This document shows positions 1 through 32,000 of a DNA stretch of 32,000 nucleotides, one piece after another. The first letter of the stretch is position 1. Every line of letters starts with the position of its first letter. The position numbers were made by a program, and so were the translations under genes. The stretch is from an uncultured Azospirillum sp. (lineage in GTDB: Bacteria > Pseudomonadota > Alphaproteobacteria > Rickettsiales > UBA3002): the NCBI GenBank assembly GCA_964578965.1, contig CAZOFC010000002.1, positions 4,572 to 36,571 of the forward strand. The letters run 5' to 3'. A model generated the notes under the pieces. The model was not told the origin of the DNA. It did not search any database and saw nothing but the letters and a program-made list of their open reading frames with translations.

Positions 1-12
1 GTCACCCGCTCG

Positions 13-1308
13 ATGGACTTGGCGGAACGTAAAGGCGTGAACGTGGTATTTAACCGCGCCACCAATGACCTCGGCCAGAGTGACACGGTAGCGAAGATTA
101 ACGAGCAGCTGAAGGCAGCGGATGTGCGGAAGCTGGCGGAGTGCATCCCCGATAAGGAGGTGAACACGCCGGAGTTTTACCCATGTCTGAATACGAAGAT
201 GCACCCCATCGCGCCGTTTCTGAAAGCAAATCAGGGGCGCTGGAAAGCTTACTCGCTGAACATTGCTAAAACGCTCAAGCGGCGCGGCATCACCATGCCC
301 ATCGTCGCTACGCGGGATTACCGGGTCGTGAACGGGATAGGTAGGTTACAGCACGGTGCTGAACTGGGGCTTGCACAGGTTCCTGTCGTGTTCGTTACCG
401 ACGAGGAAGGAAAACTGGCGGAAGCCATGCTGAATTACCTCTCGATGGATTTTGACATCCACCGTCGTTACGAAGATTTGCTGCGGCATAATTCGTTCCG
501 CCGCCTCCGGCAGGTTCGCAACAGCCTTGGCCGTGGTTTCATCTTCGCGGTTGCCGGTGATTCGACCGCTAAGGCATTCGACATGGATAATCAGGCGAAC
601 CGTGATCGCTGGATTAAACAGCATGGCCGGTGCGTGCTGGATTTCGGCGCAGGCCATTTGCATGAAACGCGCATCCTGCGGAAGCTGGGTATCAGCGTCA
701 CGCCGTTCGAGCCATACCGGGTGAATGATGGCGATGAGATTGATAAGGCAGAGAGCATCAAGCTCACCCGCGAGTTTCTGCACGCTATTGGCACGGACAA
801 GCTGCGCTGGTCGTCCATCTTCATATCCAGCGTGCTGAATAGCGTGCCGTTCCAAGCCGACCGGCAGCATATCGCCTGCATCTGCGCGGCGCTGGCGGAT
901 GATGCAACGCGGCTCTACGCAGTGGCATCGGCCAGCAACCATATCAACCTCAAGCAGCTGAGTGGTTACCATTCGCTGAATGAGCGGCAGTCCGGCGCGG
1001 TGCTGTTCAAGCTGGATTACGAGCCGGGTATCACGCTCGGTGACATCGCCACATCGCCAAAGGTGCAGAAGTATCATTCGCAGAAAGAGTTCTACGAATT
1101 GTTCAAAGAATTCTTTGCCAAGGTGCAGGTGAATGAAAGCAACAGTAACGTGCAAGCCGTATGCTCTAAGCCACTGGCTATCAATCCGAAAAGACTGAAA
1201 GCAGCTATCGCCTTTGAGTTCGACCTACCGTATCCTGACGGTAGCCGCATGGGGCTTGTGGAGGAAGCCATTACTGCCTTTGAACAACGGCTGGGAATGA
1301 AGTTATGA
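13..1308 (+). CDS. ParB/Srx-like domain fused to a class I SAM-dependent methyltransferase domain (possibly 5'-truncated by the window edge)
   Basis: 431-aa ORF; the frame is open back to nt 1. The segment VVNGIGRLQHGAELGLAQVPVVFV resembles the ParB/Srx core (DGxxR...LG...vPv) in degenerate form. A Rossmann motif I (VLDFGAGHL) is followed by an acidic beta-2 end (TPFEPY) and ISSVLNSVPF. No clear DPPY/NPPY motif. Confidence 0.6.
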   Translation: MDLAERKGVNVVFNRATNDLGQSDTVAKINEQLKAADVRKLAECIPDKEVNTPEFYPCLNTKMHPIAPFLKANQGRWKAYSLNIAKTLKRRGITMPIVATRDYRVVNGIGRLQHGAELGLAQVPVVFVTDEEGKLAEAMLNYLSMDFDIHRRYEDLLRHNSFRRLRQVRNSLGRGFIFAVAGDSTAKAFDMDNQANRDRWIKQHGRCVLDFGAGHLHETRILRKLGISVTPFEPYRVNDGDEIDKAESIKLTREFLHAIGTDKLRWSSIFISSVLNSVPFQADRQHIACICAALADDATRLYAVASASNHINLKQLSGYHSLNERQSGAVLFKLDYEPGITLGDIATSPKVQKYHSQKEFYELFKEFFAKVQVNESNSNVQAVCSKPLAINPKRLKAAIAFEFDLPYPDGSRMGLVEEAITAFEQRLGMKL

Positions 1309-1766
1309 TTATCTTGCTCGACCTGAATTACACGCTGGTAGCTAACAGCACGGAAAAGAAACGCCCGTTTGCCATGCAGATTCAGCATGAAAAATACCGC
1401 GAATGGCTGGTGAGTCTGGTTGCGCCATACCACACCATCCTGATGACAGCGCGGCCTGAAATGCACCGGCAGGCCACGCTCGATAGCATCTATTTCAAGG
1501 TGGGGTGGACTCCGCAGGAGGCGTTTTTCAACCGTTACCACAAGCCACCGCATGAGGCGAAACACATCATGCTGGAGCAGCATGTCTTTCCCAAGCATGG
1601 GAAGAACGCACAATACCTAGCGATTGAAAGCAATCCCCGCACGCACGCGATGTATGCGGAGTACGGCATTCCTTCGATAAAAATAGTCGAGAACGAACAA
1701 TGGACAGAACTGCCGATAACGCCATCCACATCCCGAAAGAGTGGACATTCGAGAACGCCTCGGTAG
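1305..1766 (+). CDS. HAD-superfamily-like hydrolase-fold protein with a variant motif I
   Basis: The N-terminal IILLDLNYTL resembles HAD motif I (DxDxT) with the second Asp replaced by Asn. LMTAR is a possible motif II. ATGA overlap with the upstream ORF. The last 67 nt overlap the next ORF. Confidence 0.4.
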   Translation: MIILLDLNYTLVANSTEKKRPFAMQIQHEKYREWLVSLVAPYHTILMTARPEMHRQATLDSIYFKVGWTPQEAFFNRYHKPPHEAKHIMLEQHVFPKHGKNAQYLAIESNPRTHAMYAEYGIPSIKIVENEQWTELPITPSTSRKSGHSRTPR

Positions 1767-2377
1767 CCAAAGGATTCAACCTGCATGTGCGTGAGCAGTT
1801 GCCTTGGTACGATCTGGTTACCGGCGCGGTGGCGCATATCGCACGTCATTACATCCCGCAAGGTGGGCTGGTCTATGACATCGGTGCATCCACCGGCAAT
1901 ATAGGCCGTTCACTGGAAGCTGCCCTCGCGCAACGGCAAGCACGGCTGGTGCCGATTGAGCCAAGCGCGGAAATGTGCGCCCGGTATGATGGTCCCGGCA
2001 AGGAGAACCTCATCCAGATGGATGCCTGCCGCTATGACTTTGAGCCGTTCGATGTAGCCATTTGCTATTTGGTGATGATGTTCATGCCGGTGGGTGCGCG
2101 TGCCGCATTCATCACCAAGTTGAAGGCCGCACTAAAGCCCGGTGGAGCCATCATCATCGTGGACAAATGCCAAGCGGCCACTGGCTATCAGGCAACCGTC
2201 CTGTGGCGGCTGACGCTGGCTGGCAAAGTGGCTGCCGGGGTGGAAGCAGAACAAATCATTGCCAAAGAACTGTCACTCGGAGGGGTGCAGCGACCGCTTG
2301 ACCCTGCGATGCTGGGTGATGATGCCGCAGAATGGTTTCGATTCGGAGAGTTTGCAGGATGGGTCATCACGTCATGA
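1700..2377 (+). CDS. CmoA-like class I SAM-dependent methyltransferase-fold protein (carboxy-SAM synthase family-like)
   Basis: KEWTFENASVAKGFNLHVREQLPWYDLV ... VYDIGASTGN ... PGGAIIIVDK parallels my memory of E. coli CmoA ([27 protein letters not shown] ... VYDLGCSLGA ... PGGALVLSEK). The length (225 aa) is also similar. Confidence 0.6.
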   Translation: MDRTADNAIHIPKEWTFENASVAKGFNLHVREQLPWYDLVTGAVAHIARHYIPQGGLVYDIGASTGNIGRSLEAALAQRQARLVPIEPSAEMCARYDGPGKENLIQMDACRYDFEPFDVAICYLVMMFMPVGARAAFITKLKAALKPGGAIIIVDKCQAATGYQATVLWRLTLAGKVAAGVEAEQIIAKELSLGGVQRPLDPAMLGDDAAEWFRFGEFAGWVITS

Positions 2378-2389
2378 CAGGAATTCCTT

Positions 2390-2989
2390 ATGCAGATTCT
2401 CCACAAAGTCGCCGTGATCGCACGGTTTTTGAACCTGACCGAGCGACGAGTGCAGCAGCTGGCGCGGGATGGAATCATCCCCAAACCAGAGAAAGGCAAA
2501 TACGACCTGGTACGCTGCGTTCAGCAGTATGTGCAATATCTGCAAGACCGCGCCTACGGGAGCGGCGTTTCCGCGCAGGATACGCACCACGAACGCGCAC
2601 GCCTGATTAAAGCGCAGGCAGACAAAACAGAATTGGAAGTGGCCACCATGCGTAACCAGCTGGTGGCGATTGAATCCGTGGAAACCGATTGGCTCCAGCA
2701 TATCAGCGCCTGCCGGATGCGGCTTTTGGCGCTGCCGACCAAAACTGCCTTTCAGATCGCCGTGATGCAGGAACCCGCCGCAATCGAGCGGTTCCTAAAA
2801 CACAGCATTTATGAGGCGCTAACCGAACTCGCCAAAGATGATGACGCAACCGACACTGTATCAGAAGCTGCGGCGGAAGGCGGCGCTCGCGTGGATGCCG
2901 CCCCCGGAATTGACGGTGAGCCAGTGGGCAGACATGCACCGAAAACTAAGCCCGGAGGCAAGCGCCGAACCCGGAAGGTGGAGGACTGA
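2390..2989 (+). CDS. terS: Terminase small subunit, Nu1-like (N-terminal winged HTH)
   Basis: The N-terminus KVAVIARFLNLTERRVQQLARDGIIPKPEKGKYDL is typical of Nu1-type small terminases. It lies immediately upstream of, and overlaps, the GpA-type large terminase. The C-terminal 50 aa are low-complexity and overlap terL. Confidence 0.75.
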   Translation: MQILHKVAVIARFLNLTERRVQQLARDGIIPKPEKGKYDLVRCVQQYVQYLQDRAYGSGVSAQDTHHERARLIKAQADKTELEVATMRNQLVAIESVETDWLQHISACRMRLLALPTKTAFQIAVMQEPAAIERFLKHSIYEALTELAKDDDATDTVSEAAAEGGARVDAAPGIDGEPVGRHAPKTKPGGKRRTRKVED

Positions 2990-4664
2990 CCGCGCCCCGT
3001 ATCAACGGGGCATGATGGATGCTGTGAATGAACCCGGTGTGCGCGAGGTGGTGTTTATGACCTCGGCGCAGATTGGGAAAACCGAGATTCTTAACAACAT
3101 TCTCGCATACTTCATTCATCAAGACCCATCGCCCATCCTGTTTATCCAGCCAACGCTGGAAATGTCGGAGGCATGGAGCAAAGACCGCCTCGCACCGATG
3201 ATTCGAGATACAGAGGCGCTGGGCAATCTGTTTAAGGATTCCAAGACCCGCAACAGCGACAACACACTGCTGCATAAGAAATTTACTGGCGGTCACCTGA
3301 CGATGGCGGGAGCAAACAGCCCTTCGTCGCTGGCAAGCAGGCCTATCCGCATCGTGCTGTTGGATGAGGAAGATCGTTACCCATCCTCAGCCGGTGCGGA
3401 AGGCGACCCCGGTTCGCTGGCGCAGAAACGCACCACGACTTTCTGGAATCGGCTGCTGGTGTCGGCCAGCACGCCGACCATCGAGGGCGAAAGCAAGATT
3501 GATGCACGGTATCAGCAAAGCGACATGCGCCGCTTTCATGTGCCATGCCCGCATTGCAAAAAATTTCAGGTGCTGTGCTGGGCGCAACTGAAGTTCGATA
3601 AGGCCAAGCCGGAAGCGGCGTATTACGAGTGCGAGCATTGCCAAGCCAAGCTGGGCGAAAGCGATAAGCAATGGATGCTGGCGCGTGGCGAATGGTGGGC
3701 ATCTGCCCCGTTTAACGGCGTTGCGGGCTTCCATATCTCGGAGCTTTACAGCCCGTGGGTGCGCTGGTCGGAAATGGTGACAGGTTTCCTAAAGGCCAAG
3801 CGCCTGCCGGAAACGCTGAAGGTGTGGGTCAATACCAGCCTTGGCGAAACATGGAAGGAAGCGAGCGAAGGCATCGACGCATCCGGCCTGCTAGGGCGCA
3901 AGGAAAATTGGGGACGTGTCGCGCCTGCCGGTGTGGTGGTCATCACCGCTGGGGTGGACGTGCAAGGCGACCGGCTGGAAGCGGAAGTAATCGGCTGGGG
4001 CGTGGGTCAGGAAAGCTGGTCGCTGCAATACCATGTCATCCACGGCGACCCAGCGCAGAACAAAGTATGGGAAGACCTCGACAAAGTGCTGGGGCAGACC
4101 ATACCGCGTGCCGATGGCGGCACGTTATCGGTGCTGGCGGCGTGCGTGGATACGGGCGGTCATCACACGCAGAAAGTCTATGAATTCTGTAAACGCCGGG
4201 AACATGCGCGGGTGTATGCGATCAAAGGCGCATCCACGGCAGGCAAGCCGCTGGTGAGCAAATTCAGCAAGGCCAACAAGCTGCGCGTGAAGCTGTTCAC
4301 CCTCGGTACGGATACGGCCAAGCAGATGATTTACTCGCGGCTGAAAATCCACCAGCCGGGTCCGGGCTATTGCCATTTCCCGGCTGACTACCCGGAGGAA
4401 TACTTCCAGCAGCTCACCGCCGAGCGGATTCAGACCAAGTTTATCAACGGCCACCCGACGCGGGTGTGGGTGATGCCGAAAGGAAAACGCAACGAGGCGC
4501 TGGATTGCCGTGTGTACGGGCTGGCCGCACTTCACATCCTGAACCCGAATCTGGATGCGCTGCGGAGCGAACAGGAACGGCAGAACCTGAAGAAACAAGA
4601 AGCCGAGCCACCGGCCACCACGACCGAGGGCTGGATTGGCTACGACGATTGGAACTTTAACTGA
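2838..4664 (+). CDS. terL: Terminase large subunit, lambda GpA family
   Basis: 608 aa. Collinear by eye with lambda gpA: SQWADMHRKL.. / AVEWADANYYL; Walker A-like SAQIGKTE; HVPCPHC..YYECEHC zinc-ribbon-like pair matching lambda HVACPHCG...YLCEHN; VNTSLGETW; IKGAS..GKP; NEALDCRVYGLAAL. Confidence 0.95.
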   Translation: MMTQPTLYQKLRRKAALAWMPPPELTVSQWADMHRKLSPEASAEPGRWRTDRAPYQRGMMDAVNEPGVREVVFMTSAQIGKTEILNNILAYFIHQDPSPILFIQPTLEMSEAWSKDRLAPMIRDTEALGNLFKDSKTRNSDNTLLHKKFTGGHLTMAGANSPSSLASRPIRIVLLDEEDRYPSSAGAEGDPGSLAQKRTTTFWNRLLVSASTPTIEGESKIDARYQQSDMRRFHVPCPHCKKFQVLCWAQLKFDKAKPEAAYYECEHCQAKLGESDKQWMLARGEWWASAPFNGVAGFHISELYSPWVRWSEMVTGFLKAKRLPETLKVWVNTSLGETWKEASEGIDASGLLGRKENWGRVAPAGVVVITAGVDVQGDRLEAEVIGWGVGQESWSLQYHVIHGDPAQNKVWEDLDKVLGQTIPRADGGTLSVLAACVDTGGHHTQKVYEFCKRREHARVYAIKGASTAGKPLVSKFSKANKLRVKLFTLGTDTAKQMIYSRLKIHQPGPGYCHFPADYPEEYFQQLTAERIQTKFINGHPTRVWVMPKGKRNEALDCRVYGLAALHILNPNLDALRSEQERQNLKKQEAEPPATTTEGWIGYDDWNFN

Positions 4665-4675
4665 AGGATTCAAAC

Positions 4676-4900
4676 ATGGCACTGACATTACAGCAGGCGC
4701 AAACCGCGCTCGATGCGTGGATTGCGGCGGATTTAGCCGTGGCCAAAGGCCAAAGCTATTCCATGAACGGTCGAAGCCTGACCCTCGCCAATACGCGGGA
4801 AATACGGGAGCAGATTCAATACTGGGAGCGCCGCGTTGCCACCCTTGAATCAGCGAATCAAAACCAACAAGCAGCCTTAGCGGATTTCAGCGATGACTAA
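4676..4900 (+). CDS. gpW-like head-tail joining (head completion) protein
   Basis: 74-aa ORF in the lambda W position between terL and portal. The pattern (L..A..AL.....G....Y...GR....A......I.YWE..V) fits the gpW family. Confidence 0.7.
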   Translation: MALTLQQAQTALDAWIAADLAVAKGQSYSMNGRSLTLANTREIREQIQYWERRVATLESANQNQQAALADFSDD

Positions 4901-6434
4901 CTTATTCGACAAAACCATAGAGATATTCTCGCCTGAAGCTGCGCTTCGACGGGAAACCGCCCGGTGGATTCTGAAGCACCAGCGTGCCTATGAAGCAGCC
5001 CAGCCCTCGCGCCTGCGGAAGATTAAAACCGACCCCGGCAGCGGTGATGCGGTGGTGGAACGCGCCGGGGAATCGCTGCGCCTGCAAGCTCGCTTTCTCG
5101 ATGAAAATCACGACCTCGCACGCGGCGTGCTTAACTGCCTCGTCAATAATGTCATCGGGCGCGGCATTACGGTGGAACCGCAAGTAAAACTGGCCACCGG
5201 CGAACTCGCCAAAGCGATCAACGACCAGCTGCTTGATCTGTGGGACGAATGGATTTGCGTGCCGGAGGTAACGTGGGAATTGCACTGGAACCAAATGCTA
5301 CGCCTGCTGGCGCGGTGCTGGTTCCGCGATGGTGAAGTGCTTGTGAAACATATCGAAGGCACTAATGCCGCCCTCGATCATGGAACCGCCGTGCCGTACT
5401 CGCTGGAATTGATTGAAGCGGATTATCTGCCCTTCGATTACACCGACGACAAAAAGCGCATCATTCACGGAGTAGAGAAAAACGCATGGCGCAGGCCGCG
5501 TGCGTATTACCTCTATAAGGAACATCCCGGCGATAAACACAGCTTTGTCACCCGGCAGGATACCAAACGCTATCCGGCAGAGAAAATCATCCACCTGAAG
5601 ATTACCGACCGCATCGCGCAGACACGCGGCGTTTCCATCTTCGCCAGCGTGATGACGCGCATGGAGGATATTAAGGATTATGAACTTTCCGAGCGATTAG
5701 CGGCGAAGGTTGCGGCCAGTATTTGCGCCTATGTGCGGAAAAACCTTGATGCCCCCACCAATCCGCAAAGCGTCGATGCGGCGGGTAACCGCCTGCTGAA
5801 AATGCAGCCGGGGATGATTTTCGATAACCTGCTGCCCGGTGAGGAAATCGGGATGATTGATAGCAATCGCCCCAATGCCATGCTGGAGCAATTCCGAAAT
5901 AGCCAGCTGCGTGCGGTCGCTGCCGGAACCAGCACCAGCTATTCCAGCATATCGAAGGATTACAACGGCACTTACAGCGCCCAGCGTCAGGAACTGGTGG
6001 AGCAATCCGTCCATTACGGCGTGCTGCGCGACCATTTTATCGAACGCTGCGTGCGCCCGATATGGGAACGCTTCGTGGATATGGCGGTGCTGTCGGGCAA
6101 GCTGGAACTGCCTGAAGGCAGCATCAATCCCCGCACCCTGTGGAACGCAGGGTTTCAGGGACCAACGATGCCGTGGATTGACCCGAAAAAGGAAGGCGAA
6201 GCCGAGCAGCTGGCCGTATCCGCCGGATTCAAATCACGGTCGCAGGTTATCCGCGAGCGCGGTGGCAATCCGCAGGATGTGTTCGAGCAAATCAAGCAAG
6301 AACGCGCACAGGAAGAAGAAGCAGGCCTGACCTTCACCAGCAGCGCCAGCAAGCCTGTGGCGGCAACCAAAACACCCGAAAAAGAAGGAGAACCCGATGA
6401 CGACGAACCCGGAAATACTGACACGAACGCTTGA
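4893..6434 (+). CDS. Portal protein, lambda family
   Basis: 513 aa, positioned after gpW. Length and acidic C-terminal tail are typical of lambda-B-like portals. 8-nt overlap with the gpW-like gene. Confidence 0.9.
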   Translation: MTNLFDKTIEIFSPEAALRRETARWILKHQRAYEAAQPSRLRKIKTDPGSGDAVVERAGESLRLQARFLDENHDLARGVLNCLVNNVIGRGITVEPQVKLATGELAKAINDQLLDLWDEWICVPEVTWELHWNQMLRLLARCWFRDGEVLVKHIEGTNAALDHGTAVPYSLELIEADYLPFDYTDDKKRIIHGVEKNAWRRPRAYYLYKEHPGDKHSFVTRQDTKRYPAEKIIHLKITDRIAQTRGVSIFASVMTRMEDIKDYELSERLAAKVAASICAYVRKNLDAPTNPQSVDAAGNRLLKMQPGMIFDNLLPGEEIGMIDSNRPNAMLEQFRNSQLRAVAAGTSTSYSSISKDYNGTYSAQRQELVEQSVHYGVLRDHFIERCVRPIWERFVDMAVLSGKLELPEGSINPRTLWNAGFQGPTMPWIDPKKEGEAEQLAVSAGFKSRSQVIRERGGNPQDVFEQIKQERAQEEEAGLTFTSSASKPVAATKTPEKEGEPDDDEPGNTDTNA

Positions 6435-8313
6435 GCTAACCTCCCGCTCCATCGTTGACGCTGAAAGCCGCCTTGTGCGGCTTTCTTTTTCTTCGGAGGA
6501 ACCTGTCACCCGGCAGAGCTTTTTCAGCGATGCGTGGGTGGAGGTGCTGGGTCATGACGATGGCGAAGTGGATCTGGAGCGGCTGAATAACAGCGCCCCG
6601 GTGCTTTACAACCATGACCGCAGCGAAGGCGCTAACCGCATTGGCGTGGTGGAACGCGCATGGCTGGAGAATGGCCGTGGTTACGCGGAAATCCGCCTGA
6701 GCCGCCGTGCTGAAGTGGAAGGCCTGTGGCAGGACGTGCGCGATGGCATCCTCCGCAACGTGTCGGTGGCCTACCGCATTAACGAGCGCAAACTCACCGA
6801 AGAACACAAAGATAAACCAGACGTTTACCGCGTTGTCCGTTGGACACCGATGGAAATCTCGCTGGTCGATATTCCCGCTGATCCCACCGTTGGGGTTGGC
6901 CGGAAACTGGAGGCCGAAATCCTCCAGCCTCAACCCCAACCAACCCAAAAGGAGAACCAAATGCCTGAACCCGTAAAAGAACCGCAAGCCCGCACCGAAC
7001 CCGATATGGAAACGGTGCGCGGTGATGCGATGGCCGAAGGTGCAAAGCGTGCGCTGGAGGATGAAAAGAAACGCCGTGGCGATATTCGCGCCCTGTTTGC
7101 CAACCACCCCGACCATGACAAGGTGCGCGATGCGTGCCTCGATAACCCGGAAGTGGATGTGAACGAGGCGCGTAAGCAGCTGCTCGATGCCATTGGCAAG
7201 CGCGAGGAGCCGGTTGCGTCTGGGCAACGTATCGAAATGGGACAGACCGAGGTGGAGAAATTTGCCCGTGCTGCCGAGGATGCGGTTGCCTTCCGTGCCG
7301 GTATCGCTGGCAAAGACAGCGAGCCTTCCGAATTCCGGGGCTATACGTTGCTGGAGTTGGCGCGTAAATCCTTGGAAGTGCGCGGCGTGCGCGTGCATGG
7401 GCTGGATAAGCGCGAATTGGTAGCGCGTGCATTCACCCATTCCAGCAGCGACTTCCCCAAAATCTTGGAGAACAATGCCCGTAAAGCCATGCTGCGCGGG
7501 TATAGTGAGGCTGAGGAAGTCTTCGAGCAATTCACCCGTGTCGGTAACCTGTCCGATTTCAAAACGCACAGCCGCGTTGGTTTGGGCGTGTTTGAAACAC
7601 TGGATAAGATTCCCGAAGGCGGTGAATACAAGCACGGCACGATTGATGAACGTGGGGAAACCATCCAGCTGGCCACCTACGGCAAGCTGTTTGCCATCAC
7701 CCGCCAAGCCATCATCAATGATGACCTGACCGCTTTCACCGATATTCCGCGCAAGATGGGACGTGCCGCGTCACGCACCGTCGGGGATATTGTGTGGAAG
7801 GTGCTGACCGGCAACCCCACCATGTCGGACGGTGTGACGCTGTTCCATACGGCCACGCATAAAAACCTTGCCGCCTCCGGCACGGTAATTAACGCGGCCA
7901 ATGTGGGTGCGGCGCGTACCGCCATGCGTAAACAGAAGGATGGTGCGGCAACCCTCAATATCCGTCCGCAATATCTTTTGGTGCCTGCGGCGCTGGAGGA
8001 TACGGCACGGGTGCTGATGGCATCGGAAACCGACCCGGCTTCCACCAACAGCCGCGTGCCGAACCCGGTGCGTGGTTCGCTGGAAATCATCGTGGATGCG
8101 CGTTTAGATGAGGCATCGGCTACCGCATGGTATCTGACCGCCGACCCGAACCTGTTCGACACGATTGAGGTTGGTTACCTCGATGGCGTTGCCGCTCCGT
8201 TCCTCGACCAGCAGGACGGCTGGACGGTGGATGGTGTGGAATACAAGGTTCGCATCGACGCAGCCGCAGCGCCGCTCGAATACCGCACCATGTATAAAAA
8301 CCCCGGCGCGTAA
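6397..8313 (+). CDS. Prohead protease / scaffold-like linker / major capsid protein fusion
   Basis: 638 aa in three parts. The N-terminal ~170 aa look like a prohead serine protease (RLSFSSEEPV..R...., LYNHD, ISLVDIPADP). The middle is a charged Glu/Lys/Arg-rich helical stretch. The C-terminal ~330 aa are capsid-like (ATYGKLFAITRQAIINDDL...). No separate scaffold or capsid ORF follows. Confidence 0.8.
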   Translation: MTTNPEILTRTLELTSRSIVDAESRLVRLSFSSEEPVTRQSFFSDAWVEVLGHDDGEVDLERLNNSAPVLYNHDRSEGANRIGVVERAWLENGRGYAEIRLSRRAEVEGLWQDVRDGILRNVSVAYRINERKLTEEHKDKPDVYRVVRWTPMEISLVDIPADPTVGVGRKLEAEILQPQPQPTQKENQMPEPVKEPQARTEPDMETVRGDAMAEGAKRALEDEKKRRGDIRALFANHPDHDKVRDACLDNPEVDVNEARKQLLDAIGKREEPVASGQRIEMGQTEVEKFARAAEDAVAFRAGIAGKDSEPSEFRGYTLLELARKSLEVRGVRVHGLDKRELVARAFTHSSSDFPKILENNARKAMLRGYSEAEEVFEQFTRVGNLSDFKTHSRVGLGVFETLDKIPEGGEYKHGTIDERGETIQLATYGKLFAITRQAIINDDLTAFTDIPRKMGRAASRTVGDIVWKVLTGNPTMSDGVTLFHTATHKNLAASGTVINAANVGAARTAMRKQKDGAATLNIRPQYLLVPAALEDTARVLMASETDPASTNSRVPNPVRGSLEIIVDARLDEASATAWYLTADPNLFDTIEVGYLDGVAAPFLDQQDGWTVDGVEYKVRIDAAAAPLEYRTMYKNPGA

Positions 8314-8336
8314 ACCACCTAAAGACCAAAGCAACC

Positions 8337-8359
8337 AGCGGCTTCAAGCCGCTTTTTTT
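8337..8359 (+). terminator. Rho-independent terminator after the capsid gene
   Basis: AGCGGC-TTCAA-GCCGCT hairpin followed by a T7 run, 24 nt after the capsid stop codon. Confidence 0.7.
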
Positions 8360-8385
8360 ATGCCTGTAACAAAGGAGAAATCACT

Positions 8386-8715
8386 ATGGCTAAAAACTTC
8401 ATCCATGAGGGCGATGTCCTCAATTACACCGCCGGAGCGAATATCGCCTCCGGCCAATTCGTGCTGATTGGCGCGATTGGTGGCGTGGCAATCGCTGCTA
8501 TCGCCAACGGTGCGACGGGCGCTGTGCGCGTCAAAGGCGTGTTCAGCATCCCGAAAGCCAGCGGCGCGGTTACCCAAGGAGCCAAGCTCTATTGGGATGC
8601 CACCAACTCTGTGCTTACGACAACCGCATCCGGCAATACCATTGTCGGCGTGGCGGCGGCAGCAGCGCAGAGCGGCGACGCAACGGTGCAAGTCCTCCTG
8701 AATGTTGGGCTTTAA
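8386..8715 (+). CDS. DUF2190-type protein (capsid decoration/cement-like)
   Basis: 109 aa. G.V..GVF...K......G..LYWD pattern and Ala/Gly-rich composition as I remember DUF2190. Located directly after the major capsid. Strong AAAGGAGAAA RBS. Confidence 0.7.
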   Translation: MAKNFIHEGDVLNYTAGANIASGQFVLIGAIGGVAIAAIANGATGAVRVKGVFSIPKASGAVTQGAKLYWDATNSVLTTTASGNTIVGVAAAAAQSGDATVQVLLNVGL

Positions 8716-9031
8716 GCCCATGACATTCTTGGATGACATGCACGGTCATCACCAAACCCTACTGAAGGCGCTGGATGGGCGCGAGGTCACCTACACCCCT
8801 GATGGGGGAACGCCTCGCGTCCTATCCGGCATGTTGCAGGCCTATTCTGAATTGGTCGGCGGCGAATCGGTGGATGTGGTGGTGGCGAACCCGGTGTTAT
8901 CGGTGCGAACACAGGACATTCCCGAAATCCAGACCGGCGACCAGTTCACGGTGGATGGTCAGGATTACGAAGTGGCCGTGATTCGCCCGGATAGCGAAGG
9001 CATCACCGAACTCATTTTGGAAAAATTATGA
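8702..9031 (+). CDS. Head-tail connector/adaptor protein (alternative start at 8720, MTFLDD...)
   Basis: Size (~105 aa) and position between the decoration and tail genes. The C-terminal motif F.VDG..YEV....PD..G...L.L resembles head-tail joining proteins. Confidence 0.5.
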   Translation: MLGFKPMTFLDDMHGHHQTLLKALDGREVTYTPDGGTPRVLSGMLQAYSELVGGESVDVVVANPVLSVRTQDIPEIQTGDQFTVDGQDYEVAVIRPDSEGITELILEKL

Positions 9032-9471
9032 CACACGCCCGCACGCAGATACGGCAGGCGGTGGTGAACCTGCTTGCCGGGAACACTGCCGCCGGTAGCC
9101 GCGTTTATGCGTCCCGCGTTTATGCGCTGGATGACCCAAAACTACCGGCATTGCTCGTGTTCACGCCGCAGGAAGGCATGGGGAATCCCTCCATGCAGCG
9201 GCCACGCACGCAGCAGCGCAATCTTCAGCTGCTAATCGAAGGCTATGTGAAGGCCAGAGGCGATATTGATGCCGAGGCCGACGCATTGGCGCTGGAGGTG
9301 GAGCAAATCATCGGCGCTGACCCGACCCTTGGCGGGTTGGTGAAGGATGCCACACTCGACACCACCAGCACGCAGCTTTCCGGCGAAGGAGAAAAGCCCG
9401 TCGCCATCATCAGCCTGACTTTCGCAGTGCTTTACTGCGTCAAAGAAAACGCGCCTCAGACGCTCGTTTAA
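9028..9471 (+). CDS. Tail terminator / tail completion protein (gpU- or DUF3168-like)
   Basis: 147 aa, ATGA overlap with the upstream gene, immediately precedes the major tail protein. The N-terminal IRQAVVNLLAGNTAAGSRVY pattern is typical of this class. Confidence 0.5.
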   Translation: MTHARTQIRQAVVNLLAGNTAAGSRVYASRVYALDDPKLPALLVFTPQEGMGNPSMQRPRTQQRNLQLLIEGYVKARGDIDAEADALALEVEQIIGADPTLGGLVKDATLDTTSTQLSGEGEKPVAIISLTFAVLYCVKENAPQTLV

Positions 9472-9502
9472 CCCCACTCAACCCAACATTAGGAGAAACA
9501 TT

Positions 9503-9898
9503 ATGGCTACCCACGCTGGCAGCGAGGGGAAGGTCTTTATTGGCACTTCCCAAGTCGCAGAAGTCAAATCTTGGTCACTCGAAGTGACCTCCGACACGGT
9601 GGACGCATCCATCATCGGCACGCAATGGCGCAAAAACCAAGCCACCATCAAAAGCTGGTCAGGCAGTTTTGATGCGTTTTGGGATGAAACCGACACCACC
9701 GGCCAAGGTGCGTTGGAAGTCGGCGCGACCGTTACCCTCAATCTCTACCCGGAAGGCAATGCCTCCGGCGCGACGTATTGGACAGGTGACGCAATCGTGA
9801 CCTCCATCGCCTACAGCGGCTCCTTCGATGGAATCGTAGAAGCCACCTTCAGCTTCACCGGCACGGGTGCGCTGGATGAAGAAACCGTCACACCATAA
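9503..9898 (+). CDS. Major tail protein (TP901-1 / GTA g9-like)
   Basis: 131 aa. G....IG...VAEV.SWSL......VD.S..G..W......IKSWSGSF...WD pattern typical of this tail tube family. Strong RBS (AGGAGAAA). Confidence 0.75.
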   Translation: MATHAGSEGKVFIGTSQVAEVKSWSLEVTSDTVDASIIGTQWRKNQATIKSWSGSFDAFWDETDTTGQGALEVGATVTLNLYPEGNASGATYWTGDAIVTSIAYSGSFDGIVEATFSFTGTGALDEETVTP

Positions 9899-9907
9899 GG
9901 GGGCATC

Positions 9908-10285
9908 ATGCGTACCATTGACCAAGTAAAGAAACACTATCAGGCACAAGAGCGCGTGGTTATCTCCGTTCCCGAATGGGGCGAAGGTGAAGCGCCGCTC
10001 GAAATTAACATTTTCCCGATGACGATGGCGGAGGCCAGCCTTATCCAGCGCATGTCTGGCAAGAAGGCCTCCAACATTGAAAGCGCGGTCAATTCCCTGA
10101 TCGTGAAAGCCCGCGACAAAGACGGGAACCGCCTGTTCAAAGTCGAGGACAAGGAAGCACTGCTCAATTTTGCAGATTGCCGCGTGATTCTTCGCATTAA
10201 CGAGGAAATCGAGCGCCACTTCTTCAAAAACGTGGAGCAAGCCAAGGGAAACTCCGAAGCGACCCCATCCGACACTGCCAGCTGA
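9908..10285 (+). CDS. Tail assembly chaperone (gpG equivalent)
   Basis: 125-aa acidic ORF between the major tail protein and the tape measure. It carries a canonical slippery heptamer near its 3' end. Confidence 0.7.
   Translation: MRTIDQVKKHYQAQERVVISVPEWGEGEAPLEINIFPMTMAEASLIQRMSGKKASNIESAVNSLIVKARDKDGNRLFKVEDKEALLNFADCRVILRINEEIERHFFKNVEQAKGNSEATPSDTAS
10246..10252 (+). promoter_or_regulatory. Programmed -1 ribosomal frameshift slippery site G_GGA_AAC
   Basis: X_XXY_YYZ heptamer in the correct register of the chaperone frame (codons aaG GGA AAC). The -1 frame is open from here to 10416. Lambda uses G_GGA_AAG at the equivalent G/GT position. Confidence 0.65.
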
Positions 10286-10416
10286 TGCTGGCGTACCGCC
10301 TCAGCAAACCACTCTCAGAAATCGAGCAAATGACAACCGCTGAGTTCGCGGAATGGGTCGCGTTTTTTCAACTTCAACAGGAACAGATGGGGAAATCTCA
10401 TGGCCGCATTCGGTAG
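10249..10416 (+). CDS. -1 frame extension giving a G-T-type chaperone fusion (gpT-like segment); could also start independently at ATG 10285 (43 aa)
   Basis: Hand translation of the -1 frame gives K LRSDPIRHCQLMLAYRLSKPLSEIEQMTTAEFAEWVAFFQLQQEQMGKSHGRIR*. LAYRLSKPLSEIEQMTTAEFAEWVAFF parallels lambda gpT LAREFGRPDWRAMLAGMSSTEYADWHRFY (from memory). It is below the ORF-track size cutoff. Confidence 0.6.
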   Translation, partial: KLRSDPIRHCQLMLAYRLSKPLSEIEQMTTAEFAEWVAFFQLQQEQMGKSHGRIR

Positions 10417-12307
10417 TGCAGAATTTGTCATCCGTGCCATTAACAAAACGCAGCAGACGTTCGCGCAGATTAATTCCGGCGTGAACGATATGGATAAGCG
10501 GTTCAAGCGCCTTAGTGGTGGCTTGAACCGCATTGGTGGGCTGATGGCCACGGCTTTCGTGGGCAAGCAGTTCACCGATACCATCACCAAGTTTGAAAAA
10601 CTGGAAGCCAGCTTGCGAACGGTTACCGGCTCGGCGGATAATGCCAGTGTCGCCTTTGGCTTCATTGAGAAGTTCGCGGCGGAAACTCCATTCCAGCTGG
10701 AGGAAGTCGTCGATGCGTTCATCAAGCTGAAGGCGCTGGGGCTTACTCCGTCTGAGGATGCCCTCACGTCTTACGGTAACACCGCAACAGCGATGGGGAA
10801 ATCCCTCAACCAGATGATTGAAGCGGTGGCGGATGCGACTACGGGTGAATTCGAGCGCCTGAAGGAATTCGGCATTAGATCCCGCGTGCAAGGCGAACAG
10901 GTGACGTTCACCTTCCAAGGGGTCAGCACGACCGTCGGCAAGAACGCCAAGGAAATCGAAGGTTATCTGCGCTCTATCGGTGATGTGCAATTCGCCGGGG
11001 CGATGGATCAACAGGCAGGCACGCTCAACGTGGCGCTGTCCAACATGGGCGATTCGTTTGCCAAACTGGTGAAAGCTATTGGCGATGCAGGCCTGACCGA
11101 TATTCTGATTTTCATTGCCGATAAGGTGCGCTGGTTGGCGCAGGTGATTACGGATTCCATCGAACCGTTTGGGCTGGGCTTTAAGGCTTTCATTGCGGAG
11201 GTGATAAAGTTCGGCAACCTATTTATTGCCGTGTTCAAAGGCGTGGGCGATGCGTTTACCGCATTCGGCGACGCTATCTCAAACCGCTTTGAGGCGCTGG
11301 GACAGGACTTAAAGAACTTCGTGGAAAACCCGCTGGGCGGTATTTCCTTCGAGAACACCCGCAAGGCGCTGGAAACCGGCCTCGGCCAAGCCATGAGCCA
11401 AGCCTTCGATAAGGCGCTGACGGAAGCGAAACAGTTTAACGCCGACATTGACGCGCAAATCCAAGATGCGGCCATGAAAATCGTGGATGCGCGGCAGGCC
11501 AAGAACAAGTCGCTCGATAGCTTGTTTCAGGAAACCAAAGAGCCAGAAAAGGTTAAAGAAACGGCCAAGGAAGTGAAGTCCTTCAATAAGCTCCAGCAGG
11601 AGGCGCAGCGCATCATTGAGGCCACGCGCACGCCGCTGGAGAACTACAACAAGGAAATGTCGCAGCTGAACCAGCTGTTGGAGAAAGGCTACATCAATCA
11701 GGAAACCTTCGGGCGTGCGACCGAACAGGCAGCGGAGCGCCTGAATAAATCCACGAAAAAGACAGGCGAAACGATTGAAGGTGAATTCGACAGAATTGGC
11801 GAAAGTATGGAAGGCACGATTGCCGACTCGTTGGATGCCATCAGTGGCCGCTTCGATAGCTTCGGCGATTTCTTTACCGGGATGCTCTCCGACCTGAACC
11901 GCTCACTGCTGAAGTGGGCGCTCAACGACCTTGGCATTACCGGCAAAGGCGGCTTCATCGAAGATATTTTTGGTTCAATCAAAGGTATTTTCGGTGGTGG
12001 CGGTAGCAGCGGCGGTGGTTTGGGCGGCATCCTCGGCGGCATTGGCGATTTCTTCGGCGGCTTCTTTGCCGATGGCGGCAGGCTGAAACCCGGTCAGTTC
12101 GGTGTGGTTGGCGAACGCGGTCCCGAATTGGCTTATGCGGGGAACGCACCACTTAATATCACGCCGAACAGCGCACTTGGCGGCGGTTCGCCCATCACTA
12201 TCAACATGAACGTGCAAACACCCGATGTCCGCAGCTTCCGGCAAAGCCAAAGCCAGATTGCGGCAGATATGGCGCGTTCCATCGAACGGGCAAGGAGAAA
12301 CCTATGA
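10400..12307 (+). CDS. Tape measure protein
   Basis: 635 aa, helical/coiled-coil-rich. Gly-rich C-terminal block GGGGSSGGGLGGILGGIGDFFGGFFADGG followed by VVGERGPEL. Canonical position after the G/GT pair. Confidence 0.9.
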   Translation: MAAFGSAEFVIRAINKTQQTFAQINSGVNDMDKRFKRLSGGLNRIGGLMATAFVGKQFTDTITKFEKLEASLRTVTGSADNASVAFGFIEKFAAETPFQLEEVVDAFIKLKALGLTPSEDALTSYGNTATAMGKSLNQMIEAVADATTGEFERLKEFGIRSRVQGEQVTFTFQGVSTTVGKNAKEIEGYLRSIGDVQFAGAMDQQAGTLNVALSNMGDSFAKLVKAIGDAGLTDILIFIADKVRWLAQVITDSIEPFGLGFKAFIAEVIKFGNLFIAVFKGVGDAFTAFGDAISNRFEALGQDLKNFVENPLGGISFENTRKALETGLGQAMSQAFDKALTEAKQFNADIDAQIQDAAMKIVDARQAKNKSLDSLFQETKEPEKVKETAKEVKSFNKLQQEAQRIIEATRTPLENYNKEMSQLNQLLEKGYINQETFGRATEQAAERLNKSTKKTGETIEGEFDRIGESMEGTIADSLDAISGRFDSFGDFFTGMLSDLNRSLLKWALNDLGITGKGGFIEDIFGSIKGIFGGGGSSGGGLGGILGGIGDFFGGFFADGGRLKPGQFGVVGERGPELAYAGNAPLNITPNSALGGGSPITINMNVQTPDVRSFRQSQSQIAADMARSIERARRNL

Positions 12308-12885
12308 GCTTCGTAGAAACCCAGTTCCCCACCGAAATCAGCTACGGCGCGAATGGTGGTCCGATGTTTATGACGGATGTGGTGACCACTGTATCCGGGC
12401 ATGAACAGCGCAACAGCAAATGGAGCCAAGCGCGTGCGCGGTATAATGCCGCCTCCGGGGTTAAAACCGAAACGCAATGGCAGGTGCTGATTGCCTTTTT
12501 CCGGGCGCGGCGCGGCAAAGCGGTCGGGTTCCGCTTCAAGGATTGGAGCGACTTCAAGGCGGTGAACCAGCCGCTGCAATCCCTCGGCGGCGATGAATAC
12601 CAGCTGGTGAAGCGGTATGTCAGCGGCGCGGTGGTGTCGGAGCGCATTATCAGCAAGCCGGTCGCTGGCACGGTGAAGCTCTACAAAAACAGCATTCTGC
12701 AAGTGAGTGGCTGGAGCGTGGATACGGCCACCGGCATCATCACCACAGCCCATACCGGCACGCTCACGGTGGATTTTGAATTCGATGTGCCAGTGCGCTT
12801 CGATACCGACGAGCTGGGGCTTTCGATGGATAGTTTCAACGCCGGTAGCTGGAACAATATTCCGCTGATCGAGGTGCGCGTATGA
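12304..12885 (+). CDS. Distal tail protein, DUF2460 family (RcGTA g12-like)
   Basis: The N-terminus MSFVETQFPTEISYGANGGP....T.VV...SGHEQRNSKW matches my memory of DUF2460. ATGA overlap with the tape measure. Confidence 0.85.
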   Translation: MSFVETQFPTEISYGANGGPMFMTDVVTTVSGHEQRNSKWSQARARYNAASGVKTETQWQVLIAFFRARRGKAVGFRFKDWSDFKAVNQPLQSLGGDEYQLVKRYVSGAVVSERIISKPVAGTVKLYKNSILQVSGWSVDTATGIITTAHTGTLTVDFEFDVPVRFDTDELGLSMDSFNAGSWNNIPLIEVRV

Positions 12886-13745
12886 GAGTGATTTCACCGC
12901 AGCTTGAAGCGCATTTCGGCAGTAACATGACCACGCTTGCCACCTGCTGGAAAATTATCCGGCTGGATGGTGAGGAATTAGGCTTCACCGATCACGACCA
13001 GGTATTGACCGTCGATGGGCTGGATTACGATTCCATCGCCGGGTTCACGCCGACCACGGTGGAAAGCAAATCCAATATGGGCGTGGATAATCTGGAAGTC
13101 GAAGGCCAGACATTTCCCTCCAAAATTACCGAATCCGACCTGTTGGCCGGGATGTATGACTATGCCGAGATTGAGATTTTCACGGTAAATTATGAGGATT
13201 TGAGCCAAGGCAAGCTGGTGGTGAAACGTGGGCGGCTGGGCGAAGTGACGCTCAACCAGCAGCTTTTTACCGCTGAGGTGCGCGGCCTGACGCAGCATTT
13301 AAGCCAGACTATCGGCGAAGTGTATTCGCCATCATGCCGCGCTGTGCTGGGCGATACGCGGTGCAAGAAGTCGCTGACCAGCTTCACCATCACCACGACC
13401 GTCACGGCGGTCACCAATAACCAGACTTTTACCGCATCGGCACTCACGCAGGCGGCGGGGTATTTCACGGGTGGCGAAGTCGAATGGACGAGCGGCAATA
13501 ACGACGGGCGGCGCATGGAGGTGAAGGAATTCGCTTCCGGCCAGCTGGTGTTGGCGCTGCCAATGGGGAAATCCATCCAAGTCGGCGATGGGTTCAAGGT
13601 AATCGCCGGGTGCGACAAAACCCGCGAAACCTGCCGCACCAAGTTCAGCAACATTCTTAATTTCCGGGGAGAGCCGGACGTGCCGGGGGTCGATCAGCTG
13701 CTGATGACCGCAGGCACGATGGATAAGGGCAATCGCAATGGCTAG
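12882..13745 (+). CDS. Tail hub protein, DUF2163 + BR0599-type C-terminal domain (RcGTA g13-like)
   Basis: LATCWKIIRLDGEELGFTDHD..L.VDG..Y and C-terminal CDKT.ETCR.KF.N..NFRGEP.VPG are the hallmark motifs of this family. ATGA overlap upstream. Confidence 0.85.
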   Translation: MRVISPQLEAHFGSNMTTLATCWKIIRLDGEELGFTDHDQVLTVDGLDYDSIAGFTPTTVESKSNMGVDNLEVEGQTFPSKITESDLLAGMYDYAEIEIFTVNYEDLSQGKLVVKRGRLGEVTLNQQLFTAEVRGLTQHLSQTIGEVYSPSCRAVLGDTRCKKSLTSFTITTTVTAVTNNQTFTASALTQAAGYFTGGEVEWTSGNNDGRRMEVKEFASGQLVLALPMGKSIQVGDGFKVIAGCDKTRETCRTKFSNILNFRGEPDVPGVDQLLMTAGTMDKGNRNG

Positions 13746-14223
13746 AGTTTCATCATCGCAAATCGTCGTGCAGGCACGCACATGGCTCGGCACGCGCTAT
13801 CACCATCAAGGGCGGCTTAAGAAATCGGCGGCGGGTCCGGGCGGCGTGGATTGCATCGGCCTGATTGTTGGCGTGGCAGATGAGCTGGGCTTGCAAGATG
13901 GCGCTGGGAATCCGCTCTCGCGTGCGGATGAAACCGATTATTCCATGTACCCGGAGCGTGGGCGGCTGGTGGGCTGCATTGAGAAATACTTGCGCCCCAT
14001 ACCGCTCGATAAAATGTCCGAGGGCGATGTGCTGCTTTTTCGCACCTTCAAAGACCCGCAGCATGTGGCGCTACTTTCCATTTATCCGACGGGTGGGCTT
14101 GGCCTGATTCATTGCAATTCTAGTGCTGGCCGGGTGGTCGAGCAGCCGCTTTCCGACACATGGCGGCGAATGCTGACCCATGCCTACCGTTTCAAAAATA
14201 AACAACTGCAATCCCTGAAATAG
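13738..14223 (+). CDS. NlpC/P60-family peptidase (RcGTA g14-like)
   Basis: ARTWLGTRYHHQGR...GGVDCIGLIVGV contains the catalytic Cys context. A downstream His lies in QHVALL. Conserved position between hub and host-specificity genes. Confidence 0.85.
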   Translation: MARVSSSQIVVQARTWLGTRYHHQGRLKKSAAGPGGVDCIGLIVGVADELGLQDGAGNPLSRADETDYSMYPERGRLVGCIEKYLRPIPLDKMSEGDVLLFRTFKDPQHVALLSIYPTGGLGLIHCNSSAGRVVEQPLSDTWRRMLTHAYRFKNKQLQSLK

Positions 14224-14232
14224 AGCAACCTC

Positions 14233-17200
14233 ATGGCTGATATAGTCCTACCTGTCGTTGGCGGCGTGACTGGCTTTGTGCTTGGTGGTCCGTCCGGCGC
14301 TGTTCTCGGCGCGAATCTCGGCGGCATGGCTGCGGGGATGTTTTTCCCGAAGACTCAGCGCGTGCAGCTGCCAGCACAGGAAGGACCGCGCCTTGCTGAC
14401 CTCCGGGCGCAGGTTTCGACCTACGGCAATATGATTCCCAAGGTTTACGGCACAATGCGGCTGGCCGGGAACGTCATCTGGTCAACGGACATTAAGGAAG
14501 TTCGCACCGAAACCACCAGCACGCAGACTTCCAGCGGTGGCGGTAAAGGTGGTGGCGGCGGTGGCGGCAAAACCACCACGAGCCAAACCACGATCACCTA
14601 TAATTATTTCGTCACACTGGCGATTGCCATTTGCGAGGGTCCGATTGATGAAGTCATCCGCGTATGGGCGGATAGCAAGGTGCTGACGGAAGATGTGCTG
14701 TCGGCCTCCCAAGGCAAATACAACGTGCATTTCGGCGATGAAACACAGGGAGTGGATGACATCATCGCCAAATATCTGCCTGCGGGAACCATTCCCGCCT
14801 ATCGTGGTCGCGCCTATGTGGTGATTGAGGATTTCCCATTGGCCGAATACGGCAACCGCATCCCCAATTTTACGTTTGAGATTCGCCGCACGCTGAAATT
14901 CAGCCCCAGCGTTGAAGAAAAAGTCAAAGACATCGTGATAATTCCGGGTGCTGGCGAGTTCGTCTATGGCACGCAGAACACCACGAAGCAAGATGGCTAT
15001 TTCGCCTATTTCGGCGGGGCATTCACGCCCAGCGGGGAAAAGAAAACCCTCAACATGCACAATTACGATGGCAAGGCGGATGTGCTGGTGGCCATCGACC
15101 AGCTGATAAAGAACCTGCCGAACCTCGAATGGGTGGCGGTGGTGGTGACGTGGTTTGCCACCAGCACCGATGCCGGAGCCTGCACCATCATTCCCAAAGT
15201 GGAGTTCCAAGGCACAACGCAGGTGTTGCCTCAGGATTGGAGCGTGGCCGGTATCAGCCGTGCTTCCGCCTCCGTGGTGCTAAATTTCGGCGATGGGAAA
15301 CCGACTTACGGCGGCACACCCTCCGACCATACGGTGGTGCAAATCTGCGCGGAGCTGAAAGCCCGTGGCCTGAATGTGATGCTCTATCCCATGATTTTTG
15401 TGGATACCATCACGCCGGAGCCTAAGCCTTGGCGCGGTCGCATCATTCCAGCCAATGCCACCGATGCGAATAACTGGTTCACCAAAACAAACGGCTATAA
15501 CGCTTTCATCATGCACTATGCCAATTTGCTGAGTGGCGATGTGGATGCATTCGTGATCGGCTCGGAACTGGTCGGCATGACCGGCTTTACCGATTCGCCG
15601 GGAAGCTATCCCGCTGTTTCCAAGCTGGTGACGCTGGCTGGCAGCGTGAAAGCAGCGATGCCGGGAACCATCATCACCTATGCCGCCGATTGGAGCGAAT
15701 ATCATAGCCGTGGCGGGTGGTTTAACCTCGACCCGCTTTGGGCATCCTCCAATATCGACGTGGTGGGGATTGATAGCTATTTCCCGATTACGCCCGACCT
15801 GCCGCAGGTGCAGATTACCCCGGAGCTTATCAAGGAATACTGGGAAAAAGGCGAAGGCTGGGATTATTACTTCCTCGATTCCGTCGCACGCACCGGCCAG
15901 ACCAGCTATGGCGGCAACGCGGCCTATGCGTGGAAAAACCTCGAATACTGGTGGAAAAACACTCACACCAACCCGAATGCTGTGACGACCGGCTGGACTT
16001 CCAAAATGAAGCCGGTCTGGTTTACGGAGTTCGGTTTCCCCAGCGTGGATGGATGCACCAACCAGCCCAACGTGTTCTATGACCCGACATCGAGCGAGAG
16101 CTTTTTCCCTCGTGCCAGCCGTGGCCGGGTGGATTTTCAGGCGCGGCGCGTGGCACTCGATGCGACGTTGGATTATCTGGAGGAGCGCAGGCTGGAAACC
16201 GGCAATGCCAACCTTGTGCCGCGTCGGTTCGTGTGGACGTGGGATGCGCGTCCGTTTTCCTTCTGGCCTGACCTTGAAAACGTCTGGCAGGATTCCATCC
16301 TTTGGGCGACCGGCCATTGGGTAAACGGCAAGCTGGGTGCATCGACACTGGGTGCGGTGGTGGCGGAACTGTTTCAAGCCGCAGGCCTGACCGCCTCGGA
16401 TTATGACGTGACGCGCCTCACGGCTACGCTGGAGGGGTATATAATCCAGCAGCCCATTACGGTGCGAAATGCCATTGAGCAGCTTACAGCCGCGTTCTTT
16501 TTCGATGTGGTGGAAAGCGATGGCATCCTGAAATGCGTGCCGCGTGGCAATGCCTCGATCAAGAACGTGCCGGAGGATGATTTAATCCCCGGCGGCAAGG
16601 GTGACGCGCAGAGCGTGCTGGAAATCAATTACGCTCAGGAATTGGAACTGCCGCAGCGCGTGAACGTGACCTATATCGACCGGCCTTTCAATTATGACCC
16701 GGTGACGCAGACTTCCCAGCGTCAGGTGGTGAAAGCGGTCGATCAGGTGACTATGAACCTGCCGATTGTGATGGGCGCAACGCAGGCGAAGAAAGTGGCG
16801 GATGTTACGCTTTACGGCACATGGAAGGAGCGCATCAGCTTTTCCCTGAGCCTCCCGCCGAAATATGTGCGGATTGAGCCGACCGACATCATCACGGTGA
16901 ACGTATCGGGCGTGGCGCATGAAATGCGTGTCATCAAAACCGACATGGAAGCCAATGGCATGATGAAACTGAGCGCGGTGGCGGAAGACATCAGTTCGTA
17001 TGATTTCTACTCGCCGCCCGGTGAAACCGGCAGCAACCTCCAGCCGCCCGTGCTAGTGCCGGGGACTCTGGTGCAATTCATTGATGCGCCGCCGCTACCG
17101 GTGGACACAGTGCAGAACCAAGGCTTGTTGCGTATCGGCGTAGCGGCAGATGGTCCGAACTGGAACGGCGCGGCGATTTATCGCTCCGATGACGGTGGCG

Positions 17201-17991
17201 AGGATGGCGGCAACACCTTCAACGTGCTGGCAGGGCTTGATGGGGCGGCAACTTTCGGCGCCATCATTACCGACCTGGCAACGGGCGTGTCTGTAACGTG
17301 GGATGAATTCAGCGAGGTGGAAGTGCTGCTCAGTTCCGGCAGCCTTGCCAGTGTCAGTGAATTGGCTGTTTTCAACGGCGCGAATGCTGCATTGATTGGC
17401 GAGGAACTGGTGCAGTTTCAGAATGCCGTGCTGATCGGCGAGAACACATACCGCCTTTCCCGGCTTTTGCGGGGGCGGCAGGGTACAGAATGGGCGATGG
17501 GGTTACATGACCCCGGCGACCGCTTCGTTCTGCTTTCTCCGGCGCTTTATACGACCGCAATCGCTAACAACCTTATCGGGCGGGAACTATATTATAAAAC
17601 CGTCAGCGTCGGGAACTCGCTGGGCAACACAGACGAGCTTGCCTTCACCTACACCGGCAAAAACCTGAAACCGTTCGCCCCGGTGCATGTTACCGGCGTG
17701 CGCGATGGTTCAGCCAACCTGACCATCAGCTGGGTGCGCCGCTCTCGCGTGGATGCGGAATGGCGCGACGGGGTGGACATCCCGCTGGGTGAAGAATCGG
17801 AACGCTATGAGGTGGAAATCTATAGCGGCCTGACACTCAAGCGAACCCTGACCGCCACCAGCCCAACGGTCGCCTACAGCGCCGCTAATCAAGTGACGGA
17901 TTTCGGTTCGGCGCAAAGCAGCGTGAGCGTGAAAGTCTATCAGCTATCGGCGGTGGTTGGCCGGGGCTACCCGGCAATAGCCAGCGTTTAA
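14233..17991 (+). CDS. Host-specificity / baseplate multidomain protein (RcGTA g15-like, with TIM-barrel glycoside-hydrolase-like central domain)
   Basis: 1252 aa. N-terminal Gly-rich membrane-like segment, GPRL.DL..Q.S.YG..IP.VYGT.R..GN.IW, poly-Gly block, ...GSEL.G.T motif region, and a C-terminal fibronectin-like end. Order and size match GTA-type tails. Confidence 0.9.
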   Translation: MADIVLPVVGGVTGFVLGGPSGAVLGANLGGMAAGMFFPKTQRVQLPAQEGPRLADLRAQVSTYGNMIPKVYGTMRLAGNVIWSTDIKEVRTETTSTQTSSGGGKGGGGGGGKTTTSQTTITYNYFVTLAIAICEGPIDEVIRVWADSKVLTEDVLSASQGKYNVHFGDETQGVDDIIAKYLPAGTIPAYRGRAYVVIEDFPLAEYGNRIPNFTFEIRRTLKFSPSVEEKVKDIVIIPGAGEFVYGTQNTTKQDGYFAYFGGAFTPSGEKKTLNMHNYDGKADVLVAIDQLIKNLPNLEWVAVVVTWFATSTDAGACTIIPKVEFQGTTQVLPQDWSVAGISRASASVVLNFGDGKPTYGGTPSDHTVVQICAELKARGLNVMLYPMIFVDTITPEPKPWRGRIIPANATDANNWFTKTNGYNAFIMHYANLLSGDVDAFVIGSELVGMTGFTDSPGSYPAVSKLVTLAGSVKAAMPGTIITYAADWSEYHSRGGWFNLDPLWASSNIDVVGIDSYFPITPDLPQVQITPELIKEYWEKGEGWDYYFLDSVARTGQTSYGGNAAYAWKNLEYWWKNTHTNPNAVTTGWTSKMKPVWFTEFGFPSVDGCTNQPNVFYDPTSSESFFPRASRGRVDFQARRVALDATLDYLEERRLETGNANLVPRRFVWTWDARPFSFWPDLENVWQDSILWATGHWVNGKLGASTLGAVVAELFQAAGLTASDYDVTRLTATLEGYIIQQPITVRNAIEQLTAAFFFDVVESDGILKCVPRGNASIKNVPEDDLIPGGKGDAQSVLEINYAQELELPQRVNVTYIDRPFNYDPVTQTSQRQVVKAVDQVTMNLPIVMGATQAKKVADVTLYGTWKERISFSLSLPPKYVRIEPTDIITVNVSGVAHEMRVIKTDMEANGMMKLSAVAEDISSYDFYSPPGETGSNLQPPVLVPGTLVQFIDAPPLPVDTVQNQGLLRIGVAADGPNWNGAAIYRSDDGGEDGGNTFNVLAGLDGAATFGAIITDLATGVSVTWDEFSEVEVLLSSGSLASVSELAVFNGANAALIGEELVQFQNAVLIGENTYRLSRLLRGRQGTEWAMGLHDPGDRFVLLSPALYTTAIANNLIGRELYYKTVSVGNSLGNTDELAFTYTGKNLKPFAPVHVTGVRDGSANLTISWVRRSRVDAEWRDGVDIPLGEESERYEVEIYSGLTLKRTLTATSPTVAYSAANQVTDFGSAQSSVSVKVYQLSAVVGRGYPAIASV

Positions 17992-18013
17992 CCCAACTTA
18001 ATCGGAGAATTCT

Positions 18014-18952
18014 ATGCCTCAGACATCACGTCTGGGCTTGCCTTATATTGTCACAAGCCAAGCCCAAAAAGAAGTGACGCACAACGCATCGCTCGACATC
18101 CTCGATGCGCTGCTTCAGGCCGCGATGGTCAGTGTCAGCGTCAACACGCCGCCCGGTTCACCCGTGGCCGGTGATTGCTACATCGTCGGCACATCGCCCA
18201 CGGGCGCATGGGCAAGCCATGCAAAGGCGCTGGCTTATTACACCACCGGCTGGAACTTCATCGCGCCGTGGGAAGGCCTGACCGTATGGGCGAAGGATGC
18301 CAATGCGCTCTATACCTATGATGGCACGAACTGGGGTGTATCGGTTGCCACGCCGACATCGCTGCAAAACCTGTCCATGCTGGGCGTGAACACCACGGCG
18401 GATTCCACGAACAAGCTGGCGGTAGCGAGTGAGGCCATCCTATTTAACCATATCGGCGGCGACCTTCAGATTAAGCTGAACAAGAACGCTGCCGGGAACA
18501 AGGCTGGTTTCCTGTTTCAAACCAACTGGTCGGCGCGTGCGGAATTCGGGCTGCTGGGGGATGACAACTTTACCCTGAAAGTGTCGCCGGATGGTTCGAC
18601 CTTTTATGACTCCCTCAAAATGCTGGCCGGTAGCGGTCGTGCGGCGGTGAAAGCGAATGGCTCCGGCCTGAGCGCGGCTGGCACAACGCAAGGCACGGCC
18701 ACGGTCATCACCAAGCAAACCAACCAGTTCACCACCGTCGCCGCCAGCAGCGGCGCAATCCTGCCTTCGCCGGAGCAAGGGGAATTCATTTTCATCGCTA
18801 ACGCGGGGGCAAATGCCCTGAGTGTTTATCCCGCCTCCGGCCACAGCATCAACGCGCTGGCGAATAATGCCGCGTTCTCGATGGCGGTGGGAAAGAACGC
18901 CCTGTTTTGGGCAGCCACTTCGAGCAAGTGGTACGCGCTCTTAAGTGCCTAA
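18014..18952 (+). CDS. DUF2793-family tail fibre/spike-like protein
   Basis: The N-terminus SRLGLPYIVTSQAQKEVTHNASLDILDAL and GD.YIVG......W......LA.Y..GW.F..P.EG...W match the DUF2793 signature as I remember it. It follows the host-specificity gene. Confidence 0.75.
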   Translation: MPQTSRLGLPYIVTSQAQKEVTHNASLDILDALLQAAMVSVSVNTPPGSPVAGDCYIVGTSPTGAWASHAKALAYYTTGWNFIAPWEGLTVWAKDANALYTYDGTNWGVSVATPTSLQNLSMLGVNTTADSTNKLAVASEAILFNHIGGDLQIKLNKNAAGNKAGFLFQTNWSARAEFGLLGDDNFTLKVSPDGSTFYDSLKMLAGSGRAAVKANGSGLSAAGTTQGTATVITKQTNQFTTVAASSGAILPSPEQGEFIFIANAGANALSVYPASGHSINALANNAAFSMAVGKNALFWAATSSKWYALLSA

Positions 18953-18955
18953 CCC

Positions 18956-18978
18956 AGCCGCCGCAAGGCGGTTTTTTT
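18956..18978 (+). terminator. Rho-independent terminator after the tail module
   Basis: CCGCC-GCAA-GGCGG hairpin (GNRA-type tetraloop, extendable by G-U and A-U pairs) followed by T7, starting 4 nt after the stop codon. Confidence 0.65.
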
Positions 18979-19004
18979 ATGCCTGAACCAAAGGAGAAAA
19001 CGAC

Positions 19005-19232
19005 ATGCCACCCACCGAAGAGAAAGACGTGCAAGCGCAGCTGGCCGTGATGAACACGCAAATCCAAACGCTCACAAAAACCGTGGATGGGTTGGTGGAG
19101 GAAGTGAAGGCGCTCACGGCGCTGGCGAATCAGGGCAAAGGAAGCCTTCGCACGTTGCTGATCGTCGGAGGGCTTTGGACTGGCCTTGTGGCCTTCCTCA
19201 GCTTTGCGGCTGGCAACCTGACTTGGAAATAA
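19005..19232 (+). CDS. Small membrane protein, putative holin or lysis-associated protein
   Basis: 75 aa. N-terminal coiled-coil-like half and a single C-terminal TM (LLIVGGLWTGLVAFLSFAAG). First gene of the lysis cassette, with a strong RBS. No family recognised. Confidence 0.35.
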   Translation: MPPTEEKDVQAQLAVMNTQIQTLTKTVDGLVEEVKALTALANQGKGSLRTLLIVGGLWTGLVAFLSFAAGNLTWK

Positions 19233-19252
19233 CACAACCAATGGAGAATCCT

Positions 19253-19915
19253 ATGACAACGAAAGCAGAACATATCGACACGCTGGCACGCACGCTGTAT
19301 GGCGAGGCCAAACCCCATGACATTCAGGATGCGACCGCCATCGCCTGTGTGGTGATGAACCGGGTGGCGCTCCCGAATTGGCCGGATGACGTAGAATCCG
19401 TGTGCATTCAGCCGTATCAATTCAGCTGCTGGAACACCAGCGACCCGAACCGTGCGCGGATATTCAAGGCCAATGGCGCATGGTTCGATAAATGCGTGCA
19501 GATTGCCATGAAAGCGGTCGATCACCAACTGGTTGACCCCACCAATGCCAGCACGCATTACCACACGCCTGCGGTAAAACCCGCATGGTCGCGGGGCAAG
19601 AAGCCGGTGTATTTCACCAGCGGCCATGTGTTCTTCAACGACATCGATACCAAGCCTCCTGCAAGCGCCAAGGATGCGCTGAACCAGATTAAGCCTATCG
19701 GCAAAACCGATACGATGGTTGCCACCAAGATCGGCGGCGTTGCCAGCGTGGGCATTGGCGCGGTGTCACAGGCCATCGAAACGCTGGAGCCAGCCATGCC
19801 GCTTGCAACGACGCTGGCGCAGGCCGCGCCGTGGGCAATCGTCGCGGTGCTGGCAATGGCGCTGCTTTACATCGCGTGGAGCCGTTACCAAGCCCGGAAG
19901 GAAGGCAAAATATGA
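19253..19915 (+). CDS. Endolysin, SleB-type cell wall hydrolase (Hydrolase_2-like) with a C-terminal transmembrane segment
   Basis: LARTLYGEAKPH...AIACVVMNRV......SVCIQPYQFSCWN is the SleB/CwlJ-type signature. Start chosen at 19253 (GGAGAA RBS 6 nt upstream) rather than 19175, which overlaps the previous gene. C-terminal PWAIVAVLAMALLYIAW. Confidence 0.85.
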   Translation: MTTKAEHIDTLARTLYGEAKPHDIQDATAIACVVMNRVALPNWPDDVESVCIQPYQFSCWNTSDPNRARIFKANGAWFDKCVQIAMKAVDHQLVDPTNASTHYHTPAVKPAWSRGKKPVYFTSGHVFFNDIDTKPPASAKDALNQIKPIGKTDTMVATKIGGVASVGIGAVSQAIETLEPAMPLATTLAQAAPWAIVAVLAMALLYIAWSRYQARKEGKI

Positions 19916-20163
19916 TTGCCACCCTGAAGGCCTTCTTCACCACCAATGCGATGCGTGTGGCCGCGTGGTGCATGGCGGCGCTCTCATTCCTCGGCATTCT
20001 GCTGGCCGCTCGTCGCGCTGGTCGGAATGCCGAGCGAGTGGATGCGCTGGAAAATCAATCCGAAAACGTGAGAAAATCCCATGAAGTCCAAGACAAAAAT
20101 CGTCGCACTCTTGCTGATGGCGACGCTGCTGAACGCCTGCGCGATAAATGGTCGCGTGACTGA
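19912..20163 (+). CDS. i-spanin (Rz-like)
   Basis: 83 aa from ATG 19912 (ATGA overlap with the endolysin stop). N-terminal TM (VAAWCMAALSFLGILLAA) followed by a charged helical periplasmic part. It contains the start of the o-spanin ORF in another frame. Confidence 0.6.
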   Translation: MIATLKAFFTTNAMRVAAWCMAALSFLGILLAARRAGRNAERVDALENQSENVRKSHEVQDKNRRTLADGDAAERLRDKWSRD

Positions 20164-20281
20164 CAGTTTCTGCGCGGTAGGCAGGCCGATTTACATCAGC
20201 AAACAGGACGCGCTAACGGACGGCACGGCGCGGCAAATCCTCGATCATAACGAGGTGGGGCGAAAAATATGCGGCTGGTAA
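20081..20281 (+). CDS. o-spanin (Rz1-like outer-membrane lipoprotein), overlapped architecture
   Basis: 66 aa. Signal peptide with lipobox-like LLNA|C. It starts inside the i-spanin gene in a different frame and extends beyond it. Confidence 0.6.
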   Translation: MKSKTKIVALLLMATLLNACAINGRVTDSFCAVGRPIYISKQDALTDGTARQILDHNEVGRKICGW

Positions 20282-20404
20282 GCTTAGAGCTAACTCCTAA
20301 GTGTGCAATATGGCTTTACGTTTCTTTTATAAAAGATACCTACATATAAAACTGCATTTTTATTAAATTTCCTCATGATTAGCTATCTAACATGGAGGAA
20401 TTTT

Positions 20405-20764
20405 ATGCACCACATCAATAAAGAAATGCGCGAATGTATCCAGCTTTGCTGGGAATGCCGTAGTGAATGCCAGGAAATGCTTTTTAGTCACTGCCTAGAA
20501 ATGGGCGGTAAGCATGTTGAAAAAGAACATGTGAAGCTGATGGCCGATTGTATTCAGGCATGCCAGACCGCTGCCGATTTCATGACGCGCGATTCACAGT
20601 TGCATGCTTCCACCTGTGAAGCCTGCGCCGATGTATGCGACGCATGCGCTGAATCATGCGAGCGCATTGGCGGCGAAGAAATGAAACGCTGTGCAGAACT
20701 ATGCCGCCGCTGTGCGGAAAGCTGCCGCGAAATGGCAAAAACCAAACACAAAAAGGCGGCTTAA
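20405..20764 (+). CDS. Four-helix-bundle Cys-rich copper-binding protein (DUF326 / Csp-like), no signal peptide
   Basis: 119 aa from ATG 20405 (GGAGGA RBS). 16 Cys in repeating CxxxC/CxxC spacing on predicted helices (CIQLCWECRSEC, CIQACQ, CEACADVCDACAESC, CAELCRRCAESC). Confidence 0.85.
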   Translation: MHHINKEMRECIQLCWECRSECQEMLFSHCLEMGGKHVEKEHVKLMADCIQACQTAADFMTRDSQLHASTCEACADVCDACAESCERIGGEEMKRCAELCRRCAESCREMAKTKHKKAA

Positions 20765-20765
20765 T

Positions 20766-21326
20766 ATGAAACAACTTCTCACCGTATCCGCGCTGGCTTT
20801 AACTCTAGCACTTTCACCTACTGCTTATGCCGCAAATGACATGAGCAGCGCTTCTAAAACCACACAGGCCGCAAAAGCGCCATATGACGTGCAATTTCTC
20901 GATACGATGAGCGAGCACCACCGCGATGGTATTAAGATGATGGAGCTGGCGGTAGATAAGGCACAAAGCGCCGATATCAAACAAATGGCACAAAAAGGCA
21001 TTGATGACCAAACCAAGGAAATTGATGAGCTAAAGTCCATGCGTAATTCAGATGCGTCCGAAGCCGTTAATATGAAACTTCCGGGCATGATGCCGAAAGC
21101 TAAAATGGAACAGGATATGGCGAAGCTGGAAAAAGCGTCCGGCAGCGACTTTGATAAACATTTTCTGCAAACGATGATTAAGCACCACGGCGGCGCGGTG
21201 AAAATGTCGGATGACGCGATGGCTAAGGCAAAACGTGATAACGTAAAAACCAAGGCAAAGGAAATTCACGATAAACAAAAGAGCGAAATTTCCGCTATGG
21301 AAAATATGCTTAAAGGAATGAAATGA
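20766..21326 (+). CDS. Periplasmic DUF305-family protein
   Basis: Start at 20766 gives a signal peptide MKQLLTVSALALTLALSPTAYA. There are two DUF305 half-repeats (FLDTMSEHHRDGIKMM and FLQTMIKHHGGAVKMS). Confidence 0.85.
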   Translation: MKQLLTVSALALTLALSPTAYAANDMSSASKTTQAAKAPYDVQFLDTMSEHHRDGIKMMELAVDKAQSADIKQMAQKGIDDQTKEIDELKSMRNSDASEAVNMKLPGMMPKAKMEQDMAKLEKASGSDFDKHFLQTMIKHHGGAVKMSDDAMAKAKRDNVKTKAKEIHDKQKSEISAMENMLKGMK

Positions 21327-21805
21327 AGCATTCCCACGGCGAACATAAACACCACACCATGAAATCGTCCTATAAGCAGCTGGCGGTGATGACGGTTGTG
21401 CATCTTGCCGTCATGTATGTGGCGATGTTTGCGATGATTAATCGCGGTTCGTATTTCTATAATAACACCAATATGTTTTACATGGCGGTGCTGATGGCCG
21501 CGCCGGTTACGTTATTCATGCTTACTTCGATGTGGCATATGTACCCGAACCAGAAGGCAAATATCATTATCGGCATTGCTTTTGCGCTACTTACCATCGC
21601 TTCGTATGGCGCTATCCGGGCGCAAGTTGGCGTGGGTGATAAGCAATTTCTAAGGGCGATGATTCCGCACCATTCCGGCGCAATCCTGATGTGCCGCGAG
21701 GCTAATATCACCGATCAGGAAATCAGCAGCCTGTGCAAAGAAATTATTGACGGTCAGCAACGCGAAATCGACCAGATGGAAGCAATATTTCAGCGATTGA
21801 ATTAA
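21323..21805 (+). CDS. Membrane protein with His-rich N-terminus and a single C-terminal DUF305-like half domain
   Basis: MKHSHGEHKHH, three hydrophobic segments, then FLRAMIPHHSGAILMC....I...Q..EI..ME. ATGA overlap with the upstream gene. Confidence 0.7.
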   Translation: MKHSHGEHKHHTMKSSYKQLAVMTVVHLAVMYVAMFAMINRGSYFYNNTNMFYMAVLMAAPVTLFMLTSMWHMYPNQKANIIIGIAFALLTIASYGAIRAQVGVGDKQFLRAMIPHHSGAILMCREANITDQEISSLCKEIIDGQQREIDQMEAIFQRLN

Positions 21806-22116
21806 TGCTTCATACTTTCATGCTTTTTCTGCATCGACTCCTTTTCAGATTTAGCACAAATTTCGCATTCCTCACCTTCTTTCATTGAAGACATGCCGCC
21901 CTCTTTCATTTTACCCATGCACATTTTGCACATACCGTCCTTGCAGCATTTGCACTCACCATCTTTGCAGCAATCGGCACATTTTCCGTGTTTGCAACAT
22001 TCACATTTTTCACAGCATGGCATTTTCATGTCCATACCAGACATTGAACCACCTTGCGTGTTGGCGCAGGCGGCAACTAAAACCAAGAGTATGACGGGGA
22101 TTATTTTCTTAAACAT
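21802..22116 (-). CDS. Exported Cys/Met-rich lipoprotein, metallothionein-like (no family recognised)
   Basis: 104 aa. Sec/lipoprotein signal MFKKIIPVILLVLVAA|C. The mature part has 15 further Cys, 13 of them within a 33-residue core (CCEKCECCKHGKCADCCKDGECKCCKDGMCKMC), about a dozen Met, and a His/Lys-rich tail. GAGG RBS. Last gene of the merR operon. Confidence 0.7.
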   Translation of the reverse strand: MFKKIIPVILLVLVAACANTQGGSMSGMDMKMPCCEKCECCKHGKCADCCKDGECKCCKDGMCKMCMGKMKEGGMSSMKEGEECEICAKSEKESMQKKHESMKH

Positions 22117-22137
22117 GGCAGCCTCGTTTTTTAGGGG

Positions 22138-22890
22138 TTAAGTGGAATACATCGCCAACAGCATCAATACTGACATGCCGACCATTCCCAAATCCTCCAC
22201 CAGCGTGATGGTGGACATGGGCAGGTTCAGCACCGTGCCAAGGCAGGCGCAGCGAATCTTACGTTTTTCGTGCAGGGCTTGGATAACGCCCAAACTGCTA
22301 AAACCCATCAATGCGATGGAAAAATAAAGAGCGTAAAGTAGCTCATACTGGAAAAGGAATGCCAAGCCTAAGCCAAGCTCAAGGAAGGGATAAACATATC
22401 CATAACTCTTCCAGCGTTTTGCAAGCAAATCATAGGTGGCATAAGCATCACGGAAGCCATTCAGATCCAGCAATTTGAAGAATGAAAATACGATAAAGAA
22501 TCCCGCCATGAAATGCAGCATCCACCCATGCAACCCGAAACCGCCTTTCAACGACACAATCGAAATTAGGCCAATGATGAGCAGCAGTGGATAATAGGTT
22601 GCCAGCCAACTTTTCTGCTCTGCTTCCTTAATGATCGGAACTGTAATCGGCTGGGGCGCTGCCAATTCTTCTTTTAGAGTATAGTCGCCTGCCGTGATGA
22701 TAGCAGCATTAAGGGCGGCCAAATCAGGCAGCGCATCCCCCCGCACTATGGCACGCGGCGGATTGAGTGTGACCTGCACATCATTCACCAGACCTTTTAG
22801 CGCGTCCGTGATTTTCTGCACGCAGGATTGGCAGTGCATACCTTGAATTTGATAGGATTTCCTAGTCACAACAATTTTTTCCTCCACCAC
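22138..22890 (-). CDS. N-terminal heavy-metal-associated (HMA) domain fused to a MauE/DoxX-like polytopic membrane domain
   Basis: YQIQGMHCQSCVQKITDAL is the MxCxxC ferredoxin-like HMA motif. It is followed by 4-5 TM segments and a membrane-proximal RCACLG Cys pair, as I remember for MauE-like proteins. 29-nt overlap with the merR-family gene. Confidence 0.75.
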   Translation of the reverse strand: MVEEKIVVTRKSYQIQGMHCQSCVQKITDALKGLVNDVQVTLNPPRAIVRGDALPDLAALNAAIITAGDYTLKEELAAPQPITVPIIKEAEQKSWLATYYPLLLIIGLISIVSLKGGFGLHGWMLHFMAGFFIVFSFFKLLDLNGFRDAYATYDLLAKRWKSYGYVYPFLELGLGLAFLFQYELLYALYFSIALMGFSSLGVIQALHEKRKIRCACLGTVLNLPMSTITLVEDLGMVGMSVLMLLAMYST

Positions 22891-23302
22891 GGGTGATATA
22901 ATCTAGGATCGGGCAATCGGCGCTGGAGGTGTCATCGCCGGGACATTCTTTCGTAAGTACGAGCAGTGCTTTCTTAACTTCCTTAAGTTCACATATTTTT
23001 TGTTCCGCTTCCGCGATCTTACCAGTGGTATGTTTCAGCACTTCCGCACAAGTTGCTTTATCAGAACGATTCAAAGTGAGCAGCTGGCGGATTTCTTCGA
23101 GTGTGAAGTTGAGTGTTTTTGCACCTTTTATGAATTGCAGGATACGCTCGGCATCTTCGCCATAAATCCGATAGCCAGCCCCAGAACGGCTGGCCGCTTT
23201 AATCAGCCCCATTTTTTCGTAATAGCGGAGCGTATCGGTGCTGATACCAGTACGCTCCGCCAGTTTACCAATCGTCAGAAGTTGAATCGTTTTTTGCCTC
23301 AT
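22862..23302 (-). CDS. MerR-family heavy-metal-responsive transcriptional regulator
   Basis: 146 aa from ATG 23302. HTH LTIGKLAERTGISTDTLRYYEKMGLI. Putative metal ligands are C in DKATCAEV, the loop CPGDDTSSADCP, and C-terminal NCC. The longer ORF start at 23341 would sit upstream of the promoter. Confidence 0.9.
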   Translation of the reverse strand: MRQKTIQLLTIGKLAERTGISTDTLRYYEKMGLIKAASRSGAGYRIYGEDAERILQFIKGAKTLNFTLEEIRQLLTLNRSDKATCAEVLKHTTGKIAEAEQKICELKEVKKALLVLTKECPGDDTSSADCPILDYITRGGGKNCCD

Positions 23303-23309
23303 GACATTC

Positions 23310-23341
23310 AATCTACACCTTGGAGCGTACTCCAAGGTCAA
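23310..23341 (-). promoter_or_regulatory. MerR-type promoter/operator: TTGACC - 20-bp spacer containing a perfect 9-4-9 palindrome - TAGATT
   Basis: The minus strand reads TTGACCTTGGAGTACGCTCCAAGGTGTAGATT. The palindrome ACCTTGGAG/CTCCAAGGT is at 23317-23338. The over-long spacer is the MerR-family hallmark. The -10 ends 7 nt before the merR ATG. Confidence 0.7.
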
Positions 23342-23345
23342 GGGG

Positions 23346-24215
23346 TTATTTAACCGTTACGCCAAATGGCGCAAATATATCCTTTCCATCAATCCGCACC
23401 TGCGCGAATAGCTTTACGAAACCAGCCGTTTTTGGCTCGATATGAAATTCCAATTTAGGACCACCGCGCTCCGTGTCGCTGGTTGGTTCTTTGCCCATCG
23501 GGTGGATATGCAGGACGGAATTATAATCCTCGGTGAATCCCACAACATGCGCGAATGCACCCATCACCGGCTCTAATTGCGTGAATGGTTTTCCGTCTTT
23601 AGTGACGGTGATATTGCCCATTACTGCTGCGCCAGCCTTTGGTTCGCTATCCAGCGCAAGCGTGAAGGTATAACCATCCACCATGCTGGTCATGGACATG
23701 GTTTTATTGATCGCGGCGTTGTTCTTGGCCACGTTCCCCATATCCGCCATCACATATTCCTGCTTGCCGGTGGCAACCGGAATCATGTCCGCCCATACGC
23801 GGTAGCTGTCATTTTTCTTTGGCGTGAAATCAAACACGAATTCACCCGCATTCTTGCCAGCGACAGGGTGAATATGGTGATAATCAGTGAGTGACGGGTC
23901 AACGATCAGCAAATGCAGCTTTTTGGTGTGCGCTTCTTTAAGGTCATCAAAAGAGATAGGCTTGCCATCTGCCGTAGCATTCAGCTTCACTACCACTTGT
24001 GTGATCTTACCCGCTTGCAGTGGTGTTACAGGCTCCAAAGCAAGTTTTACGGTATTTTTAGCCGCCATTTCATCATGTGCGCCGCCATGCCCCATAGCTT
24101 CATGGGAAGTAGCAGTTGGCTGGGCTTGATCGTGACCGCTATGATCGCCAGCAGCATAGGCAATAGTACCGGTGGTTAAAATGGTGCTGATAAATAATGC
24201 GTGAAATAGTTTCAT
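23346..24215 (-). CDS. Secreted protein with a His-rich N-terminus and two tandem ~110-aa beta-type domains, each carrying an HIHP motif; function unknown
   Basis: Signal peptide MKLFHALFISTILTTGTIAYA. His-rich stretch GDHSGHDQ...HEAMGHGGAHDE. Internal repeat: ..DGKPISF..L...H.KKLHLLIVDPSLTDYHHIHPV versus ..DGKPFTQLEPVMGAFAHVVGFTEDYNSVLHIHPM. Confidence 0.6.
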   Translation of the reverse strand: MKLFHALFISTILTTGTIAYAAGDHSGHDQAQPTATSHEAMGHGGAHDEMAAKNTVKLALEPVTPLQAGKITQVVVKLNATADGKPISFDDLKEAHTKKLHLLIVDPSLTDYHHIHPVAGKNAGEFVFDFTPKKNDSYRVWADMIPVATGKQEYVMADMGNVAKNNAAINKTMSMTSMVDGYTFTLALDSEPKAGAAVMGNITVTKDGKPFTQLEPVMGAFAHVVGFTEDYNSVLHIHPMGKEPTSDTERGGPKLEFHIEPKTAGFVKLFAQVRIDGKDIFAPFGVTVK

Positions 24216-24227
24216 GATGTTACCTTC

Positions 24228-24674
24228 TTATTTTACGTTAGATTCAACAAGTTTCAGCGCACCTTCTGCTTTTTTGAATTCGGCTTTGGTTTGCTCTGCA
24301 TCTTTGGCATCGGCAGCACTGTGTACCTTGCCCAGTTGGGTACTCAGTTGTTTAAGCGAAGCCTCAAGGCGGGTTTTCTTATCGCCTTCCAATGCAGACT
24401 TTTCTTTCAGCGCTTTAATGCTGGCTTCGATCTTTTCAATTTCATCGTGCATGGCATCGTGCTTATTTTCGCTAATTTGCGTGCCGATAGTTTTCATGCC
24501 AGCCTGAATTTCTGTCAGCGCACCCTGTGCATCCGCTGCGACAGAAACAGTTTTTGGAGCAGCGGCATGGGCTTCTGTATGTTGCCCTTCATGTTTTTCA
24601 TCGCCATGCGCCAGTGCCGGTTGCTGTAAGCCAGACAAGGCCAGTATCGCGGTAGTAAGCAGTATTTTCTTCAT
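24228..24674 (-). CDS. Secreted all-helical His-rich small protein, function unknown
   Basis: Signal peptide ...QQPALA|HGDEKHEGQHTEAH, then Lys/Glu/Ala-rich predicted helices. It is 15 nt downstream of the RND gene and 12 nt upstream of the next gene, so it is probably co-transcribed. Confidence 0.55.
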   Translation of the reverse strand: MKKILLTTAILALSGLQQPALAHGDEKHEGQHTEAHAAAPKTVSVAADAQGALTEIQAGMKTIGTQISENKHDAMHDEIEKIEASIKALKEKSALEGDKKTRLEASLKQLSTQLGKVHSAADAKDAEQTKAEFKKAEGALKLVESNVK

Positions 24675-24689
24675 ATCATTCTCCTTTGG

Positions 24690-27600
24690 TTAATGAGTAA
24701 TTGCCGCTGGCAGTAAAGCCGCGACGGGTTTTTTGCCGAATTTCCAGAACACCAGCGGGCGCACGGTAAGGTCGAGCAGCGTGCTGGAAAACAATCCGCA
24801 GAAAATCACCACCGCTACGGGGTGCAGGATTTCGCGTCCCGGCTCGTCGGCAGCGATAACCAGCGGAATCAGGGCAAGCGAAGCAGTAAGCGCGGTCATC
24901 AAAACAGGAATAATTCGCTCGGATGTGCCGCGATAAATCATGCCAAGGTCAAAGCGTTCGCCTTCATGCTCCATAAGATGCAGGTAATGCGCGATCATCA
25001 TGATGCCATTACGGGCAGCGATGCCGGTGAGCGTGACAAAACCCACCATTGTTGCAATCGAGAATACGCCGCCGGAGAGCCACACGCCGATCACTGCGCC
25101 GATAAAGGCCAACGGAATAGATACCATCACCTGAAGTGCAAGGTTGGCACTCTTGAAATGCACGAACAGCACCATGAACATGCCAGCCAGCGAGAATAGG
25201 CTTAATATGGCAATCAAGCGCGAGGCGGTGGCTTGGCTCTCAAATTGTCCGCCGTAAGTGACGTAATAGCCCTGTGGCAACTGCACCTTGCTATCAATCG
25301 TCGCTTGTACTTTCTTCACCACACCCACCAGATCGCGCTCGGCCACGTTTGCCTGAATCACAATGCGCCGCTGGGCGTTTTCGCGGTTAATGATGTTTGG
25401 TCCTTTGGCATCCTGCACAGTGGCAATGGCTTGCAGGGGAACGACATTACCATCTTTGGTATCCACAGGAATTTGCTTGATCGCTTCAATGTCGCTCCGC
25501 GCTGCATCAGATAGGCGCATGACAATATCGTAGGTGCGCTGGCCATCCAGCACTTGCCCCACGGCTTTACCTTGCATGGCAAGTTCGGCATATTCCGCAG
25601 CTTCGCCCGAAAGAAGTCCGTAGGTGGCAGCTTTCTCACGATCAAACAGCACATGCACCTGTGGAATAAGCACCTGCTTTTCTACTGACAGATCCACCAC
25701 GCCTTCTACTTCACTCATGGCTATGCGGATTTCTTCGGCTTTAGCACGAAGCACGTCCAGATCAGTACCAAACAGCTTGATGGCAATTTGCGCCCGTACA
25801 CCGCTCATCATGTGGTCAATGCGGTGCGAAATAGGCTGGCCGATATTGATGGCAATGCCGGGGATTTCATCCAAACGGGTGCGAATATCCGCCAGAATCA
25901 CGGCGCGGGAACGCTTCGATTCTTTCAGCTCCACTTCAATTTCACTGGAATGCACGCCTTCTGCGTGGTCATCACGCTCGGCGCGGCCTGTGCGTCTTCC
26001 GGTTTCGGTGGCTTCCGGCACTTGGCGAATCAGGTTTTCGGCAATCGTGCCGATACGGTTGGATTCAGCAAGGCTGGTTCCGGGCGGGGTCAGGATGTTA
26101 ATCGTCACCGAGCCTTCATTGAACTGGGGTAGGAATTCTTTGCCGAAGAACGGCACCATTGCCAGCACCGTGAAAGTCAGCAACGCAACTGCTGTTAGTA
26201 CGGATTTGCTGTGTGGAAACGCAAAATTCAGCACGCTGGTTTGAATACCTTTGATCTTGCGTAGCAGCCAGCTGTCATGCTCTGCACTCATGCGCTTCAT
26301 GTTCGGCAACAGGTAAGAGCAAAGGGCTGGGGTCAGCGTGAGCGATACAAATAGCGAAGCGATGATTGAGGTGATGTAAGCAATGCCAAGTGGCAGGAAG
26401 ATTTTGCCCTCAATGCCGCCCATTGCAAAGAGCGGAATGAACACCAGAACGACAATAATCGTGGCGAACACGATAGAGTTTCGCACCTCGCTGGATGCTT
26501 CGTAAATCACCTGTAGCGGATTGCGCGGCTTTTCTGCGTGGCGGTTTTCACGCAAGCGGCGGAACACATTCTCCACATCCACAATCGCATCGTCCACCAA
26601 TTCACCAATCGCCACTGCCAAGCCGCCTAGCGTCATCGTGTTGATACTCATGCCAAACATTTTGAACACAATCGCTGTTAGCACGAACGAAAGAGGGATG
26701 GCGGTGAGCGTGATGAAGGTGGTGCGAAAATTAAGCAGGAATAAAAACAGCACGATGGCAACCAGAATCGCCCCGTCGCGCAAGGCTTCTTCTACGTTCT
26801 TGATAGCACGTTCGATGAAACTGCCTTGTTTGAAAATATCGCCGTGGATTTTTACGCCTTCGGGCAGATTTTTTTGAATGCTGGCAAGCTCGGCTTCAAT
26901 CGCCTTGGTGAGCTTGATGGTATCTGCTCCGGGCTGTTTCTGCACAGACAAGATCACCGCAGGGCTACCATTGACGCTGGCATCACCACGCTTTGCCAGA
27001 GGGCCACCCAGCTTAATATCCGCCACCTGATCGAGCGTCAGCGGGGTTGGGCTTCCATTATCCTTCGGTAAGGGTGACTTTGCCAAGTCATCCAGTGTTT
27101 TTATTCTGGCGATATTGCGGATTAAGCCTTCCTGATAATCGGAAAGTAAAAATCCGCCAGTGGCGTTAATGTTAGAACCGGCAATGGTGACTTCCACGTC
27201 ATGCAGTGTTACGCCGTAATTCTTGAGTTTTAGCGGGTCAACCAACACCTGATATTGTTTGAGGTCACCACCAATCACCGACACCTGTGAAATGCCCGAA
27301 ATAGAGAGCAAGCGATTGCGTATGTCCCATTCAGCAATAGTGCGTAAATCCATATTGTTCGTTTCAGGGTTTTCCGAGGTTAACCCCACCAGCATGATTT
27401 CACCCATGATGGAAGAAATCGGCCCCATAACAGGGCGTGCGTCCTGCGGTAGGGTTTCCTGCGCCTGTTGCAGTTTTTCTGCGACAATCTGGCGGGCGGT
27501 GTAAATATCCGTATCCCAGCCGAACTCCACCCATACAATCGAAAGCCCGATAGCAGAAGCCGAGCGCACACGCTCCACGCCTGTAGAGCCGTTTACCGCT

Positions 27601-27812
27601 GTTTCAATAGGCCATGTTACCAGTGCTTCCACTTCCTCCGGCGCAAGCCCTTCGGCTTCGGTGAAGATGGTCACGGTGGGGCGGTTTAAGTCAGGAAAAA
27701 CATCCACGGGCAATTTGCTGATGACGAATACGCCATACACCAGCAGCATGGCCGAGGCCGCTACAACCAGTAACCTGTTTTTCAGTGAGAATTGGATGAT
27801 CGCGTTGAGCAT
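24690..27812 (-). CDS. Heavy-metal-efflux RND permease (CzcA/CusA superfamily, HME-RND)
   Basis: 1040 aa. N-terminus MLNAIIQFSLKNRLLVVA...LPVDVFPDLNRPTVTI and the TM4 acid ladder AIGELVDDAIVDVENVF are typical of HME-RND pumps. Confidence 0.95.
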   Translation of the reverse strand: MLNAIIQFSLKNRLLVVAASAMLLVYGVFVISKLPVDVFPDLNRPTVTIFTEAEGLAPEEVEALVTWPIETAVNGSTGVERVRSASAIGLSIVWVEFGWDTDIYTARQIVAEKLQQAQETLPQDARPVMGPISSIMGEIMLVGLTSENPETNNMDLRTIAEWDIRNRLLSISGISQVSVIGGDLKQYQVLVDPLKLKNYGVTLHDVEVTIAGSNINATGGFLLSDYQEGLIRNIARIKTLDDLAKSPLPKDNGSPTPLTLDQVADIKLGGPLAKRGDASVNGSPAVILSVQKQPGADTIKLTKAIEAELASIQKNLPEGVKIHGDIFKQGSFIERAIKNVEEALRDGAILVAIVLFLFLLNFRTTFITLTAIPLSFVLTAIVFKMFGMSINTMTLGGLAVAIGELVDDAIVDVENVFRRLRENRHAEKPRNPLQVIYEASSEVRNSIVFATIIVVLVFIPLFAMGGIEGKIFLPLGIAYITSIIASLFVSLTLTPALCSYLLPNMKRMSAEHDSWLLRKIKGIQTSVLNFAFPHSKSVLTAVALLTFTVLAMVPFFGKEFLPQFNEGSVTINILTPPGTSLAESNRIGTIAENLIRQVPEATETGRRTGRAERDDHAEGVHSSEIEVELKESKRSRAVILADIRTRLDEIPGIAINIGQPISHRIDHMMSGVRAQIAIKLFGTDLDVLRAKAEEIRIAMSEVEGVVDLSVEKQVLIPQVHVLFDREKAATYGLLSGEAAEYAELAMQGKAVGQVLDGQRTYDIVMRLSDAARSDIEAIKQIPVDTKDGNVVPLQAIATVQDAKGPNIINRENAQRRIVIQANVAERDLVGVVKKVQATIDSKVQLPQGYYVTYGGQFESQATASRLIAILSLFSLAGMFMVLFVHFKSANLALQVMVSIPLAFIGAVIGVWLSGGVFSIATMVGFVTLTGIAARNGIMMIAHYLHLMEHEGERFDLGMIYRGTSERIIPVLMTALTASLALIPLVIAADEPGREILHPVAVVIFCGLFSSTLLDLTVRPLVFWKFGKKPVAALLPAAITH

Positions 27813-27815
27813 GGC

Positions 27816-28782
27816 TTATTCCTTATGCTCGTCTTTATGTTCATCTTTTTTAGGCTCGGCAGACTTAGCGAATTGCAGTTGGTAATTCCCCACGGTCACC
27901 ACTTCTTCATCAGGGAACACGCCTTCCAGCACCTCGCGGTCACCGCCAAACTTTGCACCCAGCTTTACGCTGCGCCGCTCGAAATCATTGCCGCTGCGGA
28001 CAAATACGAATTGTTCTCCGCTTTCACCTAAAATTGCTTTCACTGGCACGGCTAGAATATCAGCGGGTGTAGTGATTTCAATCGACAGTACCACCTGCAT
28101 ATTCGCCAATAATTTACGGTCAGGATTACCCACCAGCGCATAGACATTGAAGGTACGGCTTCCACGATCATACGCGCCATCCATGCGTTGTACTTTGCCA
28201 AGCAAGGAATCGCCTCCGAGCAAGCTGCTGGTGACGCGCACATTTTGCCCCCACCTGAATCTTGGTAACATCCGGCGTTTCATACATCACGCCGCGCACC
28301 AGCACTTCACTGGATTCGCCCACTTCCATCAAGGCCGCTTCTGGCGTGACGGATTGACCCAGCACTACGCTTTGCTTGGTGACGTAACCTGTGATTGGGG
28401 ACGGAATCGAAACCGGCGAGCTGCCCACAAAAATAGGCTGAATGGTGAGCAAGCTCTGGCCTTTATTCACTTTCTCTCCCACCTTAATGTGAATCTCCGA
28501 TACGCGGCCAGCGGCGCGGGAAGTCACAATGGCTTGGCGTTCCGGTAGGAATTCGACAATCCCATTCACATCCACCGATGTGGCGCGTGGAGCAATCGCT
28601 GCTTTTACTGTCTGGATGCCAAGGTTGTTGATCGCGGTATCGGAAAGCGTCACCGTGCTAACAACGCCCGACCCTCCCTCTGTTCCGGGGGCTTCGGCGT
28701 GATCTTCCCCTTCATGTGCAAATGCCTGATTAAACAGGCCAAGCCCTACGATAAGGATGACTGTGGCTATCGTTTTCTTCAT
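27816..28782 (-). pseudogene. RND periplasmic adaptor (MFP, CzcB/CusB-class) interrupted by a +1 frameshift in a G5 (C5 on +) run at 28248-28252
   Basis: ORFs 28168..28782 and 27816..28283 are two halves of one adaptor. Frame A reads ..DVTKIQVG|AKCARH, and frame B reads ..RFRWG|QNVRVTSSLLGG. Deleting one G gives a continuous ..DVTKIQVGQNVRVTSS.. of about 321 aa. Confidence 0.8.
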
Positions 28783-29996
28783 TTGATTTCCTCTAGTTTT
28801 CCACCTAGTTCCAATTCCAATGCGCCGCGTGCGTTTACCGCCTGTGCCAGCGCATCGAGGGCTTCATTTTCGCTGGTGAGTAATTTCTCGCGCACCTGCC
28901 ATACTTCCAGCGCGTCAGCTTGGCCTTGGCGGAACATGCTGCGGGTGAGTTCGTATGATTTGCGGTATCCGGGTAATATCTCGTCGAAATAGCTGGTAGT
29001 GCGTTCCTGCATGGCGCTGGCGCTTAGTCCCAATTCAGCAATCAGGTCTTTTTGTGGCAGTAGATTGAATAAATCAGTCTCGGCTCTGGCCTGCTTCACT
29101 TCGGATGTTGCTCTCTTACGCTCGGCATCGTTTTGGTTCCATAGCGGAATACGCAAGGCAATGCCAAAACCATAAGCATCTGCACCGCCATCTGCCCCAC
29201 GCGAATAAAGCACACGCGGACCGATTTCTGGCAATACGCCATCCTGCTCTGCGACATTTAGGCGCTGTTCCGCTGCTTTCAGGCGATTTTTAACAACATT
29301 ACGCAGATTGGAACGAGTTTCAGCGAATTTCTGTAATTGCTCCAGGTCTTGCGGCACGGGGTTAAATACAGGGCGCGATAATTCTACTGTCTGGTATGCA
29401 CGGCCAGTTCTACGTCCTAATTCTGTGCGAGTTTGGCGCAATTCGGCTTCAACAGCTCGTGCATCTGCTCGTAATTTGGCTGCATCGGAAGAAAATAAAT
29501 GTGCTGCCGCTGGGCTTGTCTGGCCTTGCCCTGCGGAGGCATTAACCAGTTTTTTCATTTTATCCGCATCATCTGCATAGGTTTCATACAGGCGCTTGCG
29601 TTCCTGAAGCAGCCAGACTTGGGTATAAAGCACGGTCGTTTCATTGATGACTTTTAGAATTTCATATTGCTGCTCGGTTCCAGCAACTTCACTAAGCAAA
29701 TCGGCATATCGTGAGCGAGAGCCTGAAATCTGTGATAGCTTCAAAGGCTGCGTCAGTTCAAAATCCGCCCCCGTACCATCATTACCACGACTGCGGATAA
29801 CATCAGCGTTCAGTTCAGGATTATCGAACTGCTTGGCTTCCGTGGCATCAGCAATTCTATCGTCATAAGCACGTTGCGCTTGGTAAATGCCGGTATTTTT
29901 TTGAAGGCTATCTTTGATAACTTGATCGAGCGAAAGTGTTTCAGCGGAAGCTATAGCCGGAAACCCTGCCAACAAAATTATTAACGCTATTCGCAT
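28779..29996 (-). CDS. Outer-membrane factor, TolC/CzcC family
   Basis: 405 aa. Signal peptide MRIALIILLAGFPAIASA and LSLDQVIKDSL.KN..I..A typical of OMF N-termini. ATGA overlap with the adaptor gene. Confidence 0.9.
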   Translation of the reverse strand: MRIALIILLAGFPAIASAETLSLDQVIKDSLQKNTGIYQAQRAYDDRIADATEAKQFDNPELNADVIRSRGNDGTGADFELTQPLKLSQISGSRSRYADLLSEVAGTEQQYEILKVINETTVLYTQVWLLQERKRLYETYADDADKMKKLVNASAGQGQTSPAAAHLFSSDAAKLRADARAVEAELRQTRTELGRRTGRAYQTVELSRPVFNPVPQDLEQLQKFAETRSNLRNVVKNRLKAAEQRLNVAEQDGVLPEIGPRVLYSRGADGGADAYGFGIALRIPLWNQNDAERKRATSEVKQARAETDLFNLLPQKDLIAELGLSASAMQERTTSYFDEILPGYRKSYELTRSMFRQGQADALEVWQVREKLLTSENEALDALAQAVNARGALELELGGKLEEIK

Positions 29997-30022
29997 GAGA
30001 ATCTCCTGAACTATTCAGGGAG

Positions 30023-30048
30023 TAATACGAATCCCTAAAGTCTATCCC
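30023..30048 (-). promoter_or_regulatory. Candidate ECF-sigma-dependent promoter in front of the OMF-MFP-RND genes (GGGATA-N13-CGTATTA)
   Basis: The minus strand reads GAGGGATAgactttagggattCGTATTActccc, ending 26 nt upstream of the OMF ATG. The identical bipartite motif recurs at 31417-31442. Confidence 0.6.
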
Positions 30049-30058
30049 TCAAAAAATA

Positions 30059-30613
30059 TCAGCGTTTTTTGAAGATTTTTTCTTCCAACAGCTTACGGGC
30101 GCGGTAAACACGGGTTTCAACGGTTTTTGCCGTTACACCAAGCAATTCCGCACATTCGTCCTGCGTGCGATCTTCCAGCGCAAAAAGTATTAACGCAGTC
30201 TTAAGTTTATGCGGCAGGGATTCGAGGGACTGGTTAATATGCCGAACTGCCTGATTGGACTGCGCGATAGTTTCGGGGTCAGGCGCGGCATCTGTAAAAT
30301 CAAAACCTGAATCTTCATCATCTATTGAAAAGAACTGCGCCAACTTCTTCTTACGACCATGATCGCGGCAGAGATTTAGTGCAATCTGGAAAAGCCACGT
30401 CGAGAATTTATATTCAGGCTTGTAGGTGATGGCAGAGAAATAGAGCTTTGTGAAAGTTTCCTGCACCAAATCATAGGCCACGTCTTCATCGCCAACATAA
30501 CGGCGTATAAACGCAAAAAGGCGGTGCTTATACCGCGCCATCAGCTCATTGAGTGCGGGATTCTCTCCGCCCTTCAATTTCTCAATTAGTTCCTGATCTG
30601 TGCATTCCTTCAT
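30059..30613 (-). CDS. ECF-type RNA polymerase sigma factor (CnrH-like by context)
   Basis: 184 aa. Region 2 (YDLVQETFTKLY, FSTWLFQIALNLCRDHGRK) and region 4 (ALEDRTQDECAELLGVTAKTVETRVYRARKLL). Confidence 0.9.
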   Translation of the reverse strand: MKECTDQELIEKLKGGENPALNELMARYKHRLFAFIRRYVGDEDVAYDLVQETFTKLYFSAITYKPEYKFSTWLFQIALNLCRDHGRKKKLAQFFSIDDEDSGFDFTDAAPDPETIAQSNQAVRHINQSLESLPHKLKTALILFALEDRTQDECAELLGVTAKTVETRVYRARKLLEEKIFKKR

Positions 30614-30624
30614 GCCGCCGCGCT

Positions 30625-31062
30625 TTATGGGTTATGAGTGAGCGCGTCAGTCGTAAGGCTATTCAACTTCTTTCGCTGTTCTGGTGTCAGCACACTGTGC
30701 ATTTCAAACAAATGCTCAAGCGTCACTTTTTGTAGTTCACCCATTGCAGTATGGATTTTATCAACTGCTTGCTGCACGCGAGGAGAGTAGTTACCATCCT
30801 CATTAATGGCTGTAGCCAGTTCACCGTTAGCTTGATGGATTTCTGCCTCCAACGCCTTCTTGCGATCTGCGAATTTGGCCTCAATAGGCTCCAGCTTTGT
30901 GTCTTGCTCTGCGGTGAGGTTTAACTGTTCATGCAGCCATTGATGCGGATCGTGTGTTGTTTCACGATGCCCCATAAACGAATTGCCCACCATCCAGCAC
31001 GCGCTGAAAGCTAAAGCAGCGACGATTAGGCTGAGGCGGAGATCACGGTACAATCGTTTCAT
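30625..31062 (-). CDS. cnrX: Membrane-anchored periplasmic heavy-metal sensor, CnrX-like (Spy/CpxP-fold family)
   Basis: N-terminal TM. HQWLHE, ANGELATAI, SPRV, and GELQKVTLEHLFEMHSVLTPEQR parallel my memory of C. metallidurans CnrX ([42 protein letters not shown]). Confidence 0.8.
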   Translation of the reverse strand: MKRLYRDLRLSLIVAALAFSACWMVGNSFMGHRETTHDPHQWLHEQLNLTAEQDTKLEPIEAKFADRKKALEAEIHQANGELATAINEDGNYSPRVQQAVDKIHTAMGELQKVTLEHLFEMHSVLTPEQRKKLNSLTTDALTHNP

Positions 31063-31391
31063 AAACGCTCATAATTCGGGGTGATGGAAGCCAAAGCAAT
31101 CACCTTCGGCTTAAAAACTTTGAAGTTCAGCATTTCCGCCGCATCTGGCGCGGGGGGATGCATCGTGCCAAAACCCACCATGATACCAAGCACGGCGGCT
31201 GCCATCACAGGTGAAAAACGGTGCTGTGCCGGGAAAATACTGGCAAGCAATCCCTCAAGGAAACCTACCGGCTGCTCAGATTTTTCCGCCACAATCCGCG
31301 CCCAAACATCGCTTTCCAGATGTTTCAGACGGCCATTGATTGGCTCTGAGTTTCTAAGCAATGCCAATACATTATCAATTCTTTTGGTCAT
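31059..31391 (-). CDS. Single-pass membrane protein, putative anti-sigma factor (positional equivalent of CnrY)
   Basis: 110 aa with one TM (FSPVMAAAVLGIMVGFG). ATGA overlap with the sensor gene. First gene behind the upstream copy of the ECF-type promoter. No sequence family recognised. Confidence 0.45.
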   Translation of the reverse strand: MTKRIDNVLALLRNSEPINGRLKHLESDVWARIVAEKSEQPVGFLEGLLASIFPAQHRFSPVMAAAVLGIMVGFGTMHPPAPDAAEMLNFKVFKPKVIALASITPNYERL

Positions 31392-31416
31392 AAATACCTC
31401 GCTCCTATCTATACCC

Positions 31417-31442
31417 TAATACGAACGAGTTATCCATATCCC
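31417..31442 (-). promoter_or_regulatory. Candidate ECF-sigma-dependent promoter in front of the anti-sigma/sensor/sigma genes (GGGATA-N13-CGTATTA)
   Basis: The minus strand reads AAGGGATAtggataactcgttCGTATTAgggta, ending 25 nt upstream of ATG 31391. It has the same hexamer, heptamer and spacing as 30023-30048. Confidence 0.6.
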
Positions 31443-31997
31443 TTAAAAATCTTCGTCCAATTCTTTCTTAGATAATCTTACTATCCGCCATGATCCAGAA
31501 ACGGCCAACCATCCAAGGATAGCTGCAACAATAATATCCGGCCAGATGGTGCTGGAGGCGAATACGCCAGCGGCGGCGATCATCACGGCGATATTGCCAA
31601 TGGCATCGTTGCGGCTGCATATCCATACGGATTCGCGGTTGCTATCGCCGCCACGGTATTTGTAGAGTAGCACAGCACAACCGATATTGACCGCCAGCGC
31701 AATCACACTGATAGCCGCCATGATGAGGGGTTTTGGCAGTTCAGGCTGTAGGGCGTGGTGGAGTGTTTCAAACGCCACCCACAGCCCTACCAAGCCCAAG
31801 GAAATGCCTTTGAACATCGAAGCCTTTGCGCGTTGGCGGAGCGATTGATCCAGCACATAGAGGCTGATGCCGTAATTGGCGGCATCGGAGAGAAAATCTG
31901 CGCTGTTGGCCAGCAGTGAAACAGAATGCGCGGCGTAGCTTGCTATCATCTGCACCACAAACATCACCGCGTTAGCAATCAAGCATATCCACAGCAC
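31443..31997 (-). CDS. Cation diffusion facilitator (CDF) family transporter, membrane domain only; N-terminus lies beyond the window
   Basis: SLLANSADFLSDAANY (TM2 DxxxD) and WICSRNDAIGNIAVM (TM5) follow the CDF pattern. The ORF is open to the window edge. The protein ends about 15 aa after the last TM, so there is no cytoplasmic C-terminal domain. Confidence 0.8.
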   Translation of the reverse strand: MLWICLIANAVMFVVQMIASYAAHSVSLLANSADFLSDAANYGISLYVLDQSLRQRAKASMFKGISLGLVGLWVAFETLHHALQPELPKPLIMAAISVIALAVNIGCAVLLYKYRGGDSNRESVWICSRNDAIGNIAVMIAAAGVFASSTIWPDIIVAAILGWLAVSGSWRIVRLSKKELDEDF

Positions 31998-32000
31998 CTT

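Follow-up and report, generated by a model that had tools for sequence, protein, structure and literature searches.

The 32,000-nt stretch of DNA analysed here (the window) carries on its minus strand three tightly linked genes behind one regulatory site (Table 1), and every element named in the original prediction is present at its predicted position. That prediction had described a textbook MerR-type promoter, a merR-family sensor, a fusion of an HMA domain to a MauE-like membrane domain bearing an RCAC pair (hereafter HMA-MauE), and an exported lipoprotein with 13 Cys in 33 residues, and the analyses below bear out each of these assignments. One detail holds only in part: a 29-nt overlap of the second gene with merR is found for the longest open reading frame (GTG 22890), but the likely start is the GTG at 22869, which is preceded by GGAGG and is also the start called in loci L001-L006, so that the overlap is 8 nt.

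Table 1. Features of the MerR-headed operon in the window.
Feature	Coordinates	Strand	Basis
MerR-type promoter/operator	23310..23341	-	Read from sequence; 20-nt spacer with dyad ACCTTGGAG/CTCCAAGGT
merR-family metal sensor, 146 aa	22862..23302	-	Pfam
HMA-MauE, putative inner-membrane protein, 243 aa	22138..22869	-	Pfam HMA and MauE; AlphaFold2
CAC (CXC) motif of HMA-MauE, residues 207-209, in the loop before the last helix	22243..22251	-	Alignments
Cys/Met/Lys-rich lipoprotein (predicted), 104 aa	21802..22116	-	Sequence, family alignment

Inspection of the region ahead of merR reveals a -35 element (TTGACC, 23341-23336) and a -10 element (TAGATT, 23315-23310) separated by 20 nt, with a perfect 9-bp inverted repeat (ACCTTGGAG-TACG-CTCCAAGGT, 23338-23317) inside the spacer. 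The 32-nt site occurs once in the window and found no match in 100 shuffles, with up to 3 mismatches allowed. A dyad operator within a 20-bp spacer is shared with the known long-spacer promoters (ZntR/PzntA, CueR/PcopA and MerR/Pmer), the spacer of PzntA being 20 bp. A scan of the window for promoters with standard 16-18-nt spacers made no call at the operator, as is expected of a MerR-type promoter. The operator is retained upstream of all orthologous merR genes found; in locus L027 the two arms carry symmetric changes, which read as compensatory. Since the merR ATG lies 7 nt past the -10 element and has no Shine-Dalgarno sequence, the merR mRNA is probably leaderless.

The regulator comprises an HTH and a dimerisation helix (MerR_1, PF13411, 2.8e-16; PF00376, 4.5e-16; MerR-DNA-bind, PF09278, 1.2e-14), the HTH and coiled-coil plan of the ZntR, CueR and MerR sensors. 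Three of its Cys are conserved, one in the sequence ATCAEV and two in a C-x9-C loop (CPGDDTSSADCPI), and this triad (positions equivalent to C79, C114 and C123) is kept in six orthologues. Its closest match of solved structure is Bacillus megaterium MerR (4ua1, 7.8e-24), with CueR next; all three Cys align with the Hg-binding Cys of 4ua1. The metal loop (CPGDD..ADCPI) resembles that of CueR (CPGDDSADCPI), but nine residues separate its Cys, as opposed to seven in CueR and eight in MerR, and a Cys stands at the position of CueR Ser77. The protein scores below every NCBIfam equivalog cut-off in the ZntR/CueR/MerR/CadR/PbrR set (119.7 against 143 for ZntR, 114.5 against 147.4 for CueR, and 112.1 against 167.95, 104.9 against 150.85 and 90.7 against 151.45 for the others). 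It further differs from ZntR, CueR and MerR in being the first gene of its own, probably leaderless, operon. A C-terminal CC pair was dropped as a candidate metal ligand, as it is found only where merR overlaps the start of HMA-MauE.

In HMA-MauE, residues 1-67 form an HMA domain with the motif MHCQSC (PF00403, 2.8e-9), which a disordered linker connects to five transmembrane helices that match MauE (PF07291, 1e-16; 61.9 bits against a gathering threshold of 27, over profile positions 10-127 of 128). The AlphaFold2 model (pLDDT 86.6) contains the five helices and gives the HMA part a beta-alpha-beta-beta-alpha-beta order with MxCxxC. A Foldseek search of this model against the PDB matched the HMA part to ZntA, CopZ and MerP domains with a probability of 1.00, the top match being the N-terminal domain of ZntA (1mwy), and returned no match outside the HMA domain. 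The RCAC sequence (encoded at 22254-22243) contains a CXC that is invariant across alignments A2, A3 and A4 and corresponds to the MauE active-site motif. Across 27 homologues of 52-90% identity, C13, C16, K132, E164, C207, C209, G211, P217, M218 and E225 are all invariant. A PHROGs search gave no match for HMA-MauE, a scan of viral contigs found no copy of it, and our literature search found nothing on HMA-MauE fusions.

A 2026 preprint, the first report of such a role for MauE, describes the canonical protein as a DsbB-like, quinone-linked disulfide-forming enzyme that complements an E. coli dsbB deletion by means of its CXC active site and carries a conserved Lys and Glu at a predicted quinone site; HMA fusions are not discussed there (bioRxiv 10.64898/2026.03.05.709764). 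HMA-MauE shares with canonical MauE the PF07291 domain, a CXC-x-Gly between core helices 3 and 4, and two invariant residues, a Lys in core helix 1 and a Glu in core helix 2; from the order of the helices we infer that K132 and E164 are equivalent to the canonical pair. It differs in having an N-terminal helix and an HMA domain added, making five helices in place of the four-helix core, and in an invariant CAC-L-G whose Leu replaces the conserved Phe that follows CXC in MauE. Its setting is also different, with a metal regulator and no mauA, mauD or DsbA-like neighbour, and the mauA, mauB and mauD families had no match among the window proteins scanned. An N-terminal HMA domain, predicted here to be cytoplasmic, and a Cys-x-Cys at the membrane are likewise features of the P1B ATPases (ZntA, CopA), but HMA-MauE lacks actuator, phosphorylation and nucleotide-binding domains and its membrane part is non-homologous; we read the resemblance as functional analogy only.

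A second group of MauE fusions, annotated as 'glutaredoxin', is found on marine and soil plasmids (Alteromonas pAlt83_a, Phaeobacter pP88_b, Paracoccus and Picosynechococcus). These Grx-MauE proteins share with HMA-MauE the five-helix body, a KCAC..N.P...E motif and a setting of DUF305, cop genes and MerR/CsoR-type regulators: on marine plasmids the paralogues adjoin DUF305 together with copA/copB or cueR/ATPase genes, and in Picosynechococcus a divergent MerR-type regulator accompanies the gene. Their N-terminus, however, is a monothiol glutaredoxin-like fold (CPxG) rather than an HMA domain, and identity to HMA-MauE is 27-31%.

Examination of the charged residues of HMA-MauE indicates how it may lie in the membrane. 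Lys and Arg average 3.1 in loop 2-3 and 3.4 in loop 4-5, which holds the CXC, as against 0.6 in loop 1-2 and 0.4 in loop 3-4, a bias of about 7:1 in favour of a cytoplasmic CXC. No HMA- or Grx-fused MauE member has a signal peptide, and on a Bernardetia plasmid a separate MauE gene stands beside one for a soluble double-HMA protein that is likewise signal-less. On the strength of this charge bias, the signal-less N-terminal domain and the soluble Bernardetia partner, we predict a cytoplasmic position for the CXC and HMA of HMA-MauE, on the side of the membrane facing away from the lipoprotein and inverted relative to the periplasm-facing CXC of canonical MauE. Because four helices separate them, the HMA domain and the CAC share one side of the membrane in any topology.

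The third gene begins 21 nt downstream of HMA-MauE. Residues 1-17 of its product form a signal peptide and lipobox (MFKK, a hydrophobic stretch and VAAC); all 27 homologues aligned retain Ala16 and Cys17, and the protein is accordingly predicted to be exported to the envelope and lipid-anchored. Its core (residues 34-66, nt 21919-22017) holds exactly 13 Cys in 33 residues, and the mature protein of 88 residues contains 16 Cys, 12 Met and 16 Lys. The family alignment shows insertions and deletions of CCKDGxCK-type units; variable numbers of such CCKDGxC units, together with flanking Met-rich stretches, are typical of metal-thiolate proteins, and in sequence the lipoprotein looks like an exported metallothionein. 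The AlphaFold2 model has a pLDDT of 58 and no four-helix bundle, and, given that low pLDDT, no stable apo fold is predicted. The family numbers 72 clusters, which bear no family annotation or informative name; the protein has no Pfam match even at E = 0.1 and none in NCBIfam or PHROG, and it joins no SmtA/BmtA, MymT or Csp profile (Pfam/NCBIfam, E = 0.1).

With SmtA/BmtA, MymT, Csp1 and the bufferins, the lipoprotein shares a small size, a very high Cys content and probable metal control, and with Csp1 and the bufferins also predicted export; it belongs to none of these families, is predicted to be lipid-anchored and is no four-helix bundle in its model. Bufferin operons also pair an exported Cys-rich product with a membrane protein of the MauE/DoxX clan, although their DoxX gene is dispensable for copper protection (PMC11626156). 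The window operon, in contrast, lacks the MNIO and DUF2063 modification genes, no DUF692, DUF2063 or DUF2282-type domain was found in the three-gene operon or the neighbours scanned, and a bufferin-type RiPP system was dropped for want of an MNIO enzyme. Our literature search found nothing on exported metallothionein-like lipoproteins. Neither effector falls into a characterised resistance family, which agrees with the original prediction that the combination is not a described resistance determinant.

The three genes had been proposed to form one system, with conserved co-occurrence elsewhere named as a test. Comparison of gene neighbourhoods gives a mixed answer. Five contexts hold the full trio (the window group, L010, L026, L117/118 and L121), but merR is followed directly by the lipoprotein gene in seven (L009, L012, L013/14, L016, L019, L023 and L115/116), a DUF4396 protein takes the place of HMA-MauE between merR and the lipoprotein in L112, and L027 has merR and HMA-MauE with no lipoprotein. 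The same operator heads all four arrangements, and the lipoprotein lies under it in 13 of about 24 contexts. Elsewhere the lipoprotein occurs in cop clusters lacking MerR (L011, L015, L017 and L024) or behind a CopL-like gene (L020-22 and L108-111). Conversely, 69 of the 70 HMA-MauE loci analysed have no lipoprotein, and the HMA-MauE family has at least 573 genome hits, spread over species representatives of several phyla. This distribution argues that the two effectors are separable modules, not one machine. A blastn search of the operon against plasmids gave no match, and a possible further trio (P0019 and P0131) was dropped, their sharing of a contig being unconfirmed.

The metal-handling context that had been proposed is borne out by cop clusters, by RND/ATPase islands and by the alignment of the MerR Cys to 4ua1. 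In cop clusters the lipoprotein follows copA(MCO)-copB-cupredoxin/CusF, and in L015 and L017 also a YHS/TRASH-like gene; L115 has the arrangement merR-lipoprotein-DUF2933-P1B ATPase, with the motifs CPC, N-x6-YN-x4-P and MALSS in the ATPase. The flanks of the operon hold one Csp-like and two DUF305/CopM-like genes. Relatives of HMA-MauE lie in islands with CusA/CzcA RND, HMBD, DUF3347 and P-type ATPase genes in Bacteroidota, Planctomycetota and Alphaproteobacteria, often directly behind a regulator, which is of AraC type and immediately upstream in 21 loci. The cues to the metal conflict: the gene neighbours point to copper, whereas the sensor, the promoter and RND adaptor and outer-membrane genes weakly like the IhpAB divalent exporter point to divalent ions, of which we take the Cys at the CueR Ser77 position and the PzntA-like 20-bp spacer to be indicators. 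We take Cu(I)/Ag(I) to be the likeliest metal, with Zn/Cd/Hg-type divalent ions as the alternative. A mercury import system was dropped, there being no merA match among the window proteins scanned and no MerT/MerC homology; the MerTP_fusion profile scores 19.3 against a cut-off of 180, over the HMA stretch only. A search of the window against Rfam gave no match.

The explanation that we consider best, and to which we give an even chance of being right, is a soft-metal stress operon whose two effectors would work separately from each other, one on either side of the inner membrane. The metal-loaded three-Cys MerR activator would switch on the 20-bp-spaced promoter, and the transcript, probably leaderless, would encode the activator itself and the two effectors. 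HMA-MauE would be a MauE-type membrane enzyme that keeps the hallmarks of a quinone-linked thiol oxidoreductase (CXC-x-Gly, with an invariant Lys in one membrane helix and an invariant Glu in another). Its added N-terminal helix would flip the core, and for this reason the CXC and the CxxC of the fused HMA are predicted to face the cytoplasm. There, at the membrane, the enzyme may act on the metal-thiolate or dithiol chemistry of the HMA domain that it carries, for instance by oxidative stripping or handover of the bound metal, and it would not mature the lipoprotein, whose Cys/Met core would instead buffer thiophilic metal in the envelope.

Several considerations sit against this explanation, among them the conflicting cues to the metal and the dispensability of the bufferin DoxX gene for copper protection. 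In an oxidising periplasm, the 16 Cys of the lipoprotein could simply form disulfides instead of binding metal. It is not obvious what a cell would gain from a thiol oxidase facing the cytoplasm, and a quinol is unable to reduce a disulfide. In Methylophilaceae and Opitutae, moreover, HMA-MauE lies amid housekeeping genes with no regulator, a setting that suggests a role beyond resistance.

One alternative is an integrated arrangement. HMA-MauE would here face the periplasm and serve the lipoprotein as its dedicated redox partner or metal loader, and it would control whether the 15 free Cys are thiols or disulfides, with quinone as the electron sink, much as MauE acts on the multi-disulfide small subunit of methylamine dehydrogenase. 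Control of the lipoprotein's thiol state had been one of two options in the original prediction, and it gains a biochemical basis from the DsbB-like, periplasm-facing, disulfide-forming action of canonical MauE (bioRxiv 10.64898/2026.03.05.709764). The two genes, 21-24 nt apart, travel together in five genomic backgrounds, one of them beside a relaxase, and exported metal proteins that contain Cys, among them HYC_CC_PP and HMBD, often come after HMA-MauE in Bacteroidota. Against this stand the predicted cytoplasmic position of CXC and HMA, with the charge bias of about 7:1, the lack of a signal peptide on the N-terminal HMA and the soluble, signal-less HMA partner of the split Bernardetia form. 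The gene distribution opposes it as well: the seven merR-lipoprotein contexts and the DUF4396 variant, the cop-cluster and CopL-linked lipoprotein copies, all lacking HMA-MauE, and the 69 of 70 HMA-MauE loci lacking the lipoprotein. We consider this arrangement decidedly unlikely. A periplasmic reductant conduit (DsbD/CcdA-like) was also considered and dropped, since the preprint makes the case for MauE as an oxidase and the predicted topology does not suit such a conduit.

HMA-MauE might otherwise be an ATP-independent metal translocator and not a redox enzyme, with metal passing from the HMA CxxC to the CAC at the membrane edge, as HMA domains feed the CPC of P1B ATPases, then past Met218, Glu225 and Glu164 to the periplasm, where it would supply an RND pump or the lipoprotein. 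This reading, which we regard as unlikely, is consistent with invariant soft or acidic residues in the last helix and helix 3 (P217, M218, T220, T222, E225 and E164), with the recurrence of the gene next to HME-RND pumps, in some cases without a visible P-type ATPase, and with HMA and CAC sharing a membrane side whatever the topology. No energy-coupling element is visible, however, and we know of no MauE/DoxX-clan member that is an ion transporter; moreover, if K132, E164 and CXC-x-Gly are the quinone-binding and catalytic residues of the preprint, as helix order suggests, no transport explanation is needed. Improbable, finally, is the idea that the lipoprotein is not a metal sink but a disulfide-knotted surface cargo of a prophage or mobile element, serving exclusion or surface modification, for example, with its MerR linkage secondary. 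In the window, L009, L112, L113 and L117 the cassette does border a prophage-like block at its lysis/tail end, the lipoprotein gene lies between two tail genes in L020-22 and occurs on three IMG/VR contigs, and its AlphaFold2 model is of low confidence. Yet the lipoprotein has no PHROG match, it is found under the conserved metal-sensor operator or else in cop operons or beside Cu ATPases, and its variable CCKDGxC units and Met-rich flanks fit metal-thiolate proteins.

MerR-controlled metal operons are routine, but both cargo genes of this one are unstudied. Should HMA-MauE and Grx-MauE together form an inverted, cytoplasm-facing MauE branch and the lipoprotein be the first envelope-anchored bacterial metallothionein, a combined proposition that we hold to be possible but doubtful, that branch would tie the chemistry of metal thiolates to the quinone pool (for instance, oxidative stripping of metal from chaperone cysteines, or a respiratory-chain-linked Cu(I) oxidase) and would constitute a widespread, unstudied arm of bacterial copper/soft-metal homeostasis. 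An HMA-fused, apparently inverted MauE offers a concrete way to connect metal stress with thiol chemistry and the quinone pool, and the lipoprotein would carry metallothionein-type buffering to the bacterial envelope, with a possible use in metal capture at cell surfaces.

A MerR-type promoter and three genes on the minus strand at window positions 21802-23341 had been proposed to form a single metal-handling system, and reading the sequence recovered all four elements there: the promoter, merR, a gene for an HMA domain (MHCQSC) fused to a five-helix MauE-like membrane domain (HMA-MauE, gene 2), and the gene for a Cys-rich lipoprotein (gene 3). The expected overlap of gene 2 with merR also exists, but it spans 29 nt only for the longest open reading frame and 8 nt from the likely GTG start. 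An ordinary scan for promoters with 16-18-nt spacers did not pick up the promoter, as expected of the MerR type. Within its spacer lies the perfect dyad ACCTTGGAG-TACG-CTCCAAGGT; the 32-nt site occurs once in the window and in none of 100 shuffles (3 mismatches allowed), and the operator is kept upstream of every orthologous merR recovered. In one homologous locus, L027, both arms carry symmetric substitutions (CCCTAGAG/CTCTAGGG), a pattern that argues for a functional dimer-binding site.

Features of the window and of homologous loci from other genomes, contigs and plasmids (L handles)
Feature	Position	Strand	Details
Prophage-like block	1-20000		gpA terminase, lambda-type portal, capsid, tape measure, GTA-like hub and host-specificity protein, DUF2793, lysozyme
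Csp3-like and DUF305 genes	20375-21805		cytosolic Cys-rich four-helix protein and two DUF305 (CopM-like) genes, convergent to the operon
Gene 3 (lipoprotein)	21 nt after gene 2	minus	lipobox VAAC; exactly 13 Cys in residues 34-66
Gene 2 (HMA-MauE)	GTG 22869 (likely start)	minus	GGAGG before start; 243-aa product, as called in L001-L006
merR start	ATG 23302	minus	7 nt past the -10 element; no Shine-Dalgarno sequence
MerR-type promoter	-35 TTGACC 23341-23336; -10 TAGATT 23315-23310	minus	20-nt spacer
His-rich pair	23346-24674		two conserved secreted proteins, 148 and 289 aa, between RND pump and merR
RND adaptor (MFP)	27816-28782		two overlapping ORFs in different frames, matching N- and C-terminal halves of adaptor models
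Island end	30059-31997		ECF sigma factor, Spy/CpxP-like periplasmic protein, truncated CDF transporter; at the window edge
CopL-like gene	L020:3625-3960		also in L108-L111; 40-50 nt upstream of distant lipoprotein homologues; 110-125 aa, secreted, RPPK C-terminal
Bacteroidota locus	L083:4346-4912		example, among L048-L105, of the AraC-family regulators with MxCxxC upstream of HMA-MauE
DUF4396 gene	L112:5499-5984		PF14342, 4.7e-35; HCLIGCVIGE motif
Grx-MauE	L106:4635-5366; L107:4902-5669		family found on many marine/soil plasmids; also L119, L123, L124, L125

The distance from the -10 element to the merR start is similarly short in related loci (7-9 nt), and the transcript is probably leaderless. 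The regulator contains Pfam MerR helix-turn-helix and dimerisation domains; the NCBIfam ZntR, CueR, MerR and CadR models score it closely, every one below cut-off. Among relatives of solved structure, Bacillus megaterium MerR (4ua1, 7.8e-24) comes nearest, and all three metal cysteines align with it; CueR is second, and its CPGDD..ADCPI loop is almost identical. Orthologues keep the three cysteines and do not keep the C-terminal CC. That a metal-loaded MerR regulates the operon has good support.

Lipoprotein loci gathered by metagenome, viral and exact-protein look-ups reduced, after removal of duplicates, to about 24 contexts. The complete trio occurs in five (the window group, L010, L026, L117/118, and L121, where it adjoins a relaxase). 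In seven, merR is followed directly by the lipoprotein gene, one of these (L115) running on into DUF2933 and P1B ATPase genes, and in L112 a DUF4396 membrane protein replaces HMA-MauE between the two. Four contexts (L011, L015, L017, L024) place the lipoprotein last in copA(MCO)-copB-cupredoxin/CusF operons without MerR, L015 and L017 also having a YHS/TRASH-like gene immediately upstream of it; in six others (L020/21, L022, L108-L111) the gene ahead of it encodes a small secreted protein ('CC..C.KC..RPPK') with a weak match to CopL_fam (E = 0.006). Conversely, L027 has merR-HMA_MauE and lacks the lipoprotein. These contexts mark the trio as a genuine mobile cassette, with parts that one regulator carries as interchangeable cargo. 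The original prediction of an integrated trio stands as a recurring cassette, but not as a fixed set, since members are swapped or lost elsewhere. Gene callers overlooked the CopL-like gene in several contigs.

HMA-MauE itself has a far wider distribution. A genome scan yielded at least 573 confirmed relatives; 80 loci, kept among the matches listed, come from Alphaproteobacteria, Opitutae, Methylophilaceae, Bacteroidota, Planctomycetota, Ignavibacteria and one Patescibacteria MAG. Clustering of neighbour genes at 70 loci found the lipoprotein at one alone, L026. At 21 Bacteroidota loci the next gene upstream encodes an AraC-type regulator that has an N-terminal MxCxxC, and at 28 loci such a regulator is no more than a few genes away; HYC_CC_PP, HMBD(-repeat), DUF3347, CusA/CzcA RND or P-type ATPase genes lie downstream. 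In Planctomycetota the gene comes after MFP-RND, and in Methylophilaceae and Opitutae housekeeping genes surround it. A tblastn search of plasmids revealed a paralogous family, Grx-MauE, annotated 'glutaredoxin', in which a monothiol Grx-like domain precedes the same five-helix body (KCAC..N.P...E) and whose neighbours are DUF305, copA/copB, cueR/ATPase, and CsoR-type or MerR-type regulator genes. On a Bernardetia plasmid HMA and MauE are encoded apart, by a soluble double-HMA gene and a MauE gene next to it, in the company of a multicopper oxidase gene. HMA-MauE and the lipoprotein are two components not described before within an otherwise known kind of system, and the widespread HMA-MauE family is more interesting than the trio.

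The HMA-MauE structure is predicted with confidence (pLDDT 86.6): an HMA fold is joined through a disordered linker to five helices, and the CAC motif is in the loop preceding the last; a Foldseek search against the PDB matched the HMA part alone and returned nothing for the membrane part. A March 2026 preprint showed that two canonical four-helix MauE proteins substitute for DsbB in E. coli using a CXC active site; the motif is usually followed by Phe-Gly, and the predicted quinone pocket is reported to be flanked by a conserved Lys from helix 1 and a conserved Glu from helix 2 (bioRxiv 10.64898/2026.03.05.709764). Alignment of the window protein with 26 relatives shows K132, E164 and CAC-L-G to be invariant, in the helices and loop that, by helix order, correspond to those of the canonical Lys, Glu and CXC, which makes the redox machinery look intact. 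The Pfam MauE match begins at the second helix, so the first is an addition to the canonical four. With four helices between them, HMA and CXC lie on one side of the membrane whatever the topology, and Lys+Arg counts predict that side to be the cytoplasm: loops 2-3 and 4-5 average 3.1 and 3.4 such residues, loops 1-2 and 3-4 average 0.6 and 0.4. In agreement, no fused member has a signal peptide on its HMA or Grx domain, nor does the soluble Bernardetia HMA partner. The core is thus predicted to be inverted relative to canonical MauE. Most likely, HMA-MauE would keep quinone-linked thiol chemistry and apply it, facing the cytoplasm, to the HMA domain that it carries; candidate actions are oxidative metal stripping, Cu(I) oxidation or activity gating.

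This predicted topology, together with the swap and loss patterns, makes a dedicated HMA-MauE/lipoprotein partnership unlikely. The mature lipoprotein (16 Cys, 12 Met and 16 Lys per 88 residues) has no stable predicted apo fold, its CCKDGxC units vary among homologues, and an envelope thiolate sink is a plausible role judging from its composition. The family is small: searching with a single sequence gives 40 clusters and searching with a profile 72, none of the latter with a family annotation or informative name.

As to the metal, we lean to copper. The lipoprotein is located in cop clusters and Met-rich stretches flank its Cys core; the regulator has a CueR-like loop; Csp-like and DUF305/CopM-like genes neighbour the operon; and the ATPase ending the L115 operon carries CPC, N-x6-YN-x4-P and M-x2-SS, which we take to be Cu(I) pump marks under the Argüello classification. 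Other features point to a divalent ion: by comparison with CueR/ZntR structures and PzntA, the regulator has a Cys where CueR has Ser77 and the promoter spacer is 20 bp long; in addition, the RND partners give weak IhpAB-like matches, and a CDF gene lies at the window edge.

The metal island starts directly after the prophage-like block, a junction repeated in related contigs (L009, L112, L113, L117). In L020-22, two tail genes flank the lipoprotein and CopL-like genes, and three IMG/VR contigs carry the lipoprotein. In several phyla DUF305 genes recur directly beside HMA-MauE and Grx-MauE genes (L029, L077, L121, L124). The His-rich pair matched no Pfam or NCBIfam family; it is a single fused protein in L029, and a relative adjoins an RND pump in Chryseobacterium. 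The split MFP adaptor suggests a frameshift or sequencing error, its L001 homologue being called as a single 321-aa protein. The ECF sigma factor, Spy/CpxP-like and CDF genes complete the metal and envelope-stress island.

Follow-up and report, generated by a model that had tools for sequence, protein, structure and literature searches.

A cysteine-rich prolipoprotein of metallothionein-like composition in a predicted metal-responsive operon of uncultured alphaproteobacteria

How fifteen thiols could stay functional in a compartment that makes disulfides is the question posed by a 104-aa Cys/Met/Lys-rich prolipoprotein, if it is the metal-binding protein that its composition suggests. Its gene (21802..22116, reverse strand) lies in the 32,000-nucleotide stretch of DNA analysed here (the window), where no other stop-to-stop frame of 60 aa or more is as rich in Cys. 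In bacteria, metallothioneins count as rare proteins of the cytosol, and copper buffering in the envelope is credited to Met/His proteins, folded Cys proteins such as Csp1 and CueP, or modified peptides (bufferins). A lipoprotein metallothionein would, if true, be a new solution for envelope copper buffering.

The original prediction had given the coordinates and sequence of this frame exactly, and comparison with its relatives confirms that it is a real gene. A Shine-Dalgarno GAGG (22122..22125, reverse strand) precedes the ATG by 5 nt, and GGAG or GAGG stands at an equal distance upstream in 21 of 21 homologous loci. Among 1.84 billion representatives the family accounts for 43 clusters, every one of them from MAGs of uncultured freshwater alphaproteobacteria, and a protein identical to the target (P0001) is encoded on 14-17 metagenome contigs; distant members are mostly on short contigs that give little gene context. 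The median dN/dS among homologues was 0.11, indicative of strong purifying selection, and the third codon position varied in 85 of the 94 columns of the codon alignment. Together, these two observations rule out a spurious ORF or a gene on the opposite strand. The relatives recovered have conserved Cys columns, with synonymous TGT/TGC variation, and a variable number of repeat units.

Known families offered no counterpart. The Pfam scan of the target returned no family even at E values up to 10, the NCBIfam scan returned 0 families, and the profiles of known metallothioneins (Pfam Metallothio entries, SmtA/BmtA) gave no significant match, while a PDB profile search produced only chance matches to RING/BRCA1 and PEC-60 with E above 0.2. 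Neither megablast with the locus nor tblastn with the target protein gave a match among plasmids, and tRNA and Rfam scans were empty.

Bacterial lipoproteins follow a PROSITE-type rule of K/R within the first 7 residues, six uncharged residues and then a lipobox. We applied it as an N-terminal K/R, an uncharged h-region and the lipobox [LVI][ASTVI][GAS]C, with the Cys at positions 15-35. The target N-terminus reads MFKKIIPVILLVLVAAC and continues with ANTQ. Residues 1-16 (22069..22116, reverse strand) would form the signal peptide, with MFKK as n-region, IIPVILLVLV as h-region and V-A-A as the first three lipobox residues, followed by the codon of the predicted lipid-modified Cys17 (22066-22068, reverse strand). 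The signal peptide and lipobox proposed originally are thus borne out by the rule (L-V-A-A-C, Cys at position 17), which 91 of 95 family sequences pass; of the four that fail, one is a fragment, two have mis-called starts and one has a Cys in the h-region. Cys17 is invariant in the homologue alignment. All of the sequence criteria applied support a translated, exported lipoprotein. The outer-membrane sorting proposed originally has its basis in Ala at +2, which suggests no retention in the inner membrane by a rule that comes from E. coli and is not validated for these alphaproteobacteria.

Counted from Cys17, the mature protein has 88 aa (87 aa beyond the lipid Cys) and contains 16 Cys (18%), 12 Met, 16 Lys, 3 His, no F/W/Y and a single I/L/V. 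The cysteines are residues 17, 34, 35, 38, 40, 41, 46, 49, 50, 55, 57, 58, 63, 66, 84 and 87, in agreement with the expected 15 Cys beyond the lipidated one in a mature protein of about 87 aa. We defined a metallothionein operationally as a protein of low mass whose residues are 15-30% Cys, arranged in CC/CxC/CxxC motifs, with aromatic and hydrophobic residues scarce or absent, and the target composition falls within this definition, in keeping with the metallothionein resemblance first noted.

The Met-rich stretch MSGMDMKM (residues 25-32; 22021..22044, reverse strand) would lie on the tether that joins the lipid anchor to the Cys core; by alignment, close homologues keep it and distant ones vary. 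The core itself (residues 34-66; 21919..22017, reverse strand) holds 13 Cys in four units, CCEKCE, CCKHGKCAD, CCKDGECK and CCKDGMCKMC, and is delimited by the alignment and a 24-nt tandem period. It is followed by a C-terminal Met-rich stretch, MGKMKEGGMSSM (residues 67-78; 21883..21918, reverse strand), and by a conserved C-terminal CxxC (21856..21867, reverse strand), which is CEIC here and CPMC in most relatives, with C84 invariant and C87 nearly invariant. The CC-x-C quasi-repeat, both Met-rich flanks and the tail KKHESMKH had all been read correctly by the original prediction. In distant family members the Met-rich flanks are absent; the conserved feature is the Cys core. In the target this core consists of modular CC-x3/4-C units behind a flexible Met-rich tether, with no hydrophobic core residues. 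AlphaFold2, run on the target with a 40-sequence alignment, gave a mean pLDDT of 61 and a pTM of 0.31, with no confident fold and no four-helix bundle, as expected for an apo-metallothionein.

The coding DNA had also been described as internally repetitive. Repetition is present and only modest: Tandem Repeats Finder reported one 24-nt period at 21925-21972 (2 copies, 83% matches), and TGCTGCAA occurs twice and TGCAAA four times within the target DNA. Between homologues, the copy number of the CCKxGxC unit differs through clean in-frame indels, and near-identical alleles differ by a clean 51-nt in-frame indel that equals two units. Natural alleles with one unit (L031-type) have 9 Cys and those with three units have 15. 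Family members carry between 7 and 23 non-lipid Cys; the count is odd in 78 of the 93, which speaks against a fixed disulfide knot. The odd and variable Cys count, the 3-Cys modules and the Cu(I)-export partners described below indirectly favour metal thiolates over disulfides.

The target is the last of three genes in its operon, after a merR-like gene and an HMA/MauE gene. The first gene (22862..23302, reverse strand) encodes a 146-aa putative metal sensor of the MerR family, identified by Pfam and NCBIfam matches, with three candidate ligand Cys, in KATCAEV and, at C-x9-C spacing, in CPGDDTSSADCP. Upstream of it, a MerR-type promoter/operator (23310..23341, reverse strand) can be read from the sequence and is conserved in relatives. 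Its -35 TTGACC (23341-23336) and -10 TAGATT (23315-23310) are separated by a 20-nt spacer, and the spacer dyad is a perfect 9-bp inverted repeat, ACCTTGGAG-tacg-CTCCAAGGT (23338-23317). The motif CTTGACCTTrGAGTAyrCTCCAAGGTGTAGrwT is kept in 11 of 11 other loci with a complete region upstream of the regulator, with variable flanks. Since the merR ATG lies 7 nt past the -10, the operon mRNA is probably leaderless. A generic sigma-70/terminator scan returned fewer promoters than shuffled controls and no more terminators than controls, and it missed this promoter because of the 20-nt spacer. MerR-family metal-activated operons are recognised by a sigma-70 promoter with an over-long spacer of 19-20 nt, a dyad operator inside it and an adjoining regulator; the operon has this promoter architecture, and a metal response is predicted.

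The second gene (22138..22869, reverse strand), separated from the target by 21 nt, encodes a protein that has an HMA domain (GMHCQSC) at its N-terminus, one additional TM helix and, as its core, four TM helices of the MauE/DoxX type (Pfam HMA and MauE). This core carries a CAC motif that HMA-MauE and Grx-MauE fusions alike retain without exception. By helix parity, the loop with this motif shares one side of the membrane with the HMA domain, which has no signal sequence; the positive-inside rule predicts this side to be cytoplasmic (at least 8 K/R versus 1), away from the lipoprotein. At the level of sequence, gene order and promoter indicate that the target is co-transcribed from an activator-dependent MerR-type promoter with a putative sensor and an inner-membrane metal- or thiol-handling protein. 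An obligatory functional coupling of the target to MauE was rejected, as most target loci lack a MauE gene.

The operon sits in an island of metal-handling genes. Convergent to it on the forward strand are genes for a Csp3-like cytosolic four-helix-bundle Cys-rich protein (20405-20764), which matches the Csp signature DUF326/TIGR04401, and for two DUF305/CopM-like proteins identified by Pfam/NCBIfam (20766-21326 and 21323-21805), the stop codon of the second overlapping that of the target (TTAA). Upstream on the reverse strand (23346..29996) are genes for two exported His-rich proteins of 289 aa and 148 aa, neither assigned to a family, and for a CusA-like RND pump with a CusB-like adaptor and an outer-membrane factor. 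The pump carries the CusA-type motif A-x5-D-x6-E and scores 478 bits against CusA and 438 bits against ZneA. The island also encodes a CDF transporter and a Metal_resist/CpxP-like protein.

Besides the order found in the window (MerR, HMA/MauE, target), relatives of the gene occur in three further arrangements: MerR, target, DUF2933 and a P1B-1 CopA-type ATPase; MerR, a DUF4396 membrane protein and target; and the multicopper oxidase CopA, CopB and cupredoxin/CusF, followed by the target after a 26-nt gap. The sister-locus ATPase bears the Cu(I) signature CPC, YN and MxxSS and scores above the TIGR01511 cutoff. By gene content, all four of these independent contexts are copper-centred; one homologue (L030), which adjoins pheA and ccmFGHI, lies outside any copper locus. 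A copper-centred setting of this kind, predicted to be metal-inducible, supports the metallothionein reading first proposed.

We therefore lean, by a little more than an even chance, towards reading the target as a metal-induced, lipid-anchored, metallothionein-like envelope protein that would serve as a Cu(I)/Ag(I)-thiolate sponge or relay. This reading draws on the evidence for a real gene (relatives on many contigs, purifying selection, a conserved Shine-Dalgarno), the lipoprotein signal combined with a metallothionein-type composition, the gain and loss of 3-Cys units by in-frame indels with the resulting Cys counts, the conserved promoter, and the copper-centred contexts and island with its CusA-like pump, Csp3-like and DUF305/CopM-like proteins. 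Cys-based copper handling in the periplasm also has precedents in the Tat-exported Csp1 and the CueR-regulated CueP (reviewed in PMC7558416).

Under this reading, a rise of a thiophilic metal in the cytoplasm, most likely Cu(I) and possibly also Ag(I), would cause the CueR/MerR-like sensor to remodel the over-long promoter and switch the operon on. An inner-membrane partner would then deliver or handle the metal, namely HMA-MauE here and DUF2933 with the P1B-1 CopA-type ATPase or DUF4396 in sister loci. The periplasm-tethered lipoprotein would take Cu(I) first on its Met thioether stretches and then hold it in polynuclear Cu(I)-thiolate clusters formed by its 15 free Cys, buffering periplasmic Cu(I) until a multicopper oxidase or the CusCBA-type pump of the island removes it, and gain or loss of repeat units would tune its capacity. 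The absence of the Met-rich flanks from distant members and the position of L030 count against this reading.

A different thiophilic metal would fit the same architecture, with Hg(II), Cd(II), Pb(II) or Zn(II) bound by a reductase-less sequestration module in which HMA-MauE takes the part of MerT/MerP and the lipoprotein serves as sink. The regulator has a Cys at the MerR Cys79 position (Ser77 in CueR) in addition to a two-Cys loop, its best solved relative is the B. megaterium Hg-MerR (PDB 4ua1, 87.5 bits, versus 80 bits for E. coli CueR), and its top NCBIfam match, below cutoff, is ZntR; its third Cys and the Hg-MerR match would suit a divalent soft metal no less than Cu(I), which weighs against the copper reading. 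The island's CDF transporter and Metal_resist/CpxP-like protein point the same way, as does a distant homologue (L040) beside an RND pump and a CDF transporter. However, merA, merT and merP were not found nearby, the same regulator and promoter drive the ATPase with the Cu(I)/Ag(I) signature in sister loci, the target belongs to a copA-copB-CusF operon elsewhere, the island pump has the CusA-type motif, and Met-rich stretches are typical of Cu(I)/Ag(I) sites, so that we regard another metal as decidedly improbable. Similar caution applies to a role mainly in thiol/disulfide redox, as a sacrificial or cycling Cys reservoir against copper-catalysed oxidation or as substrate or relay of a MauE-type oxidoreductase. 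The periplasm is oxidising, and vicinal and CxC cysteines would be prime targets for DsbA or Cu(II) oxidation; copper stress, moreover, mis-oxidises periplasmic thiols. The MauE family is reported to replace DsbB as disulfide generator through a CXC active site (bioRxiv 10.64898/2026.03.05.709764), a further point against the thiolate reading, and the CAC motif is shared with Grx-MauE fusions of other copper islands, one such fusion lying next to DsbD, DsbA and rhodanese genes. The adjacent MauE-family gene thus keeps the idea of thiolate/disulfide cycling alive. Yet most target loci have no MauE gene, the Grx-MauE fusions occur in copper islands without the target, indicating that the two modules are independent, the CAC loop is predicted to face away from the lipoprotein, and odd Cys counts leave thiols unpaired; a primarily redox function is accordingly one that we consider unlikely.

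Mobile DNA near the gene raises the prospect of a disulfide-knotted structural, toxin-like or phage-moron lipoprotein, acting for instance in superinfection exclusion and merely travelling with the island. A prophage lysis cassette lies within about 1.5 kb of the target in the window and directly beside it in another locus (L035), and three IMG/VR contigs carry the gene. Against such a protein, the gene is embedded, co-oriented and tightly spaced in metal operons (L030 apart), including the non-phage ICE-like locus L011 and the chromosomal copAB loci L009 and L019, its variable and mostly odd number of Cys does not allow a conserved knot, no confident fold is predicted, and tblastn of the protein against 50,697 phage records gave no match, which leaves it with very little probability. 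Bufferins, ribosomally made and post-translationally modified copper chelators, have precursors that are likewise small, exported, Cys-bearing and copper-protective, a DoxX-type (DoxX/MauE-superfamily) membrane protein in some operons, and a BUF_6/12Cys class (PMC11626156). They require MNIO (DUF692) and DUF2063 enzymes to convert Cys to thiooxazoles, but both genes are absent from the window and from the Pfam-marked gene tables of the loci looked up, the target has no DUF2282 or NCBIfam bufferin match, and its signal ends in a lipobox rather than a signal-peptidase-I site. We have rejected a bufferin or other RiPP for want of an MNIO gene in those tables, and it would be most surprising if the target were such a precursor.

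Returning to the copper-thiolate reading, a fuller version would make the target the first natural metallothionein outside the cytoplasm, lipid-anchored, with polynuclear Cu(I)-thiolate clusters that fill where inner-membrane Cu(I) handlers release the metal. Its thiols would be shielded from periplasmic oxidation by metal occupancy or by a dedicated HMA/Grx-MauE redox partner, gain and loss of 3-Cys units would change its capacity over evolution, and temperate phages and conjugative elements would carry the gene between uncultured freshwater alphaproteobacteria. Taken jointly, these proposals are tentative, and we think it more probable that one of them fails than that all hold. With its own sensor, promoter and natural repeat-number variants, the operon could serve as a compact system for studying capacity tuning and possibly as a part for envelope metal capture in bioremediation, and its prophage/ICE linkage bears on the spread of copper tolerance in freshwater communities.

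Each of the known systems shares part of this design. Engineered Lpp/OmpA-metallothionein surface displays join a lipoprotein signal to a metallothionein and thereby give the envelope metal-thiolate capacity; these constructs are synthetic, whereas the target would be their equivalent in nature, equipped with a regulator of its own. Like the target, SmtA/BmtA and MymT, a Cu(I) thionein within a copper regulon (PMC7558416), are small, very Cys-rich in CxC/CC motifs, metal-induced and without a hydrophobic core, but they are cytosolic, lack a signal peptide or lipid anchor and have no detectable sequence relationship to it; SmtA also differs in its zinc-finger fold and His ligands. Csp1 is exported and binds many Cu(I) on Cys thiolates, with Met/His at its mouth that resemble the Met-rich flanks. 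In contrast with the repeat-modular, Sec/lipoprotein-targeted protein studied here, it is a pre-folded four-helix-bundle tetramer using the Tat pathway, and the Csp signature matched by the neighbour at 20405-20764 had no match in the target. CueP of Salmonella is a periplasmic, Cys-dependent copper binder that is controlled by a MerR-family copper sensor and acts downstream of P1B ATPases; it is nevertheless a folded, two-domain protein of 180 aa with a single site, neither lipidated, Cys-rich nor repeat-based, and no sequence similarity between it and the target was found. CusF, PcoE/SilE and CopM/DUF305 proteins share Met-rich capture motifs, an envelope location and cus/cop islands, but use Met/His/Trp ligands with few or no Cys, where the conserved part of the target is its Cys core. 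A literature search found no description of an exported, lipoprotein-type or periplasmic metallothionein like the target; the nearest item was the signal-less PmtA, reported on the Pseudomonas surface.

The reading frame at positions 21802-22116 of the minus strand encodes 104 aa, at exactly the position originally predicted, and its product begins with MFKKIIPVILLVLVAAC. With K/R in its n-region, no charge in its h-region and V-A-A-C placing the Cys at residue 17, the product satisfies the classical lipoprotein rule, and the predicted lipoprotein signal and lipobox stand. The mature chain of 88 aa holds 16 Cys, 15 of them after the lipid Cys, together with 16 Lys, 12 Met, 3 His, no aromatic residue and a single aliphatic one. 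Four related units (CCEKCE, CCKHGKCAD, CCKDGECK and CCKDGMCKMC) form its core, with MSGMDMKM and MGKMKEGGMSSM on either side and a conserved CxxC after, so that the 16 Cys, quasi-repeat core and Met-rich flanks of the original prediction are all found in the sequence. The coding DNA is also internally repetitive, as had been claimed, although the extent is modest (one 24-nt period in 2 copies with 83% matches).

Several freshwater metagenomes contain a protein identical to this lipoprotein, recorded on 14-17 contigs in all. Its relatives form 40 clusters at 90% identity, and when 1.84 billion representatives were scanned in full with HMMER, the family comprised only 43 clusters at 50% identity. 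Across 21 distinct coding sequences, the third codon position varies in 85 of 94 columns compared to 41 for the second, the median pairwise dN/dS is 0.11 (mean dS ~1.4), and the Cys columns are retained despite alternation between TGT and TGC. A Shine-Dalgarno sequence (GGAG or GAGG) lies 5-7 nt upstream of the gene in every locus. These patterns indicate a real gene. Membership of a known non-metal family had been named as a possible refutation, but neither Pfam (up to an E-value of 10) nor NCBIfam (release June 2026) contains a family that matches the protein, and a PDB profile search returned chance matches only. The AlphaFold2 model has no confident fold (pLDDT 61), which is as expected for an apo-metallothionein and constitutes weak evidence. 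All 18 genome hits are uncultured MAGs, 16 labelled Rickettsiales or Alphaproteobacteria and the other two Azospirillum sp. and Pseudomonadota; plasmid and phage genome collections yielded no relatives. Full-text literature searches turned up no account of a metallothionein that is periplasmic or a lipoprotein, and by its sequence the protein falls outside every described family.

The lipoprotein gene is the last of three operon genes, following a merR-like regulator gene (22862-23302, minus strand) and an HMA/MauE gene (22138-22869, minus strand) that overlaps merR by 8 nt and is separated from the lipoprotein gene by 21 nt. Directly upstream of merR, on the same strand at 23310-23341, TTGACC and TAGATT are separated by 20 nt that contain a perfect 9-bp dyad (ACCTTGGAG-tacg-CTCCAAGGT), a sequence signature of MerR-family activator-dependent promoters. 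The same architecture is found in E. coli PzntA and PcopA. A generic promoter scan of the window missed this element because its 20-nt spacer is too long. The whole element is conserved, while its flanks drift, in 11 of 11 other loci with a complete region upstream of the regulator. Only 7 nt separate the -10 element from the merR ATG, so the merR-HMA/MauE-lipoprotein transcript would be leaderless and autoregulated. The regulator has three candidate ligand Cys, namely that of KATCAEV and a C-x9-C loop pair; its best PDB relatives are the Bacillus Hg-MerR (87.5 bits) and E. coli CueR (80 bits). Its loop is CueR-like (CPGDD..ADCP) despite the C-x9-C spacing, and it carries a Cys at the MerR-Cys79/CueR-Ser77 position as well as a C-terminal CC. 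These features point to the class of soft thiophilic metals and not to one particular metal.

Comparison with homologous loci on other contigs (L numbers) revealed four recurrent arrangements. MerR, HMA/MauE and the lipoprotein occur in the window and L015-L018, while MerR, the lipoprotein, DUF2933 and a P-type ATPase occur in at least 10 loci. In the third, multicopper oxidase CopA, CopB and a cupredoxin/CusF fusion precede the lipoprotein gene by a 26-nt gap, sometimes with DUF2933 and the ATPase after it. In the fourth, on viral contig L035, HMA-MauE gives way to a DUF4396 membrane protein (6116-6601, plus strand), which has an HCLIGCVIGE motif and a His-rich N-terminus and is encoded between the regulator and lipoprotein genes. 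The sister-locus ATPase carries CPC, YN and MxxSS motifs, and its score against TIGR01511, a model of copper-translocating ATPases, is 608 bits (cutoff 397); based on this established P1B-1 signature, it is predicted to be a Cu(I)/Ag(I) exporter. The contigs that carry distant family members are short, and the neighbors on them are an RND pump and a CDF transporter or FTR1 and a cupredoxin. Among the long-flank loci examined, only L030 lies outside a metal island: its 54%-identical homologue (8001-8267) sits between prephenate dehydratase (pheA) and ccmFGHI, a cytochrome c maturation and periplasmic thiol-redox system.

We think it somewhat probable that the protein is a metal-induced, lipid-anchored Cu(I)/Ag(I)-thiolate buffer in the envelope. 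The sequence shows signals for export and lipid anchoring and a flexible tether that leads to a Cys core of modular units, and the MerR-type promoter would provide for metal-dependent transcription. The lipoprotein may then capture Cu(I)/Ag(I) freed by inner-membrane handlers, pass the metal from Met thioethers to Cu(I)-thiolate clusters, and buffer it until it is cleared by a multicopper oxidase or the CusCBA pump. The bacterial metallothioneins SmtA and MymT are cytosolic copper buffers, and the Cys-based periplasmic copper proteins named are Tat-exported Csp1 and CueR-regulated CueP (2020 review, PMC7558416). The closest working likeness is the Cu-thionein MymT, but the lipoprotein would act in the compartment of Csp1, CueP and the bufferins, and it belongs to none of these groups. 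Cys-rich metal sequestration is known, while the compartment, anchor, repeat modularity and sequence family appear to be new.

Whether the Cys residues bind metal, form a disulfide knot or cycle between the two states had been raised in the original prediction. Full-length family members contain 7 to 23 non-lipid Cys, an odd number in 78 of 93, and each repeat unit adds 3. The otherwise near-identical alleles of L031 (479-763) and of L021 (460-795) and L022 (8001-8336) are set apart by one clean in-frame indel of 51 nt (17 codons) that comprises exactly two CCKxGxC units. The direct repeat AATGCTGCAAGGA flanks the indel, which points to repeat-mediated copy-number change, and the proteins in the family alignment are collinear except that they have one, two or three units. 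Since metal-thiolate clusters could tolerate such unit gain and loss and variable, mostly odd Cys counts, whereas a conserved disulfide knot could not, we favor metal thiolates, although this is an argument and not a measurement. The same counts weigh against a structural or phage-moron lipoprotein, which we regard as very improbable even though three IMG/VR contigs carry the gene and the island abuts a phage end; a RiPP precursor is the least probable reading of all.

A thiol/disulfide redox device is unlikely, although stand-alone MauE reportedly replaces DsbB in E. coli via a CXC motif in the periplasmic TM3-TM4 loop (2026 preprint, bioRxiv 10.64898/2026.03.05.709764). The window's HMA/MauE retains this motif as CAC, which is invariant in HMA-MauE and Grx-MauE (glutaredoxin) fusions. 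Plasmids of Phaeobacter and Alteromonas carry the latter next to DUF305 in cueR/copA and copAB islands; MauE fusions beside DUF305 in copper islands include those at 22138-22869 (minus strand) in the window, L033 4902-5669 and L034 4635-5366. However, the fusions have one additional TM helix ahead of the 4-TM core, so helix parity places the HMA/Grx domain and CXC loop on one face. Loops on this face contain at least 8 K/R compared to 1 on the opposite face, and no signal peptide was detected at the N-terminus; by the positive-inside rule, the N-terminal domain and CXC loop are probably cytoplasmic, and the core would be inverted relative to canonical DsbB-like MauE. Most lipoprotein loci also lack MauE, and MauE fusions occur without the lipoprotein, which suggests independent copper-island modules. 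Nevertheless, a redox link between the two is conceivable. Less likely again is another soft metal as the ligand: the Hg-MerR match and Cys79-position Cys of the regulator favor it, while the P1B-1 signature of the sister-locus ATPase argues for Cu(I)/Ag(I).

Other genes of the island include a CusA-like RND pump with an A-x5-D-x6-E motif (CusA 478 bits vs ZneA 438), CusB, an outer-membrane factor, an ECF sigma factor, a Metal_resist protein and a CDF transporter. Convergent with the lipoprotein gene, at 20405-21805 on the plus strand, are a gene for a Csp3-like Cys-rich four-helix-bundle protein without a signal peptide and two DUF305/CopM-like genes. The second of these encodes 160 aa with a His-rich N-terminus and hydrophobic segments, and its stop codon overlaps that of the lipoprotein gene (TTAA), so that the convergent genes have no space for a terminator between them. 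Exported His-rich proteins of 289 and 148 aa (23346-24215 and 24228-24674, minus strand) match no Pfam or NCBIfam family; most island versions retain their genes between the CusA-like pump and merR promoter, and the two proteins are candidate periplasmic metal-binding accessories.

Positions 1 to ~20281 of the window are a prophage, with genes for terminase gpA, a lambda-type portal, capsid, tape measure, a GTA_TIM tail protein, DUF2793, a cell-wall hydrolase and a spanin-like pair. The two genes of this pair overlap (19831-20281, plus strand). Their products are a membrane-anchored protein of 110 aa and a lipoprotein of 66 aa with an LLNAC lipobox, and they look like an i-spanin/o-spanin pair at the close of the phage lysis cassette. 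The metal island (20375-32000) begins 93 nt past this cassette, where G+C falls from ~0.58 to 0.45-0.50. The window yielded neither att sites nor tRNA genes. In several loci (L013, L015 and L035-L037), the same phage end is followed directly by island versions of differing composition, and the L011 island adjoins T4SS, ArdC and Fic genes. Together with the three IMG/VR viral contigs, these observations suggest that the island is mobile, possibly as phage or ICE cargo.
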